Source: Bdellovibrionota bacterium (lineage in GTDB: Bacteria > Bdellovibrionota > Bdellovibrionia > Bdellovibrionales > JAEYZS01). Taken from it: a stretch of DNA of 64,000 nt. The translations under genes and the position numbers were made by a program. Shown here in pieces: positions 1-64,000 of this stretch. The stretch is from contig JAZKEU010000013.1 of NCBI GenBank assembly GCA_040386775.1, positions 76,005 through 140,004 on the forward strand, read 5' to 3'. Under the pieces are notes generated by a model, which was not told the DNA's origin, did no database searches, and saw only the letters and a list, made by a program, of their open reading frames with translations. How positions within the stretch are numbered: position 1 is the stretch's first letter; each line of letters begins with the position of its first letter.

Positions 1-801
1 GGGCAAAGTGATGATCACCTCATCGAATCTTCTGAAGGTTTGATTTCCTTCTTCCGATTGGATATCAATCAAAAATTTATTATTTTCTCTGTAAACACGG
101 CTCACTTCATGGGAAAGATGAACGTCTGAGCCGAGTTCAGATGTGAGTTTATCAATAAGGGTCTGCATACCTCTCTTGAAACTCATGAGATTGGCTTTTC
201 CATTTTTTTTGATGGAGGCCTTAAATCCTTTGATCAAACTTTTGTGCTCTTTTTCGAGCAGAACTAGCTTGTTCAATGTTTTCTCAACAGAAAGTAATTT
301 TGCATCGCCAGCATAAATTCCGATTAAGCCTGATCTCACTATATTTTCTGCTACTTCATCACCGAAATGATTTTGGATAAATTCATAGACGGATTTTTTG
401 GAAACATCATCAAAAGGCTTCGGTGGAAAAGACATCTCTTTAAAAATTTTCATTCTTGCGCCAAAAGAAAGTAAATTGGATTTTATAATGTCTTGGGGTC
501 TCGTAGGAACTTCTTTCAGCACACCGTTAAACATAAGGTAGCGGATCTTAGAGTCTTCTCTGGAAGGAATAAGATCATTGTGAAGACCTAGTTGATTCAC
601 TAAATCCAGAGTTGTAGGCTCATTGTTTAAAAATCCATTAGCGCCAATTTCTACGACATATTTATCTTTGTACTGGGTGCCGATGTATCCACCAGCTCGA
701 TGTGACTTTTCGAAAATAGAAACCTTGTAGCCTTTTTTCTTAAGTAAAAAAGCTGTTGTCAAACCTGAGATGCCGGCACCTAGAATTGCGATATTTTTCA
801 T
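1..801 (-). CDS. hemY: FAD-dependent protoporphyrinogen/coproporphyrinogen oxidase (HemY family), N-terminal part only; C-terminus lies beyond the window edge
   Basis: Not in the ORF track because it is open at the window edge. My translation of the minus strand from the ATG at 801..799 gives MKNIAILGAGISGLTTAFLLKKKGYKV..., a GxGxxG FAD-binding N-terminus. The frame stays open to position 1 and sits directly upstream of hemE in a heme cluster. Confidence 0.7.
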   Translation of the reverse strand, partial: MKNIAILGAGISGLTTAFLLKKKGYKVSIFEKSHRAGGYIGTQYKDKYVVEIGANGFLNNEPTTLDLVNQLGLHNDLIPSREDSKIRYLMFNGVLKEVPTRPQDIIKSNLLSFGARMKIFKEMSFPPKPFDDVSKKSVYEFIQNHFGDEVAENIVRSGLIGIYAGDAKLLSVEKTLNKLVLLEKEHKSLIKGFKASIKKNGKANLMSFKRGMQTLIDKLTSELGSDVHLSHEVSRVYRENNKFLIDIQSEEGNQTFRRFDEVIITLP

Positions 802-811
802 TTAACCTAGG

Positions 812-1849
812 TTATCTGTAGTTGTGAACATAATCAATAGTTTGAGCGACAGTGGCCGTATTAGTGAACGGAGTGACGCCATGGCCGACGTTGAAGACAA
901 AGCGATCTAAAATTTCTGCTCTTTTAGCGTCACTTAATATGTTTTCAACATAGGGTTTAGCCTTTTCCCAATCCAAAGTCATAACGATGGGATCAATATT
1001 GCCCTGTAAAGTAATATTCTGCGGAACTCGCTTTGCAATTTGAGAAAGCGGAGTTCTCCAGTCTACACTGATTGCATTGGCTCCAGTCTGTGACATAAGC
1101 TCTACTAAGTGTGCTGTTGGTTGAGAATAAAGTATTACGGGAGTGTTTGGGTAAGTTTTTTTCACTTCACTCACAATGTATTTCATGTGAGGTAAGATAA
1201 AGCTCTCATATTCTTTTTGAGAAAGAACACCAACCCAAGAATCAAAAATTTGCACTGCTTGAACGCCGGATTCAATTTGAAACTTAAGGTAATTAGCAAT
1301 CTGAGTAGCAATATGAGCCATCGCAGAGTTAAAACCCTTTGGATCTTCGAACAAGAATCTTTTTGTAATGATAAATTCTTTTGATGTTCCGCCTTCGGCT
1401 AAATAAGAAATTAAAGTGAATGGTGCGCCAACAAATCCAATTAATGGGCGATCTTTCAGCTCTTTTTTGATCAGGTGAATCCCATCTCTAATGAACATCA
1501 TGTCTTTTCTTGGGTCGAGGTTGCCAAGGTTTTTTACAGTTTCAATTCCTGCATTTGCTAACTTCGGCCCATGATCTGTAAATTCAAAAGTAGATCCCAT
1601 GTATTCCAAGCAAGTGAGAATGTCGGAGAACATAATTGAAGCATCCAAAGGATATTTTCTCATCGGCTGCAAAGTGATTTCTTTCATCAACTCTGGTGTG
1701 TGACTCATGGTACGGAAGTTGGATTGTTTTTTTACAGCCATATATTCAGGAAGATATCGTCCGGCCTGTCTCATAAACCAAACTGGAATTTGAGATTTAT
1801 TTTTTCCGTTTAACGCGTTCAAAAAACTATCGCTTGAATAATTAGACAT
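812..1849 (-). CDS. hemE: uroporphyrinogen decarboxylase
   Basis: 345 aa with the URO-D signature PVWFMRQAGRYLPEY near the N-terminus. Length is typical. Its start overlaps the stop of the upstream response regulator gene by 8 nt. Confidence 0.95.
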   Translation of the reverse strand: MSNYSSDSFLNALNGKNKSQIPVWFMRQAGRYLPEYMAVKKQSNFRTMSHTPELMKEITLQPMRKYPLDASIMFSDILTCLEYMGSTFEFTDHGPKLANAGIETVKNLGNLDPRKDMMFIRDGIHLIKKELKDRPLIGFVGAPFTLISYLAEGGTSKEFIITKRFLFEDPKGFNSAMAHIATQIANYLKFQIESGVQAVQIFDSWVGVLSQKEYESFILPHMKYIVSEVKKTYPNTPVILYSQPTAHLVELMSQTGANAISVDWRTPLSQIAKRVPQNITLQGNIDPIVMTLDWEKAKPYVENILSDAKRAEILDRFVFNVGHGVTPFTNTATVAQTIDYVHNYR

Positions 1850-2558
1850 TTGTTTCCTCTTTCATCATTAGGGAATAACCAATTCCTCGGTGAGAAGTAA
1901 TAATAACTGGATTCGTTGGATCGACTTCGATCCATTTTCTAAATTTCACAATCATATTGTCAATGGTTCTAGTTGAGGGGTAATTGTTGTAACCCCAAAC
2001 CAAATCCAAAATCTTTTCTCTAGCTACCACTTGGTTGGTGTAAGTGAGAAGTAATTTTAAAATACGAGTTTCTTTGTCTGTTAATCTTTCTAACTGACCT
2101 TGTGCGCTGACTTGTTGAGCGTCAAAATCAAAAGTAGCGTTTCCGATGGTGATTTTTTTGATTTCTTTTTGTTTAGGCTGAGATCTTCTTAAAACCGCCT
2201 GGATTCTCAAAAGCAATTCTTTAAAGTGAAATGGTTTTGTCAAATAATCATCGGCCTTGAGCTCTAATCCTTGAATTTTATCTTGAACGGTCCCTTTGGC
2301 CGATAAAATTAAAACCGGCGTCGTATGAGACTGCCTAACCGTCGAGAGAATTTCGAATCCATCAAGCTTTGGAAGCGTGAGATCTAGAATGATAAGGTCA
2401 TGGACGCCTTTCATTGCGGCTTTCAATCCAGTTTCTCCATCTTGAACCCAGTCCACCGTAAAATTTTCCATCTGGAGATTGTCGATCAGACTTGCACCCA
2501 AGAGATCATTGTCTTCAATTAAAAGAATGTGTCCAATCATAAACTTTGCCTCAACCAT
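1842..2558 (-). CDS. OmpR-family two-component response regulator (receiver + winged-helix)
   Basis: Receiver motifs ILLIEDN, DLIILDLTLP and a Lys-containing KP motif; C-terminal winged-helix segment (TRTIDNMIVKFRKW, RGIGY). An alternative ATG at 2540 (MIGHILLIEDN) is possible. Confidence 0.9.
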   Translation of the reverse strand: MVEAKFMIGHILLIEDNDLLGASLIDNLQMENFTVDWVQDGETGLKAAMKGVHDLIILDLTLPKLDGFEILSTVRQSHTTPVLILSAKGTVQDKIQGLELKADDYLTKPFHFKELLLRIQAVLRRSQPKQKEIKKITIGNATFDFDAQQVSAQGQLERLTDKETRILKLLLTYTNQVVAREKILDLVWGYNNYPSTRTIDNMIVKFRKWIEVDPTNPVIITSHRGIGYSLMMKEETNV

Positions 2559-3471
2559 TTTCCCATGTAATTTGGGTTTTTACGCCTTGATTGATTCCAT
2601 TACTTTCAAATTGAATATGTATATTGGCCTTGTTGGCAATCTCTTGCGCAAGGGTAAGACCCATTCCAGTTCCTGGGAAAGCTTCTTTGATGACTCGATC
2701 ACTTCGCCAAAAAGGTTTCATCGAAGCTTGGATTTCGTTCTCAGTCATTCCAATTCCTTTGTCAGAAATGGAGAGGATAATTTTATTGTCTTTCTTAGAT
2801 CCTTCGATTTGGATCGTCTTATCCTCTGCTTTTTGAGAATACTTTATAGCATTGTCTAAAATGTTTTTAATTACAAGTTGGGAAGAAAGCTGTGATGAGA
2901 AAACCTGCAAGTCATCAGAAATTTTAATTTTAAGATTTTGTTCAGAAATTTTATTGTGCTGTAGATAAGACTGAAGCTGTTCTTCGATCAAACTCTTAAG
3001 TTTGATCTGAGATTTCTCTTGCTTGAGAGTGTCTACAGACGTCAGCGTCAGAATATTTTCCACCTGTTCAAACAGCGTGTTTAAAGCTTCGTTGGCGCGA
3101 GCGATATAAGTTTCCTGTTTTGATTTTTCGATATTTGGTCTTTCCAATGTATCAAGACACAGTCTAATGTTCGCAATTGGTGTTTTTAGCTCGTGCGAAA
3201 TCGCGCCAAGAAATGTGGTATGTGCGCGCTTCAATTGGATTTGTTCTTTATAAGTTTTGTAAGTGTACCAAAGGCTCAATCCCCAGAAAAAAATAAAGAA
3301 GGCACTTTCAAAAATAATCATTCTTTGAAAATGATAGGTTTTTTCTTGGAAATCAGGATTGAGAGATGCGATCAAACTCTGTTGATCGATCAGAAGATAG
3401 GCCCACCACACCACTTGCGCCATGGCAAGAAAAGCGAGAAGTGAGAATGTGATCTTCGTACGTCTATACAA
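2551..3471 (-). CDS. sensor histidine kinase with two TM helices and only a short external loop (no recognisable sensor domain)
   Basis: H-box SHELKTPIANI, N-box DNAIKYS, G-boxes DKGIGM and GTGMGL. Two N-terminal hydrophobic helices are separated by about 23 residues. TTG start lies 1 nt after the hemL stop. Confidence 0.9.
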   Translation of the reverse strand: MYRRTKITFSLLAFLAMAQVVWWAYLLIDQQSLIASLNPDFQEKTYHFQRMIIFESAFFIFFWGLSLWYTYKTYKEQIQLKRAHTTFLGAISHELKTPIANIRLCLDTLERPNIEKSKQETYIARANEALNTLFEQVENILTLTSVDTLKQEKSQIKLKSLIEEQLQSYLQHNKISEQNLKIKISDDLQVFSSQLSSQLVIKNILDNAIKYSQKAEDKTIQIEGSKKDNKIILSISDKGIGMTENEIQASMKPFWRSDRVIKEAFPGTGMGLTLAQEIANKANIHIQFESNGINQGVKTQITWENG

Positions 3472-3472
3472 A

Positions 3473-4756
3473 TTAAACTCCTCTGAGTGCGTCCACTAAT
3501 GCATCAACGTCTTCTTTTTTATGAGAAAGTGATAGGAATCCTACTTCATAAACTGAAGGTGATAGATAAATTCCTTTGCTTAGTAATATATGGTAAATTT
3601 CTTTGAAGGCTTGCACGGTTTCTTTGGTGATGTCCTTGTAGCTCGTTGGTTCTTTGTCAAGGCCTGGGGCCAGCCAGAAAATACTTCCGATACGTTTGTA
3701 ATGAAGAGGTATTTTAGAATCTCTTTTAAAGGCTGAGATTTTTTCATCCAAATATTTTCCTAAGTCATCTTCAATGTAAGAGTAAACATCATTATCAAAA
3801 GCAGTTTGCATTGTTTTGAGTCCTGCAATCATGCAAAGGGGATTTCCACTCAGCGTTCCCGCTTGGTAAACGCTTCCGAGAGGAGCGACGTGATTCATGA
3901 TCGCATCTTTTGCGCAGATTGCTCCGACAGGAAGACCGCCGCCAATGATTTTTCCGTAAGTACCGATATCTGGTTCTATGCCAAAATATCCAACAGCACC
4001 TTGGGGATGAATTCTAAAGCCAGTGATCACTTCGTCAAAAATTAAAAGCGCTCCATTTTGTTTTGTGAGGTCACGACAAGCTTGCATCCATTCTTTTGTT
4101 GGAACAAACAATCCGCTATTTGCCATCACAGGCTCAACAATAATTGCTGCGATTTGGTCTTTGTAAGAGTTAAAAACTTCTTTGATGGCGTTAATGTCAT
4201 TGCTGGGAATTGTAATCGTGTCTTTGATGCAACCTTCAGGAACTCCGGCAGAGCTTGCCACTCCTTGAGTCATAAGTCCCGATCCAGCATTTACGAGTAA
4301 ACTGTCAGCATGTCCGTGATAAGCGCCATCAATTTTTACGATCTTGTCTCTGCCAGTTGCGCCTCTTGCTAGGCGAATTGCAGTCATTACAGCTTCTGTT
4401 CCAGAGTTTACAAATCTGATTTTATCAAAGAAAGGAAGTTTTGAAAGAATATATGTCGAAAGTTCAACATCCAGAGCCGTTGGAGTTCCAAAGTGTGTTC
4501 CATTTTGAACTTGGTCTTGAAGGCCGCGCACAACATTTGGATTTGCGTGGCCGAGTAGTAATGCTCCCCAGCTCATACAGAAATCCACATACGTATTCCC
4601 ATCTACATCTGTAAGCTTTGGTCCGTTTCCTTTTTTGAAGAAGATCGGTGTTCCACCAACAGATTTGAAAGCTCTTACCGGAGAGTGCACGCCAGCAGGC
4701 GCAAGTTTTTGAGAGTCATTGTAAAGGGCCTGAGATTTTTCTAAGCTCATTTTCAT
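3473..4756 (-). CDS. hemL: glutamate-1-semialdehyde 2,1-aminomutase
   Basis: 427 aa class-III aminotransferase. Motifs NSGTEAVMTAIRLARG and the PLP-lysine context TYGKIIGGGLPVGA are typical of HemL. Heme cluster context. Confidence 0.95.
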   Translation of the reverse strand: MKMSLEKSQALYNDSQKLAPAGVHSPVRAFKSVGGTPIFFKKGNGPKLTDVDGNTYVDFCMSWGALLLGHANPNVVRGLQDQVQNGTHFGTPTALDVELSTYILSKLPFFDKIRFVNSGTEAVMTAIRLARGATGRDKIVKIDGAYHGHADSLLVNAGSGLMTQGVASSAGVPEGCIKDTITIPSNDINAIKEVFNSYKDQIAAIIVEPVMANSGLFVPTKEWMQACRDLTKQNGALLIFDEVITGFRIHPQGAVGYFGIEPDIGTYGKIIGGGLPVGAICAKDAIMNHVAPLGSVYQAGTLSGNPLCMIAGLKTMQTAFDNDVYSYIEDDLGKYLDEKISAFKRDSKIPLHYKRIGSIFWLAPGLDKEPTSYKDITKETVQAFKEIYHILLSKGIYLSPSVYEVGFLSLSHKKEDVDALVDALRGV

Positions 4757-4786
4757 TTCCTGTTTTGTAGTTTTCCTAAAATATTT

Positions 4787-6385
4787 CTATCGTAATGTAT
4801 TTATCATTTCATCCCATGAACCTGATTTTTTGTTCACGGTGTGTTCAATATTATTTTCTAATAAAATCTTACTCGTCGATGGGCCAAAGGCGTAAATCTT
4901 AATATGTTGAAACTGAGTTGGGTTGCCTTTATGTAGCTCTACAAAGTCCTTCGCACAGAGTGGATTTGTGAGGACCAACTTATCATTATCTTTTAAAGCT
5001 GGTAAACGAGAGAGAGGGTTTTGGCAGACAAAACTTCCATAGAGTTTTAAAAACTTGTAATTTCTACCTTGTTTCTCGGCTACCTTCATAAGAAGTGAGT
5101 CTGTAGAGCCCATGAGGAGTGGATTTTGGGCGTCTAAGATCTCTAGAAGAGCCTCTCCGTGAGAGTCTTCTGGAACTATAATGTTTGTCATTTCATAAGC
5201 CAAAAGCTCAGATTTCGTGGCATCACCTACAGCGTAAAGCTTTAATTTTTTTACAGCATCTAGATGCTCAGGATATTGGGATATAAATTCGTTCATAAAA
5301 ATACGGACAGAGAACTGACTCGTGAAAACCAAAGCATCAAAGCTAGCAAAACCATCATGAATATTCTTAAAGTCTTCATGACTGAAAGTGGGAAGAACTT
5401 CTCTCATAACCCAAGGTATGGGATAAAAATTATTTTTTGCTAATTTTTTTGCTGTTCTCAGTTGATGTTGAAGTGGTTGAGTTGAAATGACTCGTTGGCC
5501 AGAGTCTCTTGATTCGGAAATTTTTGCGAAAAGATCTCTCAATAATCCCTCTAGGCTATGTGCTTTTAATTTCAGTTCAGTATTTTTACCATCTTCACTA
5601 AAAAAGAAATCCATGTAGTAGCTTTTGTCTTTTGTAATTTTGCAACCGACAGCCAGCTGGCAACCACCGCCAAGCATAGCAAGAACACTTTTTTCTGCCA
5701 TTGCGATATCAGTGAGGTCTTTGTTTTTAATTTGATCTAAAACTCTTTTGTGTTTCTCATGGCCTTGCACACCAAGAATTCCTTGGCAGGGCGCTGTAAC
5801 AAAACCCAGCTCAATGATCATAAGTCCCTTTTCTAAAATGGATTGTTGTAAGTTGAGTCTGTTCACTCCAGCCTTTGCTAATACTGTTGCTTCGAATTCT
5901 CCGCTAAGTACTTTTTCAATTCTAGTGGGAACATTTCCACGTATGGATTCTATTCTTGCTGTAGGAAATGCTTTTTTTAGCTGTGCTGTTCTTCTTGGAG
6001 ATGAGGTGCCGATAAGAATTCCATTTTTAAGCTTTAAAGGGTTTTCTGAAAGAACAAATTCTTTTTTAACGATGATGATGTCCGCAGTCTCTTCGCGCTC
6101 ACTGTAGGCAACCCAAGGAAGGCTTTTGTGAATCTGACTTGGTAGATCCTTGGATGAGTGGACGGCGAGGTTGATGTTTTCCGCGAGTAAATTTTTTTCG
6201 ATTTCCTTTGTAAAAAATCCATCGCCAGTCATGTGTTGAAACGGACGCAAATCTTTATCGCCCACAGTAATGATATGCTGAATCTCTGGAGCATAGCCTT
6301 TAGATTCTAGGGTGTTTTTAACTAGATTAGTCTGTGTAAGCGCAAGATCACTTTTGCGTGTTCCGACTCTGAGTTTGGACTGCAT
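4787..6385 (-). CDS. hemCD: fused hydroxymethylbilane synthase (HemC) / uroporphyrinogen-III synthase (HemD)
   Basis: N-terminal half: KLRVGTRKSDLALTQT and the cofactor-Cys context GGGCQLAVG (HemC). C-terminal ~230 aa: ALVFTSQFSVRIF, KLYAVGDATKSEL, SHGEALLEIL (HEM4/HemD-like). Start set at the ATG at 6385; the ORF track begins at a TTG at 6391. Overlaps the hemA 3' end. Confidence 0.8.
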   Translation of the reverse strand: MQSKLRVGTRKSDLALTQTNLVKNTLESKGYAPEIQHIITVGDKDLRPFQHMTGDGFFTKEIEKNLLAENINLAVHSSKDLPSQIHKSLPWVAYSEREETADIIIVKKEFVLSENPLKLKNGILIGTSSPRRTAQLKKAFPTARIESIRGNVPTRIEKVLSGEFEATVLAKAGVNRLNLQQSILEKGLMIIELGFVTAPCQGILGVQGHEKHKRVLDQIKNKDLTDIAMAEKSVLAMLGGGCQLAVGCKITKDKSYYMDFFFSEDGKNTELKLKAHSLEGLLRDLFAKISESRDSGQRVISTQPLQHQLRTAKKLAKNNFYPIPWVMREVLPTFSHEDFKNIHDGFASFDALVFTSQFSVRIFMNEFISQYPEHLDAVKKLKLYAVGDATKSELLAYEMTNIIVPEDSHGEALLEILDAQNPLLMGSTDSLLMKVAEKQGRNYKFLKLYGSFVCQNPLSRLPALKDNDKLVLTNPLCAKDFVELHKGNPTQFQHIKIYAFGPSTSKILLENNIEHTVNKKSGSWDEMINTLR

Positions 6386-7577
6386 TGACAACTTCTTTAT
6401 ATGTTTTTAAATGTACGTGGTTAATTTTTTTAATTAATTTTTCTGACCACTGAGCAAGTCCATTTTTTTGTTCAAAGGTAAGTGGGCCAAAGAAATTCTC
6501 TAATCCATTCGCAAGAGACTCTTCGTGAATCTGAATGCTTTTTTGAATATTGTTTGTAATCAAAGATTGAATCGATTGGATCGATAGATCAGAAAGAATA
6601 TTCAAAACAGATTGAGAAATATGAGTTTTTAATTGTCTTTTTAGTTGAGCAGCTTCTTTTTTATCTTTAGATAAAATCTTTTGGATTTGATCAAGACCTA
6701 AATATTCCGCATTATTCGAAGCTGATAATTTTGAATCTGCATTTGGTGGGATACAGAGATCCACGATCATTTCTGGTTTAGAAGAAGTGAGCATTTCTTT
6801 AGTCAGGATTTTTTGCTCAGAAGAAGTTGCAAAGCTAATGACATCGTATTTTTCAAGATTGCCTGTCAAGAACTCATTCCAAGAAAGAGTATTTGATTTA
6901 AGATCATTAGAAGAAATCTTTGACGCTGTTCTATTTGTGATGGTGATGTTCTTGAAATTCTTTTTTTCTAAATATTTATGTAAAAGTTTATGTGTTTCAC
7001 CGTATCCAACCAAAAGTACAGAGGCCTTATTTTCAGTTCTGTTTTCTTTCGATTTTTGGTGAATGATTTTTCCAGCTACTGATGAAACGGAAGTTTGAAG
7101 TCTAGAGAGCTGAGTCTCGGTTCTGATTTTTTTTGCTTCTCTTAAGACTAAATTTAAAACCTTAGATAATCCTGGACCGATTAATTTTTGTTTTTGTTGT
7201 TCTGTGAAAGCATTTTTGATTTGTCCTAAAATTTGGTTTTCGCCAAAAACTACTGAATCCATAGAGCAAGCGACTTCCAAAAGATGAGATGTGATGTCAT
7301 CGAGTCTTGTGAAGGCTTTAGGCTTTAATTGTGTAAAGCGAGGACGTTTTTTAGAAAGATTTTCTTCTGACAGAATTAAAAACTCAACACGGTTGCAGGT
7401 TGCTAAATAAAAACATTCTTGCGCATTTAAATCTCTTAAGAGCTGCTTTATAAAAGCTGGCGCTGCCTCTGGTGATTTCGAGATCTCTTTTAGACCGTCG
7501 ACCCCAACGTTGCGAATATGAAAAGACCAAAGTAGCAAGTTCAAATGGTTGTTTCCTAATGTTGTTGATAGGTCCAA
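6348..7577 (-). CDS. hemA: glutamyl-tRNA reductase
   Basis: Catalytic Cys motif ATCNRVEF and a central Rossmann segment VLLVGYGETHK. There is no ATG at the 5' end; TTG candidates are at 7577 and 7544, the latter preceded by AGGAAA. Confidence 0.88.
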   Translation of the reverse strand: MDLSTTLGNNHLNLLLWSFHIRNVGVDGLKEISKSPEAAPAFIKQLLRDLNAQECFYLATCNRVEFLILSEENLSKKRPRFTQLKPKAFTRLDDITSHLLEVACSMDSVVFGENQILGQIKNAFTEQQKQKLIGPGLSKVLNLVLREAKKIRTETQLSRLQTSVSSVAGKIIHQKSKENRTENKASVLLVGYGETHKLLHKYLEKKNFKNITITNRTASKISSNDLKSNTLSWNEFLTGNLEKYDVISFATSSEQKILTKEMLTSSKPEMIVDLCIPPNADSKLSASNNAEYLGLDQIQKILSKDKKEAAQLKRQLKTHISQSVLNILSDLSIQSIQSLITNNIQKSIQIHEESLANGLENFFGPLTFEQKNGLAQWSEKLIKKINHVHLKTYKEVVNAVQTQSRNTQK

Positions 7578-7753
7578 GTTATCAAATAGCTTTCATTTAT
7601 TGTCATTATTTTGTAACAATCCGGTCTAGGTCCTTAAGCTTTTTATAACGCATCGAATAATTTATATAAACCTAGCATTATAAAATAGTTAGAGATGACT
7701 TTGAGTGCCAGAACCTTGATGCAAAAAGACCTCAGGTCCTTTAATATCAGCAG

Positions 7754-9868
7754 ATGTCGCATCCTCAATCTGTAAATCCATATCTGAATAGAGAAATGGG
7801 GCTCTTGAAGTTTAACGAAAGAGTGCTCTATCAAGCCTTAAATAAAAGAACTCCGCTTTTAGAAAAAGTGAATTTCATTAATATCTTTCACTCCAATATG
7901 GATGAGTTTTTTATGAAAAGACTCGCCGGTTTAAAAAAACTACACGAGGCCAGGCTGCAATCTTACTCTCTAGACGGTTTAACCCCCAAAGAACAGATAG
8001 ATCAAATCCGCGTAAAAATTTTAGAACTCAACAAGCAGGTAAATGCCTTTGTAGATAAAGATTTAAAAAATGATCTTGAGGCCAATGGGGTACATCTCTT
8101 GCGTTGGAGAAATTTAAATGCAAAAGAAAAAGCTTGGGTGACAGATCTTTTTAAAAATAAAATTTTTCCGGTACTAACTCCAATGGCCGTTGATCAAGCG
8201 CATCCGTTTCCGCATATTTCTAATCTTTCGACCTCGATTGCAGTTTCTTTAAAGCATCCGCAAGAAGAAGAACTTTTATTTACAAGAATTAAGATTCCTC
8301 CAATTTTTCCAATGTGGGTCAGGCTCGAGCCTCGTCAAAACGAAAGAGATTTTAGATTTATCAGTATGATTGATATTATTATTCAGCATTTGGAAGAGCT
8401 TTTTCCTAATATGGAAATCAAAAACATGATGACCTTTCGAGTAACGAGAAGTATCGACATCAAAGACTATAGGGACGAGGACGCCGAAGATCTTTTGGAG
8501 CTAATCGTAGAGGAAGTTCGTCAAAGAAAATACACAGAGATTGTAAGGCTTGAACATGGAAACAACCCGGATCCTTGGCTCTTAAAGTTTCTCCTCGAAG
8601 AATTGGAATTGAAAGAGGAAGATGTTTATCCTTATCCAGGGCGTCTTGAATTTAAAGATTTAAAAAACATATATAAACAAAATATTCAAGAACTCAAATA
8701 TCCTCTTTGGAGTCCAGTAGCTCCGACCCAGCTTGCAGACAATGGCCAAAATATTTTTAATGCCATTAAGCAAAACGATATTTTACTCCATCATCCTTAT
8801 GAATCATTCACAAATAGTGTAGAGAGACTTGTTGTAACCGCAGCGAACGATCCGAATGTGATGGCTATTAAAATGACACTGTATCGAACCGCAGAAGATA
8901 GCGCTCTGGTAGAAGCTTTGATCAAAGCCGCGGAAACTGGCAAGCAAGTGGTGTGCCTTATCGAGCTCCAAGCCAGAATGGACGAAGAAAGAAATATCTA
9001 TCTTGCACAGACTCTCGAAGAAGCCGGAGTGCATGTTGTTTATGGAATCGCTGGTCTTAAGACTCATGCGAAGATTGTTCTGATTGTAAGAAAAGAACAA
9101 GAGGACTTTAAGGTTTATGCACACATTGGAACCGGAAACTACAATCCCGTGACGGCAAGGCTTTACACTGATGTAGGTTTACTCACTTGCAATACTGATA
9201 TTACGAAAGACTTAACAGATCTTTTTCATTATTTGACAGGCCGTTCACTTAAAACTCAGTACAATAAAATCTTGGTTGCGCCGGTAACGCTCAAAGACTC
9301 TTTCTTACAAATGATTGCAGCGGAAGTTGAGAATCAAAAATCTGGTAAACCGGCTGAAATTATAGCAAAAATGAATAGCTTAGAAGATAAAGATATTATT
9401 AAAGCCCTTTATGATGCTTCTCAAGAAGGTGTGAAAATTCAATTGATAGTTCGAGGTTTTTCTTGCTTAAGGCCGCAACAGAAAGATTTGAGTAAGAATA
9501 TTTATGTGACTTCTATTTTGGGAAGATTCTTGGAGCATTCTCGCATTTTCTATTTTAGAAATGGTGAAGAAGATCAGGTTCAAGGAAAATACTTTATTGG
9601 TTCTGCGGATTGGATGTCGAGAAACCTCAACAATAGAGTGGAAGTTGTAACTCCCATCGATGACCGCAATGCTAAAATCAAACTCCATGAGCTTTTAGAA
9701 GTCTATCTTCAAGATCAGGTTTCGGTTTGGGATATGGATTCTTCTGGGAATTATAATCTTCGCAGCGACAAGAATGATTTGCTAGAAGGTTCCCAAGAAT
9801 TATTAATGAAACAAGCACTGCTGAAGTATCAGTCGTATGTGCAAAATAGAATCGGGACATCGCTATGA
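7754..9868 (+). CDS. ppk: polyphosphate kinase 1
   Basis: 704 aa. N-terminal YLNREMGLLKFNERVL and the PLD-like motif LKTHAKIVLIVR are typical of PPK1. Confidence 0.95.
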   Translation: MSHPQSVNPYLNREMGLLKFNERVLYQALNKRTPLLEKVNFINIFHSNMDEFFMKRLAGLKKLHEARLQSYSLDGLTPKEQIDQIRVKILELNKQVNAFVDKDLKNDLEANGVHLLRWRNLNAKEKAWVTDLFKNKIFPVLTPMAVDQAHPFPHISNLSTSIAVSLKHPQEEELLFTRIKIPPIFPMWVRLEPRQNERDFRFISMIDIIIQHLEELFPNMEIKNMMTFRVTRSIDIKDYRDEDAEDLLELIVEEVRQRKYTEIVRLEHGNNPDPWLLKFLLEELELKEEDVYPYPGRLEFKDLKNIYKQNIQELKYPLWSPVAPTQLADNGQNIFNAIKQNDILLHHPYESFTNSVERLVVTAANDPNVMAIKMTLYRTAEDSALVEALIKAAETGKQVVCLIELQARMDEERNIYLAQTLEEAGVHVVYGIAGLKTHAKIVLIVRKEQEDFKVYAHIGTGNYNPVTARLYTDVGLLTCNTDITKDLTDLFHYLTGRSLKTQYNKILVAPVTLKDSFLQMIAAEVENQKSGKPAEIIAKMNSLEDKDIIKALYDASQEGVKIQLIVRGFSCLRPQQKDLSKNIYVTSILGRFLEHSRIFYFRNGEEDQVQGKYFIGSADWMSRNLNNRVEVVTPIDDRNAKIKLHELLEVYLQDQVSVWDMDSSGNYNLRSDKNDLLEGSQELLMKQALLKYQSYVQNRIGTSL

Positions 9869-10338
9869 AAGTACTTGTTATTAGGCATGCTGTCGCGCAA
9901 GACCGAGAAGATTTTAAATCCTTCGATGATGACTTAAGGCCTCTGACGAGCAAGGGAAAAAAAGAATTCGAAAAAGTGAGCAGGTCCTACAAGAAGCTTT
10001 ATCCGGATGTCCAAGAGTTTTATTCTAGCTCACTCCTTAGGGCGACGGAAACGGCAGATATTCTAAAAAAGAAATTTAAGAAAAACTATAAAATCATTGA
10101 AGAGCTAAGACCTGAGAGTAATTCTTTGGCTCTACTGAAAAAATTAAAAAATTCTAAGAAGAATTTTGTAGCTATCATAGGACATGAACCTTCTTTGAGT
10201 AGATTCATTGGTCAAGCTATAGTTGGTCAGAAGAAATCCATTGTTGAGCTGAAGAAGGGTGGGGCCTGCCTCCTGGAGCTCAGTAGAATTCCAAAAATCA
10301 TCACTCTTCATTCTCCAAAAAGTATTCTTAAAACTTAG
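9865..10338 (+). CDS. sixA: SixA-type phosphohistidine phosphatase (histidine phosphatase superfamily)
   Basis: 157 aa. N-terminal VIRHAVA (RHG-type catalytic motif), SSSLLRATETA and IIGHEPSL match SixA-like proteins. ATGA start/stop overlap with ppk (9865..9868). Confidence 0.75.
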   Translation: MKVLVIRHAVAQDREDFKSFDDDLRPLTSKGKKEFEKVSRSYKKLYPDVQEFYSSSLLRATETADILKKKFKKNYKIIEELRPESNSLALLKKLKNSKKNFVAIIGHEPSLSRFIGQAIVGQKKSIVELKKGGACLLELSRIPKIITLHSPKSILKT

Positions 10339-11245
10339 CCAACTGAATTAGAATACCATCTTTAACACCCACGTTCGGCGCTCTAATTTTTTTAAAGTCC
10401 ATGGCTTTCATTATTTCTTGAATGATAATCGTGGCAGGTAGGATAACGTCAGCTCTGTCTGGCTTTAGGCCCAATTTTTGAATTCTTTCTTGAACGGAAT
10501 AACTTGAAATTAATTTTTCCAAAATTTCGATTTCAAATGCAGAAATCTCATTCTTGCTGTTTCCTTTAAACATTTCACCCAGTTTGCCCAATGATTTTAC
10601 GTTTCCACCGGTACCAATAAAAATCTTCTTGTCATAAGGACAATTGAAGTATTTTTTGTGTTTAAGTATAGGTTCTAAGTGTTTTCTAACTTCTTTTTCT
10701 AGATATTTTTTAAGATCTTTAGCTTTGGCTTTCTTGGCTCGATTGAGGAGGCGAATTGTTCCCATATTTAGACTGTAGAATTTCTTCAGCTGTCCATTAA
10801 TAGAAATAATGAACTCAACGCTGCCGCCACCGATATCAATGAGTAATGCATTTTTCTTTGAGATATTTTCCACGTGAGAAACACTCAAGTGAACAAGCCT
10901 TGCTTCTTCTTTTCCATCAATGATATCGAGTTGAATATGAGATGTAGAAAAAATAAGATCGACCAGCTCTTCACTATTCTTTGCATCTCTCAGTGCGCTT
11001 GTTGCCACAGCCTTGTAGTATTTCACATCATATTTGATCATGAGTTGTTGGAATTCGATGAAGGCTTTGAGAACAGCTTTTATAGTTTTATCTCCAATTT
11101 TTCCTTTAGAAAAACTATCGTCACCCAGGCGAATAGGGACGCGGTAGTTGTGAATCACTTGAATTTGTTTCTTATCAACAAGTTCGCCCAGTTCAAATCG
11201 AACTGCATTGGATCCAACATCAATTGCCGCAAGTCTGATTCCCAT
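10328..11245 (-). CDS. ppx: Ppx/GppA-family exopolyphosphatase
   Basis: N-terminal AAIDVGSNAVRFEL and DIGGGSVEF (ASKHA fold phosphate-binding motifs). Convergent with sixA, overlapping it by 11 nt. Confidence 0.85.
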   Translation of the reverse strand: MGIRLAAIDVGSNAVRFELGELVDKKQIQVIHNYRVPIRLGDDSFSKGKIGDKTIKAVLKAFIEFQQLMIKYDVKYYKAVATSALRDAKNSEELVDLIFSTSHIQLDIIDGKEEARLVHLSVSHVENISKKNALLIDIGGGSVEFIISINGQLKKFYSLNMGTIRLLNRAKKAKAKDLKKYLEKEVRKHLEPILKHKKYFNCPYDKKIFIGTGGNVKSLGKLGEMFKGNSKNEISAFEIEILEKLISSYSVQERIQKLGLKPDRADVILPATIIIQEIMKAMDFKKIRAPNVGVKDGILIQLAKF

Positions 11246-11715
11246 TAAATTCCTTTAAGATCTTCTAAAATTTGATCAACGTGGCCATTGACCTTTACTT
11301 TTGGATAGATTTTTTTGATTTTTTGATCAGATCCAATTATGAAAGTAGTTCTCTCGATTCCCATATACTTTTTCCCGTACATGGATTTTTCTTTCCAGAC
11401 ACCGTAGGCTTCGCAAGCTTTCCCATCCACATCGGCAAGTAGCGGAAAGTTGAGGTCGTGCTTTTTTATAAATTTTTGATGGAGAGCTTCAGAATCTTTA
11501 CTCACACCGAGTACTGCGGTCTTGCCTTTTTTAAGGCGAGCAAAGTTATCTCTAAAGTCACAAGCTTCTTGAGTACATCCAGGCGTGAGATCCTTTGGAT
11601 AAAAATATAGAACAACATTTTGACCTTTGAAGTCTGAAAGAGAAACGGTATTTCCGTCTTGATCTTTGAGCTTAAAGGCTGGGGCTTTGTCTCCCTCTTC
11701 TAATGATTTTGCCAT
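11245..11715 (-). CDS. bcp: thioredoxin-dependent thiol peroxidase (Bcp-type peroxiredoxin), cytoplasmic
   Basis: 156 aa with [16 protein letters not shown] (peroxidatic and resolving Cys context). No signal peptide. Confidence 0.9.
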
Positions 11716-11845
11716 AGATGCTCCTTTGTTGATACGCCGTTAATAATTCCTCCGAAGGGGTTGTTCAGTCAACCTACTTTCGGTCAAATTACACACAAAT
11801 TTCTGACACAAATTTAACCAAGCTATAACCCCTAGGAAGAGAGTT

Positions 11846-12589
11846 TTGCTCGATAATGTATATATGCTGGCAGATTTTCACATGCACACAAATCTAAGCG
11901 ACGGGTCACTCTCGATGAGACAACTTGTCGACATGTATGGAAGGTTAGGATTTGGCGCCATTGCAATCACGGATCATCTTTGCGAGCAAAAAACCTTTCT
12001 GGGAAAAGCCGCAAAATATCTCGATAAGACTCTCAAGGAAGCAAATTTTGATTACTACCTTGAGTTGATTCATGAAGAGGCGGAAAGAGCCAAAAAGTTG
12101 TACAATATGATTGTTATTCCAGGAGTTGAAATCACTAAAAATTCATTACTCAACCATAGATCTGCTCACATTCTAATTTTGGGCATTAGTAAATTTATTC
12201 CCGCGGATTTAGAAATTGATCAAGTTTTAAGTGAAGCTAGAAATCAAGGAGCCGTTTCGGTGGCGGCCCATCCTGTGTTCACACAGCAGATCGAAAAACA
12301 GACATATCATTTGTGGGATCGTAAGGAAGAGCTAAAATCTAAAATTGACCTCTGGGAAGTAGCAAGTGGTCAGCATCTTTTTCCTTCAGTTGTAAAAGAA
12401 AAACTAGCTAAGATTGCAAATAGCGATCTCCATCGAAAAGAGCAGCTGTCTTCTTGGAAAACCAGGCTCTCTTGTGAGAGAAAACAAGAAGCAATATTGG
12501 AAGATCTAAAAAAACAAAATATTGATTTTTATTACTTTGACTCTAGGTACTCGAATCTTACTAAAGATATTTTTCTAGCAAATCTCTAG
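11846..12589 (+). CDS. PHP-domain metal-dependent phosphoesterase
   Basis: DFHMHTNLSDGS and ITDH motifs of the PHP family. TTG start preceded by AGGAAG; an alternative ATG is at 11864. Confidence 0.75.
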   Translation: MLDNVYMLADFHMHTNLSDGSLSMRQLVDMYGRLGFGAIAITDHLCEQKTFLGKAAKYLDKTLKEANFDYYLELIHEEAERAKKLYNMIVIPGVEITKNSLLNHRSAHILILGISKFIPADLEIDQVLSEARNQGAVSVAAHPVFTQQIEKQTYHLWDRKEELKSKIDLWEVASGQHLFPSVVKEKLAKIANSDLHRKEQLSSWKTRLSCERKQEAILEDLKKQNIDFYYFDSRYSNLTKDIFLANL

Positions 12590-13886
12590 CAGAGATTTTT
12601 GCTTTCAGAATAGACAAGAATATGAATACGCCAGTTGTCTTTCTATCTAAAAAGACAACCTCTCTAGGCGGAGTACGAACTTTGAACTCCATGATCACCT
12701 CGGCAACCATTTTTGTGAGTCTCTTAGGTAAATCTGTGTTTCCCCAATCATATACATCTTGAGTGAAAGGTTCGACCATTAGATTGCAAAATTGATAAAA
12801 AGAGTCTTTGAGTTTTTGTGGGTCATTTTTTTCTGTGAACTTGAGTTTTAAAGAAAACTCCTCTAAGCCTTTGTAGTCTTTATTAAGAGCAGATTTTATT
12901 AGACCTCGATAATTCGTTAAAAAATCATCCGAAAACTCTCTAACAGCTCCGAAATCAAAGAGAATGATTTTATCTTGCTGGGCATTCAATTGAATTTTGT
13001 AATTTCCAATATGAGGATCTGTCTGCACAAAACCTAGTTGAAATAACTCTTTAAAATACAAATCCAGAGCCGCAAGGGCTATCTGATTCCTACGTTCTTG
13101 AGAAAGACCGAGAACCTCGGGTGAGTCTACATTCACTCCTGTTTCAAACGAAGTGGCAATGACCTTGGTGTTGGTATAATCAGGGTAAGTTTTGGGAACT
13201 ATATATCTGGAATCGCCTTGCAAAGCCTGTCTGAATTGATTGGTCCATTTCATTTCATTAAGGTAATCAAGCTCTTGATAGAGCATGCTTTGAACCTCAT
13301 CAAACAGCAAATCCAGATGTGATATCTGTGGAAATAAGTCGGCAACTTTTAAAATACTTTTCAGTGCTTTAAGGTCGTTTTTTACAGCTTTATCCACATC
13401 GGGGTATTGGATTTTGAGAGCAATCACTTCACCTGTGCTTTTAATTTTTGCCTTGTGAACTTGTCCTAGAGAAGCGCTGGCAGTTGCCACGGGATCAATC
13501 TCCAGTTCCTCTAGGGCAGAGACACCAATTCTATCTGACAAAACTTTTTTGAGAATGGCCCACTCAAATGGAGTGGATTGTGCTTGGAGATTTTTGAGAA
13601 TAACATTCACGTCGGCCGGCAAAAAATATTCTCCATAAACAGAGAGCATTTGGCCTACCTTCATTAAGCCACCTTTGAGGTTTCCAAATTTTTCTGTAAT
13701 GATGTAGATTTGTTTTTTTAAGAGTTCAATGGCGAGAGTTTCTTTAGAAATATTAGTCATTTTTGATTGGATCTTGTAACTCAGTGCTTTCTGACCAGAT
13801 GATGCAATCATACTAACAAAATCAAGTGTGCGAGTGAGTCTGCCACTTTTAATTTTCTGTAATGGATTTTTTGTTTCTTTCTTCAC
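12561..13886 (-). CDS. ABC1/UbiB-family atypical kinase
   Basis: ASASLGQVHKAKIKSTGEVIALKIQYPDV and TDPHIGNY motifs are typical of ABC1/AarF kinases. The 3' end overlaps the convergent PHP gene by 29 nt. Confidence 0.85.
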   Translation of the reverse strand: MKKETKNPLQKIKSGRLTRTLDFVSMIASSGQKALSYKIQSKMTNISKETLAIELLKKQIYIITEKFGNLKGGLMKVGQMLSVYGEYFLPADVNVILKNLQAQSTPFEWAILKKVLSDRIGVSALEELEIDPVATASASLGQVHKAKIKSTGEVIALKIQYPDVDKAVKNDLKALKSILKVADLFPQISHLDLLFDEVQSMLYQELDYLNEMKWTNQFRQALQGDSRYIVPKTYPDYTNTKVIATSFETGVNVDSPEVLGLSQERRNQIALAALDLYFKELFQLGFVQTDPHIGNYKIQLNAQQDKIILFDFGAVREFSDDFLTNYRGLIKSALNKDYKGLEEFSLKLKFTEKNDPQKLKDSFYQFCNLMVEPFTQDVYDWGNTDLPKRLTKMVAEVIMEFKVRTPPREVVFLDRKTTGVFIFLSILKAKISARDLLEKYL

Positions 13887-13954
13887 ATGATCCTCGATGA
13901 GGATTGAATTATATAGATAGTTTATATATAGTTCAACAAAAGGATAAATACATT

Positions 13955-15325
13955 ATGAACATATTAGTTACGGGTGGAACGGGATTTGTTGGAAAGAAGT
14001 TAGGATTCAATCTCGTTAAAAATGGATACAAGGTATTTACTCTTGTTCGAGATAAAAAGAAAAAACCAATACTGCCTTATCCGTGCACCTTTTTGGATTG
14101 GAATGACCTCTCAGATATTATTAATAATAAAAAAATTGAAATTCATTCGGTGGTCAATTTAGCTGGCGAACCCGTAGCTCAAAGATGGAATGACAAAATA
14201 AAAAGAGAAATTTTGAATTCCAGGGTTGATACCACAAATAGATTAGTGAAAATTTTTAAAAACTCAGATCTAAAATCATTTATTTCATCATCGGCTATTG
14301 GATACTACGGCGATCGGGATGACGAAAAGCTAACCGAGGAGTCTGAATCTGGTTCTGGATTTCTCACTCGAGTCTGTGTTGAGTGGGAAAGAGCTGCTCT
14401 AAAAATAAAAGAAGAATCTCCAAAAACAAAATGCGTAATACTAAGACTGGGAATGGTCTTGGGCGAAGGTGAAGGAGCGCTGGCACAGATGGTTCCACCT
14501 TTTCAAGCTGGCGTTGGTGGAATGATTGGTGATGGAAAAATGTGGGTCAGTTGGATTCATGTTGAAGATCTTGTGAACATGATTGGCTGGGCCATTGAAA
14601 ATGATTCTGTCAAAGGTGTCTATAATGCAGTTTCTCCAAATCCCGTAACAAACAAAGAGTTTTCAGAAAAATTAGCGGCAAGATTTAATAAAAAGTTATT
14701 TTTACCAGTACCAAAGCTTGCGGTTAAAGTTCTCTTTGGTGAAATGTCGCAGGTCGTATTCGCTAGTCAAAAAGTGCAAAGCGAAAAAGCATCCGAGCAG
14801 GGTTTTACTTACAAGTATTCAACAGTGTCCGAAGCGCTAAAATCTACGGTGGAATCTTTAGATGCCTTTGAAAAGAAGGTGATCTTTGAGCAGTGGTTGC
14901 CGATTTCGAAAGAAAGGCTTTTTCCGTATTTTCAAGATGAAAAGAATTTAGAAGAACTGACTCCACCGTGGCTTAATTTTAAAGTTTTAAACAAAAGCAC
15001 GGACCAAATCCAGAAAGGTACGATCGTTAATTATCAGCTTAAGCTCTATGGAATTCCGTTTGGATGGCAAACTGAAATACTCGATATGCAAAAAAACAAA
15101 TCATTCATCGATAACCAGGTGAAAGGTCCATATTCAAAATGGCATCACACGCATGACTTCATTGCCTTAGGGGAAGGCACATTGGTCAAGGATACTATTC
15201 GTTATAAAGTTCCAATGAGCGGGCTGGGCAAAACCTTTGCTGGGCCGAAAGTCGATAATGATGTTAAAAAAATATTCAAATATCGATCAGAAAAAATTCT
15301 TGATGTTATTAAAGGCCTGTCCTAA
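13955..15325 (+). CDS. TIGR01777/YfcH-like NAD-dependent epimerase (SDR) fused to a C-terminal SRPBCC-like domain
   Basis: MNILVTGGTGFVGKKL Rossmann start, with AAGGA 10 nt upstream of the ATG at 13955. Residues ~300-456 (WLPISKERLFPYF...PPWLNFKV...GPYSKWHHTH) resemble SRPBCC/cyclase-type ligand-binding domains. Confidence 0.7.
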   Translation: MNILVTGGTGFVGKKLGFNLVKNGYKVFTLVRDKKKKPILPYPCTFLDWNDLSDIINNKKIEIHSVVNLAGEPVAQRWNDKIKREILNSRVDTTNRLVKIFKNSDLKSFISSSAIGYYGDRDDEKLTEESESGSGFLTRVCVEWERAALKIKEESPKTKCVILRLGMVLGEGEGALAQMVPPFQAGVGGMIGDGKMWVSWIHVEDLVNMIGWAIENDSVKGVYNAVSPNPVTNKEFSEKLAARFNKKLFLPVPKLAVKVLFGEMSQVVFASQKVQSEKASEQGFTYKYSTVSEALKSTVESLDAFEKKVIFEQWLPISKERLFPYFQDEKNLEELTPPWLNFKVLNKSTDQIQKGTIVNYQLKLYGIPFGWQTEILDMQKNKSFIDNQVKGPYSKWHHTHDFIALGEGTLVKDTIRYKVPMSGLGKTFAGPKVDNDVKKIFKYRSEKILDVIKGLS

Positions 15326-15352
15326 GCGTCATGACTTTTCATCCTGAAGGAT

Positions 15353-16324
15353 TTGTCACATAATATCTCTATGTTCAAGTTTCCTGAGCTTCAACGGATA
15401 ACAGATCTTTCGAAAATCCAATCGTCACTGATTAGATCCGAAATACTTTCTGAAGTAAAAGTCAAAGGAGAGACATATCCTATTCATGGCTTTGTTATTG
15501 GCTCTCAAGATAAAACTGCGCCGACCTTTGGTATATTTGGCGGAGTGCATGGATTAGAAAAAGTTGGCACTCATGTGGCGCTTCATCATTTGGAGTCTCT
15601 CGTGAATCAACTCGAGTGGGACTCTGAACTCCAAAAGAGATTTTCGAATTGTAGACTGGTTTCGATTCCTATGATCAATCCCTGGGGAATTCACCATTTT
15701 AGAAGAAGCAATTCCAACGGTGTAGATCTGATGAGAAATGCACCCGTTGAGGCAGAAAGCAAACCTCCATTTTTAGTTGGTGGACAAAGGTATTCTAATA
15801 AGCTTCCGTGGTTTAGAGGTGAGTCTGGGAATCTAGAGCTCGAAAGCAAAACTCTTATTGAGTTTGTTAGAAATGAAATGTTTGAGTCGAATTTCAGTTT
15901 GTCTTTGGATATTCATTCAGGATTTGGAACAAAAGATCGACTTTGGTATCCTTATGCGAAAACAACCAAAGACTTTCCTTTGGTTGGTGAAACTAAAAAG
16001 TTTCAGAAATTATTTGAAAGTGCTTTTCCCAATCATATTTATCTTATTGAGCCGCAAGCTTTGAGTTACACGACTCATGGAGATCTTTGGGATTATCTCT
16101 TTGACGAACATTACAGCAAGAATCAGAATAAAAAGACGTACATTCCTTGGTGCTTAGAGATGGGATCTTGGATGTGGATCAAGAAAAATCCTCGACAGTT
16201 GTTTTCTATGTTGGGGGCTTTCAATCCTATTTTGCCTCATCGTTATAAAAGAATTATGAGAAGGCATTATGTACTATTGGATTTCTTTCTAAGATCAACG
16301 GCTAACTATAAAAATTGGTCTTAA
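15353..16324 (+). CDS. M14-like zinc carboxypeptidase/deacylase family protein (DUF2817-like)
   Basis: GGVHGLEKVG (HxxE zinc ligands), NPWG, NGVDLMRN and DIHSG (third His) match the M14/AstE-AspA-type fold. Start is uncertain (TTG at 15353 or ATG at 15371). Confidence 0.6.
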   Translation: MSHNISMFKFPELQRITDLSKIQSSLIRSEILSEVKVKGETYPIHGFVIGSQDKTAPTFGIFGGVHGLEKVGTHVALHHLESLVNQLEWDSELQKRFSNCRLVSIPMINPWGIHHFRRSNSNGVDLMRNAPVEAESKPPFLVGGQRYSNKLPWFRGESGNLELESKTLIEFVRNEMFESNFSLSLDIHSGFGTKDRLWYPYAKTTKDFPLVGETKKFQKLFESAFPNHIYLIEPQALSYTTHGDLWDYLFDEHYSKNQNKKTYIPWCLEMGSWMWIKKNPRQLFSMLGAFNPILPHRYKRIMRRHYVLLDFFLRSTANYKNWS

Positions 16325-16348
16325 GATAAGATCAAAAATGGATAAAAT

Positions 16349-17092
16349 ATGAATTGGTTATTACTTCGCGGGTTAATGAGAGAAGCAGATCACTGGGGAG
16401 ATTTTCCCAAGGATCTTGAAGCACAAGAAGGTGTTGATCGCGTACTTTGTTTGGATCTTCCGGGAGTGGGAACAGAGAGTTCTAGGATTTTCATTCCAAG
16501 TATTAAGCAAGCCGTTGAAGATCTTAGATCTCGTCTTGCGATTCACTTGCAAGACAAAGGCGATGAGGAGTGGGGAATCTTGGGGATTTCTTTGGGCGGA
16601 ATGATTGCGATGCAATGGGCTCACGATTATCCCAATGATTTTAAAAAAATAGTAGTTATGAACAGTAGTGCGAGAAGTGCTCCACTCTGGAAGAGACTAA
16701 CCCTTCCTTCTCTTGCCGTGGTCGCAGAATGTTTTTTAGAAAAAGACCTGGTCAAAAGAGAAAAGAAAATCATTGATATGGTTTTAAATTTAAGAAAAAA
16801 TGATTTAAAAGTCATCGACAGTTGGATAAAAATTGCTCAGAAAAATAATTTTTCAAAACTCACAGCAGTGAACCAAATTACGGCGGCGTCGCTGTTCGAA
16901 TTGCCTTCAAGAATTAAGATTCCTATGCTGGTTTTAACTTCTAGAGCAGATCGAATGGTGAACTATGAATGCTCGGTACAAATAGCCGAAAAATTCAAAG
17001 CGCCTATAAAAATTCATCCTTCAGCGGGACATGATATTGCAATAGATGATTCAAAATGGATTGTAGAACAAATTAAAGATTGGAGAATTTAA
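16349..17092 (+). CDS. alpha/beta-fold hydrolase
   Basis: Nucleophile elbow GISLGGMIA (GxSxG) and a C-terminal GHD catalytic His context; 247 aa. Confidence 0.7.
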   Translation: MNWLLLRGLMREADHWGDFPKDLEAQEGVDRVLCLDLPGVGTESSRIFIPSIKQAVEDLRSRLAIHLQDKGDEEWGILGISLGGMIAMQWAHDYPNDFKKIVVMNSSARSAPLWKRLTLPSLAVVAECFLEKDLVKREKKIIDMVLNLRKNDLKVIDSWIKIAQKNNFSKLTAVNQITAASLFELPSRIKIPMLVLTSRADRMVNYECSVQIAEKFKAPIKIHPSAGHDIAIDDSKWIVEQIKDWRI

Positions 17093-17754
17093 TGAAAATC
17101 GTTTTTATATTACTTGTTGGTAGTGCTTTCGCCTTTTCTTCTGCGTACGCGGAAAACTATGAAAAGAATGGATATCCTTGTATGAGTGATGTCTGTCTTG
17201 GTGATGATTTGGTAGCGTTGCAAAAGGTCAAGTGGGAGCCGGCTAAAATTAGAGACGAGGGGCAGAGAGCTTTAAAAAAAGTAAAAAAGAAGTACCGAGG
17301 ATCGGATGAAGACCTTTTAAAGGCGGCGCCGTATCTTTCTGGAAAATTTGATAATGAAGGGCTTAAATTTTTACAAAATGTAAAAGCCTCATGTCAGATA
17401 GATGCTGTGGGCGGAAAATTCATTACAGAAAATGGCAACAAGACCAATGTGGTGATCATGTTGATGGGGCCTCCATCAAAGCAAAAATGGAAAGTGACTA
17501 TGATCAAAAGAGAGTTTGAAGGTGCGGTGACGGACGCTCAAAAAAAAGAAATAATAACTACGCTAGTAAAGAGATACGAAAAATTCACTCCTGCAGCGAT
17601 TTCAAAGTCAAAAATAAAACCAAAGGCAGTTATGCTGATGCCTCCAGTTGGAAAACTCAGCGTCCAATTCACTTTAGTGGAAGGTCTCTCTAGTGATAAT
17701 GAGCTTAAGAGTGATCCTGAATGTGGCGGTACTGCAAAAGTCAGCGTAGATTAA
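17092..17754 (+). CDS. secreted hypothetical protein
   Basis: Start set at the ATG overlapping the preceding stop (TAATG), with GGAGA upstream. Signal peptide MKIVFILLVGSAFAFSSAYA. No recognisable domain. Confidence 0.5.
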   Translation: MKIVFILLVGSAFAFSSAYAENYEKNGYPCMSDVCLGDDLVALQKVKWEPAKIRDEGQRALKKVKKKYRGSDEDLLKAAPYLSGKFDNEGLKFLQNVKASCQIDAVGGKFITENGNKTNVVIMLMGPPSKQKWKVTMIKREFEGAVTDAQKKEIITTLVKRYEKFTPAAISKSKIKPKAVMLMPPVGKLSVQFTLVEGLSSDNELKSDPECGGTAKVSVD

Positions 17755-18251
17755 TTTTTTTTAGTCTTGGTATTTTTCCAAGACTTTAACTGCCAAGTTG
17801 TTTTGCCTTCGGATACGAGTTCATTTTTTTCGTTATGAACTTTTGTCGTCATATCGATAAACATCTCACCTTCTTTTAGGTCCGGCCATGTGTCCGGCAC
17901 ATGGCATGTACCGGTTAAGATTCCTTTGCCCGGTTTGTGATAAGTAATGGCAAGATTGGTGAGTATAAGTCTATAATTTTCGAAACTGTACTTCGTCGCA
18001 ATCAAAAGACCTGCGGTATATTCAATCAACAAGGCCTGAGAAATTGCGTGGGCCGTTCCAACGTGATTTTTTCTGCGATACACGGGAAGAGATTGAATTT
18101 GTGTTTCATCTGGCTTTACAGATTTGATTTTCATACCCATTCCCATATTGAATGGAATTACGAGTTTTAAAGCATTATCCAAGAAAAGATTCGCTAATTT
18201 TTTGTTTTTGACTTTCTTTGTAATTTTAAAAAGATCAATTTTAAGACCCAT
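17751..18251 (-). CDS. hotdog-fold thioesterase-like protein (DUF4442/YiiD_C-like)
   Basis: 166 aa; size and pattern are consistent with PaaI/DUF4442 hotdog proteins. Overlaps the upstream NMO gene by 11 nt. The assignment is from pattern memory only. Confidence 0.45.
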   Translation of the reverse strand: MGLKIDLFKITKKVKNKKLANLFLDNALKLVIPFNMGMGMKIKSVKPDETQIQSLPVYRRKNHVGTAHAISQALLIEYTAGLLIATKYSFENYRLILTNLAITYHKPGKGILTGTCHVPDTWPDLKEGEMFIDMTTKVHNEKNELVSEGKTTWQLKSWKNTKTKKN

Positions 18252-19233
18252 AACCTGGCATTCCTTTCAGTGATTCGTAGTATTCATTTACAAGTTGGTG
18301 AACAATTTCTTCGCAGGATAGAATTTCATGAATAAGTCCCACACCTTGACCTGCTCCCCAAACTGTTTTCCATGTGGGTTTATTGGCTGCATTCTCAAGA
18401 GTTTTCATCCCCGCAAGATGAACTAATGGAACAACGAATTTTTTTGTCAGTGGATGTTTCTTTAGTATTTCAACAAGGAAAGGCAGCTCTGCTCCCATTT
18501 TTTTTACGTAATCGGTATTGATAACATTTGCGGGAGTTCCAGAAATTCTAGAATTGAGAACAATGTCTTCTGGTGTACTGTCTAGAATTGCTTTTTTGTA
18601 ATTCTGATCAACCTTTGCTTCTTTTGAAGTGATAAACTTTGTTCCCACGCTTACGCCATCAGCACCCAACGCCAACATCGCGGCCATTCCGGATCCTGTA
18701 GCAACTCCTCCAGCGGCAATTATTGGAATTTTTAATTTTTCTTTTAGCCAAGGAATTAAGACCACTGGAGAAATCGGTCCTGCATGTCCGCCAGCTCCAC
18801 TTCCGACGGCGATCACACCGTCAGCGCCCAGATCTTGAACTTTCAAAGCGTGTTCGAGATTTGTTACATCACTGAATACTTTTGCACCGTTTTTGTGAGC
18901 ATCCTTGATGACATCTTTTGGAGTGCCGAGAGATGTAATGAACATTTCTACTCCAAGATCCAAAGCAATTTTCAAATCTTCGCCTTGCCTCGTATTGCTT
19001 TTATTCACAATCACATTGACGCAAATGGATTTTTTAGTACGTGACTTAATATTTTCTAAAGCTTTTTTATAATTTTCAATTGGACGATAATTCAAAGCAG
19101 GAAAGGCGCCGATGGCTCCAGCTTCTGAAGTGTTCACGACCATGTCTTCGTTGGAGACCAAAAACATTGGCGCGCCAATGATCGGATATTTAATATTTAA
19201 CAACTTTGTAAATGAGGTTTCAATTGGCTTCAT
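18241..19233 (-). CDS. nitronate monooxygenase / FabK-like FMN oxidoreductase
   Basis: IIGAPMFLVSN and AAGGVATGSGMAAMLALGADGVSVGTKF are typical NMO/enoyl-ACP reductase II motifs. Confidence 0.85.
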   Translation of the reverse strand: MKPIETSFTKLLNIKYPIIGAPMFLVSNEDMVVNTSEAGAIGAFPALNYRPIENYKKALENIKSRTKKSICVNVIVNKSNTRQGEDLKIALDLGVEMFITSLGTPKDVIKDAHKNGAKVFSDVTNLEHALKVQDLGADGVIAVGSGAGGHAGPISPVVLIPWLKEKLKIPIIAAGGVATGSGMAAMLALGADGVSVGTKFITSKEAKVDQNYKKAILDSTPEDIVLNSRISGTPANVINTDYVKKMGAELPFLVEILKKHPLTKKFVVPLVHLAGMKTLENAANKPTWKTVWGAGQGVGLIHEILSCEEIVHQLVNEYYESLKGMPGYGS

Positions 19234-19266
19234 AGCTTTTAGAATAAGAGAACTAAGACAACCAAG

Positions 19267-20046
19267 TCAATGAGCAGTCGTGACGGTGGGATTTAGCCCG
19301 ATAAAGTTCTGTTGGATTCTGCGATGAGATTCTTCTGCTAGCAAAATAGGCTCTGCAGCTTGGATTTCATTTAATAATCTCAACTCCACCAAAACGTTTC
19401 TCTTGCCCATCAATTCCCATAAGTGTGCGAGAAAGTCCATATCTCCATACCAGCAAACGAAATCTCTATTGCCAGTATCAAAGAGTTTTCCGTCGATTTT
19501 GAGATAATTGATGCAAACAGGAGAGACGGGAACATGAGAATCTAGTGAGGCCTGGAAGAGTGGTTTCTTAAATCTCAAAACAGATTCTGCATTGGTGCTT
19601 GTAGCTTCGGGAAAGATAGCAACAGGAATATTTTTTTGTAAAGCAGTAGTGAGTTCTTTGATTTCATTTGAAAGATTGCTTTTATTTCTTCGTTCAACAT
19701 AAAGACAGCCACCGAGTTTTGTGATCAGACCTAGAACTGGAATTTCTCTAATTTCAACGGAAGTCACAAAAGTGGATGGAAACTGAGAACATAAAATTAA
19801 AATGTCTAAGTAAGAGAGGTGATTTGAAACTAGAAATTTCATATCGTTGGTCATTCCATATTTTTTGACTCGAACTCCGGCTAATCGCAAAGCGAGAGAG
19901 CTGTACCAGCTCATGACATAAATGATTTTGGATCTGAAAATCCAAATGTCTCTGTATATCATAGAGAGGATAAAGCTGTGGACAATGTAGATAACCATTA
20001 AACTCAAAAACGAAATGAATTTTAGGCCTTGAACTATCTTCTTCAT
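19267..20046 (-). CDS. lysophospholipid (PlsC-family) acyltransferase, OlsA-like
   Basis: HxxxxD motif NHLSYLD and the FPEATS motif. N-terminal TM segment. Start/stop abuts the GNAT gene (shared nt 20046). Confidence 0.8.
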   Translation of the reverse strand: MKKIVQGLKFISFLSLMVIYIVHSFILSMIYRDIWIFRSKIIYVMSWYSSLALRLAGVRVKKYGMTNDMKFLVSNHLSYLDILILCSQFPSTFVTSVEIREIPVLGLITKLGGCLYVERRNKSNLSNEIKELTTALQKNIPVAIFPEATSTNAESVLRFKKPLFQASLDSHVPVSPVCINYLKIDGKLFDTGNRDFVCWYGDMDFLAHLWELMGKRNVLVELRLLNEIQAAEPILLAEESHRRIQQNFIGLNPTVTTAH

Positions 20047-20873
20047 TAAAAGTATCTAGCCTTAAATCTTTCGTTGATGGTTCTTAAATCAAGCACCGTT
20101 AAAAAATCTATACAATCAAAGTCATAATCTACAGCAGGATAGCCATGAATCTTTGCTCCGGCTTTGATATAAGACTTTAGGAGTGAAGGAATTTTTTCTT
20201 CGACCAATTCAGATTTAAAATAACCAGGCTTAAAATCAAATTTTTCAAATTGAAAGTCAGATGTGGGATGAATCTCGTAGTCAAAGGAGTGATGCTCTTT
20301 TAAAGACTGGAAGATAACCATAGAAAGGCCAGGATCAATAGTTTTAACACTAGCACACCCGAATAGATAATCTGCATTTGTTTTTTTTGCATATTCTCCT
20401 ATTCCTTTCCAAATGAGATTGAGAGTGATTCCATTTCTGAAAAATCTATGTGTGCAGGCTCTTCCGAGTTCTAATTTAATTCCCGGAGAACTTAAAAATT
20501 TTTGAAGCGTGAATTCATTTTGAGAATAGAAGTCATCAGTGAATGTTGAGCAAAGAAGACGGTAGGTACCGATGACTTCGTTGGTGATTTTATTTTTAAC
20601 AACAATATGATCAGCAATAAGATCATAACGATCAAAATCAACTCCCATAAATTTTCTTTTACCCAGACCTTCTTTGATAAAGACTTGGTATCGGAGTTTT
20701 AGAATTTGTTCGAGTTCTTGTTTTGTTTCGGCGGTCTTAACAATGTAGTCGCCCAGTTCTAATTTGAAGTTGATTTTTGGTTGGAAGGATTTGAGCTTGA
20801 GATTCAGTAATTGGCTGCGGAAGTCGACGATGTCCTTGGTCTTTTGAATGACGTTCAGAGCTGTAGCTTTCAT
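20046..20873 (-). CDS. GNAT-family N-acyltransferase, OlsB-like (aminolipid synthesis)
   Basis: 275 aa. Pairing with a PlsC-type gene and hemolysin-like/OlsB-type sequence features (YRLRYQVFIKE..., GRACTHRFFRNG). SD AGAGGGGG lies upstream of the ATG. Confidence 0.65.
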   Translation of the reverse strand: MKATALNVIQKTKDIVDFRSQLLNLKLKSFQPKINFKLELGDYIVKTAETKQELEQILKLRYQVFIKEGLGKRKFMGVDFDRYDLIADHIVVKNKITNEVIGTYRLLCSTFTDDFYSQNEFTLQKFLSSPGIKLELGRACTHRFFRNGITLNLIWKGIGEYAKKTNADYLFGCASVKTIDPGLSMVIFQSLKEHHSFDYEIHPTSDFQFEKFDFKPGYFKSELVEEKIPSLLKSYIKAGAKIHGYPAVDYDFDCIDFLTVLDLRTINERFKARYF

Positions 20874-20958
20874 AAAAACCCCCTCTTTTCCTATTATACT
20901 AATCGGAAATTTTTATGAGGAGGTGTTAGTCTTATGTTAGGGCTAAGTTACGCTTCCG

Positions 20959-22728
20959 TTAGAGGCAGCTTGCGACAGCTTTCGCTGTCAGAAGTTGGTA
21001 GTCTGCTCCCAGTGCGGATTGCTCATCCTTTGTGTATTCACCTGCAATATTGGTATTGATATTCATACAGTTAGTGATGCGGGCTTTAGTCTCAGTAGAA
21101 ATACCTTTTGGTTTTTTAATTCCTGCGTGAACAGCATTGGTATAAAGATCAGCTTCTCTTCTCGCATACAGATCTTCTTCTGTAGGATTTGGATTTGCGT
21201 AGACTTCAAAGTCTGGCAAGATACCGGTGATTTGATTTGTGCTGCCATCAGCAAAGTGAAATCTCGCCGCTGTACTCAAGAGTTGAGTTCCTTCGATTTC
21301 ATCAAGCCCCACAGTTCTAGGGTCTGTAGGTCCCTGTTGCATGGTTCCCTTGCCGTAAGATCTTACGCCAACGGTGACAACTCTACCGTAAGATTGAAGA
21401 GCTCCAGGCAATAATTCCGAAGCTGAACCAGAACGTGCATCTTGTAAAACAACAAGAGGTTTTTTGTTGAATAGATTGTACAGCTCCTCGGCTTGTGGAG
21501 CGTACAACATTTGTCTGGTTGCAATGGCCATACTGTTATTTTTAACAGAATTTATCAATAAATTGGTTTGGGGATCTTGAAACAATAAAAGATTTTGATT
21601 AACTTCTACAAAACTTGAAACCATACATAGAACTTCTCTGAGATCCCCGCCTGCATTACCGCGAACATCTAAAATTAAAGATTCCGCCCCTTGCGAATGT
21701 AAATCTTTTGCTAAGGTTACAAAGTCTTTGCAGAGATCTTTTTGCATAAAGGAATGAAGACGAATGTGGCCAATCTTTTGCTTGGTCCTAGAGTTAGTAA
21801 TTATTTTTCCATCAAGAATTTTTATAGATATGGGACGACGAGTGATGGTGAGCTCAATTCTTTTACCGGCTCTTAAAACAGTAATGGAAACGGAGGTGTT
21901 CTCTTCTCCTAATAATAAATCAATTATGTTATTAAATTCTTCACGGTCTTTAGGTTGAACAGCCCTCCCGTTGATGTGCGTGAGAATATCTTTTTTTCTT
22001 ACCCCTGCCGCAAGAGATGGGCTTTCTTCCATAGGATAAAGTTCAATCTTCAATTCACGATTAAATGAAAGTTGCGAGCCAATCCCTGTGAAGGTTTCTT
22101 CTTTTGTGTTCATCATTTCTTCGGTTTCTTTTATGGACCAGAGATTGGTGTGGGGATCAACTGCGCTATTGAGATATGAATTGATGGCCATGGCCAAAAC
22201 TTGACCACGATACTTAGAAATTTTTTGAGCTAAAGCTTCGTTCAATAATGCGGCAAAAGAAACCGGATCGTTTTGAGTTTCGGCAAAAAGAGCTCTCCAT
22301 GCTTGATGACTTTGTTTGGTGGCGAGATCGTTTTCTTTGGCGAGTTGAACAGGAGTTTTATTTGAATCAGGTTTGAATAGGGTGTTGATTTTTTGAAGCT
22401 GAATATTTTCTACTGCTTTTACAACCTCTCCTATTTCCGGTAGTTTTTGAGTTCTATAATTTGTAAAAATCATGGGAACATCTGCATTATTTAAAAGAGT
22501 ATTTACCGCTAGGATACACCCTAAGAATGCCTGCTCGTTTGCGTAACATCTTTCTTGAGACAAAAGATTTCTTACATTCTGATCATTCAGCTGGGAGTGA
22601 GTCGCGAAATAATCTGGAGCTTCTTCCTCGGCAAAGGCCATTTCTGAAGAGGCCACTGTCATTGCAGCCAAGGTGATCATTAATCTTATTACGAATATTT
22701 GAATAGTATCTATTACCCCTAAGTTCAT
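20959..22728 (-). CDS. S41 C-terminal processing peptidase with PDZ domain (paralog 1)
   Basis: Ser/Lys dyad contexts GSASELLPGAL and YGKGTMQ, with a PDZ-like segment. Start moved to the ATG at 22728 because the same 10-mer (CGTGGGGTAC) lies 5 nt upstream of the ATG in both paralogs. Signal-like N-terminus ends AFA. Confidence 0.85.
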   Translation of the reverse strand: MNLGVIDTIQIFVIRLMITLAAMTVASSEMAFAEEEAPDYFATHSQLNDQNVRNLLSQERCYANEQAFLGCILAVNTLLNNADVPMIFTNYRTQKLPEIGEVVKAVENIQLQKINTLFKPDSNKTPVQLAKENDLATKQSHQAWRALFAETQNDPVSFAALLNEALAQKISKYRGQVLAMAINSYLNSAVDPHTNLWSIKETEEMMNTKEETFTGIGSQLSFNRELKIELYPMEESPSLAAGVRKKDILTHINGRAVQPKDREEFNNIIDLLLGEENTSVSITVLRAGKRIELTITRRPISIKILDGKIITNSRTKQKIGHIRLHSFMQKDLCKDFVTLAKDLHSQGAESLILDVRGNAGGDLREVLCMVSSFVEVNQNLLLFQDPQTNLLINSVKNNSMAIATRQMLYAPQAEELYNLFNKKPLVVLQDARSGSASELLPGALQSYGRVVTVGVRSYGKGTMQQGPTDPRTVGLDEIEGTQLLSTAARFHFADGSTNQITGILPDFEVYANPNPTEEDLYARREADLYTNAVHAGIKKPKGISTETKARITNCMNINTNIAGEYTKDEQSALGADYQLLTAKAVASCL

Positions 22729-22913
22729 TCCCAGTACCCCACGCACCTTATAAATATAAAGCTTTCCCCACGAAAACTTTTTTTCTATTTATCTTTTGCG
22801 AACTTACGAAGTTATGAACATTTCCACAATACCCGATTGAGTGTTAGAAAAAATGATACGCTTTTTCGTATATTAAATAACGGATGTGAATGCGGCTTAT
22901 AAAGTATTTTTAT

Positions 22914-24605
22914 TTACTCTCTACCGAAAGAGCAGCTAGCCGCTTCGCGTGCCACAAGAAGTTGGTAATCTAGTGCTACTTCTGAAGAAGGATTTGAATA
23001 TTCAGTGGAAAGCATATTTCTTGTTTTAATGCACAAATTGATTTTGTCTATGGCAAATTTAGGAAACGTTACGGGTGCTTTCGCCGCGACAATCACATTA
23101 GGATAAAGATCGGCTTCTCTTAAAGCAAAGTAATCAGCGCTTTTTGCATCTGGCTTTGAGTGTACTAAAATGTCTGGCTGAATGCCGTGAAGCTGATTTG
23201 AAGTTCCATTAGCAAAATGGAATCTAGCTACAGTTTTCATCATCATCATTCCTGTAAATATGCGGGTGACAAAAGAATTTTGAGAACGCTGTAATGTACC
23301 TTTTCCAAAACTTCTCTCCCCAATCACGATAGCTCTTCCGTAAGTCACAAGCGAACCGGCAAGAAGTTCCGACGCTGAAGCGGAATCCGCATTTTGAAGT
23401 ATATAGAGAGGTTTTTTTCCGTACAAATTAAAAAGTGGCGCATCCTTCGTTGACTTATGAAGGCCAGCCTCTTTAATCACTTCTCCAGTAGCAGGATCTC
23501 TCTTCGTAACAATTATTTTATTCTTATCTATATACATTTCTGCAATGCATACGGCCTCACTGACAGATCCTCCCCCATTACTTCTTAGGTCTAAAATAAG
23601 GACTTCTGCCCCTTGACGTCTAAGATTTGTAGCAGCGTTAATGAACTGCGTGCACACTCCCGTAACGTTAAATCTTGCAATTTTAATGTAACCAATTTTT
23701 TTATGAGGCATAAGAGGATCAGATAAAATTTTTGAATGAATATTTTTAAGTTGATAGGCTGTTCTTACAACTTGGATATCAACGGGTTGCTTTTTTCTTT
23801 CTACAGTGAGTGTAACGGTTGTATTCTCAACGCCTCTGATAAGAGCAACAACTTCTTCTTGGCCGAGATTAGACACATCTCTTCCGTCAACTTTCAAAAG
23901 AGCATCTAAATTTTTAATCCCGCTTCTTTCTGCAGAGCCATCTTCCATCGGTTGTAAAATGTATTGTTCATTTAATTTTTTAACATAAACTCCGGCACCA
24001 ATTAGTTTTTCTTCGCTTTTGGCGTAAGTTGCATCCCAAGTTACTTTTGGCAGAATATACGTGTGCGGGTCTAAAGATGCGCTGTAGAAAGCATTTATAG
24101 CCTTTCCAATTTTAGCTTTATTATTATTGATTTGCGAGAGGGCGATTGTTTCCTTGAGGAGTTGATCGATATTAAGGCGATAATGTATTGTAGAAAAATA
24201 GAATTGCTTCCATGAATTATTGATTTGAATATTTGTTACTTTAAATTTTTCCCAAGAATCAGCGCTTTTGAAGTCCACAAGGGGGGCTTCATAATTTTTT
24301 ATTAAAATTGGTCCTATTTGGAGCACGGTCTGCTTCATCGAAGCTAGGTTTTTGATTTGATTGTTGGAAAGGACTTTGTTCTTCTCTCTCAGAAGAGAGT
24401 TCATCGCTGCGATACAACCTAGAAACTCATCAGGATTCTTGTAGCATCTTTCGGTGTTAACGTACTCTTCAAGGGAGCTCGTACTGAGATTCGTAGAATC
24501 CCAATCACTAGCAAATGCCATCTCAGGCGCAGCAATCGAAATTGCTCCCAGTGCGATGACTATTCGAATTAGCATTATACCCAGAGATTCTAGACCCCAT
24601 CTCAT
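22914..24605 (-). CDS. S41 C-terminal processing peptidase with PDZ domain (paralog 2)
   Basis: SASASELLAGSL and FGKGTLQ. Shares ARFHFA-G--NQ--GI-PD and a C-terminal A-SC tail with paralog 1. Signal-like N-terminus ends AFA. Confidence 0.85.
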   Translation of the reverse strand: MRWGLESLGIMLIRIVIALGAISIAAPEMAFASDWDSTNLSTSSLEEYVNTERCYKNPDEFLGCIAAMNSLLREKNKVLSNNQIKNLASMKQTVLQIGPILIKNYEAPLVDFKSADSWEKFKVTNIQINNSWKQFYFSTIHYRLNIDQLLKETIALSQINNNKAKIGKAINAFYSASLDPHTYILPKVTWDATYAKSEEKLIGAGVYVKKLNEQYILQPMEDGSAERSGIKNLDALLKVDGRDVSNLGQEEVVALIRGVENTTVTLTVERKKQPVDIQVVRTAYQLKNIHSKILSDPLMPHKKIGYIKIARFNVTGVCTQFINAATNLRRQGAEVLILDLRSNGGGSVSEAVCIAEMYIDKNKIIVTKRDPATGEVIKEAGLHKSTKDAPLFNLYGKKPLYILQNADSASASELLAGSLVTYGRAIVIGERSFGKGTLQRSQNSFVTRIFTGMMMMKTVARFHFANGTSNQLHGIQPDILVHSKPDAKSADYFALREADLYPNVIVAAKAPVTFPKFAIDKINLCIKTRNMLSTEYSNPSSEVALDYQLLVAREAASCSFGRE

Positions 24606-24807
24606 AAATCGTACCCCACGATTGTTATTCAGAACCGAGAGTCAGTACCCACTTGCACTCTCATTACCCGAGATAGAACATACAGGAGATGTGTGTTTTT
24701 ACTCAATAATTGCTCCTCAAATGGAAAAAAAGATATGTTGTTTCAGGCACTTAATTACATTCTCAAATACCACCCATAACTTTTTATTTGGTTAGGGTGA
24801 ATTTCTT

Positions 24808-24836
24808 TTGCAAAAGAGACAATTTTACATATAAAT
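24808..24836 (+). promoter_or_regulatory. candidate sigma-70-type promoter for the DHS-like gene
   Basis: TTGCAA (24808..24813), a 17-nt spacer, then ATAAAT (24831..24836), 27 nt upstream of the ATG. AGGAGA SD follows. By-eye match only in an AT-rich spacer. Confidence 0.3.
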
Positions 24837-24863
24837 AGCTGAAAATATTAGGAGAGCCTCACA

Positions 24864-25859
24864 ATGCCAACTCAAACAAAAGCACACACAAACGTCGGCC
24901 CAATTAGCCAATTTATCGACCACCATTACAGACACTTTAATGCTGCGGCCTTAAAAGATGCAGCGAACGGTTACAAAGATCACCTTAACAGCGGCGGAAA
25001 AATGTTTGTGACTCTTGCGGGTGCAATGAGTACGGCAGAACTTGGATTGTCACTTGCTGAAATGATTAGACAGGACAAAGTTCACGCAATTTCTTGCACC
25101 GGTGCAAACCTTGAAGAAGATGTTTTTAACTTAGTTGCGCATGAACATTACGTGAGAGTTCCCAATTATAGAGAATTGACGGCAGCAGATGAAGAAGCGC
25201 TTTTAGAAAGACATTTGAATCGTGTGACAGACACTTGTATTCCTGAAGGCGAAGCTATTCGTAGAGTCGAAAAAGTGATTCTGGCAAAATGGGCAGAATA
25301 CTCCAAAGAAAAAAAATCATTCCTACCGCATGAATTCTTTTACCAAATTCTTCTCGAAGGTTCGCTAAAAGAATTTTACCAAATTGATCCTAAAAATTCT
25401 TGGTTGCTTGCGGCGGCAGAAAAAAATCTGCCAATCATCGTTCCGGGCTGGGAAGATTCTACGATCGGAAATATCTTTGCGGGTCGTATCATCGAAGGAA
25501 AAGTAGATCGCACAGTTATGAAAACGGGAATCGATTACATGATTTACCTTTCAAAGTGGTACCAAGAAGTTGAGAAAAAACACTCTATCGGATTCTTCCA
25601 AATCGGTGGCGGTATTGCGGGTGACTTCCCAATTTGTGTTGTTCCAATGATCCAACAAGATCTGGAAAAAGATGTGAGACGTTGGGGTTACTTCTGTCAA
25701 ATCAGTGATTCTACGACGAGTTATGGTTCGTACTCAGGTGCGGTGCCGAACGAGAAAATCACTTGGGGCAAGCTTTCTAAGGAAACTCCGAAGTTCATTA
25801 TCGAATCGGATGCTTCGATCGTGGCTCCATTGGTATTTGCTTACGTTCTAAATCAATAA
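24864..25859 (+). CDS. deoxyhypusine synthase-like protein
   Basis: 331 aa. LAGAMSTAELG, CTGANLEEDVFNLV and QIGGGIAGDFP are characteristic of the bacterial DHS-like family. Confidence 0.78.
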   Translation: MPTQTKAHTNVGPISQFIDHHYRHFNAAALKDAANGYKDHLNSGGKMFVTLAGAMSTAELGLSLAEMIRQDKVHAISCTGANLEEDVFNLVAHEHYVRVPNYRELTAADEEALLERHLNRVTDTCIPEGEAIRRVEKVILAKWAEYSKEKKSFLPHEFFYQILLEGSLKEFYQIDPKNSWLLAAAEKNLPIIVPGWEDSTIGNIFAGRIIEGKVDRTVMKTGIDYMIYLSKWYQEVEKKHSIGFFQIGGGIAGDFPICVVPMIQQDLEKDVRRWGYFCQISDSTTSYGSYSGAVPNEKITWGKLSKETPKFIIESDASIVAPLVFAYVLNQ

Positions 25860-25870
25860 ATTCCTGTCAC

Positions 25871-25903
25871 AAACCAGCGCGTTATTGACACGAGCTGGTT
25901 TTG
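25871..25903 (+). terminator. candidate rho-independent terminator
   Basis: AAACCAGC (25871..25878) pairs with GCTGGTTT (25894..25901), with a 15-nt loop and a short T run. Confidence 0.4.
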
Positions 25904-25965
25904 ATAATTTAATTTTCAACGAAACATAAACCGACCGAAAAATAAACCACTTTTAAGGGGGATCT

Positions 25966-26379
25966 ATGAACTACGTATCATTTTTATTTGCTATGGCTTT
26001 AGTCATCGCAAACAGTGCAAATGCCTCAGAACAAAAATCAGTTTCTTTTGATTATAACAACACTAAAGCTTACTACTCTTGCAGTTATGCCGAAGCTCAA
26101 ATGGCTAAGGTTTTAACAGCTATCGGAGCAACTGAAGTTTCAACAGATTGTTCAGGTGGAATTGATAACGATCAATTATGGCCAGTGTCTGTGGATGCTA
26201 ATTTTTCTCATGACCTACAAGGCGGAAAAGCTGTTGTTCTTAAGGGCAATGAATCTTGTGATTTCAATGTAAAATTGATCAAAGCTGTATTGTCTACCGT
26301 GGATCATGAAGTAGTTAAAGCTCAAGACAATTGCTGGGACGCAGACGGAAGCTTTAAGTACGAAGTTTACATAAAATAA
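25966..26379 (+). CDS. small secreted Cys-containing hypothetical protein
   Basis: GGGGGA SD and signal peptide MNYVSFLFAMALVIANSANA. No recognisable domain. Confidence 0.5.
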   Translation: MNYVSFLFAMALVIANSANASEQKSVSFDYNNTKAYYSCSYAEAQMAKVLTAIGATEVSTDCSGGIDNDQLWPVSVDANFSHDLQGGKAVVLKGNESCDFNVKLIKAVLSTVDHEVVKAQDNCWDADGSFKYEVYIK

Positions 26380-26420
26380 TTTTTTCTTCATCAATTTAGC
26401 TGGTCTTGAAAATTATTAAA

Positions 26421-26451
26421 AAAGCTCTTAGATTGTCTAAGGGCTTTTTTT
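26421..26451 (+). terminator. rho-independent terminator
   Basis: AAAGCTCTTAG / CTAAGGGCTTT 11-bp stem (one G-U), 5-nt loop, followed by a T7 run. Confidence 0.75.
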
Positions 26452-26461
26452 ATTTCTACAT

Positions 26462-27547
26462 TTGGAGATTAATTTGGAAAACGAAGTTGTAAATACAATC
26501 ACACAAGTCACAACCGGGGATCTTATTTGGGGTAATCCTTTTGTGGATTGGGTGAGGGCTGCCATAATATTTGCAGTCGTTATTCTGGCCAGTGGAGCTA
26601 TTAAATTCATTGCAAAAACGATCTATAAAAAACATTTTTCAGAAAAAGACGATGAGATTACATTCAGATCATTTTTATTTTCAAATATTGCAAAACTCAA
26701 TTTTCTAGTTGCGATTTTCATTGCTCTCTATCCTGCAATCATAAGTTTAGTTATGCCACCAAGAGTGGACCGTATTGCTAAATACTTATTTATAATTGCG
26801 GCTTTCGGGCAGATTTTAATTTGGGCAAGCAATACGCTAGAGCTTTACGGAAAAAAATATCTTCAACAGCATCCTGATTCAGCGACAGCAATGAATGTGT
26901 TCTCACTCATGTGGAAGATTGCTGCCTATACGATCATACTCTTGGTTATGCTTGATCAACTGGGATTCAATATCAATGCCTTGATTGCGGGTCTTGGGGT
27001 CGGTGGTATTGCGGTGGCCTTTGCTCTTCAAAACGTGTTGGGCGATGTCTTTGGTTCACTCGCCATTATTTTTGATAAGCCCTTTAAAGTTGGCGACGTA
27101 ATTCAGATCGGAACCTTTATAGGCAGAGTGGAAAAAGTAGGGCTTAAGACAACTAGAATTCGTTCGCAGAGAGGCGAGCAGCTCGTGTTTTCTAACAATG
27201 AGATACTTAAATCCACAATTCAAAACTATGGTGACCTGCAGGAAAGACGTGTCAGTATGCTGTTGGGGGTCACTTATGAAACTCCTTTTGAGATCTTGAA
27301 AAAAGTCCCGGAAGTTGTCCGCGAAGCAATTTTCTCTAGAAAAAACACGAGTGTAGACCATATCACTCTTAAAGAATTTGCCGAATCCAGCATTAATTTT
27401 GAGGTTTGGTATTACATCCGCATTACCGAAGAACAGGCGTGGCCAGAAATTGAGCACGAAATTAATCTAGAAATAGTCCGTCTTTTTGAAAAGGAAGGGA
27501 TTTCCTTTGCCTATCCGACGCGCACGGTTTATACAAAGAGTCTTTAA
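26462..27547 (+). CDS. MscS-family mechanosensitive channel
   Basis: TM-rich N-terminus and the MscS beta-domain signature GDVIQIGTFIGRVEKVGLKTTRIRSQRGEQLVFSNNEI. TTG start is uncertain (26462 or 26474). Confidence 0.85.
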   Translation: MEINLENEVVNTITQVTTGDLIWGNPFVDWVRAAIIFAVVILASGAIKFIAKTIYKKHFSEKDDEITFRSFLFSNIAKLNFLVAIFIALYPAIISLVMPPRVDRIAKYLFIIAAFGQILIWASNTLELYGKKYLQQHPDSATAMNVFSLMWKIAAYTIILLVMLDQLGFNINALIAGLGVGGIAVAFALQNVLGDVFGSLAIIFDKPFKVGDVIQIGTFIGRVEKVGLKTTRIRSQRGEQLVFSNNEILKSTIQNYGDLQERRVSMLLGVTYETPFEILKKVPEVVREAIFSRKNTSVDHITLKEFAESSINFEVWYYIRITEEQAWPEIEHEINLEIVRLFEKEGISFAYPTRTVYTKSL

Positions 27548-27599
27548 AAATCACGATCTTAACTAAATAATTAGTAAGGCATAAAAGGAACAGTCCACC

Positions 27600-29471
27600 A
27601 TGGATTTAAGAAATATTTGTATCATTGCTCACGTCGATCACGGGAAAACTACACTTGTTGACCATTTGTTAAAACAGTCAGATACGTTCGGCGCACGCGA
27701 ACAACTCGATGATAGAGTAATGGATTCTATGGATCTTGAAAGAGAAAGAGGGATCACGATTTCTGCAAAGAATGCGGCGATCAAAAAAGGCGATACAAAA
27801 ATCAATATCGTTGATACTCCCGGACATGCTGACTTCGGTGGAGAAGTGGAAAGAATTTTAGGAATGGTAGACGGCGCTTGTCTTTTGGTAGACGGAGCTG
27901 AAGGCCCGCTTCCACAAACTCGTTTCGTATTGCAAAAAGCTCTTCAGAGAGGCCAAAAAGTAATTCTCGTTGTAAACAAAGTGGATCGTCCAGAATGTCG
28001 TGGTACTACTAGAGTTCAAGAGATCGTGGATCAAACTTTCGATCTATTCATCGATTTAGGTGCAACTGATGCTCAAGCAGAATTCAAAATTTTATACGCA
28101 TGCGCTCGTTACGGTTGGGCAACAGAGAACTTTGATGAAGTGGAAGACTTAATCGAAGGCAGAAAAAAAGGTTCACTAGAACCACTTTTCAAAGCAATTC
28201 TTTCTGAAATTGCTCCAGCTAAAGTTGATCTTAAAGCTCCATTCCAAATGTTGATTTCAAACATTGGATGGAATGATTTTGTTGGTCGTCTAGCGATCGG
28301 GAGAATCACGGCTGGTCAAATTAAAGCTACAGATCAAATGTACAGAAAAGGTATTAACTCAAAAGGTGAACCTTTAGATGAAAAATTCAAGGCTTTAAAG
28401 ATTTTCACTTACAATGGATTAAAACAAGTTGATGCAGAAGTTGTTCAAGGCGGTGACATCGTTGCTGTTGCGGGTAGCGATGAATTCCAAATCGGGGATA
28501 CATTAACTCAAGATCCAAATACAAAACCACTAGAGAGAATTCATGTTACAGCCCCAACACTTGCTATGGTGTTCTCAGTGAACACTTCTCCATTCTCTGG
28601 TCGAGATGGTGAAGCTGTACAATCTAGAAAATTAAGAGAAAGATTATTAAGAGAAGTTCGTCACAACGTTGCGATTAAATTCGGCGAGACAGAAGTTCCA
28701 GATCAATTTAGAATTTTTGGTCGCGGTGAACTTCAGTTCTCTATTCTTATTGAGCAAATGAGAAGAGAAGGCGTTGAAATCATGGTAGGTAAACCTATCG
28801 TGTTAACTGAAATGATAGACGGCGTAAAACATGAGCCGTTAGAAAGACTAAATTTAGATTTACCTGAAGATTACGCATCTGATGTAACAAGAATGTTCCA
28901 AGAAAGAAAAGGCGTTTTAGTTTCTTACGAAAATGCCGGTAGCTATTCTTCTTCAACTGGTGTGAAACAACGTGTTCGTTTGGAATTTGATGTTCCTACT
29001 CGTGGATTACTTGGAATGAGATCTAAATATTTAACTGCAACTCGCGGTGAAGGTATCATGAGCTCAATCGTTATCGGGATGACTCCTTGGAAAGGTGATA
29101 TGGTTCATAGAACTGCTGGTGCGATGATTTCTGATCGTACGGGAACTGTGACGGAATATGCTCTTCAAGGACTGGAGGATCGTGGGATGATGTTCGTAAA
29201 GCCAGGAGTGGATGTTTACGAAGGTATGATCATCGGGGAATTCAACAAAGATAACGATCTTAACGTAAATGCAGTGAGAGAAAAGAAACTCACAAACGTA
29301 AGAGCATCGGGAGCAGAAATCCTCGTGGCCCTTAAGGGTGTACGTGAGATGAGCTTAGAAAAATGCTTAGAGTGGATTGATGAAGACGAGTGGATTGAAA
29401 TCACTCCGAAGGAAATTCGCCTCAGAAAGAAGATTCTAGCTCAGAACATGCGTAGTATTCGTAGAGGATAA
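27600..29471 (+). CDS. typA: translational GTPase TypA/BipA
   Basis: AHVDHGKTTL, DTPGHADFGGEVER and NKVDR G-motifs; 623 aa, with BipA-type C-terminal region. Confidence 0.95.
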   Translation: MDLRNICIIAHVDHGKTTLVDHLLKQSDTFGAREQLDDRVMDSMDLERERGITISAKNAAIKKGDTKINIVDTPGHADFGGEVERILGMVDGACLLVDGAEGPLPQTRFVLQKALQRGQKVILVVNKVDRPECRGTTRVQEIVDQTFDLFIDLGATDAQAEFKILYACARYGWATENFDEVEDLIEGRKKGSLEPLFKAILSEIAPAKVDLKAPFQMLISNIGWNDFVGRLAIGRITAGQIKATDQMYRKGINSKGEPLDEKFKALKIFTYNGLKQVDAEVVQGGDIVAVAGSDEFQIGDTLTQDPNTKPLERIHVTAPTLAMVFSVNTSPFSGRDGEAVQSRKLRERLLREVRHNVAIKFGETEVPDQFRIFGRGELQFSILIEQMRREGVEIMVGKPIVLTEMIDGVKHEPLERLNLDLPEDYASDVTRMFQERKGVLVSYENAGSYSSSTGVKQRVRLEFDVPTRGLLGMRSKYLTATRGEGIMSSIVIGMTPWKGDMVHRTAGAMISDRTGTVTEYALQGLEDRGMMFVKPGVDVYEGMIIGEFNKDNDLNVNAVREKKLTNVRASGAEILVALKGVREMSLEKCLEWIDEDEWIEITPKEIRLRKKILAQNMRSIRRG

Positions 29472-29575
29472 GCTGTATAACGCGTAGAGTCTTATAATTA
29501 ATCAAGATTCATCATTTTAATAGTGAAAACCTTCCATGGTTCAGTGTAGAAGTTGCACAAACCAAAGGGGGGTCT

Positions 29576-30313
29576 ATGTTAAAGGTATTATCGATCGCTT
29601 TACTTGCATTCACTTTCAGCAACACCGTTCACGCAGAAGATTTAAATTCACCGTATTTTCAAATTAAGTCGCATTCAATCACAGAAGTTCCTGTGGATGC
29701 ATCTACAATGAAAAATTTAAGAAGCAATCAGGAGCTTCTAAAAATTCGTAGAGCTCAGGGCGAAAAAGATGGTCTTGATGATGTTCTTGGCGACATCTTA
29801 AATCCAGTTAAAGAAGTAGACGCAACTCTTGATGTGATCATCAATATGGGTGCGAAGATCTGGAAAATTTTCGAGGCATCTACACCGGTTGTAAACCTCA
29901 GTACGAAAAGAGCTAACGCAATTCCAAGAGAAGCTACGGACTGGAGAGACATGGCTGATTGGAGCGATGTTCAAGCTAGGCAATATTCAGTTTCTTATAA
30001 AAACGCTTTCAATTCTGAAGTTGTAAGATTCAGTGTTCTTATGACTTACACATATAACGGCACTCACAAAGGTAAGGGAAAATATCTTTCTGATGTTGGT
30101 TTCTTGGTCAATGAATATTGGGTTGCACCGCTTTATAAATTAGAAGGTGAATCTGAAGTTGTAAGAGTTCAAAACGTTGGTAGAGCTGATGCGCCAATTG
30201 CTGCCATGGAATTGAATATGGTTTGGAGAGTTAGCACGGTTCTTGTTAAATCTCAAAATGCTATAAACTACTATGTCAGAGGCGATGGTCCACTTACAGT
30301 GAGAGAGCTTTAA
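29576..30313 (+). CDS. secreted hypothetical protein
   Basis: GGGGGG SD and signal peptide MLKVLSIALLAFTFSNTVHA. No recognisable domain. Confidence 0.5.
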   Translation: MLKVLSIALLAFTFSNTVHAEDLNSPYFQIKSHSITEVPVDASTMKNLRSNQELLKIRRAQGEKDGLDDVLGDILNPVKEVDATLDVIINMGAKIWKIFEASTPVVNLSTKRANAIPREATDWRDMADWSDVQARQYSVSYKNAFNSEVVRFSVLMTYTYNGTHKGKGKYLSDVGFLVNEYWVAPLYKLEGESEVVRVQNVGRADAPIAAMELNMVWRVSTVLVKSQNAINYYVRGDGPLTVREL

Positions 30314-30350
30314 TTACTGATTAGTTTTTATACCGATTGATTTTCGTAGA

Positions 30351-30381
30351 AATGGCTAGGCTTTGACCTAGCCATTTTTTT
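30351..30381 (+). terminator. rho-independent terminator
   Basis: AATGGCTAGG / CCTAGCCATT perfect 10-bp stem, 6-nt loop, T7 run. Confidence 0.8.
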
Positions 30382-30422
30382 GTCTTCATGACTTTTTCTC
30401 TGAATTCGTATCAAAATACCGT

Positions 30423-30974
30423 ATGTGTAAAAATGTATTATTGGTTATTTGTTCAATTAGCGTTATTTTTTGTACGCAATCTTTTGCTACAAATTCGGAA
30501 CTAGATACAGCTTCTGATATTGTTGCGACTATAGCGAAATGGAAAGGTATGACTAAACAACAAAAAATAGAAAAAGTATTCAATGAGCTCAACTCAGAAA
30601 ACATGGAGTTGCTATACACATTCTATGATCAATTTGTATTGTTCGAGGACCCCGTGGGAACTCATAAAGGCATTGATGCTGTGAGAAAATATTACGAAAA
30701 TCTTTACAAGAATGTAGAGTCTATAAAATTTGATTTCTCTAATCATGTTTGCGATTCTAATCAATGCGTGTCTATGTGGACTATGCATCTCAAGGCTAAA
30801 AATTTAAATGGCGGCGAGCCCATCGCGGTTATCGGAAACTCGTTCATTAAATTCGATAAGGATGGCAAAGTTATTTACCATAGGGATTACTTTGATATGG
30901 GTGAGTTTATATATGAAAGAATTCCTATTCTAAAAAACATCATCAAGTTTATTAAAAATAAATTAAAGGAATAA
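30423..30974 (+). CDS. SnoaL/NTF2-like fold protein with signal peptide
   Basis: 183 aa. Hydrophobic N-terminus, and position immediately before a DUF1295 gene, a commonly seen pairing. The fold assignment is from pattern memory. Confidence 0.45.
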   Translation: MCKNVLLVICSISVIFCTQSFATNSELDTASDIVATIAKWKGMTKQQKIEKVFNELNSENMELLYTFYDQFVLFEDPVGTHKGIDAVRKYYENLYKNVESIKFDFSNHVCDSNQCVSMWTMHLKAKNLNGGEPIAVIGNSFIKFDKDGKVIYHRDYFDMGEFIYERIPILKNIIKFIKNKLKE

Positions 30975-30976
30975 GA

Positions 30977-31765
30977 GTGATTGCATTTAAAATCATTTCC
31001 TTGGGAATTTTGGCTTCAGTAGTGTTGATGAGCATGCTTTGGTGGATTTCACTCAAGATAAAAAATGCCGCGATTGTGGATGTAGGTTGGGGAATTAGTG
31101 TTTTAATTTATTGTTGCTTTTATTTTTTTGGAACTGATGGGCTTCAAGCAAAAGAATTTTTGGCGTTAATGACCGTATTGATTTGGTCAGGAAGACTGTC
31201 CTATCATCTTTACAATGATAGAATTAAGGGTGGTAAGGAAGAAGAAGGGCGTTACAAAAAACTCAGAGAATATTTTAAAACTGATATTTCTAAAAAGTTT
31301 TTCTTTTTTTTCCAAGCACAGGGATTATTTAATTTTGTACTGTGTACACCATTTCTAATCATTGCTTTGAATCCATCAAGACAGGTGAAGTTTTTGGATT
31401 TAATGGCGTTTGCACTTTCTTACCTGGCAATTTTTGGTGAGACCACAGCAGACTATCAATTGAAACAGTTTAAGAAAAATCCTGAGAATAAAGGAAAAGT
31501 TTGCGATGTGGGGCTTTGGGGCTACTCGAGACATCCAAATTATTTCTTTGAATTCTTGATTTGGGTGGGATTCTTTTTGATGGGAGTCGGCGAACCCTAT
31601 GGATTCCTGGGAATCGTAGCTCCTGCTTCAATTCTTTATACGCTGCTTAAATTCACAGGCATTCCCGCTACAGAAGAGCAGGCGGTGCGCACCAAGGGCC
31701 AATTGTACAAAAACTATCAAGAAAGAGTTAGCGCATTTATTCCTTTGCCTCCTAAGAAATTTTAG
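30977..31765 (+). CDS. DUF1295 / steroid-5-alpha-reductase-like membrane protein
   Basis: Multi-TM protein with GLWGYSRHPNYFFEFLIWVGF, typical of DUF1295. GTG start. Confidence 0.8.
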   Translation: MIAFKIISLGILASVVLMSMLWWISLKIKNAAIVDVGWGISVLIYCCFYFFGTDGLQAKEFLALMTVLIWSGRLSYHLYNDRIKGGKEEEGRYKKLREYFKTDISKKFFFFFQAQGLFNFVLCTPFLIIALNPSRQVKFLDLMAFALSYLAIFGETTADYQLKQFKKNPENKGKVCDVGLWGYSRHPNYFFEFLIWVGFFLMGVGEPYGFLGIVAPASILYTLLKFTGIPATEEQAVRTKGQLYKNYQERVSAFIPLPPKKF

Positions 31766-31811
31766 TGATTTAATTGTGTGCATCTTGTCTTAAACTCTTT
31801 GGGGGATGCGT

Positions 31812-33443
31812 ATGAAAATTCTAATAGCTTTAACTCTTCTTATAATGGCAATGCCTGCTCATGCAGAATGGATGATTCAAAGAATCGTTGATGGAAAAGG
31901 CAAAGTGATTGAAGTTGAAAGTGCCAAGCCAACGGAAATTAAAATTTCTGGAGATACGTTAATAAAAAGACATATTCACGAGCAGATAGCAGAAACTTCA
32001 GTCATAAAAAAATCGAATAGATTTTATCAGGAGCTTGTAGTTTCAGATGAATATTTTGAAAAAAACTTTTCTGATTTACCTCAATTGAAAATTCGCAAAG
32101 TTTCTATCGGCTGGCCGGGATCTGAAGTCAGAACAATTGTGAATCAAGGTCCTACGGCAAATAGAATTGATCTTACAATCGTGGGTGATGGTTATACGGC
32201 TGAAGAAAAAGATAAATTCTTCGATGACGTTGCTAGAATGACTGACGATATGTTCAAGGGCCAGACGTTTGCGACATATTTGCCGCTCTTTAACGTTCAT
32301 GCTGTATTTGTCCCTTCGGAAGAATCGGGATTGTCAGATTTCGTTACAAAAAGAACGGCCCTTGGACTTTATAGAAATCCTAAAGGTTCAAAAAGAGCAA
32401 TCATGCCAGGGAATACTTCGGCGATAGAAAGAGCAATTGCTCTCTCACCAGATGCGGATTATCCAATCTTAATTGCTAATGACAATTATTACGGTGGTCT
32501 CGGCGGAAGATATGCAATCTCTACAAGATCAGTGCAGACGGGAACAGTGGTTCTGCGTCATGAACTGGGTCACAACTTTGGCGAAGTGGGCGAAGAGTAC
32601 GATGGTGGGCAAGTTTATAGTGGGGCGAACAGTTCAAGATCAAGTAATGTTCCTTGGAAAAATTGGTTGAAGAATGGAAAGCTTGAAGTTTATGAGAGTA
32701 AGTTTTTATCTGGAAACTACCTCTGGAAAAATCTAAAAGAGGGAAGCTTTAAAGTAACTTTCAATTTTCCTGGGCCACAATATCTTTATGATATTGATAT
32801 CAGCTCGGTGGGTTGGAAGACTCCGCAAGATGTAGAGGTGCTTTTGGATGGACAAGTGAAAGAACTTGAAGGTGTTTGGACGGAGGACAGAAGTTTCTTT
32901 AAATTTGCGAATCCTGAAACATTATCTGCTGGTGTGCACACAATCGAAATTCGCGAAAAAATTAAAGATGGCGATAACGTTCTAGCTTTTGCAAATATTT
33001 ACGCACATCCAGCAAACCTCAACAAAGAAAAGCACTTTGTCGGTGCCTTCAATACTTTTTATGGACCAGGTCAGCCCTCGGGCTTTCGTCCTACGTATGA
33101 TTCTTGTTTGATGAGAGACATGAGATCTGTGGATTTCTGCTCTGTAGACAAAGAAAATATGTGGAGAAAATTTTTAGGAACTGTAAACTTAGTGGATAGT
33201 TATAAAGTTGAGAGTACGAATAATTCTGATGTACTTAATTTAGTTACTCCGCCGCTTTCTCATCTTGCGGTTACGATTTCTAGAAATACGACCATGGGTT
33301 GGGTTGTGGTCCATACAAGTACGGGCAGTGAGAAGATTGTTTTACCAGGAAAAGGTCAGTACAAATTAGATGCCGTGTTTGCGCATCCAGAGGTGACTGG
33401 TGGCGATGGTGAGATTAAAGAGTCGTTCAATTTTAGCAACTGA
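31812..33443 (+). CDS. secreted M64-like (IgA-peptidase family) zinc metallopeptidase
   Basis: Signal peptide MKILIALTLLIMAMPAHA and HEXXH in VVLRHELGHNFGEVGEEYDGG. Start set at the second ATG (31812), 6 nt after the GGGGG SD. Confidence 0.72.
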   Translation: MKILIALTLLIMAMPAHAEWMIQRIVDGKGKVIEVESAKPTEIKISGDTLIKRHIHEQIAETSVIKKSNRFYQELVVSDEYFEKNFSDLPQLKIRKVSIGWPGSEVRTIVNQGPTANRIDLTIVGDGYTAEEKDKFFDDVARMTDDMFKGQTFATYLPLFNVHAVFVPSEESGLSDFVTKRTALGLYRNPKGSKRAIMPGNTSAIERAIALSPDADYPILIANDNYYGGLGGRYAISTRSVQTGTVVLRHELGHNFGEVGEEYDGGQVYSGANSSRSSNVPWKNWLKNGKLEVYESKFLSGNYLWKNLKEGSFKVTFNFPGPQYLYDIDISSVGWKTPQDVEVLLDGQVKELEGVWTEDRSFFKFANPETLSAGVHTIEIREKIKDGDNVLAFANIYAHPANLNKEKHFVGAFNTFYGPGQPSGFRPTYDSCLMRDMRSVDFCSVDKENMWRKFLGTVNLVDSYKVESTNNSDVLNLVTPPLSHLAVTISRNTTMGWVVVHTSTGSEKIVLPGKGQYKLDAVFAHPEVTGGDGEIKESFNFSN

Positions 33444-33454
33444 GAGGAGTGAAA

Positions 33455-33850
33455 ATGCCGAATACACACAGTCTCGGAGTTGGATATTTACTTTGGGTTT
33501 TTGGTTTTATGGGCGCCCATAGATTTTATTACGGTAAAACCAAAACTGGCATTTTGTACTTCTGCACATTGGGATTATTATTTGTAGGCTGGATTGTCGA
33601 TGTGTTTCTTATTCCAGCCATGGATCGTGAAGCGAGCTTTTCTTATAAAGAAGGCGAAGTGAACTATACAGTTGCTTGGATTCTCCTCACGTTTTTAGGA
33701 ATTTTCGGTGTTCATCGGTTCTATATGGGAAAATGGATTACTGGAATTCTCTATCTTTTAACGGGCGGACTTTTTATGGTTGGTTATCTTTATGATTATT
33801 GCACTCTGAACGAACAAATCAGTGCCCAAAATCAAACTCGTGTATCATAA
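33455..33850 (+). CDS. TM2-domain membrane protein (two TM2 repeats)
   Basis: Repeated motif GAHRFYYGKTKTGILY / GVHRFYMGKWITGILY. GAGGAG SD lies 5 nt before the ATG at 33455. Confidence 0.8.
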   Translation: MPNTHSLGVGYLLWVFGFMGAHRFYYGKTKTGILYFCTLGLLFVGWIVDVFLIPAMDREASFSYKEGEVNYTVAWILLTFLGIFGVHRFYMGKWITGILYLLTGGLFMVGYLYDYCTLNEQISAQNQTRVS

Positions 33851-33857
33851 TTAAATC

Positions 33858-34394
33858 ATGTACGAACTGGTTTCTTTTAAACCAAGCTCGCAAACGAGCA
33901 AAATAAAAATTTATGCTGAAGCTTTTAAAACAAATGAAGAGCTTCGGATCTGCTTCATTATCGAAGATCAGAGTGATCTAGTTTATTGGGAAGATAGCCA
34001 AAAAGTTCCTTCTCGTAGGCATGAGCTTTGGAAAGCCACGTGTTTTGAAACTTTCTTTGGTATTGAGGGGAAAGATGCTTACTGGGAACTCAACCTATCG
34101 ATAGGTGGAAGTTGGAATTTCTATAGTTTTGATGCTTACAGAAACCCTTTAGAGCCTAGAGAAGAGTCAAAGGTGACCAAGATCGGGTTCAATAAAGTCC
34201 AAGAAGGTAATGCCATCACCAGGTTGGAAGTAATGATCCCCATTCAAAGTCTTAATCTGCAAGGCAAACTAGAAATTAGTCTGAACTCGGTGATAGAATT
34301 TAAGAATAAAGAAAAAGCTTACTTTGCGATCAAGCATGTGGGCGCTAAACCCGATTTTCATCAGAGAGATTCATTCGTATGCAACTTGGTATAG
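33858..34394 (+). CDS. hypothetical protein (possibly DOMON/CBM9-like beta-sandwich)
   Basis: 178 aa. ELWKATCFETFFG...YWELNLS..GSWNFYSF resembles CBM9/DOMON-like families, but this is weak. Overlaps the next gene by 16 nt. Confidence 0.4.
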   Translation: MYELVSFKPSSQTSKIKIYAEAFKTNEELRICFIIEDQSDLVYWEDSQKVPSRRHELWKATCFETFFGIEGKDAYWELNLSIGGSWNFYSFDAYRNPLEPREESKVTKIGFNKVQEGNAITRLEVMIPIQSLNLQGKLEISLNSVIEFKNKEKAYFAIKHVGAKPDFHQRDSFVCNLV

Positions 34395-35575
34395 AAGTTC
34401 TTCTTCAAGATAAGAAATTATTAAAATATTTAAAAACAAAACGCGTCTCTCTTGTTTGCCATCCGGCATCTGTGGATCATAAGCTCAATCACAGTTTGGA
34501 TCTCTTGCAGGGCAAAGTGAAGTTAACCTCGGCGTTTGGTCCTCAGCACGGTGCTAAGGGCGACAAGCAAGACAACATGATTGAAACTGCCGATGAAATT
34601 CATCCGCATTACAAAATTCCAATTTTCAGTCTTTATGGTGAGGTGAGAAGACCAACCCTTAAGATGATGGATACGTTTGATGTGGTTCTCTATGACCTTC
34701 AGGATCTTGGCTGTAGGATTTATACTTTTATCACAACGCTATTTTATATCATGCAAGAGTGTGAAAAATTTCAAAAAGAAATTATCATTCTAGATCGTCC
34801 CAATCCCATCGGACGAGGAATTGAAGGTATGATCTTGGAAGAAGGTTATGAAAGTTTTGTTGGTGCAGGTCCGATTCCGATGAGATACGGGCTGACTGTA
34901 GGTGAGTTGGCGATGTGGTTTAAAGATCACTTTAAAATGAATGTAAATTTAAAAGTTGTTAAAATGAAAGGCTATTCGCCAACAAAAAAACCAGGTTATG
35001 GTTGGCCACAAGATTTGGCCTGGGTAAATCCGAGTCCAAACGCGCAGACACTCACGATGGCAAGAGCTTATACGGGTACAGTGATGATTGAAGGTACTCA
35101 TCTTTCTGAAGGAAGAGGGACTACAAGAGCCCTAGAAATTATTGGTGCTTCGGACATTGATTTTCCTCAAGTGTTAAAAACTATGGAGACGATGGGGAAA
35201 AGTTGGTTGAGGGGCTGTGTCCTTCGCCTTTGTAATTTTGAGCCTACATTTCATAAGCATGAGAAAAAACTTTGCTCGGGAATTCAAATTCATACGGATG
35301 ATGCTTTCTATAACTCCACTCAATTCAAACCTTACAGAATTGTAAGCTTGATGCTGAAAGCCATCAAAGAAGTACATCCTAACTATGAAATTTTCAGAGA
35401 CTTCCCTTACGAATATGTAACCGACAAATTGGCCTTTGACGTCATCAATGGCGGCCCTAAGTTGCGTGAGTGGATCGAGAATAGATCTGCTAAGCCTGCG
35501 GACTTAGATAAAATCCTCCAAAAAGATGAAAAACGCTGGGCAAAAGAATCTCGCAAGTTTTATTTGTACAAATAA
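34379..35575 (+). CDS. DUF1343 family protein (NamZ-like exo-beta-N-acetylmuramidase family)
   Basis: 398 aa. N-terminal KRVSLVCHPASV, then IFSLYGE, DLQDLGCRIYTF and EGRGTT match DUF1343. Confidence 0.78.
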   Translation: MQLGIEVLLQDKKLLKYLKTKRVSLVCHPASVDHKLNHSLDLLQGKVKLTSAFGPQHGAKGDKQDNMIETADEIHPHYKIPIFSLYGEVRRPTLKMMDTFDVVLYDLQDLGCRIYTFITTLFYIMQECEKFQKEIIILDRPNPIGRGIEGMILEEGYESFVGAGPIPMRYGLTVGELAMWFKDHFKMNVNLKVVKMKGYSPTKKPGYGWPQDLAWVNPSPNAQTLTMARAYTGTVMIEGTHLSEGRGTTRALEIIGASDIDFPQVLKTMETMGKSWLRGCVLRLCNFEPTFHKHEKKLCSGIQIHTDDAFYNSTQFKPYRIVSLMLKAIKEVHPNYEIFRDFPYEYVTDKLAFDVINGGPKLREWIENRSAKPADLDKILQKDEKRWAKESRKFYLYK

Positions 35576-35618
35576 ATCTCTTATGATCTCATAAAAGGTA
35601 CTTTAACGGGGGGATTCT

Positions 35619-36953
35619 ATGATTCGTAATATTTTTGTGGCAGCTGTTGCTGTTCTTTTAACATCTGCATCTTTTGCAGCTAACGTTCAAGAGGGTGCTT
35701 TTGTTCTTGATCAAGATAAATCTATTTTGAGATCTATGGCGGTAAATAAGGATTTAACTTTTGACCATCCAAGCATCAATGGATTTGAAGTTTATGGTCC
35801 AAAGGGTCTTTATCAATTTTTAAGAAATTCTGGAGTTCAATTTGTTGAGTTGAACAGCTTGCAGTTAATGACAGAGGATGTTCTTGATTATCCATCTCCA
35901 GAGCAAATCGAAGCACAACTTAAAGATCTAAATGCGGCCTATCCGCAATTGACTCAATTGATTGAAATCGGTCGTACCAATGATGGACGTCCACTTTTAG
36001 TTTTAAAAATTTCTGACAACGCGGCTATCGATGAGACTGAGCCAGAGTTTAAATATATTTCTTCTATGCACGGTGATGAGATCACAGGCCGTGAAGTGAT
36101 GGTGGCTCTTGCGCAAAAGATCTTAAAAGAATATTCAGTAAATCCAGCTATCAAGCAATTAGTTGATTCTACAGAAATCTACATCATGGCTTCGATGAAT
36201 CCAGATGGTTCTTATAGAAGACAAAGAGGAAATGCAAACTACGCAGACTTAAATAGAGATTTCCCTGATTTTTCTACCAGCGATAATCAAGACACTCCGG
36301 CAGGTCGTGAAATCGAAACTCAACATATTATGAAGTTTCAAAAATCAAGACAGTTTGCTCTTTCTACAAACTTTCACGGTGGTGCAGAAGTAATGAACTA
36401 TGCTTGGGATACAATTCCAGACAAGCATCCGTTCAATGATCTACTTATTGAAATTGCCTTGGATTACGCAAATAAAGCAACCTACATCAAAAATAACGGT
36501 GAATTTGAGAATGGAATCACGAATGGTTACGCTTGGTATGAAGTGAATGGTGGAATGCAAGACTGGAGTTACCATTGGTACAACGATCTTCAGTTCACGG
36601 TTGAGCTTTCAACCTCAAAATGGCCATCATACAGCAAAATTCCATACTACATTGAGCAAAACCAAGAGGCATTGATTTCTCAAATTGGTTATATTCATCA
36701 AGGTGCTGGATTTAAATTTGATCAATCTGGAATTGATGGAAAAGTTCAAATTTCGAAAATTGAAGGAAATGCTTTGAGAAATCTTGGTATTTACAATTTT
36801 AGAAATTCTGAATTCTACAAAGTATTACCAAAAGGTGAATATACGTTTGCAATCAACAGCCAGCAATTGAAAGGTACTAAAAGCATTCAAGTTGCAGTTG
36901 AAAAGCAAGACAACAAGTCCATTACTCCAAACTATGTGATTTTATCAGAATAG
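35619..36953 (+). CDS. secreted M14 zinc carboxypeptidase
   Basis: Signal peptide. HxxE zinc motif SSMHGDEITGRE, NPDG, and third His in NFHGGAEVMNY. C-terminal beta-sandwich-like tail. Confidence 0.9.
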   Translation: MIRNIFVAAVAVLLTSASFAANVQEGAFVLDQDKSILRSMAVNKDLTFDHPSINGFEVYGPKGLYQFLRNSGVQFVELNSLQLMTEDVLDYPSPEQIEAQLKDLNAAYPQLTQLIEIGRTNDGRPLLVLKISDNAAIDETEPEFKYISSMHGDEITGREVMVALAQKILKEYSVNPAIKQLVDSTEIYIMASMNPDGSYRRQRGNANYADLNRDFPDFSTSDNQDTPAGREIETQHIMKFQKSRQFALSTNFHGGAEVMNYAWDTIPDKHPFNDLLIEIALDYANKATYIKNNGEFENGITNGYAWYEVNGGMQDWSYHWYNDLQFTVELSTSKWPSYSKIPYYIEQNQEALISQIGYIHQGAGFKFDQSGIDGKVQISKIEGNALRNLGIYNFRNSEFYKVLPKGEYTFAINSQQLKGTKSIQVAVEKQDNKSITPNYVILSE

Positions 36954-37005
36954 TCTTTAATGGTTAGATAGAGGATTTAATCTACTAAATTCTTCTTATA
37001 ACAAC

Positions 37006-37040
37006 AAAAACCCAATCCACCTAGGATTGGGTTTATTTTT
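37006..37040 (+). terminator. rho-independent terminator
   Basis: AAACCCAATCC / GGATTGGGTTT 11-bp stem, 5-nt loop, followed by TATTTTT. Confidence 0.8.
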
Positions 37041-37173
37041 ATCTGGCGTATTTCTCCTCTGAAAAACGTATCAAAAATATCCAATCTCATTATGATCGAT
37101 AAATTTTAAAAATACCGTCGAACTTTTTTTCATCTCTTGTATCGATATTGGAATGATCAAAAAACTGTCTAAA

Positions 37174-37238
37174 GTTTGTAGTTCTATTTTGATTAAAATT
37201 GTTGAAATCATGAATAAAACTACAAACATTGCTATAAT
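37174..37238 (+). promoter_or_regulatory. 10-bp inverted repeat flanking a candidate promoter (TATAAT at 37233..37238)
   Basis: GTTTGTAGTT (37174..37183) and AACTACAAAC (37218..37227) are perfect reverse complements 34 nt apart. TATAAT lies 5 nt downstream of the right arm and 26 nt upstream of the ATG at 37265. Confidence 0.25.
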
Positions 37239-37264
37239 TAAATGGAAAGAGACTGGGGGAATTT

Positions 37265-38395
37265 ATGAGGAACGTATATAGTCTTGTGCTGGTCCTAGTG
37301 TTATCTATAATGACCACTGCTTGCAGCAAGGTCATTGAAGAGACAGCTTCAAAAGAGCTATCTAAATTTGATGTGAATATGTATTCACTCAATAAATTGG
37401 TGTGTGATCCATTTGATGGTGGTCCAAGCAATCCTACAGATCCTAATTATGGACGTGGGTTAAAAGCTAACCTCTATTACCTTAGAGACGATCAACCTAG
37501 ATATCAACACGTTGCTGACTATATCAATAGTGGTATGCGTGCTGATCAGTTCTTATTCTTTACTCAATTGAATGTACCTACTCGTATGTTCAATATTGGT
37601 TTTCCAACAGAATCGGGATCTTTAGTAAAAAGAGATGATGGTCAAGTCCTTCAAGAATATTTCGCATTGAGATTATCTTCAGTAATTCATTTAGGCCCAG
37701 ATGATGAACCGGGTGATTATGAATTAGCAATTCTTTCTGATGACGGCGCGATCATGAGACTAAGAGGTTCAGATGGTCAGTATCAAACCGTAGTGGATAA
37801 CGACGGTGACCACCCAACTAAAATGGGTTGTGGTAGCACGATCACAATGACTCGTGAAACTCAAAAGCTTATGCAATTTGATTATTACCAAGGTCCTCGC
37901 TACCACATTTCAGTGATTCCAATGTGGAGAAAGAAAGTTGCTGGCCAAGCTGCGGAACCACGCTGCGGTCAAAGCGGTAACAATTTATTCTTTAATGAAA
38001 ACACTTCGGCTCCGCAAGCGGCATACAATGATTTATTGTCGCGTGGTTGGAAGCCACTAGATATGGACAACTACTCTTTACCAGTCAGCACGATCTTCAA
38101 TCCGTGTGAACCAGGTGTTGCTCCAGTGATTTCTAATTTCACTATGGAAGACAACTTTGATGGAGTGGTGATTGCGAGATGGACAACAGATATTCCTGCT
38201 ACATCTCAATTGAGATATGTGGATATGACGACAGGTACAGAAGAATTGACTGACGCTGATAACGAATTAAGAACAGAACATGAAGTGGTTGTGATGGCAT
38301 TGAAGCCGGGTAGACAATACTTATTTCAAGGTGTTTCTATCTCTGACAGTTACGGAAAAACGCTCAGCGCACCAATTACTTTATTATTGAGATAA
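37265..38395 (+). CDS. lipoprotein with PA14-like domain and C-terminal FN3-like domain
   Basis: Lipobox MTTAC. GLKANLYYL...FALRLSSVIHL..GDYELAILSDDGAIMRL resembles PA14/GLEYA. The C-terminus (ARWTTDIPATSQLRY...TEHEVVVMALKPGRQY) resembles an FN3-like sandwich. Confidence 0.55.
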   Translation: MRNVYSLVLVLVLSIMTTACSKVIEETASKELSKFDVNMYSLNKLVCDPFDGGPSNPTDPNYGRGLKANLYYLRDDQPRYQHVADYINSGMRADQFLFFTQLNVPTRMFNIGFPTESGSLVKRDDGQVLQEYFALRLSSVIHLGPDDEPGDYELAILSDDGAIMRLRGSDGQYQTVVDNDGDHPTKMGCGSTITMTRETQKLMQFDYYQGPRYHISVIPMWRKKVAGQAAEPRCGQSGNNLFFNENTSAPQAAYNDLLSRGWKPLDMDNYSLPVSTIFNPCEPGVAPVISNFTMEDNFDGVVIARWTTDIPATSQLRYVDMTTGTEELTDADNELRTEHEVVVMALKPGRQYLFQGVSISDSYGKTLSAPITLLLR

Positions 38396-38428
38396 GTTTA
38401 CCTCTCTCCTTAAGCCCTCAAGCGAGCC

Positions 38429-38462
38429 ACCGCGAAAACCATGATTGGTTTTCGTGGTTTGG
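38429..38462. terminator. strong hairpin between convergent genes (candidate bidirectional terminator)
   Basis: ACCGCGAAAACC (38429..38440) pairs with GGTTTTCGTGGT (38447..38458): 12 bp with one G-U and a 6-nt loop. Flanking T runs are weak. Confidence 0.45.
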
Positions 38463-38474
38463 CGTTAAGAAAAT

Positions 38475-39218
38475 CTACTCAATTGTGGGATCGTATTTAG
38501 AGGATTCTTTGCACTTAGAGAATTTTTTAGAGAGTTTGAACTTGCTGCTTCTCTCTGGATCGAATGAACACTCAGTTTTATCTAAGTTTTTTCCGCTGAT
38601 ATATCCAAATCTGACTTTATGAAGCATTTTCTGATAGATTACAGATACGTTCTTATGGACCTCTGCAACGACTTCAGCAGGCTTTTGCGGATTTCCTTCA
38701 GCATAACCATTCTCACACATTTCATTCTTCCAAGCGTCGACAGGGTCGATTCCTTGGTAGAGGATTCTGTACATTGCAGATAGGTATCCAGTGCGATCTT
38801 CGCCAACAGTGCAATGAAAGAATAGATTTCTATCGTTTGATTGAGCAACTTCTCTCATTAGAGTTAAAGCTTCCATTGTTTGTAAACAAGCTGTCTCAAA
38901 ACTTTCCGCTTCTTTCCATCTGAATGGAATAACTGTGATGTTTTTTCTTTTCATTCCGGCTTTCTCAAGCATCGTGATTTCTTGTTCAGTAGTTTTGTCT
39001 TCTAGTTTGCTGTCTTTGAAAACAATCACATCGGTAATGCCGATATTTAGAAGTTCGCTGATATCTTGATAGGTTCTAGGTCGCATTCCGCGAATTAGAG
39101 TTCCACTTTTATCCTCAATGATATGTGAGTTTGGAATATTAAGATTTTCCACTTCCGAAGGAAATGGGGACACAAGTGCAAAGGCCGTCGCTAGTTGGAG
39201 AAATAAATATATAATCAT
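38475..39218 (-). CDS. secreted Cys-based protein tyrosine/dual-specificity phosphatase-like protein
   Basis: CX5R P-loop HCTVGEDRTGY. Signal-like N-terminus MIIYLFLQLATAFA from the ATG at 39218; the ORF track starts at a TTG at 39254. Confidence 0.7.
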   Translation of the reverse strand: MIIYLFLQLATAFALVSPFPSEVENLNIPNSHIIEDKSGTLIRGMRPRTYQDISELLNIGITDVIVFKDSKLEDKTTEQEITMLEKAGMKRKNITVIPFRWKEAESFETACLQTMEALTLMREVAQSNDRNLFFHCTVGEDRTGYLSAMYRILYQGIDPVDAWKNEMCENGYAEGNPQKPAEVVAEVHKNVSVIYQKMLHKVRFGYISGKNLDKTECSFDPERSSKFKLSKKFSKCKESSKYDPTIE

Positions 39219-39285
39219 GACGGGATTAGTATTTTGATTTGCGATGAGAAACAAATGAGCTTTCTACAAATGTAAAAAGCTCTAG

Positions 39286-39321
39286 TCGAAAAGAATGTAA
39301 GCCTTACGCAAGAAGGCTTAC
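39286..39321 (-). terminator. rho-independent terminator downstream of ettA
   Basis: On the minus strand, GTAAGCCTT-CTTGCGT-AAGGCTTAC (9-bp stem) is followed by ATTCTTTTCG. Confidence 0.7.
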
Positions 39322-39326
39322 AAAGA

Positions 39327-40997
39327 TCAGTGAGTCAGCTTTCTGTACTTGATACGAGTCGGTGTATCGGCTTCTACACCGAGGCGTCGTTTTTTGTCGG
39401 CTTCGTAATCTTTGAAGTTACCTTCAAACCATACGACCTGCGAGTTTCCTTCAAACGCCAAGATGTGAGTTGCGATTCTATCTAGGAACCAGCGATCATG
39501 GGAAATAACTACCGCACAGCCACCAAAATTTAAAAGTGCTTCTTCGAGCGCTCTTAAAGTGTTCACATCCAAATCATTTGTTGGTTCATCGAGTAAGATA
39601 ACGTTTCCGCCGCTCTTAAGCATTTTTGCAAGATGCACGCGGTTTCTTTCTCCACCAGAGAGTACGCCAACTTTCTTCTGTTGGTCTGCACCAGAGAAGT
39701 TGAATTTCGAAACATACTGCCTTCCGTTAATCTCTTTATTTCCCACCATAATGATTTCGCTATTGTCACAAATTTCTTGGAAAATAGTTTTATCTGCGGC
39801 CAAAGAATCACGAGATTGATCCACGTAAGCAAGCTGTACGGTTTCTCCCACTTGGAATGTTCCTGAATCGGGTTTGTCTTTTCCTGTGATCAAATTGAAA
39901 AGTGTAGTTTTACCCGCACCGTTTGGTCCGATCACACCTACAATACCACCGCGTGGAAGATTGAATTCGAGATTTTCAAATAATAATTTTTCATCAAACG
40001 CTTTGGCAACTTTATTGGCCTTGATAACAACTTCCCCAAGTCGTGGTCCCGGTGGAATGTAGATTTCAAGATCGTTGATTCCTGACTGAATATCTTGATT
40101 GAGGAGTTCTTCATAAGCCGTAATACGTGCTTTGGATTTTGTCTGACGAGCTTTCGGATTTTGGCGAACCCATTCCAACTCTCTTTGAAGTTGTTTTTGG
40201 CGTTTGCCTTCAGTTTTTTCTTCGCCTTCTAAGCGTTTTTGTTTTTGTTCTAGCCATGAAGAATAGTTTCCTTCCCATGGAATGCCTTTGCTGCGATCAA
40301 GCTCTAATATCCACCCCGCAACGTTATCTAAGAAGTAACGATCATGGGTGATGGCCACGACGGTCCCCGGGTATTCATGTAAGAATCTTTCTAACCATGC
40401 TACGGATTCCGCATCCAAGTGGTTGGTTGGTTCATCGAGCAATAAGATATCAGGTTTACTGAGTAGCAATTTACAAAGAGCCACGCGTCTTCTTTCTCCA
40501 CCCGAAAGATGTTTTACTGGAGAATCAGGAGGTGGGCATCTGAGAGCGTCCATGGCGATGGCCAATGTTCTTTCTAAATCCCAAGCATTTGTGGCATCGA
40601 TTTTATCTTGAAGTGCAGATTGCCTGTTTAAGAGTTTATCCATTTCTTCTGGAGTCATCTCTTCTGCAAACTTTGCCCCGATGGATTCAAATTCAGTCAA
40701 GAGATCGGCAATTTCCTTCACGCCTTCGAGTACGTTTTCTTTTACGGTTTTGGTATCATCCAATTGTGGTTCTTGAGCCAGATATCCAACTTTTGTTCCT
40801 TCTCTAACGAAAGCCTCGCCGTTGTAGTCTTTATCGAGACCCGCCATGATTTTTAACAGCGTCGATTTCCCCGATCCATTGAGACCTAGAATCCCGATTT
40901 TTGCGCCGTCGAAAAATGAAAGGTAGATGTCTTTTAGAATAACTTTTTGATTGTAGGACTTTGTTAAGCCCTTCATTGTATAAATAATTTGTGCCAT
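39327..40997 (-). CDS. ettA: ABC-F translational throttle protein EttA
   Basis: 556 aa with two ABC cassettes (GLNGSGKST / [15 protein letters not shown]; GPNGAGKTT / [15 protein letters not shown]) and no TM domain. Length and N-terminus are typical of EttA/YjjK. Confidence 0.9.
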
Positions 40998-41124
40998 AGG
41001 GTGTAGTTATATTGATCCTAAAGGCTAAAATCAAGCATTTAGTGGGTCAATGGCTATGAAGTACATTGCTTTTGTATAGAAAAAGATAGTTTTTAATAGT
41101 ATAATCTATTTATTGGGAGATATT

Positions 41125-41349
41125 ATGGCAGCAAAACAATTGGCTACAAAAATAGATGAAAGAATCAAAGAAGCTTTGGATTCACTTTGTGAAGAAAAAG
41201 GTCTTAAAATCAATCGCTTTATCGAAGATGCAATTTTGGACAAGTTAGAAGAATACGAAGATGTCGGCGATTTGCGAAAGTTGAGAGCCGAATCTTATCG
41301 ATCATTTGAAAAAGTTCTTTCGGAGCTCAAAGCCAGTGGAAAAATTTAA
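41125..41349 (+). CDS. ribbon-helix-helix antitoxin (RelB/CopG-like)
   Basis: 74 aa from the ATG at 41125, with GGGAGA SD. LATKIDERIKEALDSLCEEKGLKINRFIEDAILDKL fits an RHH fold. Overlaps the toxin gene. Confidence 0.7.
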   Translation: MAAKQLATKIDERIKEALDSLCEEKGLKINRFIEDAILDKLEEYEDVGDLRKLRAESYRSFEKVLSELKASGKI

Positions 41350-41596
41350 AATTGAAATTTCCTCTACAGCAGAGAAGGCTTTAAAAAAAATTCCTAAAAA
41401 AGACCTAGTTAGAATTGTAAGTCTCATACAAACACTTGCGATCAATCCTTTTCCTTCGGGTTGCAAAAAACTTTCTGGAGAAGAGGAAACATTCAGGATC
41501 AGGCAGGGGAATTACCGGATTATATATGAGATTAGAAAGAATAAACTTTTGATTCTTATTTTAAAAATTGGACACAGAAAAGAAATATATAGATAA
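41336..41596 (+). CDS. relE: RelE/StbE-family type II toxin (mRNA interferase)
   Basis: AEKALKKIPKKDLVRIVSLIQTLAINPFPSGCKKLSG..FRIRQGNYRIIYEI..ILKIGHRKEIY matches RelE/StbE. Start is uncertain: GTG at 41336 (14-nt overlap with the antitoxin) or TTG at 41306. Confidence 0.8.
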   Translation: MEKFKIEISSTAEKALKKIPKKDLVRIVSLIQTLAINPFPSGCKKLSGEEETFRIRQGNYRIIYEIRKNKLLILILKIGHRKEIYR

Positions 41597-41615
41597 TTGA
41601 ATTTGGAGGATAAAA

Positions 41616-41903
41616 ATGGAATTAGGGCCTTTTAGTATTTCTGAGGTTGAATCTGTAAAAGAACTTTTTGAGTCAAAAAAGGTTTCATTTGAGATCTTGA
41701 TTGATAAGGAAGCAGAAGAGCAGCAGATGGCAGAGTTTAATGCCCAGGCTACACAAGCTCCACGAGCAATGGCAGGAAGACTGGATCTTAAAATTGTATA
41801 CTTTGAAATCCCTGATGAAGACTTTGAAAAGGTTCAGCATGGCCTTGAAAAGTTCGGCATCATGGCGATGTCTGATGGTTCTTACGAACTTGGTGAAGAT
41901 TAA
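41616..41903 (+). CDS. small acidic hypothetical protein
   Basis: 95 aa, with a strong GGAGGA SD 5 nt upstream of the ATG. No recognisable domain. Confidence 0.5.
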   Translation: MELGPFSISEVESVKELFESKKVSFEILIDKEAEEQQMAEFNAQATQAPRAMAGRLDLKIVYFEIPDEDFEKVQHGLEKFGIMAMSDGSYELGED

Positions 41904-41904
41904 T

Positions 41905-41926
41905 AAAAAGGTGCCCTGCACCTTTG
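41905..41926. terminator. hairpin terminator after the acidic-protein gene
   Basis: AAAGGTGC-CCT-GCACCTTT 8-bp stem. A-tract upstream and T's downstream make it look bidirectional; the T run is better on the minus strand. Confidence 0.45.
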
Positions 41927-42225
41927 TGTGTCGCAATTGCGTTATTTATTATATAAAAGGTACCCCCTGGTTTTCCGTACTGTCGTCGCGTCAATTTAGA
42001 ATATTTTTCGAATAAAGTTGACTAGCTTTTTGATGGATTAAACGAATTATGTTTTATTATTTTAAGAATCTCTTTTGTTTTTAATTTTATCTTTTTTGCT
42101 GTTAATAGAAAGCCTTTATGTACGTCTAAATATCGTTTTATAAATGTGCTTTTCAGTTTTTAAATCTCTCAAATCTTTAAGTTTTAAATATCGTGGTATG
42201 TTCTGCTTATTCAAAGGAGATACAT

Positions 42226-42903
42226 ATGAACTTAAAACACTTTTCAAATCAAGGCTTACTGGAAAACGTTAAAAAACTTTCTGCTGAAGAAAGAAAAATA
42301 ACGACAGAAGTTCTTCACCACTTAAGAGAAATCGAGATTAGGAAGCTCCATTTAGAAATGGGTTTTTCTAGTCTTTTTGAGTATTGCTTAAGAGAGCTAA
42401 AGTACTCCGAATCTCAAGCATACAGAAGAATTTCTGCGATGAGGTTAATTAGAGATTTTCCTGAAGTGGAAAATAAAATCAAAGAAGGCTCTCTGAGTCT
42501 TTCAAATGCAGCAAAGATTCAAACATTCATTAAACAAGCTAAGAAAACTGAAAAACCTTTAAATTCTTTTGAGAAGAAAGAATTGATTGCAAAAATTGAA
42601 AATAAATCAGCGAGAGAATGTGATTTAGAGCTAATAAAGATTTCTCCAGAGCCTATTATTACTAGATCTAAAGAAAGAGTATTAACCGCTGAATATACGG
42701 AGCTTAAGTTGACCATAAAAAATGATCTTAAAGAGAAGATAGATCATGTTATGAACTTACTTTCTCATCAAAACCCAGACGGAGATTTAAATAAATTATT
42801 AGAGCTTATGTGCGATATGGTAATTAAGAAGAAAGATCCTTCTTTTCAACGCAAAGCTTCTATCACGTCGTCGGAAGTGAAGGATACGTTTTTATTAGTG
42901 TGA
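42226..42903 (+). CDS. HNH-endonuclease-family N-terminal (DUF222-like) domain protein that appears to lack the HNH catalytic domain
   Basis: The ATG at 42226 follows AAAGGAGA. LSAEERKITTEVLHHLREIEIRKLHLEMGFSSLFEYCLRELKYSESQAYRRISAMRLIRDFPEV is the N-terminal module I associate with HNH endonucleases. The ORF stops before any Cys/His HNH motif. Confidence 0.5.
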   Translation: MNLKHFSNQGLLENVKKLSAEERKITTEVLHHLREIEIRKLHLEMGFSSLFEYCLRELKYSESQAYRRISAMRLIRDFPEVENKIKEGSLSLSNAAKIQTFIKQAKKTEKPLNSFEKKELIAKIENKSARECDLELIKISPEPIITRSKERVLTAEYTELKLTIKNDLKEKIDHVMNLLSHQNPDGDLNKLLELMCDMVIKKKDPSFQRKASITSSEVKDTFLLV

Positions 42904-42990
42904 TCAAACGAATCTTCAATGCATTTGCTTGATGAAAAAACTAGTGTATATTTTTGATTAATAGAAGTGCTCTTTTGAGCTTGGAGAAAA

Positions 42991-43935
42991 ATGAGTTCTC
43001 GGTATTCTTTTTCAAAATTATTTTTGATAGCTGTAGTTTTGCAGATTGTTTGGGGTTTGGTTCCGAGCGCTTCTAACGTGGTCATTTCTGAAATTCCGGT
43101 GGAACTTTACATTGCTATTCGTTGGACAATATCTAGCTTATTGTTTTTAGGGTTTTTGTTTTTCACTTCAAAGTGGTTTCCAAAAATGGATAAAAAAACA
43201 TTTGTGGTAATGTTTCTCGGTATCTTGGGTTACGCGCTTGCTTCTTTCGGAACATTGTATGGATTAAAGATTGGTGGAGTGACTAACTTTGCCCTCATGG
43301 GAGCTTTAAATCCCATTATAACTTCAGTCACGGCCATTCTATTTTTAAGAGAAAAGCCGGGAAAGCTTTTTTACTTTGCATTACCTCTGTGTATTTTGGG
43401 TCTCATTATGCTTGTTGTTGGTAAGCATGAAATCTCATCTTGGTCGGTGGCATTCTCTAGTTCCATATTGATTATAGGTGCGGCGGTACTTGAGGCTACC
43501 GTATTTGTATTTTCTAAAAAGCTAAAGGTGCACTTTACCTCTTTTCAATACTTGGCGATCTCTCAGCTGGCGGCAGCTCTCTTCATGTGGATTTTGCAGC
43601 TTGGATTTTTTCAGCAAACCTCTCAAATCAGCAATCTATCGTCCAATGGATGGTGGGCGGCAATCTTTGTATCTGTAGTCGCCTGTGTGCTCTGTTATGC
43701 AATTCTTTATTGGTTACTCAATTATGTCGATGGACACAAGCTGGCTTTGTTTGAAGGTATTCATGTAATTTCGGCAGCATTGTTTGGCTGGTATTTCTTT
43801 AATGAATCTTTAAATACGCTGATGATTTTTGGCGGATTTGTTTTATTGGCAGGGTTAATTCTGGGGAATTTGAAATCTAAAAATAATAAAACCAAAATGG
43901 AAGCGATCGCTTTAGAAAATCTCACTTCTAAGTAG
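42991..43935 (+). CDS. DMT-superfamily (EamA) transporter
   Basis: 314 aa, about 10 TM helices, two EamA-like halves. Confidence 0.85.
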   Translation: MSSRYSFSKLFLIAVVLQIVWGLVPSASNVVISEIPVELYIAIRWTISSLLFLGFLFFTSKWFPKMDKKTFVVMFLGILGYALASFGTLYGLKIGGVTNFALMGALNPIITSVTAILFLREKPGKLFYFALPLCILGLIMLVVGKHEISSWSVAFSSSILIIGAAVLEATVFVFSKKLKVHFTSFQYLAISQLAAALFMWILQLGFFQQTSQISNLSSNGWWAAIFVSVVACVLCYAILYWLLNYVDGHKLALFEGIHVISAALFGWYFFNESLNTLMIFGGFVLLAGLILGNLKSKNNKTKMEAIALENLTSK

Positions 43936-43936
43936 C

Positions 43937-45223
43937 TTACTTCACCATGCCCTGTTTCATGATGTCGGAAATGGTTCCCATGTTCATCTTATTTAAGAAA
44001 TTGGAGAAGCTCATCCATACGGCGATGCCGTTGAGGTCGCTGAATTGTGGTGGCATGTAAGTGGGTTTTTCGATTAATCCCATTTTTGAATATTCGTAGA
44101 GAACGGGAACATCTTCCAGAGTGACTTTGCCGGCAAATAAGAATGGAATCATTTCTGGTTTTCCAATCCGTATGGCACTTCGAATAAAATTGTATGTTCC
44201 AATAAAACCTTTTGAGTAAGAAATGTCTTTGGTGAAGGGAGCTCCGCCTTCAATTACTCCACCACGGAATAATCTATGAGCGTTTTTAAAAGCTTCGATT
44301 TCTGTTTGATTGAGGTTTCTAAAATAATCATAAATATGAAGAAAGCTTGCGCCACTCTCAGCCATTTCACAAGCCATCAAGCGATTATTGATTTTTCGAA
44401 GTCTATCGGGAGTGCAAACAAAAGTGAAAACTTCCATTAAGAAAGCCAAGCCTTCTTGCACGGCCGTTGTACACGGAGGACCTTTTGATAACCATTTTGC
44501 ATAAGGTTGATTCATTCCATTGAGAGTTGTTCCCACATGGACCCATCCTTCATGAACTTCGAAAATATCCATATCTCTTTGAGAAAATTTTAACCCACGT
44601 TTTATCTTGATGTAATTTGATCCTGCGGCAGCATCTGATAAAATACCATCATCTAATTTTACGGTAACCTCGGTATCACCAAAGTATTTTTTTAATTTTT
44701 CGTTGAGAGTTTCAACAACATCTTCGGATGGAATATTTTTTATGTAGCAAACGCCAAGATCTGAATTTTCAATTGAGATTAAAATCTGATTGAGCATCAC
44801 GCCGGCCTCGATCAATGAGGTTTTGTTATCGATCAATAGATCGTTGGCACTTCCAAAAAGAGCTTTAGAGTATTTATAAAAATCATGAGTGGCGCGACTC
44901 ATTAGCATGCGGACGACGTCTTCGTACTGCTGGCAATTGCGAATCAACATTTTTGCGATAGGTTCATTTTTTCCAAGAGTTTTTTCAATTCTACTTCTGA
45001 TCTCTTGAAATTCTTTGATCTTGGCTTCGGCATCAAATTTGAGAGGAATATTGTCGTAATAGTTCTTTCCAATTTTTGGAAGTTCTTTGTAATTTGATTT
45101 TTTGAATTTTTCAAAGATATCGTCTTTCCATTTTATGGAATCAAGAATTTGGATAGGCCTTTGTGCTTCAACCAAGGCTTTCGAAAATTCTTCGACTGCT
45201 GTAAAAAGTTTTTTGTCGGACAT
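43937..45223 (-). CDS. DUF1704 / QEGLA-motif protein (MATCAP-like putative metallocarboxypeptidase)
   Basis: Contains the QEGLA motif (TTAVQEGLAFLME) and an HExxxH motif (VHEGWVHVG); 428 aa. Confidence 0.78.
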   Translation of the reverse strand: MSDKKLFTAVEEFSKALVEAQRPIQILDSIKWKDDIFEKFKKSNYKELPKIGKNYYDNIPLKFDAEAKIKEFQEIRSRIEKTLGKNEPIAKMLIRNCQQYEDVVRMLMSRATHDFYKYSKALFGSANDLLIDNKTSLIEAGVMLNQILISIENSDLGVCYIKNIPSEDVVETLNEKLKKYFGDTEVTVKLDDGILSDAAAGSNYIKIKRGLKFSQRDMDIFEVHEGWVHVGTTLNGMNQPYAKWLSKGPPCTTAVQEGLAFLMEVFTFVCTPDRLRKINNRLMACEMAESGASFLHIYDYFRNLNQTEIEAFKNAHRLFRGGVIEGGAPFTKDISYSKGFIGTYNFIRSAIRIGKPEMIPFLFAGKVTLEDVPVLYEYSKMGLIEKPTYMPPQFSDLNGIAVWMSFSNFLNKMNMGTISDIMKQGMVK

Positions 45224-45227
45224 CCTA

Positions 45228-45659
45228 TTACTTTATCGGACAAAACGTAATGAGATTAAGACCAATATCCGGTACAAATTCTCTCTCTATTTTATCCTTA
45301 AAAACTGTCATTGAAAGTTCTACGGTTACGGCCACGTCGGCCTCAAAGAGATGCCCACCAAAAGCGTTAAAGTCCGTATCACCAAGCGTAACATGCGAGT
45401 GAACTACAGGTTTGCCTTCAAACCATGTGAGGCTTCCAGTGAGGTTTAAGAGTTCTACTTCGCGTTCGAATGTCTCACGATGATACTCTTTTTTATCGAG
45501 ATGATAGAATCCTAGGTGAGAATTCTTAAGAGCACCTAGTCCGTGATAAAAGGCCCCACCGATTTTTTGATCAACCATAAATTTTTCTAAAAGTGCATGG
45601 AGCTTTTCATCTTTGTCGAATTTTAGGTAATATCCGTATTCAGTCTTACGATGTTCCAT
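45228..45659 (-). CDS. PPC (DUF296) domain protein
   Basis: 143 aa. GSLTWFEGKPVVHSHVTLGD..FGGHLFEADVAVTVEL matches PPC/DUF296. A 4-nt gap separates it from the DUF1704 gene. Confidence 0.68.
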   Translation of the reverse strand: MEHRKTEYGYYLKFDKDEKLHALLEKFMVDQKIGGAFYHGLGALKNSHLGFYHLDKKEYHRETFEREVELLNLTGSLTWFEGKPVVHSHVTLGDTDFNAFGGHLFEADVAVTVELSMTVFKDKIEREFVPDIGLNLITFCPIK

Positions 45660-45763
45660 ATATTGTGTAATTCCTATTCATGGTGAGAAATTAAATGACG
45701 ATCTCGTCTCATAATGTGACACAAACCACTACATTGGTCTAGGAAAAATGCCGATCTATATAT

Positions 45764-46543
45764 ATGAAGTTCTTGGTGTATTTACTCTTGTTCAATCTCA
45801 TTTCTGTGTCATCAATGGCGCAGTTTTCATCTTGGTCATCAAGACAAGGACCGGCTTCACTTAGACAAAAACAAGATAATAACTATCGCGATGTTTGGTC
45901 GCTCTCTGATTATTTTGAAACTCAAAGAAAACACAGATTGATGGATCAGTGGCTAGCAATGAACTCATCTTCAAACCCTTTTGAATTCTATCTTGGGGCA
46001 CAGACAACAACTTATGATGCCATCGTCAAAGAGAATGGCGTTGTTGGTGCAGAGAAAGAATACCGCATGAATCGCGCGCAAGTGGGAGCCTATGCTTCGA
46101 TCATTGGTTTGGAAGGTGAGTACGCAGATTCTGGCGAAGAATACACCAGTGGAGAAGGATCGATTCATCTAAGACTCTTGGGACGCAACAGCCAAGGAAC
46201 AAACCTCACAGGATTTTACGGTATTCGTTATAAAAAAGACGAAGCCCTAACAACTAGTGAAGAAAAATTTCAACAGAATTTCTATGGCGGCAGCCTTACG
46301 CTCAATCTTACTAAATTTTTTGGTATCATTGGCACTTATAAAAAGTACGAAAAAGATAAATCGGATATCGGGAGTGAACTAGAAAGTGAACGCATGGAAG
46401 GAACGTTCTTTATCGACTTTAGATTTGTACGTGTTTATGGAACTTATTTTCAAGAAAAAGAAGATTACACCAACATCGTAATACCAGTTACAAAAGAAAT
46501 CGAACGCGACGGTATCTTTGGTGGTCTAAAGATATTTTTCTAA
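45764..46543 (+). CDS. putative outer-membrane beta-barrel protein
   Basis: Signal peptide, alternating Y/G/T-rich beta-strand-like pattern, and a C-terminal aromatic residue (GGLKIFF). Confidence 0.45.
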   Translation: MKFLVYLLLFNLISVSSMAQFSSWSSRQGPASLRQKQDNNYRDVWSLSDYFETQRKHRLMDQWLAMNSSSNPFEFYLGAQTTTYDAIVKENGVVGAEKEYRMNRAQVGAYASIIGLEGEYADSGEEYTSGEGSIHLRLLGRNSQGTNLTGFYGIRYKKDEALTTSEEKFQQNFYGGSLTLNLTKFFGIIGTYKKYEKDKSDIGSELESERMEGTFFIDFRFVRVYGTYFQEKEDYTNIVIPVTKEIERDGIFGGLKIFF

Positions 46544-46630
46544 TTCGATATAATCCGAAAACTGAATTAAATTCAGAATCCGAATTCATTTATAGCCTCA
46601 AACTCAAAATAATTAAAAAATAACTGGGAT

Positions 46631-46673
46631 CTAAAAACGCAAAAGAGAGTCTTGCCTTAGCAAGATCCCTTTT
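46631..46673. terminator. candidate bidirectional terminator hairpin
   Basis: GTCTTGC (46649..46655) pairs with GCAAGAT (46660..46666) around a 4-nt loop. It is followed by CCCTTTT on the plus strand and by TCTCTTTTGCGTTTTT on the minus strand. Confidence 0.45.
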
Positions 46674-46678
46674 GGATG

Positions 46679-46705
46679 GACTCCTTGGTCTAAACCTAGG
46701 AGGTC
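46679..46705 (+). promoter_or_regulatory. hairpin able to sequester the Shine-Dalgarno of the small ORF
   Basis: GACTCCT (46679..46685) can pair with AGGAG(G)TC (46698..46705): 7 bp with one bulged G and a 12-nt loop. The 3' arm is the AGGAGG SD itself. Confidence 0.3.
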
Positions 46706-46709
46706 GCGA

Positions 46710-46811
46710 ATGGAACCTATCAACCATAGGACTATTCGTCAGATTTTGAGTGTTACTTTAATCGTTTTAAGAATTTTGTGGCTTTTGTTGCAAATTTTAA
46801 ATCAGTTTTAG
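46710..46811 (+). CDS. unannotated 33-codon hydrophobic peptide (type I toxin-like / small membrane protein candidate)
   Basis: My translation gives MEPINHRTIRQILSVTLIVLRILWLLLQILNQF followed by TAG. A perfect AGGAGG (46698..46703) lies 6 nt upstream of the ATG. The ORF sits in a 335-nt spacer between convergent genes. It is below the ORF-track length cutoff. Confidence 0.35.
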   Translation: MEPINHRTIRQILSVTLIVLRILWLLLQILNQF

Positions 46812-46878
46812 CAGCTCAAGATAGTATCTTTAAGTGTTCTGGGTCATGGACGGAATTAAAATCCGGACAAGGTTGCTT

Positions 46879-49002
46879 CTATGGGGAGCTTGCTGGGGTT
46901 CTGTCGTAATTCTCAAAAAAGCGTTTTTCGAATTTTTTGAAAGATTCTAAGCGAACCTCGCCGCCCAATTCTTCTTTGAGACGGGCCATCGTTTCTTTTT
47001 CTGTGGCACGCATTTTTTCTAATCCGCTTTTAACGAAATCGGGATGAATGTTTTCTTTCTTTTCTGCAAGGTCCTTAACAAGAGCGGCAGAAACGGCGAG
47101 AGCCTTTGTGGATCTATCTTCGTCCAATCGCCATGTTTTAAGCAAATACAATGTGGCGGCTTTTGACCAAGCTTCTTGGTAAGTTGCATCAGTATATAAG
47201 GTTGTGAAGTCTTTTGTGTAAATCACAGCATCTACATAATTACTTTTGAGTTCTGTTTCCTGTGGAGGATTAAACTTTCTCTTTTCTAATTCTACCTTTG
47301 TATTATTAATGGCGTTTGCAACCATTCTTTCGATAGGTGAATTACCATCCATATGCTCGAGAGCTTTTTCTCCACCAATGGCTGCAAATATTCCCAAGGC
47401 TAATCCAAGCATCAAAGATGTTGTTCTCTCTCTTGTTCTCGTAGAGATTCTACCTTTCGCTTTGCCATCAATCACTTTATTTGCAGAGGCTTGCCCGGAA
47501 TTTCCAATAACTTCTTGAAAGACTTGATCCAACTCTGAACGTTTGGATTTCCAATCATCATTCATAGCCACAGTAGGGCATAGGGACTCTACTTGCAGAA
47601 GAATTTCTTTGGCCATTTGAGTTTTTTTACTCATTATCTCATCAATCAATTCTTTTTCGAATTTTTTGATGGCTTCAGCTGTTTGGAGCTTCAGTTGATT
47701 TGTTCGGTCTGTTTCTTTTTGGGTGATTTGTGCTTTTTCTTCTTCTATCTTTGCTTTCAAAGCTTGAAGTTGCGAGCTCATCTCTTTTTCTTTGTCTTCT
47801 TTTTCTTGTTTCATCGCGCTTAATGCCAGAGTCAGCTTCTCAGAGTCATTCTTGTTCTTAGACAAAGTCTTTTCCTGCTCTGCCAACTCTTTTTTCATAA
47901 GTTCTATGTGAGATAGCATATTTTTTTCATCAGATTTGATTTTTTCGTAATTCGATTTTCTAGCCTCGTGGTCATCTTGTTGGGATTTGATCTCTCTTTT
48001 TAATTCAGCAAGATTTTTGTCAGCTTTAAGCTTTTCTTCCTCAGCTGCTTGGATGTCTTCACGAACTCTAGAGGTTTTTGCTTTTAATGAATCCAATTGC
48101 GTTAAGGCAGCGGTCTTTTCTTTTTCAATTTTTTCATATGTAGCCTTCAAAAGTTCTTGGCCCTTCTTTTCGATAATTTCATCAGCTTCAGATAATCTTT
48201 TTGTTTTAATCATCTGCCCTTGAGCTTCAGAGTCTTTTAGAATTTCAATACATTTTTCTTCAGTGGATTTACGAAGTTCTCTAGCATCTTTTTCAGCTTG
48301 GTCTCTTAGGGTTTGGGTTTGTGCGCGAGTTTCTTGCAGAAGTTTTAAACTTTCTTCTCTCGCTTCTTCAAATATTTTTTGAGCTTCTACATTTGCAGCT
48401 TTTAGACGTTCTTGAAAATGCTTTTCTGCATTTTGCTCAGTTTCTATAGCATGTTTGTAGGCACTTTGTGCTTTCGATTCAGCTTGAAGTTCCGCTTTGT
48501 GTAAAATTTGAAGAGCTTGCTTGTTGGCTTCAATCAGAGATTTATCTGATTCCTTTTGCAAACTCGGTGGGACAAATTGCGCAGCCAGAGGTTGAGACAG
48601 TGGATCGGCGACTAAGGTTTTCGCCATAGGGGTTTTTGGAGATTCTGGTAATTGTGGAAGGGAAGTGGGCATTGTAAGCTTTTTCTCTTCAATACTTACT
48701 CGGATTGTTGGCCCGTCTTCACCCAACTGAATAACATCTTCCGACTCAAATGGAAAAATTGTTTTTACTGGAAGTCTTTTGCCTTGCTTATAAGTTCCAT
48801 TAGAAGATCCAATATCTTCAAAAAATAGTTTATGATTTTCAGTAGTTATTTTTAAATGGTGACGACTCACCTGAGGGTGAAGGACGTTGACATCACTGTT
48901 CGCGTGACGTCCGATGACGAAGCTCTCCATCTTGACTTTTTTATGAGTCGTAGTTCCATCAATCGTGATGGTCACTTGAATGGATGGCTTTGTGTCTCCC
49001 AC
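46879..49002 (-). CDS. FHA-domain protein with long coiled coil, one TM helix and a C-terminal extracytoplasmic domain
   Basis: FHA motifs GRHANSDVNV..VSRHHLKI..FEDIGSSNGTY. About 400 aa of E/K/Q-rich heptad-like sequence. TM segment TTSLMLGLALGIFAAIGG. GTG start preceded by GAAGGA. Confidence 0.8.
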   Translation of the reverse strand: MGDTKPSIQVTITIDGTTTHKKVKMESFVIGRHANSDVNVLHPQVSRHHLKITTENHKLFFEDIGSSNGTYKQGKRLPVKTIFPFESEDVIQLGEDGPTIRVSIEEKKLTMPTSLPQLPESPKTPMAKTLVADPLSQPLAAQFVPPSLQKESDKSLIEANKQALQILHKAELQAESKAQSAYKHAIETEQNAEKHFQERLKAANVEAQKIFEEAREESLKLLQETRAQTQTLRDQAEKDARELRKSTEEKCIEILKDSEAQGQMIKTKRLSEADEIIEKKGQELLKATYEKIEKEKTAALTQLDSLKAKTSRVREDIQAAEEEKLKADKNLAELKREIKSQQDDHEARKSNYEKIKSDEKNMLSHIELMKKELAEQEKTLSKNKNDSEKLTLALSAMKQEKEDKEKEMSSQLQALKAKIEEEKAQITQKETDRTNQLKLQTAEAIKKFEKELIDEIMSKKTQMAKEILLQVESLCPTVAMNDDWKSKRSELDQVFQEVIGNSGQASANKVIDGKAKGRISTRTRERTTSLMLGLALGIFAAIGGEKALEHMDGNSPIERMVANAINNTKVELEKRKFNPPQETELKSNYVDAVIYTKDFTTLYTDATYQEAWSKAATLYLLKTWRLDEDRSTKALAVSAALVKDLAEKKENIHPDFVKSGLEKMRATEKETMARLKEELGGEVRLESFKKFEKRFFENYDRTPASSP

Positions 49003-49014
49003 TTTAATTCCTTC

Positions 49015-49944
49015 TTATGAAACCTTGAATGGACGAGTTTTCGTCAGTTCACGGCCTCTAGTTTGAGTGCCCAATTCTGTATTGATAGAATCTTCTGCTA
49101 AGGCTTCTAATGGATCACGATTTTCATCAAACGCCGCATCCATTAATGGGAAATTGTTGTTGTCGCTTCTGTACCATAAAAGATCTAATGAACTCTCAAA
49201 GCGATCTACCATCGAAACATAAGCTCTCTCCGGAGAAAATAGAACATTCACTACGTGAGCCATCAACGAGAATACAATTCCTGCGATAGAGGTCTTCATC
49301 GCAAATGAAATTTCATATAGGAAGCGATCCATAATGTTTTTTGTAGCGTCGATATCTTGTAAGTTCATTCCTCCTAAGCCCTCAAGGCCCCCAGCAATAC
49401 CAATGAATGTACCCAAAATACCACCGATGACAAAAAGACCTGGCAGGATATTAATAAGGTCGTTCAATCCTGTGATGGGAATGATGCCAAACACTCTATT
49501 GAAGCATGGATTATGGTGGAACGTAGCCTTTGTGATGTTTAATAATTTTGGATTGCTTTCATTCCATTTTAAAAATTTCAATTGCTTTAAAATATCTCTC
49601 ACTAGCCATGCACAGCCTTGTTTTACCAGAAATATACGGTCGCTTGTTTTCATTACGCCATCATTTTTGCGACGATTCGTTCTATCACGCACGGCAAAGG
49701 CTTCATAAAAGCTTTTTTCTAGCAGTTTTTTAGAGAGAGCGTAGAAAGAGACATTTTTTACGGCACCGGGAACTTCTGCATCGATAAATTTATTCACACG
49801 TTTTTCAAATTCTCTTGAAAACCACTCGTGTCTTTTTACGGTGTACCAAACTAATGTTCTGAACATTACGCCGAATACAAATACAACGGCCATTGCATAG
49901 GGCAAGCCGAGAATAAAATATTCTGCAAAGAGTTTAGTTGTCAT
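49015..49944 (-). CDS. MotA/TolQ/ExbB-family-like 3-TM proton-channel protein
   Basis: TM1 is at the N-terminus, followed by a ~130-aa cytoplasmic loop. Then PGLFVIGGILGTFIGIAGGL and AMKTSIAGIVFSLMAHVVNVLF, which resemble the TolQ/ExbB TM2-TM3 signatures (GxxGT..G; A..T..G....A....N..F). Confidence 0.6.
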   Translation of the reverse strand: MTTKLFAEYFILGLPYAMAVVFVFGVMFRTLVWYTVKRHEWFSREFEKRVNKFIDAEVPGAVKNVSFYALSKKLLEKSFYEAFAVRDRTNRRKNDGVMKTSDRIFLVKQGCAWLVRDILKQLKFLKWNESNPKLLNITKATFHHNPCFNRVFGIIPITGLNDLINILPGLFVIGGILGTFIGIAGGLEGLGGMNLQDIDATKNIMDRFLYEISFAMKTSIAGIVFSLMAHVVNVLFSPERAYVSMVDRFESSLDLLWYRSDNNNFPLMDAAFDENRDPLEALAEDSINTELGTQTRGRELTKTRPFKVS

Positions 49945-50004
49945 AGGGCCTTCTCCTCTTAACCTTTGGTAGCGCGCTTTAGATATCTAAACGCGTGCTA
50001 AAAT

Positions 50005-51525
50005 TTACTTACCATCCACACTGAAGCGTACGATCACGCGTTGAGCCTTGCGGCAATCATTCACGCGACAGAATTCCGCTGCAGATGCAATATTTCTATC
50101 TTTAACTTTTAAAACGTCGAGGAAGCTTCTTCCAGACACCTTCATAAGAGACATCAACTCTTGCTGATTTGTAAAACCAGAAGCTTTTCCGTCTACGATA
50201 TGTTGGAAGATTGCGTTCGCGCGTTTGTAACTCAAATCCATATTGTATTTAAGAGCAGCCTTGTCTTCAGGCTTTGTGCTCTTGGGATCGATGAATCGAC
50301 CTTGATAGGTTGGCGAAGCAAACCCAATAATTTCTACATTTGAAATTTTACTTGCCACTTTAGGATTGCCAAATAAAGACTTAGAATAAATTGGCATTGC
50401 TCTTTCAATCACGTTCTTCATTTCAGGTTTTAGATTTGCTGAGTTACTATCAAAGTAAGCATCACCAAAATCCAAAACCACGTCGCCAGTTCCCATATCC
50501 ACGTCGGCTTTGATTCCAGCTTTCGCAAATCCAGCTTTGATTTCTTTAGCTACGGCTTTTCTAGTATCAATTTCTTCTTTGGCTTTTGCGAGATCGCCTT
50601 CCGTAGATTTCAACTGACCTTTTAGACCGGCAACTTTTCCTTGGAGTTCTGCTGCTTTCTTGCCAGCTTCCGCACGGAACTGAGCTTCTTTTGCGGCTCT
50701 AGCAGCGGCTTCTTCTTTGGTTTGTGAAAGCTCCGCCTGCGTTCCGGCAAGAGCAGAATTCAACTGATTCAACTCTTGGTTCGCCTGAGCCAATTGTTGA
50801 TTGTACTGTTGATTTGTAGATTGAAGAGCTGCTAAACGTTGTTCATTCTGCGCTTTAATAGTCTGAACTTGTTTATTGTAGGCAGTCTTCGTCATTTTAT
50901 TTTTCTTATAAGCAAATTGAAGCTCTTTCATTTTCTTTTCAAGGGCAGCCTTGTTGGCAGCGATTTGACGATTTCCTTCTTCTATCAATTGAGTCTTTTG
51001 AGAAATGTCAGATTTCAATGTACCGATATCTTTTTGTTGTTCGTCAATTTGTGTATCTTGATCTGTAATGATTTCGTTTCTTGTCACGATTCTAGATTTT
51101 GCTACTTTGTTAGCATTCAAAATATTACGAACCATCTGTTGATATTTATTCAGAGCTTGAGCTTTCTTTCCATTCTCAGTAGCTTCGTTAGCCAAGCGAT
51201 CTTTTTCTGATTTGGCTTCTTCTTGGAGAAGAGTCAACTTGTCCATAAGATCTTGATATTCTTGCTGTTCGTCTTTGGCGGCGGTGTCCATGTAGTTTTT
51301 CTTCACAGACTCGTACATCTTCAATTGATTTTCTAATTCCTCAACGCGAGTAGAAAGTTTTTGATTGTCAGATTGGCTTTTGATTGCATCTGTTCCAGTG
51401 CGTAAACTTGCCATCACGTACAGCAATAAAAAAATTGTACTCAAACCCAAAAATAAATCTGAGTACGATGTCCAAAAACTATCATTGCCTTCGGAGTTTT
51501 TATTTTTTTCGTAATTAAATGCCAT
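50005..51525 (-). CDS. MotB-like protein: TM with conserved Asp, ~300-aa coiled coil, C-terminal OmpA-like peptidoglycan-binding domain
   Basis: FWTSYSDLFLGLSTIFLLLYVMA matches the MotB/TolR-type TM (YxD motif). Long Q/K/E/A heptad region. C-terminal FDSNSANL...VEIIGFASPTY...DLSYKRANAI resembles the OmpA family. ATG at 51525 with AAGGG SD. Confidence 0.75.
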   Translation of the reverse strand: MAFNYEKNKNSEGNDSFWTSYSDLFLGLSTIFLLLYVMASLRTGTDAIKSQSDNQKLSTRVEELENQLKMYESVKKNYMDTAAKDEQQEYQDLMDKLTLLQEEAKSEKDRLANEATENGKKAQALNKYQQMVRNILNANKVAKSRIVTRNEIITDQDTQIDEQQKDIGTLKSDISQKTQLIEEGNRQIAANKAALEKKMKELQFAYKKNKMTKTAYNKQVQTIKAQNEQRLAALQSTNQQYNQQLAQANQELNQLNSALAGTQAELSQTKEEAAARAAKEAQFRAEAGKKAAELQGKVAGLKGQLKSTEGDLAKAKEEIDTRKAVAKEIKAGFAKAGIKADVDMGTGDVVLDFGDAYFDSNSANLKPEMKNVIERAMPIYSKSLFGNPKVASKISNVEIIGFASPTYQGRFIDPKSTKPEDKAALKYNMDLSYKRANAIFQHIVDGKASGFTNQQELMSLMKVSGRSFLDVLKVKDRNIASAAEFCRVNDCRKAQRVIVRFSVDGK

Positions 51526-51696
51526 ATTTAACCCTTTACACGTCAAATTGCTTATCGACGGATATAAAGGGGATTTAAATACTTGAAGAATTCTATTGGA
51601 CTTACGTTGAGTGAATTTCTAAAAATTTAAAGGGAACACAAGACAAAGGTGCGGAAAGGTGCCAGCCTACTTGTGTTTCGCAGCTGCTAAATGCAG

Positions 51697-52281
51697 TTAA
51701 TTTTTAGTATGACAATCGTTATTAGAAATTGTGTTCACGTAGGTATTGATTTGTTCCGCGTTAATAAAAGTAGGATCATCGGGAAATATACACAACAAGG
51801 TGTTTGTTTTTAAAGCCCAAATTTGATCCTGAACAAGGCCGCTCACCATGGTGACAGTTCCGTGAAAGAATTTTCTAGCTCCGTGAGTAGCATCCACGTA
51901 ATCATCAGTACCATTAAAAACAGCCTGTCCAATATACGTGTTAGATATTATGGTTCCTGTGCCTACGCAGGCAGTTCCTGAGTAAGTCATGTTTCCGGAA
52001 TTTTGCGATACGGTTGTACTATTGACATTCGCGATTTGATAGAAATTTTTTGTAGATGAAGTGGAACTCAATTGAACGCAGTTGCCTTGTATCCACAGTC
52101 CATGGAGTGGCGTAAGACTTTGTAGTGCGCCGGCCCCGTTATTTCCACCGTTGTTACCATTTCCACCGGATCCTCCACCTGAACAGTTAACAAATAGCAA
52201 GCTAGTGAGGGCCAACATACCTACAGTTAAAAAAATACTTACTGATTTATATGAAAATTTATTTCGTATTGAACCCATCAT
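51697..52281 (-). CDS. lipoprotein with G/N-rich linker, unknown function
   Basis: Lipobox LLFVNC followed by SGGGSGGNGNNGGNNGAG. Tandem ATGs at 52281/52278 after GGAG. Confidence 0.5.
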   Translation of the reverse strand: MMGSIRNKFSYKSVSIFLTVGMLALTSLLFVNCSGGGSGGNGNNGGNNGAGALQSLTPLHGLWIQGNCVQLSSTSSTKNFYQIANVNSTTVSQNSGNMTYSGTACVGTGTIISNTYIGQAVFNGTDDYVDATHGARKFFHGTVTMVSGLVQDQIWALKTNTLLCIFPDDPTFINAEQINTYVNTISNNDCHTKN

Positions 52282-52341
52282 CAACTCCAATGTATTTGTA
52301 TGCCAATAGATCGGCTTACATTGAGAAAATCTTGAGTTCTT

Positions 52342-53025
52342 TTAGCGGTGTTGTCTAGTGAATTTAGAGTGAAAATCAGGGAAAGCCGCTTCTACATTAG
52401 GCATCTCGTTTATGATGTTTAAAATGTCTAAAGATTGTCCAGTAGATTTAAAATTGCTATCCGCCACCTCAAAAATATACTGCGGCTTTATAAGCTTATT
52501 CTTATTTTGCTTCACTTTCACTAAAGATATGCCAAGATTATTTGCTATGCTTGTAATTTGCTTAGAGTTTAATGGTTCATTAAAACGGATTGTAATCAAA
52601 CCGGTAAAAAACGATAGGCTCTCTGCAGGAATTCCCTCTTCTACTTTTCTCAATCCATAAGAAGAATGTTCGATTTCACCGTTTCTTTGCATTTGTTGGA
52701 TAGTTTTTAAGAAGGGTCTAAGCTCTTTTTCACTGCTGACTTCCATAACATATACAATCTTTCCGCTATCTAAAGCTTTTTGCTGAGAAAACTCGTCTAT
52801 TCCAAGGCGCTTTGCAAGCTTATTTAGCGGTTCCATAGAGACAAAAGAAATCGCATTTCTTGCGATTTGTACTTGGTTGGTTCTTTCTTTTTCAATCTGG
52901 TAAGTTACAGAATTGGAATCTAACCTAAACAAAGTCGCACAATAGCTCGCAGCATTAGCGACATTATGATATGTAAAAACACTGCTCATTAGAGAAACGA
53001 ATATAAAAAGTTTTAACATAGCCAT
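52342..53025 (-). CDS. secreted hypothetical protein
   Basis: Signal peptide MAMLKLFIFVSLMSSVFTYHNVANA. No recognisable domain. Confidence 0.5.
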   Translation of the reverse strand: MAMLKLFIFVSLMSSVFTYHNVANAASYCATLFRLDSNSVTYQIEKERTNQVQIARNAISFVSMEPLNKLAKRLGIDEFSQQKALDSGKIVYVMEVSSEKELRPFLKTIQQMQRNGEIEHSSYGLRKVEEGIPAESLSFFTGLITIRFNEPLNSKQITSIANNLGISLVKVKQNKNKLIKPQYIFEVADSNFKSTGQSLDILNIINEMPNVEAAFPDFHSKFTRQHR

Positions 53026-53231
53026 TTTCCTTTATGCTTACGCGTATATTGAGAATGGGCATAATAGCATATATTTTAGGCGGTTAACAGAGCTTCATGT
53101 TGAAACTCTAGAGGCGCGAGCAATAGAGTATTTTTTATATAATCTGTACAATATGCTTACACTTTTAAATTTCTTGATAGGTGCTTGGCTAGTGTTGACA
53201 AATATCTAGCCCATCATCGTATATTATCAAC

Positions 53232-54092
53232 ATGGATAAATTTGTCGTATCGTCTGATGATTGTTTGATTCTCAAAGCTCTTAAGGATTCCAAATCTTTG
53301 CGTGAGGCGGCTCAGCTTCTGGGTTGTGACCCTGCGGGATTGGCTAGGCGTGTGCAGCATATTTCTAGTAAGCATGGATTTGTTCAGAAGGTGAATAATC
53401 GTTGGCAAATTACCTCACGAGGTATGGATTTGGTCGCTTGGACGGAATCGAGTATTTTGAGTCAGAAAAAAATATTTTCTTCAAACGATAGTCTCCGCAT
53501 TGCAAGTACAATGTGGTTTGGTGAAGAAGTTCTTATTCCTAATTTATCAAAACTCAAAGATTTTTTTAATGAAGATATATCTGTATCCCTATCTGTCCCC
53601 GATGAGGGATTCGAGTTGTCGCTGGTCAGTGGAAATGTTGATTTTGTTGTTGCCTGCCACCCCCCAGAAAATCCAGAGATTGCTCACAAACAAATAACGG
53701 AAGAAAAATGGATACTGATAGCGCCGGTATCTTGGAAAAAAAACATAAAATCAAAAAGCGAAAATATTTTAGAGTTTCTAAAAGACAAACCTTTTATTAG
53801 TCACCGTGATATCAATGTGGATTTATTTTTATCTGGTGCTGCAATCAAAAAATCAGACATCAGCATTAATAATCTTATCGGTATTCGATCGGCTGTCTGC
53901 GCGAATTTAGGGTGGAGCTTAGTTCCTAAAATCTTGGTTGATCGTCATTTGAAAAATAATGAATTGATCGAAATCCCTTATGAAATACCAACTCAAGACA
54001 GAAAAGTTTGCGTTTGGTGGCTTAGAAATCGCGATGGTTTAAAACGACAATCCAGTAAAATTTCATCTTGGATCGAAGAAGTCTGTCCATAA
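53232..54092 (+). CDS. LysR-family-like transcriptional regulator
   Basis: N-terminal HTH (SLREAAQLLGCDPAGLARRVQHIS) and a ~200-aa C-terminal substrate-binding-like region. Divergent from the 53025 gene. Confidence 0.7.
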   Translation: MDKFVVSSDDCLILKALKDSKSLREAAQLLGCDPAGLARRVQHISSKHGFVQKVNNRWQITSRGMDLVAWTESSILSQKKIFSSNDSLRIASTMWFGEEVLIPNLSKLKDFFNEDISVSLSVPDEGFELSLVSGNVDFVVACHPPENPEIAHKQITEEKWILIAPVSWKKNIKSKSENILEFLKDKPFISHRDINVDLFLSGAAIKKSDISINNLIGIRSAVCANLGWSLVPKILVDRHLKNNELIEIPYEIPTQDRKVCVWWLRNRDGLKRQSSKISSWIEEVCP

Positions 54093-54099
54093 ATTAAAT

Positions 54100-55284
54100 T
54101 CAAACGAGCTCTTCTATGCTTTTGATTGTTTCGAGAAGTGAATTGTAGTCTTGGGATTGCATAAGAATTCTTCCAAAATCTTCACCAGAGCCCTCTCGTT
54201 TTTTTACTGTCATTCCTGATTTTAAACCAGATTGTATATCCACCAGATTTGGATCTTGTAAAAGAGAAGCATAATCCGGTTCTCTTTCGACAACACCCTC
54301 TCCAGGATGTAGAATCCAAACAGCGGCGTGGCAATTTGATTTGGCTTTTACCGAAGGTGCCTTGCCACATTCGATGTCGATGAGAGTTTTCCATGGTGAA
54401 AATCCATAGCAGAGTTCGATCAACTTCATAATGTATCCACCCGGAGGTCTAATGGCGATTTCTCCAAAGAGAATATTTTTTTCAGTCAAGTAGTACTCAA
54501 CGTGAGCAATACCATTTTTGATTCCAAAGGTTTTGATAATTTGCGAGTTGAATTTTGAAAGTTTATCTTTAGAAATTTCATCGAGTTTTGCAGGAACAAT
54601 ATTGCATACGTGGTGAGTATGATAGTCTGTTGTATTTGAAAAAATAATCTCGCCATTGCAAACAAAACTTTCAACGCTGTACTCTTTTCCTTTAATGTAT
54701 TTTTCGGCTAGCATATTGGGTTTCATTTCAGAAAGGCCATCAATGCTATTGGCGATCACAAGACCGCGACTGCCCGAGCTGTCTCGCTCTTTTAGAACAA
54801 TAGGAAATCCAAATTTCTGTGCTAACTCTTCAGGAGTTGTGGCTTCATCAATCAAAATAAAATCTGTAATCGGGATATGATGCTTTCTGGCATGATTTTT
54901 CATTTCAAATTTGTCGTGGCAAAGATTGAATTTTTCTAGATCAGCTTTTTTTGAAAGGGATTTTTTAAGAATTTGTTGAGCAATAGGAATTGATTTTTCT
55001 GTGAGAGGTATAATGGCATCGAAGGACATGTTTTTAAACATGTCATAGTTTCCATTAAAAACCATTTCTGAATATTTTTTTGACCCAAATGATTTAGTCG
55101 AGAATTTTGGTTTTTTTAAATTTAGAACATAAGTTTCAAATCCCAATTCAACTGCTTTTTGAATAGGGTCGAGCCTCTTTCCAACAAATAAAATCGATTT
55201 ACCGCTCTTCAATATTAAATTCTCGCTGTTCACTTTGTTCTTCGGTGTACACAGAAAAATAAATTCTACCGATTTCGCGGCCAT
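54100..55284 (-). CDS. ATP-grasp domain protein (carboxylate-amine ligase type), substrate unknown
   Basis: PIVLKERDSSGSRGL, EKYIKGKEYSVESF and HVEYYL..ILFGEIAIRPPGG are ATP-grasp motifs. The ATG at 55284 overlaps the upstream gene by 86 nt; GTG and TTG alternatives lie near 55215..55240. Confidence 0.72.
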   Translation of the reverse strand: MAAKSVEFIFLCTPKNKVNSENLILKSGKSILFVGKRLDPIQKAVELGFETYVLNLKKPKFSTKSFGSKKYSEMVFNGNYDMFKNMSFDAIIPLTEKSIPIAQQILKKSLSKKADLEKFNLCHDKFEMKNHARKHHIPITDFILIDEATTPEELAQKFGFPIVLKERDSSGSRGLVIANSIDGLSEMKPNMLAEKYIKGKEYSVESFVCNGEIIFSNTTDYHTHHVCNIVPAKLDEISKDKLSKFNSQIIKTFGIKNGIAHVEYYLTEKNILFGEIAIRPPGGYIMKLIELCYGFSPWKTLIDIECGKAPSVKAKSNCHAAVWILHPGEGVVEREPDYASLLQDPNLVDIQSGLKSGMTVKKREGSGEDFGRILMQSQDYNSLLETIKSIEELV

Positions 55285-56308
55285 CTGTCGTCTCTATTTG
55301 TACACGCCAGTCTCCGGGCTGGTATTTGGACTTGTACGTAAACCCTCGAAAGCCATCCTCTCTGCCGCCAGAGATCGTCATTGGAATCAAATCCCATGTT
55401 GTCCAGCCTTGAATTGGATCATCATGCATCCATCGAATATTCACTTGATCAGAAAATCTTGCTGGCGAATAAATATTTGTGAAGAAGTAAATGTTATCAC
55501 CGAATTGGGCCTCAAAAGCTTGATCACCGTTTTGCCAGAATTTCCAGATAGGCTTTTGGTGGTACAAAAGATACTTCCCATCTTTTTTTTCTACGTTGTG
55601 ATAAATTCCCATGTATTTAGCGGAGAGCGGAACGGGCGGAATCCATCCGGCAAAATAAAATAATATAAAAGCAGATTGGACCACTACCATTGGCATGAAC
55701 AGCTGCTTTTGAATGAATACTTTTTCAATATCTCTGGGAAGAATTTTTTTAAATAAAAAGTACGCACAGCCAATTGTTGATAACACAGCAAGCGCAAAAG
55801 GAATCAGCCCAATGAAACCCAAAATTGTTGGATAGAGCATAGAGAAGAAAGCATTCAAACAAAGAATGAACATCCCAAACTTTAGCCAGTGACCAGCACT
55901 CTGAACCCTCGACATTTCGTTGGCTATGAGAATTGCGCCAATGATAATAATAAAAACAAAAGAACTCAGCAGTGATGAGCTTTTAAAATAAAAAATAGAA
56001 TACAGACTTAAGAGTGAACCAAACAAAAAGTGTACAACGAGCTGACGGTACTCCCAAATTTTGGTAAGCTTCGCAGGAATTTGAATTTTCTGAAATGAAT
56101 TTAGAACATCATAATAAAGAATCATTCCAATGATTGTCAGATAGGCAACCTGTTGAAAGATTGCAAAAAGATCATCGGGGTCAGAAAGTGTGACGAGATC
56201 AAATAAAAATCCGCCCACGAAAAATGCAATCATCAAATGAGCTTCATGCTTGTTGTATAATTCAGAAAATTTAGATTTTAAGTGCGCAGGTTTATAATAA
56301 TTTTCCAT
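55199..56308 (-). CDS. polytopic membrane protein with C-terminal DUF2914-like domain
   Basis: About 8 TM helices, then a soluble C-terminus (ISGGREDGFRGFTYKSKYQPGDWRVQIETTDGREIGRIYFSV) resembling DUF2914. Start trimmed to the ATG at 56308, because the ORF-track start at 56491 would run through the divergent gene start. Confidence 0.55.
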   Translation of the reverse strand: MENYYKPAHLKSKFSELYNKHEAHLMIAFFVGGFLFDLVTLSDPDDLFAIFQQVAYLTIIGMILYYDVLNSFQKIQIPAKLTKIWEYRQLVVHFLFGSLLSLYSIFYFKSSSLLSSFVFIIIIGAILIANEMSRVQSAGHWLKFGMFILCLNAFFSMLYPTILGFIGLIPFALAVLSTIGCAYFLFKKILPRDIEKVFIQKQLFMPMVVVQSAFILFYFAGWIPPVPLSAKYMGIYHNVEKKDGKYLLYHQKPIWKFWQNGDQAFEAQFGDNIYFFTNIYSPARFSDQVNIRWMHDDPIQGWTTWDLIPMTISGGREDGFRGFTYKSKYQPGDWRVQIETTDGREIGRIYFSVYTEEQSEQREFNIEER

Positions 56309-56489
56309 ATGTAGAGGGTTCCATTTTTGTAGGTGTAGGGCAATTGTTGAGTATGATGTATAAATGAATTTTTTTTCATATAGTTTAGTAAAATCAATAT
56401 GCTTAATGCAACGCGCATTAGTTGAATTCTGCCCCTCAATAAAACTATATTCAGTTGAACTGTTTAACAAACTGAAAGGAATCACTATC

Positions 56490-56684
56490 ATGAAACTTTA
56501 CGTAAAAAAATCGTTAGGTGTTTTTGCTCTAGTAGCTGTATTAGCAACTTCAATGACTGCATGTTTAAAAGATAAAACTGCTGAAACAACAACTGAAGAA
56601 ACTGCTGTAGAGCAAACTGCTCCAACAGAAGGTCAACCAACAGAAGCGCCTCCTGCTGATGCTGGAACAACTCAATCTAACTAA
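56490..56684 (+). CDS. small lipoprotein with T/E/P-rich tail
   Basis: ATG at 56490 with AAAGGAA SD. MKLYVKKSLGVFALVAVLATSMTAC lipobox-like signal. 64 aa. Confidence 0.5.
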   Translation: MKLYVKKSLGVFALVAVLATSMTACLKDKTAETTTEETAVEQTAPTEGQPTEAPPADAGTTQSN

Positions 56685-56715
56685 TTTTATTTAGTCATAG
56701 ACTAGAGATAGATCT

Positions 56716-56761
56716 AAAAAACGCAAGCCATGGGGAAATCCTGAGACTTGCGTTTTTTTTT
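56716..56761 (+). terminator. rho-independent terminator
   Basis: AACGCAAG (56720..56727) pairs with CTTGCGTT (56747..56754), followed by a T run of at least 8. The loop is rather large (19 nt). Confidence 0.6.
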
Positions 56762-56816
56762 GTGCTAGCTTTTGTAGTATTGCATATCACTAACTACAAA
56801 CTTAATCGGGGGATTA

Positions 56817-58472
56817 ATGAGCTTTTACTGGCATAAAAACTATCCAAAAGGTATTCCAGAGCAAATCGACGTCAATCAGTACTCATCCATCGTTCAAGTT
56901 ATAGAAGAATCCTGCAAAAAATTTAGTAACCTTAAAAGCTTCACAAATATGGGCGAAAGTCTAACTTTTGACCGAGTCAATAAGCTCAGTGATGATTTCG
57001 CATCGTTTCTTCAACACGAGCTGAAACTAAAAAAAGGTGATCGTATAGCGATTCAAATGCCGAACTGTCTTCAATATCCCATCGCTCTCTTTGGCGCATT
57101 GAAGGCAGGACTGATCGTAGTGAACACAAATCCTCTCTACACAGTAAAAGAAATGGATCATCAATTTAAAGATTCCGGCATTAAGGCCATCGTGATCTTT
57201 GCGAATTTTGCCGTGAACCTAGAAAAAATTCTCCCCAATTTCCCTCACATCAATATCGTTGTGACAGAACTTGGAGATATGTTTAAGCCTGTTAAAAAAC
57301 TACTAGTGAACTCAGTTGTAAAAAACGTAAAGAAAATGGTTCCTGCTTACAGTCTTCCGGGTGCATATAGCTTTGCTGAAACACTGTCTATTGGTGCAAA
57401 AAAGAAATATCAAAAAGTAGATATCAAATCTGATGAAGTGGCTTTCCTTCAATACACGGGAGGAACTACCGGAGTCTCTAAAGGCGCAATCCTTACAAAT
57501 AAAAATATTATTGCGAATATGCTCCAGGCAAAAGAATGGATGTCTCCACTTTTAAGAGACGGCGAAGAGGTGATCATTACGGCGCTTCCGCTTTATCATA
57601 TTTTTTCTCTTACAGTGAATTGCTTAATTATGATGTCTAAGGGCGGAGAGAATGTTCTTATTACAAATCCAAAAGATATTCCTGGATTCATTAAAGAATT
57701 AAAAAAGCACAAGTTCACAGTCATGACAGGTGTGAATACGCTCTTCAATGCTCTGATGAATAATCCTAAGTTTTCTGAAATTAATTTTAAGAGTGTAAAG
57801 CTCTCTGTGGCGGGAGCTACGGCTCTGCAAAAAGCAGTTGCAGAAAAATGGAAACAAAAAACCGGAACTACTGTTATAGAAGGTTATGGATTAACTGAGG
57901 CATCTCCAATTGTGTGTTGCAACCCTGTTGGAGGTGGCGACCAAATAGGAACCATCGGAATGCCAGTCCCATCAACGGAAGTAAAGCTTTTGGATGATGA
58001 CGGGAAAGAAGTTAAAGAGGGCGAGCCAGGAGAGCTTTGTGTAAAAGGTCCGCAAGTGATGCAAGGTTATTGGAATCGTCCGGATGAAACTGATAAAGTG
58101 ATCAAAAATGGCTGGTTGCACACGGGCGATATTGCAGTTTCTGATTCTTCCGGGTTCTTTAAAATTGTAGATCGCAAAAAAGATATGATTCTTGTTTCTG
58201 GATTTAATGTTTATCCAAATGAGATCGAAGATGTAGTGGCAAGTCATCCAGGAGTTCTGGAGGTCGCGGCTGTTGGAATTCCAGATGAACATTCTGGTGA
58301 AGCCGTAAAACTTTTTATCGTGAAGAAAGATCCAAATCTAAAAGAACAAGATGTTTTGGATTTCTGTAAAGATAAGCTTACAAATTACAAGCGTCCAAAA
58401 TCTATTGAATGGCGCAAAGAATTGCCAAAAACAAATGTAGGTAAGATTTTAAGAAGAGAACTTAGAGGATAA
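56817..58472 (+). CDS. fadD: long-chain-fatty-acid--CoA ligase
   Basis: AMP-binding motif LQYTGGTTGVSKGA, EGYGLTE, GWLHTGDI, and C-terminal KLTNYKRPK...GKILRREL. Confidence 0.9.
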   Translation: MSFYWHKNYPKGIPEQIDVNQYSSIVQVIEESCKKFSNLKSFTNMGESLTFDRVNKLSDDFASFLQHELKLKKGDRIAIQMPNCLQYPIALFGALKAGLIVVNTNPLYTVKEMDHQFKDSGIKAIVIFANFAVNLEKILPNFPHINIVVTELGDMFKPVKKLLVNSVVKNVKKMVPAYSLPGAYSFAETLSIGAKKKYQKVDIKSDEVAFLQYTGGTTGVSKGAILTNKNIIANMLQAKEWMSPLLRDGEEVIITALPLYHIFSLTVNCLIMMSKGGENVLITNPKDIPGFIKELKKHKFTVMTGVNTLFNALMNNPKFSEINFKSVKLSVAGATALQKAVAEKWKQKTGTTVIEGYGLTEASPIVCCNPVGGGDQIGTIGMPVPSTEVKLLDDDGKEVKEGEPGELCVKGPQVMQGYWNRPDETDKVIKNGWLHTGDIAVSDSSGFFKIVDRKKDMILVSGFNVYPNEIEDVVASHPGVLEVAAVGIPDEHSGEAVKLFIVKKDPNLKEQDVLDFCKDKLTNYKRPKSIEWRKELPKTNVGKILRRELRG

Positions 58473-58503
58473 TCTTGCCTCTTTCTTAATCGAACAGGAT
58501 TTC

Positions 58504-60363
58504 ATGAAGCTCTCAGTTATTGTACTCATTCTGTTTTGTACTATGAATCTCTTTGCTGCAGAGTCTGAGATGCAAAGACGCGATCATGTGATCGTGTCTT
58601 TGATTGCTGATCACGATCAAATTTCTTCCAATCAAGACTTTAAAGTTGGCTTAAAATTCATTATCGAAAAGGGCTGGCACATTTATTGGAAAAATCCTGG
58701 GGACTCAGGTACAGCCCCCAAAATTAAATGGGAACAATCTAAAGTCCAAATTTCCAGCTTCAGCTGGCCGACCCCACATATATTTCACATCGAGCCTCTG
58801 GCAAACTACGGTTATGAAAAAGAAGTTATTTTTCCAATGGAGGTTAAGTTTTCTGGAAATAATTTTCAACTTGCAGGTGAGGCTTCGTGGTTGGTTTGTA
58901 AGATTGAATGCATTCCCGGAAAAGCACAGCTGAAACTCACAATTCCAGTGGGCGAAGAGGAGATATCTTTTTCTGACTCAAAAGAAATCGAAAAATATCT
59001 TTCGTTAAAAGCCATCGCTACCAATGACATCAAGCTTTCGCTTGATCAAGATGCCTCGACATTCAAATTAAAATTCTCCTCTGAAGACATGGATTTAAAG
59101 TCTTTCGAAAAAGCTTATTTTTTTCCTAATGATGGGACATACATTGCCCACGCAGCTCCACAGGAAATGTCCACTGATAAAAACCACATTGAGCTCACTA
59201 TCAAAAAGAGTGATTCACTGACAGAAAATCCTGAATTCATTGATGGAGTTTTAGCATTAGAGAAAAAAGGTGAACCAAGACTATCTTTTGAAGTTTCTAG
59301 TGAAGCTAAAGGAGCAGGTCTCTCTCTTTGGATGGCTCTGGCATTTGCCTTCTTAGGAGGATTGATTTTAAACCTTATGCCGTGTGTATTTCCGGTGATC
59401 TCTATTAAAATTTTAGGTTTTGTAGATTCAAGTCAAAAAACGAATACAGAAATTTCTAATCACGGGTGGGCTTATACTGCAGGAGTTCTGCTTTCGTTTT
59501 TGATTTTGAGTGGTGCTCTTTTAATTTTAAGATCACTCGGACAAAGTCTAGGCTGGGGATTCCAATTGCAATCGCCATATTTTGTAATTTTCATGATGGT
59601 TTTATTTTTTCTTATTGCTCTTAATCTCTGGGGAGTGTTTGAAATTGGGGAAAACCTAGCGGGCGTTGGGAACAAAGTTTCCAGACAAAAAGGCTATGGA
59701 GGTTCCTTCTTTACAGGAATTCTTGCGACACTTGTTGCAACTCCGTGTACGGCTCCTTTTATGGGTTCGGCACTTGGATTTGCAATTACACTTCCGCCAA
59801 TTCAATCCGTATTTATTTTTTTGATGTTGGGATTTGGAATGGCGGTCCCATATTTAATATTGAGTTACTTTCCTTCTTGGATTCGAAAACTTCCTAAGCC
59901 AGGTCCGTGGATGATCACATTCAAAAAAATCTTAGCAATACCAATGTTATTGACGGTGGTGTGGCTGGGGTGGGTGCTGTCACTGCAACTTCAGAGCCCG
60001 GAAAACATAAAAAATGAAGGAGCCTGGATTTCTTATTCTGAAACTGAACTTCAAAAGTTACGGGATGAAGGGGCTCCTGTATTTGTGGATTTCACTGCGG
60101 CGTGGTGCATAACTTGCCAGGTGAACAAGAAAGTTGTTCTTAATACTGACAAAATTCAATTGGCTTTCAAAGAGGCAGGCGTTGTGCTTATGAAAGCGGA
60201 CTGGACCAATCAAGATCCTGTAATCACAAAGGCTTTGGCAGCATTTGATAGAAACAGTGTTCCTCTTTACATTTTATATACAAAAAACAAGGATGATAAG
60301 CCCCTTGTCCTGCCCGAGATTCTTACAGATGATATTGTGCTAAATAGTCTCAAGAAACTTTAA
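58504..60363 (+). CDS. dsbD: thiol:disulfide interchange protein DsbD family
   Basis: Signal peptide plus N-terminal periplasmic domain. TM core with LMPCVFPV and ATPCTAPF Cys motifs. C-terminal thioredoxin fold with WCITC. Confidence 0.85.
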   Translation: MKLSVIVLILFCTMNLFAAESEMQRRDHVIVSLIADHDQISSNQDFKVGLKFIIEKGWHIYWKNPGDSGTAPKIKWEQSKVQISSFSWPTPHIFHIEPLANYGYEKEVIFPMEVKFSGNNFQLAGEASWLVCKIECIPGKAQLKLTIPVGEEEISFSDSKEIEKYLSLKAIATNDIKLSLDQDASTFKLKFSSEDMDLKSFEKAYFFPNDGTYIAHAAPQEMSTDKNHIELTIKKSDSLTENPEFIDGVLALEKKGEPRLSFEVSSEAKGAGLSLWMALAFAFLGGLILNLMPCVFPVISIKILGFVDSSQKTNTEISNHGWAYTAGVLLSFLILSGALLILRSLGQSLGWGFQLQSPYFVIFMMVLFFLIALNLWGVFEIGENLAGVGNKVSRQKGYGGSFFTGILATLVATPCTAPFMGSALGFAITLPPIQSVFIFLMLGFGMAVPYLILSYFPSWIRKLPKPGPWMITFKKILAIPMLLTVVWLGWVLSLQLQSPENIKNEGAWISYSETELQKLRDEGAPVFVDFTAAWCITCQVNKKVVLNTDKIQLAFKEAGVVLMKADWTNQDPVITKALAAFDRNSVPLYILYTKNKDDKPLVLPEILTDDIVLNSLKKL

Positions 60364-60430
60364 CAAATCTGGGATTGATCTTTACCATAAGCAACTCTAG
60401 AATTTTACACAAATAGAAGGAGACATTATT

Positions 60431-61024
60431 ATGATCAAATTAAGCGCACTGCTATTATCGCTATTTATGGCTACTGTATCGTTTGCAGCAAAGGTTGGAG
60501 AAAAGGCTCCAGACTTTAAAGTTTCAGATATGAACGGTAAGACTGTTCAGTTGGCAGATTTCAAAGGAAAATTCGTAGTTCTTGAGTGGATGAACGAAGG
60601 CTGTCCTTTTGTTAAAAAACATTATGAATCAAACAATATGCAAAAGCTTCAGAAAGAATACACTGGCAAAAATGTTGCGTGGCTGACAGTTGCTTCTTCA
60701 CAAAAAGGCAAACAAGGTCACTGGACTCCAGAGCAAGCTCAAACGAAAGCAAAAGAGTGGAATATGGCTCCAACTGCAATTCTACTGGATGAGGGCGCTA
60801 AAATGGGCAAGGCTTACGGAGCAAAAGTTACTCCGCACATGTTCGTTATCAATCCAGAGGGTGTTCTGGTTTACAACGGAGCTATTGATGACAATGATTC
60901 TTCAGACGCTGCGGATATTCCTAAATCTACAAACTATGTAGATCTAGCCCTTAAAGAATCTCTTGCAGGAAAACCTGTTAAAGTTTCAACTTCTAAGCCT
61001 TATGGTTGTGGAGTTAAGTTTTAA
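60431..61024 (+). CDS. periplasmic thioredoxin-fold (redoxin/TlpA-like) protein
   Basis: Signal peptide MIKLSALLLSLFMATVSFA and redoxin fold with the EGCPFVKKHY active-site region. Confidence 0.72.
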   Translation: MIKLSALLLSLFMATVSFAAKVGEKAPDFKVSDMNGKTVQLADFKGKFVVLEWMNEGCPFVKKHYESNNMQKLQKEYTGKNVAWLTVASSQKGKQGHWTPEQAQTKAKEWNMAPTAILLDEGAKMGKAYGAKVTPHMFVINPEGVLVYNGAIDDNDSSDAADIPKSTNYVDLALKESLAGKPVKVSTSKPYGCGVKF

Positions 61025-61042
61025 GTTATATTATCGTAGCTT

Positions 61043-62914
61043 ATGAAATCTGGAGCTTCTAATACGCCGGACGTATTGCAAAATTCTAAAGACGCGCCGG
61101 CGTTACCCAATAAACCTGTAAAATTCGTTCTTCATTTTCTTAGTTTTTATAAATGGAGTCTCGCTCTCATGTTCTTGTTAGAAATGGGACAAGCTGCTTG
61201 CCAAATCATGATTCCTTACGCCATCAAAAAACTAATCGATGTGCATACACTTCAAAATTTAGATCCCAATGGGTCAATCTTTGTTCAGTACAAAGATCCT
61301 CTGATTCTTTTTGTTTGTTTAAGTTTAGGAATTTTAATTTTCAGCAGAGCCAGCGGCGCAATGCTGGTGATAATTGGGCCTACCCTGAGAAGGCGTGTAA
61401 AAGTGAATCTTTATCACTATCTTCAATATCATTCTCAAAGATTTTTCTCTTCGCATTTTTCGGGGTCACTATCAAATCGTATCAACGAAGTATCGATGAG
61501 TGTGAATCACTCGACATGGACAATTCTTTTTGATTTCTGGCCAATCATCGTTACCTTCTCCTTCTCGCTTTACTTATTGTTGAATGCGCACGTGGGATTG
61601 GGAATGTTTTTGGGTGGATGGATTTTATTCTACATCACGGTGTCGTATTTCTTGGCTCGTAAATGCCGTGAGTACGCCAAGAACTATGCAGAAGCTCGCA
61701 GTACAGTCAGTGGAAAGATTGTGGATGCTGTCACCAACATCATGAACACGAAGCTCTTTACGCAACTTGATTTTGAAAGAAATCATCTTGGAAATCATTT
61801 AAACAACGAAGTCGACCTAGCAAGAAAAACTTTTTGGTTTATGGAAAAGATGAGATGGTTTCAGTTTGTCTCAACGCTTGTTCTACAAGTTGCAATGATC
61901 CTTTACAGTCTAACAGTATGGCAAAAAAGTGAAATCACGGTAGGTGAGTTTTCGATGATTGCCTCGCTCTCACTTTTGATCATTAACGATGCTAGAGGAT
62001 TAAGCCGTAGATTCCTGGAATTTTTTGAATACATTGGGAACGTCACAGACGGCGTGAGAATTATGATTGTTTCACATGATATTGTGGACAGCGACAATGC
62101 GACAGTAATTAAGGTGCCAGATGGTCAAATCGAATTCAAAAACGTAGGTTTTGAATATTCTGAAGGGAAAAAAGTATTTGAAGATCTCAGCGTAAAAATT
62201 CCCGCGGGACAGAAAGTGGGCTTAGTCGGATTTTCAGGATCCGGAAAGTCTACTTTTTTAAATTTAATTTTAAGATTTTATGAAATCAATAAAGGTGAAA
62301 TCCTTATTGATAATCAGAATATCAGCAAGGTGACTCAGGATTCTTTGAGAGCAGATGTGAGCGTGATTCCGCAGGAACCAATGTTATTTCACAGATCACT
62401 GATGGAGAATATTCGTTATGGTAGAATCAAAGCTACCGACGAAGAAGTGATCAAGGCTTCAAAAGATGCTCACGCTCATGATTTTATTGTAGAAAAGCCC
62501 CTACAATATAAATCTCTAGTTGGTGAGAGAGGGATTAAGCTCTCTGGCGGACAAAGACAAAGAATCGCGATTGCTAGAGCATTTTTAAAGAATGCTCCTA
62601 TACTTTTAATGGATGAGGCAACATCATCACTGGATTCCTTTACTGAAAAATTAATTCAAGTGAGTTTAAAAAAATTAATGAAAAATCGAACGGTACTTGT
62701 GATTGCACATAGGCTCTCGACAATTTCGCAACTTGATAGAATTATTGTTTTTCACGAAGGTAAAATCATTGAAGATGGAAATCATGATGAGCTCATTGCA
62801 CTCGGTGGTCACTACTCGAAGATGTGGAATATGCAAGCGGGGGGCTTCTTGCCGTCCAGTTTTGATGAAGAAAAAGAATCTGATGATAAGGAAGAAGCGC
62901 CGCTGATGGGTTAG
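61043..62914 (+). CDS. ABC exporter, fused permease/ATPase (MsbA/CydDC-type half transporter)
   Basis: Six-TM N-terminal domain. Walker A GFSGSGKST, signature LSGGQRQRIAIARA, Walker B ILLMDEATS. Confidence 0.85.
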   Translation: MKSGASNTPDVLQNSKDAPALPNKPVKFVLHFLSFYKWSLALMFLLEMGQAACQIMIPYAIKKLIDVHTLQNLDPNGSIFVQYKDPLILFVCLSLGILIFSRASGAMLVIIGPTLRRRVKVNLYHYLQYHSQRFFSSHFSGSLSNRINEVSMSVNHSTWTILFDFWPIIVTFSFSLYLLLNAHVGLGMFLGGWILFYITVSYFLARKCREYAKNYAEARSTVSGKIVDAVTNIMNTKLFTQLDFERNHLGNHLNNEVDLARKTFWFMEKMRWFQFVSTLVLQVAMILYSLTVWQKSEITVGEFSMIASLSLLIINDARGLSRRFLEFFEYIGNVTDGVRIMIVSHDIVDSDNATVIKVPDGQIEFKNVGFEYSEGKKVFEDLSVKIPAGQKVGLVGFSGSGKSTFLNLILRFYEINKGEILIDNQNISKVTQDSLRADVSVIPQEPMLFHRSLMENIRYGRIKATDEEVIKASKDAHAHDFIVEKPLQYKSLVGERGIKLSGGQRQRIAIARAFLKNAPILLMDEATSSLDSFTEKLIQVSLKKLMKNRTVLVIAHRLSTISQLDRIIVFHEGKIIEDGNHDELIALGGHYSKMWNMQAGGFLPSSFDEEKESDDKEEAPLMG

Positions 62915-62917
62915 ATG

Positions 62918-63259
62918 CTATGCAGCGGTGTCTTTAAAGATAAAATACGCTGCACCTGCCAAACACAGTGAAGCATACATAAAATTCTTTGATATAGGCG
63001 TTTTCATATAAAGTACCGCAAAGCCTGCAAACACAATCATTGTGATGATTTCTTGAATTACTTTAAGTTGAGGTAAAGTGAAGTAGTTTATACCTGTTCT
63101 ATTGGCCGGGACTTGAAAGACGTATTCAGCAAATGCAATTAACCAGCTCACAAGGATTGCAATATAGAGTGGCTTTTCTTTTAAATTCTTTAAATGACCA
63201 TACCAAGCAAAGGTCATAAACAAGTTTGAAATCAGTAGTAAACCTATGGTCTTTATCAT
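62918..63259 (-). CDS. DMT-family small membrane protein (DUF486)
   Basis: 113 aa. MIKTIGLLLISNLFMTFAWYGHLK is the typical DUF486 N-terminus. Confidence 0.75.
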   Translation of the reverse strand: MIKTIGLLLISNLFMTFAWYGHLKNLKEKPLYIAILVSWLIAFAEYVFQVPANRTGINYFTLPQLKVIQEIITMIVFAGFAVLYMKTPISKNFMYASLCLAGAAYFIFKDTAA

Positions 63260-63328
63260 AAAATAACATTGTCCTTTTCACGAAGTGAATGATTACTCAA
63301 TCGTAAAGAATAAATAAGGAAAATCAAA

Positions 63329-63862
63329 ATGAAATTCTTAAAATACATCACTTTCTCGCTCTCGCTCTCGCTATTTTCTTTCGACGTTCAGGCTGAAGAA
63401 TTAAAAGTTGGAGCTCCAGCCCCCATCGTTATGGGAATCAATCAAGATGGGAAATCTGTTGATTTTGCCAAAGCCTATAAAACCAACAAGTATGTTCTCG
63501 TATACTTCTACCCAAAGGCAGATACACCAGGATGTACGGCTCAGGCCAATTCACTAAGAGATGCTTACGAAGCACTTCATGATAAAAAAGGAATGGCAAT
63601 TTTTGGGGTCAGTGCGGATGAAGTGGCAATTCAAAAAGATTTCCAAAAGAAATACAAGCTGCCCTTTGATTTGATTGCCGATGACAAAAAAACAGTCATC
63701 AACGCTTTTGGTGTGCCAACGACGATGGGATTTGCCAAGAGACAGGCTTTCCTCATCAAAGAAGGCAAAGTGGCTTGGTTAGATAAGAATGCATCCACTA
63801 AGGAACAAGCAGATGATATTTTAAAATTCCTGAAAAATGAATCAGGTGAGAGCGAGAAATAA
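63329..63862 (+). CDS. signal-peptide-bearing Bcp-type peroxiredoxin (predicted periplasmic)
   Basis: MKFLKYITFSLSLSLFSFDVQA signal peptide, then YFYPKADTPGCTAQA. Confidence 0.85.
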   Translation: MKFLKYITFSLSLSLFSFDVQAEELKVGAPAPIVMGINQDGKSVDFAKAYKTNKYVLVYFYPKADTPGCTAQANSLRDAYEALHDKKGMAIFGVSADEVAIQKDFQKKYKLPFDLIADDKKTVINAFGVPTTMGFAKRQAFLIKEGKVAWLDKNASTKEQADDILKFLKNESGESEK

Positions 63863-63863
63863 T

Positions 63864-64000
63864 ATGTCAAATCCATTCATCAATAGAGAAGTCGGTCCTT
63901 TCAACTCAATCCCATTTGATAAAATTCAAATCGAACACTTTATTCCTGCTCTAAAGAAAGGAATCGAAGAGGGTCATATAAATCTTAAAAAAATTAAAGA
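63864..64000 (+). CDS. M3-family oligopeptidase/dipeptidyl carboxypeptidase-like protein, N-terminus only (continues past the window)
   Basis: My translation from the ATG at 63864 gives MSNPFINREVGPFNSIPFDKIQIEHFIPALKKGIEEG... The PFD.I..EHF.PA pattern is typical of Dcp/PrlC N-termini. The frame is open to the window end. Confidence 0.45.
   Translation, partial: MSNPFINREVGPFNSIPFDKIQIEHFIPALKKGIEEGHINLKKIK

What the first reader, a model, noticed from the sequence alone, without database searches (positions are those of the whole stretch)
46879..51546. Orphan stator-like module: MotB-like protein with a ~300-residue coiled-coil spacer, a TolQ/ExbB/MotA-like channel and an FHA-coiled-coil-TM protein
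Three co-directional minus-strand genes are separated by only 60 and 12 nt.

1. 50005..51525 encodes a MotB/TolR-type N-terminal TM helix with the conserved Asp (FWTSYSDLFLGL...). About 300 residues of heptad-like Q/K/E/A sequence follow, then an OmpA-like peptidoglycan-binding domain.
2. 49015..49944 encodes a 3-TM protein. Its last two helices carry TolQ/ExbB-like signatures (GGILGTFIGIAGGL; AMKTSIAGIVFSLMAHVVNVLF).
3. 46879..49002 encodes an N-terminal FHA domain, about 400 residues of coiled coil, one TM helix and a ~170-residue C-terminal domain with no match I recognise.

Several features differ from the known 5:2 ion-driven motors (MotAB, TolQR, ExbBD, ZorAB):
- The gene order is B-then-A.
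- The long coiled coil sits on the B-like (PG-anchored) subunit, not on the A subunit as in ZorA.
- No flagellar, Tol-Pal, TonB, gliding (Agl/Glt) or Zorya effector genes are nearby.

The FHA domain implies coupling to Ser/Thr phospho-signalling. My working hypothesis is a proton-motive-force-driven, envelope-spanning sensor or actuator of unknown function, for example envelope surveillance, prey or phage response, or surface motility. Two upstream same-strand genes for a lipoprotein and a secreted protein (51697..53025) and a divergent LysR-type regulator may belong to the same unit.
Basis: partly seen in the sequence, partly recalled or inferred. Interest (0 to 1): 0.72.

Follow-up and report, generated by a model that had tools for sequence, protein, structure and literature searches.

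The report
ZorAB-like envelope motor with FHA partner
Three tightly linked genes, conserved across predatory Bdellovibrio-type bacteria, encode a predicted cell-wall-anchored, ion-driven rotary motor. It is related to the Zorya anti-phage motor but built differently and paired with a signalling protein, and nobody appears to have described or tested it.

Summary
In detail: three minus-strand genes with 60-nt and 12-nt gaps.

- **B-like protein:** an N-terminal TM helix with a conserved Asp, a proline-free helical rod of about 275 residues, and a periplasmic peptidoglycan-binding domain.
- **A-like protein:** 309 aa, three TM helices.
- **Third protein:** FHA domain, coiled coil, one TM helix, then a helical domain of about 125 residues with no structural relative.

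By profile and predicted fold, the nearest characterised relatives are ZorA and ZorB, not TolQ/ExbB/MotA. The ZorAB ion-path and peptidoglycan-binding residues are almost invariant. Three defining Zorya features fail: A has no tail, B carries a long spacer, and there are no effector genes. The family is chromosomal and was not found on phages, plasmids or viral contigs.

B lies directly upstream of A in 102 of 102 loci. An FHA partner follows in 82 of 103. More distant relatives have a receiver domain, a cNMP-binding protein, a GGDEF protein or nothing. The lipoprotein, secreted-protein and LysR neighbours are not part of the unit.

The B. bacteriovorus HD100 orthologs are Bd1167–Bd1169, annotated as "microtubule binding", "hypothetical" and "Ala/Glu-rich", and uncharacterised.

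Best reading: a new, non-defence variant of the 5:2 motors, gated by cytoplasmic signalling. Its function is unknown.

The parts
50005..51525 (-). B subunit gene (ZorB/MotB-like). The ORF extends to a TTG at 51546, but the conserved start is the ATG at 51525.
   Evidence: ORF. PADLOC ZorB1 E 1.1e-29 in two stretches that flank the rod. The N-terminus 'MAFNYEK..SFWTSYSDLF' is conserved in homologs. Lies directly upstream of A in 102/102 loci.
51397..51465 (-). B transmembrane helix with the ion-coupling Asp (Asp30 of the ORF, codon 51457-51459), equivalent to ZorB Asp26.
   Evidence: Hydropathy. Alignment to ZorB 8qyd_F. Asp conserved in 35/36 homologs. Coordinates checked. The role of ZorB D26 is from PMC11946911.
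50563..51396 (-). B periplasmic helical/coiled-coil spacer, about 275 residues.
   Evidence: No Pro across residues 50-340, with segmented heptad registers. The spacer is 275-481 aa in homologs, median 330. ZorB has no linker (PMC11946911).
50008..50562 (-). B C-terminal ZorB-type (OmpA-fold-related) peptidoglycan-binding domain.
   Evidence: Family profile vs PDB: ZorB 8vvi_A E 1.2e-6, then ZorB 8qyd_F, Pal and OmpA weakly. Y434/N435/L438/R442, equivalent to ZorB PG-binding Y151/N152/L155/R159, are 38/38 conserved. Two invariant Cys at 493 and 498.
49015..49944 (-). A subunit gene (tail-less ZorA-like, 3 TM helices, 309 aa).
   Evidence: PADLOC and NCBIfam ZorA models E 1e-9 to 1e-10, below family cut-offs. 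Family profile hits only ZorA in PDB, 6.5e-10. AF2 model pLDDT 89; Foldseek ranks ZorA, then ExbB, then TolQ.
49225..49467 (-). A TM2-loop-TM3 core, carrying the equivalents of ZorA P136, I144, T147 and S184.
   Evidence: P168 80/80, I176 75/80, T179 79/80, S219 76/80. Roles in ZorA are from PMC11946911.
46879..49002 (-). Third gene: FHA, coiled coil, TM helix and periplasmic helical domain (707 aa).
   Evidence: ORF. Syntenic directly downstream of A in 82/103 loci. Identity 22-52% across genomes.
48688..49002 (-). FHA domain, predicted cytoplasmic.
   Evidence: Pfam FHA 1.2e-13, above the gathering score. GR / SR-x-H / NG(T/S) residues invariant in 33/33 homologs.
47578..48564 (-). Cytoplasmic coiled-coil rod of the FHA protein, about 330 residues.
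   Evidence: Composition and heptad analysis. Rod length 432-824 aa in homologs, not correlated with B spacer length.
47350..47424 (-). Single TM helix of the FHA protein, with a GxxxG motif.
   Evidence: Hydropathy and an upstream Arg/Lys-rich stretch suggest N-in topology. GxxxG found in 25/33 homologs. Sequence checked.
46903..47280 (-). Predicted periplasmic helical-bundle domain of the FHA protein, about 125 residues, fold unassigned.
   Evidence: It is the best-conserved part of the protein. AF2 pLDDT above 90 over the domain. No PDB fold match: best E 1.9, probability 0.16 or less.

Best explanation
**What it is.** The three genes form one operon-like unit encoding a distinct, chromosomally inherited branch of the 5:2 ion-driven rotary motors. 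Its nearest characterised relative is ZorAB of the Zorya defence system.

**Inferred by homology to ZorAB.** Five copies of the 3-TM A protein surround a dimer of the B protein in the inner membrane. Ion flow past B-Asp30, through the conserved A Thr179/Ser219 filter, makes A rotate relative to B. B is fixed to the cell wall by its ZorB-type peptidoglycan-binding domain.

**How it differs from Zorya.**
- B carries a periplasmic coiled-coil rod of 275-480 residues between the membrane and the wall-binding domain.
- A has no cytoplasmic tail.
- There are no nuclease or other effector genes.
- The gene after A encodes a lineage-specific signalling module. In the Bdellovibrio-type lineage it is a membrane protein with a cytoplasmic FHA (phosphothreonine-binding) head on a long coiled coil and a small, novel periplasmic domain. 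In more distant relatives it is a stand-alone receiver domain, a cNMP-binding protein or a GGDEF protein, or it is absent.

**My inference on direction of signalling.** Most of these partners are signal-receiving domains rather than output domains. I therefore think cytoplasmic signals (Ser/Thr phosphorylation in this organism) gate or position the motor, and the mechanical output is exerted in the periplasm through the long B rod on the cell wall. On this reading it is an envelope actuator used in the free-living attack phase, not an immune sensor.

**Shown versus inferred.** Gene structure, synteny, homology and residue conservation are shown. The 5:2 assembly, ion drive, PG binding, direction of signalling and physiological role are inferred.
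For: **Synteny and inheritance**
- B lies directly upstream of A in 102/102 loci with room. An FHA domain lies directly downstream in 82/103.
- Intergenic gaps are mostly 20 nt or less.
- Identity across Bdellovibrionota: A 63-87%, B 45-70%, FHA protein 22-52%.
- No relatives in viral contigs, plasmids or phages. The flanking genes differ between genomes and are housekeeping genes here.

**Homology**
- PADLOC ZorB1 1.1e-29 and ZorA 1.6e-9.
- The A-family profile hits only ZorA in PDB, 6.5e-10.
- The B C-terminal profile hits ZorB, 1.2e-6.
- The A model (pLDDT 89) matches ZorA, ExbB and TolQ folds with probability about 1.

**Functional residues defined experimentally in ZorAB (PMC11946911) are conserved**
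- B Asp, 35/36.
- A Pro/Ile/Thr/Ser, 75-80 of 80.
- PG-binding Tyr/Asn/Leu/Arg, 38/38.

**Partner proteins**
- FHA pThr-binding residues, 33/33.
- Variable partners: REC 7e-28, cNMP-binding twice, GGDEF.

**Expression and context**
- HD100 orthologs Bd1167/Bd1168 fall to 0.64x at 30 min of predation relative to attack phase (p 3e-4 and 5e-3; Lambert 2010 supplement).
- FHA/pThr signalling already gates prey invasion in Bdellovibrio through DgcB (PMC6733907).
Against: - There is no experimental evidence for assembly, ion flow, PG binding or any phenotype.
- Generic Pfam MotA_ExbB and MotB_plug hits are below gathering thresholds, and NCBIfam Zor models score far below their cut-offs.
- A fully extended rod of 275-480 residues would be about 40-70 nm (my estimate). 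That is longer than the roughly 9 nm from inner membrane to PG quoted for E. coli (PMC11946911), so the geometry is unexplained.
- The third gene is variable or absent (L040, L042, L044), and one subclade has lost the pThr-binding residues. The FHA link may therefore be accessory.
- GGDEF is an output domain, which fits the opposite direction of signalling.
- No Bd11xx gene is among the 140 validated predation-defective genes in the Tn-seq study, so any role in predation is not strong under those conditions.
- The expression change is modest.
Confidence: 0.55

Rival explanations
1. Same motor, opposite direction of signalling. Like Zorya, the PG-anchored B rod senses envelope perturbation (prey contact, osmotic or cell-wall stress). 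Motor activation is relayed into the cytoplasm, where the FHA-coiled-coil protein recruits phosphoproteins, or in other lineages a GGDEF protein makes c-di-GMP.
For: - The closest homologs are ZorAB, which work in this direction (PMC11946911).
- The FHA protein has a long cytoplasmic rod of 430-820 residues, reminiscent of the ZorA tail supplied in trans.
- A GGDEF neighbour in L038 is an output enzyme.
- Bdellovibrio uses pThr/FHA and c-di-GMP signalling at prey encounter.
Against: - FHA, stand-alone REC and cNMP-binding domains are signal receivers with no output domain.
- A itself has no tail to transmit rotation.
- The GGDEF gene is separated by 130-146 nt and was seen in one lineage only.
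Confidence: 0.25
2. It is a divergent Zorya-type anti-phage defence system in which the FHA-coiled-coil protein replaces ZorC/D/E as the effector or adaptor.
For: - The best HMM matches for both A and B are Zorya models.
- The modular third gene echoes the modularity of Zorya (PMC11890865).
Against: - No nuclease, helicase or other effector is present, and the FHA protein has no PADLOC hit.
- Scores are far below the NCBIfam Zor cut-offs.
- A lacks the tail that is essential for Zorya defence.
- The system is vertically conserved, at 63-87% identity for A, across a whole family, and sits in changing housekeeping contexts rather than defence islands.
- It is absent from phages, plasmids and viral contigs.
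Confidence: 0.1
3. It is a Tol/Ton-like force transducer for outer-membrane or cell-wall homeostasis or division. The long B rod takes the place of TolA/TonB, and the FHA protein is a division- or polarity-linked regulator.
For: - The A fold also matches ExbB and TolQ.
- A periplasm-spanning helical element, as in TolA, is present, here on B.
- The system behaves like a conserved core gene set.
Against: - The sequence profile does not reach TolQ or ExbB.
- No tolB, pal or TonB-dependent receptor genes are linked.
- The tip of B is a PG-binding domain, not a TonB/TolA-type C-terminal domain.
- Expression falls after prey entry, and the microarray gives no sign of a rise in host-independent growth.
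Confidence: 0.07
4. The coiled-coil proteins are cytoskeletal or structural, as older annotations imply ('microtubule binding protein', 'crescentin-like', 'large Ala/Glu-rich protein'), and the adjacency to a small membrane protein is incidental.
For: - Annotations of Bd1167 and Bd1169, and the remark in Lambert 2010.
- Weak SMC/Rad50-type hits to the rod.
Against: - Those hits are driven by coiled-coil composition.
- B has a conserved TM helix with Asp and a ZorB-type PG-binding domain with invariant PG-binding residues, which places the rod in the periplasm.
- Adjacency with A holds in 102/102 loci.
Confidence: 0.03

Closest known systems
ZorAB, the core motor of Zorya anti-phage systems (E. 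coli type I, PDB 8QYD; Shewanella type I, 8VVN; Sulfuricurvum kujiense type II, 8VVI)
   Same: - It is the nearest relative by HMM, by family profile and by predicted fold.
- The A subunit has 3 TM helices.
- The TM Asp of B, the Pro/Ile/Thr/Ser ion-path residues of A, and the Tyr/Asn/Leu/Arg PG-binding residues of B are all conserved.
- The third component is modular.
   Different: - Gene order is B then A.
- A has no 70-nm helical tail. Where tails exist in the family they are disordered and acidic or Pro-rich.
- B has a 275-480-residue rod, whereas the ZorB PG-binding domain is fused directly to the TM helix.
- There is no ZorC/D/E/F/G.
- Scores are far below the NCBIfam Zor cut-offs.
- It is vertically inherited and not found on mobile elements.
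ExbBD-TonB and TolQR-TolA
   Same: - It is a three-part system: a 5:2-type motor plus a third single-TM protein with a long extended region.
- The A fold matches ExbB and TolQ.
- A long helical element sits in the periplasm.
   Different: - The long periplasmic element is on the B subunit itself and ends in a PG-binding domain.
- The third protein has the opposite topology: its long rod and FHA head are cytoplasmic, and only a small domain is periplasmic.
- There is no sequence-level match to ExbB or TolQ.
- No Tol-Pal or TonB-dependent receptor genes are linked.
Flagellar stators MotAB/PomAB with their signal-dependent regulators (from my own knowledge: YcgR/c-di-GMP; FlgX PilZ, PMC11725899 abstract)
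   Same: - The B subunit is PG-anchored, with a TM Asp and a region after the TM helix that weakly matches the MotB_plug model.
- The idea that small cytoplasmic signal-binding proteins act on the A subunit is precedented in these systems.
   Different: - A has 3 TM helices, not 4.
- No flagellar genes are linked.
- Pfam MotA_ExbB and MotB_plug score below threshold.
- The spacer is far longer than a MotB linker.
SiiAB of Salmonella SPI-4 (from my own knowledge; only the name appears in PMC12204202)
   Same: - Gene order is B-like then A-like.
- It is a non-flagellar, non-Tol/Ton 5:2-type motor dedicated to an envelope process.
   Different: - There is no detectable sequence relationship here: SiiA was not among the PDB profile hits.
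- There is no type I secretion or adhesin context.

Membership tests
5:2 ion-driven motor superfamily (MotA/ExbB/TolQ/ZorA with MotB/ExbD/TolR/ZorB) | A subunit with the MotA/ExbB/TolQ/ZorA membrane fold | tested here: met
   AF2 model pLDDT 89, pTM 0.80. Foldseek top hits are ZorA, ExbB and TolQ, with probability 0.97-1.00 for the leading hits and TM-scores 0.3-0.56.
5:2 ion-driven motor superfamily (MotA/ExbB/TolQ/ZorA with MotB/ExbD/TolR/ZorB) | B subunit with a single N-terminal TM helix carrying a conserved Asp | tested here: met
   Asp30 aligns with ZorB Asp26 and is conserved in 35/36 homologs.
5:2 ion-driven motor superfamily (MotA/ExbB/TolQ/ZorA with MotB/ExbD/TolR/ZorB) | Pfam MotA_ExbB / MotB_plug at gathering threshold | tested here: not met
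   MotA_ExbB scores 14.8 bits against a cut-off of 22.9. MotB_plug scores 16.5 against 24.
5:2 ion-driven motor superfamily (MotA/ExbB/TolQ/ZorA with MotB/ExbD/TolR/ZorB) | A5:B2 stoichiometry and ion-driven rotation | not testable with these tools
   This needs multimer modelling, cryo-EM or biochemistry.
Zorya anti-phage system | A and B are closest to ZorA and ZorB, with the ion-path and PG-binding residues conserved | tested here: met
   Residue roles are from PMC11946911.
Zorya anti-phage system | Curated ZorA/ZorB family cut-offs (NCBIfam) | tested here: not met
   ZorB1 scores 30.8 bits against a cut-off of 400. ZorA_2 scores 39.6 against 100.
Zorya anti-phage system | ZorA long C-terminal helical tail, essential for defence | tested here: not met
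   A ends about 70 residues after TM3. Longer family members have disordered acidic or Pro-rich extensions.
Zorya anti-phage system | ZorB PG-binding domain fused to the TM helix without a linker | tested here: not met
   The spacer is about 275 residues here and 275-481 in homologs. The ZorB architecture is from PMC11946911.
Zorya anti-phage system | Linked effector genes (ZorC/D, ZorE, ZorF/G) | tested here: not met
   There are no PADLOC hits for the FHA protein or the upstream genes. The neighbours are housekeeping genes.
Zorya anti-phage system | Patchy, island- or mobile-element-associated distribution typical of defence systems | tested here: not met
   It is conserved across Bdellovibrionota genomes in varying chromosomal contexts. 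No relatives were found in viral contigs, plasmids or phages.
Zorya anti-phage system | Protection against phage | not testable with these tools
   This needs phage challenge experiments.
Tol-Pal / Ton systems | Sequence-level TolQ/ExbB and TolR/ExbD homology, a TolA/TonB-type partner, and linked tolB-pal or receptor genes | tested here: not met
   The profile does not reach TolQ or ExbB. The third protein has the inverse topology. No such genes are linked.
FHA domain (phosphothreonine-binding) | Pfam FHA above the gathering score, with canonical Gly-Arg, Ser-x-x-His and Asn-Gly residues | tested here: met
   51.7 bits against a cut-off of 20.7. The residues are invariant in 33/33 homologs. 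They are degenerate in one metagenomic subclade.
OmpA-like peptidoglycan-binding domain | Pfam OmpA match, or equivalent PG-binding residues | tested here: inconclusive
   There is no Pfam OmpA hit for the window protein, and only a weak one in homolog L043. The profile matches the ZorB domain at 1.2e-6, and Pal/OmpA at about 0.08. The ZorB PG-binding residues are invariant.

The most novel reading that the evidence does not exclude
This is a previously unrecognised functional class of 5:2 motor. In this reading it is a signal-gated periplasmic actuator in which the B dimer's 40-70 nm coiled coil acts as a mechanical element (tether, lever or torsion rod) on the cell wall. It would be switched by phosphothreonine, cyclic-nucleotide or phospho-aspartate inputs, depending on lineage. 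Predatory Bdellovibrionota would use it during the attack or invasion phase. It would also show that ZorAB-type motors have a housekeeping, non-immune branch, from which Zorya may have been recruited or the reverse.
Probability: 0.2. Interest if true: 0.85.

Novelty: new variant of a known kind. Interest (0 to 1): 0.64.

Why it matters
- **A new member of a short list.** Only a handful of functional classes of 5:2 ion-driven motors are known: flagellar stators, Ton, Tol, gliding motors, SiiAB and Zorya. Each new one has revealed a new way of coupling membrane energy to work.
- **An unusual relative of Zorya.** This system is the closest relative of the Zorya motor, yet it is vertically inherited, lacks effectors and is wired to signalling domains. 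It could show what ZorAB-type motors do outside immunity, and how the Zorya tail and linker-less design arose.
- **Directly testable.** The orthologs Bd1167–Bd1169 exist in the genetically tractable predator B. bacteriovorus HD100. They are currently misannotated as cytoskeletal or hypothetical proteins.
- **A possible link to invasion signalling.** It may connect to the unresolved Ser/Thr-kinase–FHA signalling that licenses prey invasion.

Tried and rejected
- **Pfam alone** was nearly uninformative for A and B, with sub-threshold hits.
- **Promoter and terminator scans** found no more than shuffled controls did, so they say nothing about the transcript.
- **Word-indexed homolog searches** with the FHA protein's C-terminal region returned only 6 fragments each.
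- **Fold search of that domain** found nothing.
- **Literature searches** for Zorya-like or ZorA-like systems, for FHA plus MotA in Bdellovibrio, and for surveys of 5:2 motors found no description of this architecture.
- **Tn-seq fitness values** for the orthologs could not be retrieved. The table uses other locus tags and is truncated.
- **Length co-variation** between the B spacer and the FHA rod was tested and not found.
- **Lipoprotein, secreted-protein and LysR neighbours** were rejected as members of the unit on synteny.
- **The cytoskeletal annotation** was rejected on domain evidence.

Full report
**Observation.** The gaps are 60 and 12 nt. The first ORF begins with a TTG. Shine-Dalgarno-like motifs precede the A and FHA genes.

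Simple hydropathy and composition analysis and heptad analysis give the following.
- **B-like protein:** one TM helix (residues 28-50), then a proline-free rod with heptad-like segments up to about residue 328.
- **A-like protein:** three TM helices (about 5-36, 162-190 and 218-238).
- **Third protein:** an N-terminal FHA domain (Pfam E 1.2e-13), a coiled-coil-like region (about 147-475), and one TM helix (about 527-551). The TM helix is preceded by an Arg/Lys-rich stretch, which suggests the N-terminal part is cytoplasmic. A C-terminal domain follows.

**What the proteins are.** Generic Pfam models barely see the A and B proteins. MotA_ExbB scores E 0.024 and MotB_plug E 0.006, both below gathering scores, and OmpA gives no hit. 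Zorya models see them clearly. B matches PADLOC ZorB1 at 1.1e-29, in two stretches that flank the rod. A matches ZorA models at about 1e-9 over TM2-TM3. NCBIfam Zor models hit too, but far below their cut-offs.

- A profile of 44 family members of A hits only ZorA chains in PDB: 8qyh 6.5e-10, 8vvn 1.5e-7 and 8vvi 2e-4. No ExbB, TolQ, MotA or GldL chain is hit.
- A profile of the B C-terminal domain hits ZorB of the type II system (8vvi_A, 1.2e-6). It then hits E. coli ZorB, Pal and OmpA-family proteins weakly.
- The AlphaFold model of A is confident (pLDDT 89, pTM 0.80). Its best fold matches are ZorA, then ExbB and TolQ.

**Functional residues.** The Zorya structure paper (PMC11946911) defines these residues:
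- ZorB Asp26 is essential.
- ZorA Thr147 and Ser184 form the ion-selectivity filter.
- ZorA Pro136 is a helix kink, and Ile144 lies next to the Asp.
- ZorB Tyr151, Asn152, Leu155 and Arg159 are the PG-binding residues.

Using the alignments, these map as follows:

| ZorAB residue | Residue here | Conservation |
|---|---|---|
| ZorB Asp26 | B Asp30 | 35/36 |
| ZorA Pro136 | A Pro168 | 80/80 |
| ZorA Ile144 | A Ile176 | 75/80 |
| ZorA Thr147 | A Thr179 | 79/80 |
| ZorA Ser184 | A Ser219 | 76/80 |
| ZorB Tyr151/Asn152/Leu155/Arg159 | B Tyr434/Asn435/Leu438/Arg442 | 38/38 each |

Two Cys near the B C-terminus are invariant, which fits a periplasmic location. The FHA residues that bind phosphothreonine (Gly31-Arg32, Ser46-Arg47, His49, Asn68-Gly69-Thr70) are invariant in 33/33 homologs. 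By homology, then, this should be a working, PG-anchored, ion-driven motor with a working phosphopeptide-binding partner. That conclusion is inference, not demonstration.

**The third protein's C-terminal domain.** The roughly 125 residues after the TM helix are the best-conserved part of the protein. They fold confidently as a helical bundle (pLDDT above 90 over the domain), although the model rests on only nine sequences. No PDB structure resembles it (best E 1.9). The TM helix carries a GxxxG motif in 25/33 homologs. That suggests helix-helix packing, but the partner is unknown.

**Conservation and synteny.** The window comes from a Bdellovibrionales MAG or a close relative: there is a 99% match to JANMFM010000038.1. 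The A protein has 932 database relatives and is about 70% identical in Bdellovibrio bacteriovorus. Against a library of 1.84 billion representatives, only 254 clusters match, so the family is narrow.

I collected 127 loci carrying an A homolog. Among them:
- The B C-terminal domain ends within 250 nt upstream of A in 102 of 102 loci with room.
- An FHA domain starts within 500 nt downstream of A in 82 of 103 loci with room.

These were the lipoprotein at 51697..52290, the secreted protein at 52342..53025 and the LysR regulator at 53232..54092. The flanks differ between genomes. In this window they are ordinary housekeeping genes, with no flagellar, Tol-Pal, TonB, gliding or Zorya effector genes. 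No relative was found in viral contigs, plasmids or phage genomes.

**The wider family.** In more distant members (A 23-41% identical) the B-A pair persists. B still has the TM Asp, a long rod (up to about 480 residues in a Gammaproteobacteria MAG) and the same C-terminal domain. The third gene changes:

| Locus | Gene after A | Source |
|---|---|---|
| L041, L043 | small cNMP-binding protein, 11-13 nt after A | |
| L047 | stand-alone receiver domain, 8 nt after A | |
| L038 | multi-TM GGDEF protein, about 130-146 nt after A | |
| L040, L042, L044 | none | |

- A subclade at about 50% identity keeps an FHA-like domain that has lost the GR, SxxH and NG residues.
- One GC-rich Bdellovibrionota member (L042) has a short B with His in place of the Asp.
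- Longer A proteins carry disordered acidic or proline-rich C-terminal extensions, not a ZorA-type helical tail.
- The B spacer is 275-481 residues (median 330) and the FHA rod 432-824 (median 564). The two lengths do not co-vary (Spearman -0.14, p 0.49).

**Link to the model organism and the literature.** The identical-architecture trio in B. bacteriovorus HD100 is Bd1167, Bd1168 and Bd1169. The A protein is CAE79081.1. The neighbourhood runs Rrf2 regulator, acetyltransferase, small ORF, trio, three hypothetical genes, FtsY. [quoted passage not shown]

- That microarray shows Bd1167 and Bd1168 at 0.64x, 30 min into predation relative to attack phase (p 3e-4 and 5e-3), and Bd1169 at 0.81x (p 0.06). 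The paper's text treats Bd1167 as a 'crescentin-like' cytoskeletal candidate.
- No Bd11xx gene is among the 140 validated predation-defective genes of the Tn-seq study. I could not retrieve the individual fitness values.
- I found no paper that describes this trio as a stator-like or ZorAB-like system.
- Separately, FHA/phosphothreonine signalling is already known to gate prey invasion in Bdellovibrio through DgcB, with the kinase still unidentified (PMC6733907).

**How it most likely works.** By homology with ZorAB, I infer the following. Five A subunits surround a B dimer. Ion flow past B Asp30 drives A to rotate relative to B, and B is fixed to peptidoglycan.

Three design differences argue against a Zorya-type mechanism:
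- The tail that Zorya needs to signal into the cytoplasm is missing.
- The PG-binding domain is held on a very long rod instead of directly on the membrane helix.
- There are no effectors.

The partner genes are mostly signal-receiving modules without output domains: FHA, receiver and cNMP-binding. From that I infer that cytoplasmic signals gate or position the motor, and that the work is done in the periplasm through the B rod on the cell wall.

The opposite direction, envelope sensing relayed to the cytoplasm, remains a serious rival. The GGDEF partner and the long cytoplasmic rod of the FHA protein fit that reading.

The rod geometry is unexplained. If fully extended it would be roughly 40-70 nm by my estimate. 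That exceeds the roughly 9 nm from inner membrane to PG quoted for E. coli in PMC11946911.

**Comparison and novelty.** It works like, and is homologous to, ZorAB. It fails the features that define Zorya as a system: tail, linker-less B, effectors, curated family cut-offs, and a mobile or patchy distribution. It is not Tol/Ton or a flagellar stator either. I classify it as a new variant of a known kind, the 5:2 ion-driven motors. It is uncharacterised and misannotated in the model predator.

**Verdict.**
- The module is real, conserved and correctly delimited: high confidence.
- It is a ZorAB-like, PG-anchored, ion-driven motor: fairly high confidence.
- It is a non-defence, signal-gated envelope actuator: moderate to low confidence.
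- Its physiological role is unknown.

Noticed in passing
window 51697-52290 (-), compared with L004:5569-6415: The 197-aa lipoprotein-like gene between the secreted-protein gene and the B gene is absent from the otherwise 96-99% identical MAG contig L004. The adjacent 227-aa secreted protein is only 80% identical there. This looks like a small hypervariable spot right upstream of the trio.
   Followed up: partly
L094, L099, L103, L106, L111, L113, L114, L116, L121 (gene directly after the A homolog): A metagenomic subclade (A about 48-52% identical) has an FHA-like N-terminal domain. The canonical GR, SxxH and NG phosphothreonine-binding residues are replaced, yet the domain is conserved at 54-92% identity to the L116 copy.
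   Followed up: partly
L042:5114-6004 (+): In a GC-rich Bdellovibrionota MAG, the B homolog is only 296 aa, with no long rod, and has His in place of the TM Asp. Its A partner has a 250-residue disordered tail. This may be a degenerate or differently coupled version of the motor.
   Followed up: no
window 43937-45223 (-) and 45228-45659 (-): There is a strong bacterial homolog of the eukaryotic microtubule-associated tyrosine carboxypeptidase family (Pfam MATCAP, E 1.6e-122) next to a PCC/PPC-domain protein. The pair is also adjacent to the trio in L004 and L005.
   Followed up: no
window 45764-46543 (+): A 259-aa protein has a signal-peptide-like N-terminus and a C-terminal '...GGLKIFF'. It has no Pfam family and is convergent with the FHA gene. 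It looks like a small outer-membrane beta-barrel and is conserved next to the trio only in the closest relatives (L004, L005).
   Followed up: no
window 54100-55284 (-) and 55199-56491 (-): An ATP-grasp enzyme gene overlaps the 3' end of a multi-TM DUF2914 protein gene by 86 nt on the same strand. This could be a coupled pair, or the start of the ATP-grasp ORF may be called too far upstream.
   Followed up: no
window 34379-36953 (+): An exo-beta-N-acetylmuramidase NamZ homolog (E 2e-72) is followed by an M14 zinc carboxypeptidase. This may be a peptidoglycan-salvage or prey-wall-digestion pair.
   Followed up: no
Literature: PMC6561027 supplementary data sets (B. bacteriovorus 109J Tn-seq): Other FHA-domain proteins (Bd0472, Bd0473, and a neighbouring gene Bd0474) and the kinase candidate Bd3148 show very strong predation fitness defects (W about 0.002-0.003). 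This points to a Ser/Thr-phosphorylation/FHA network in predation that the Bd1169-type protein could plug into.
   Followed up: no
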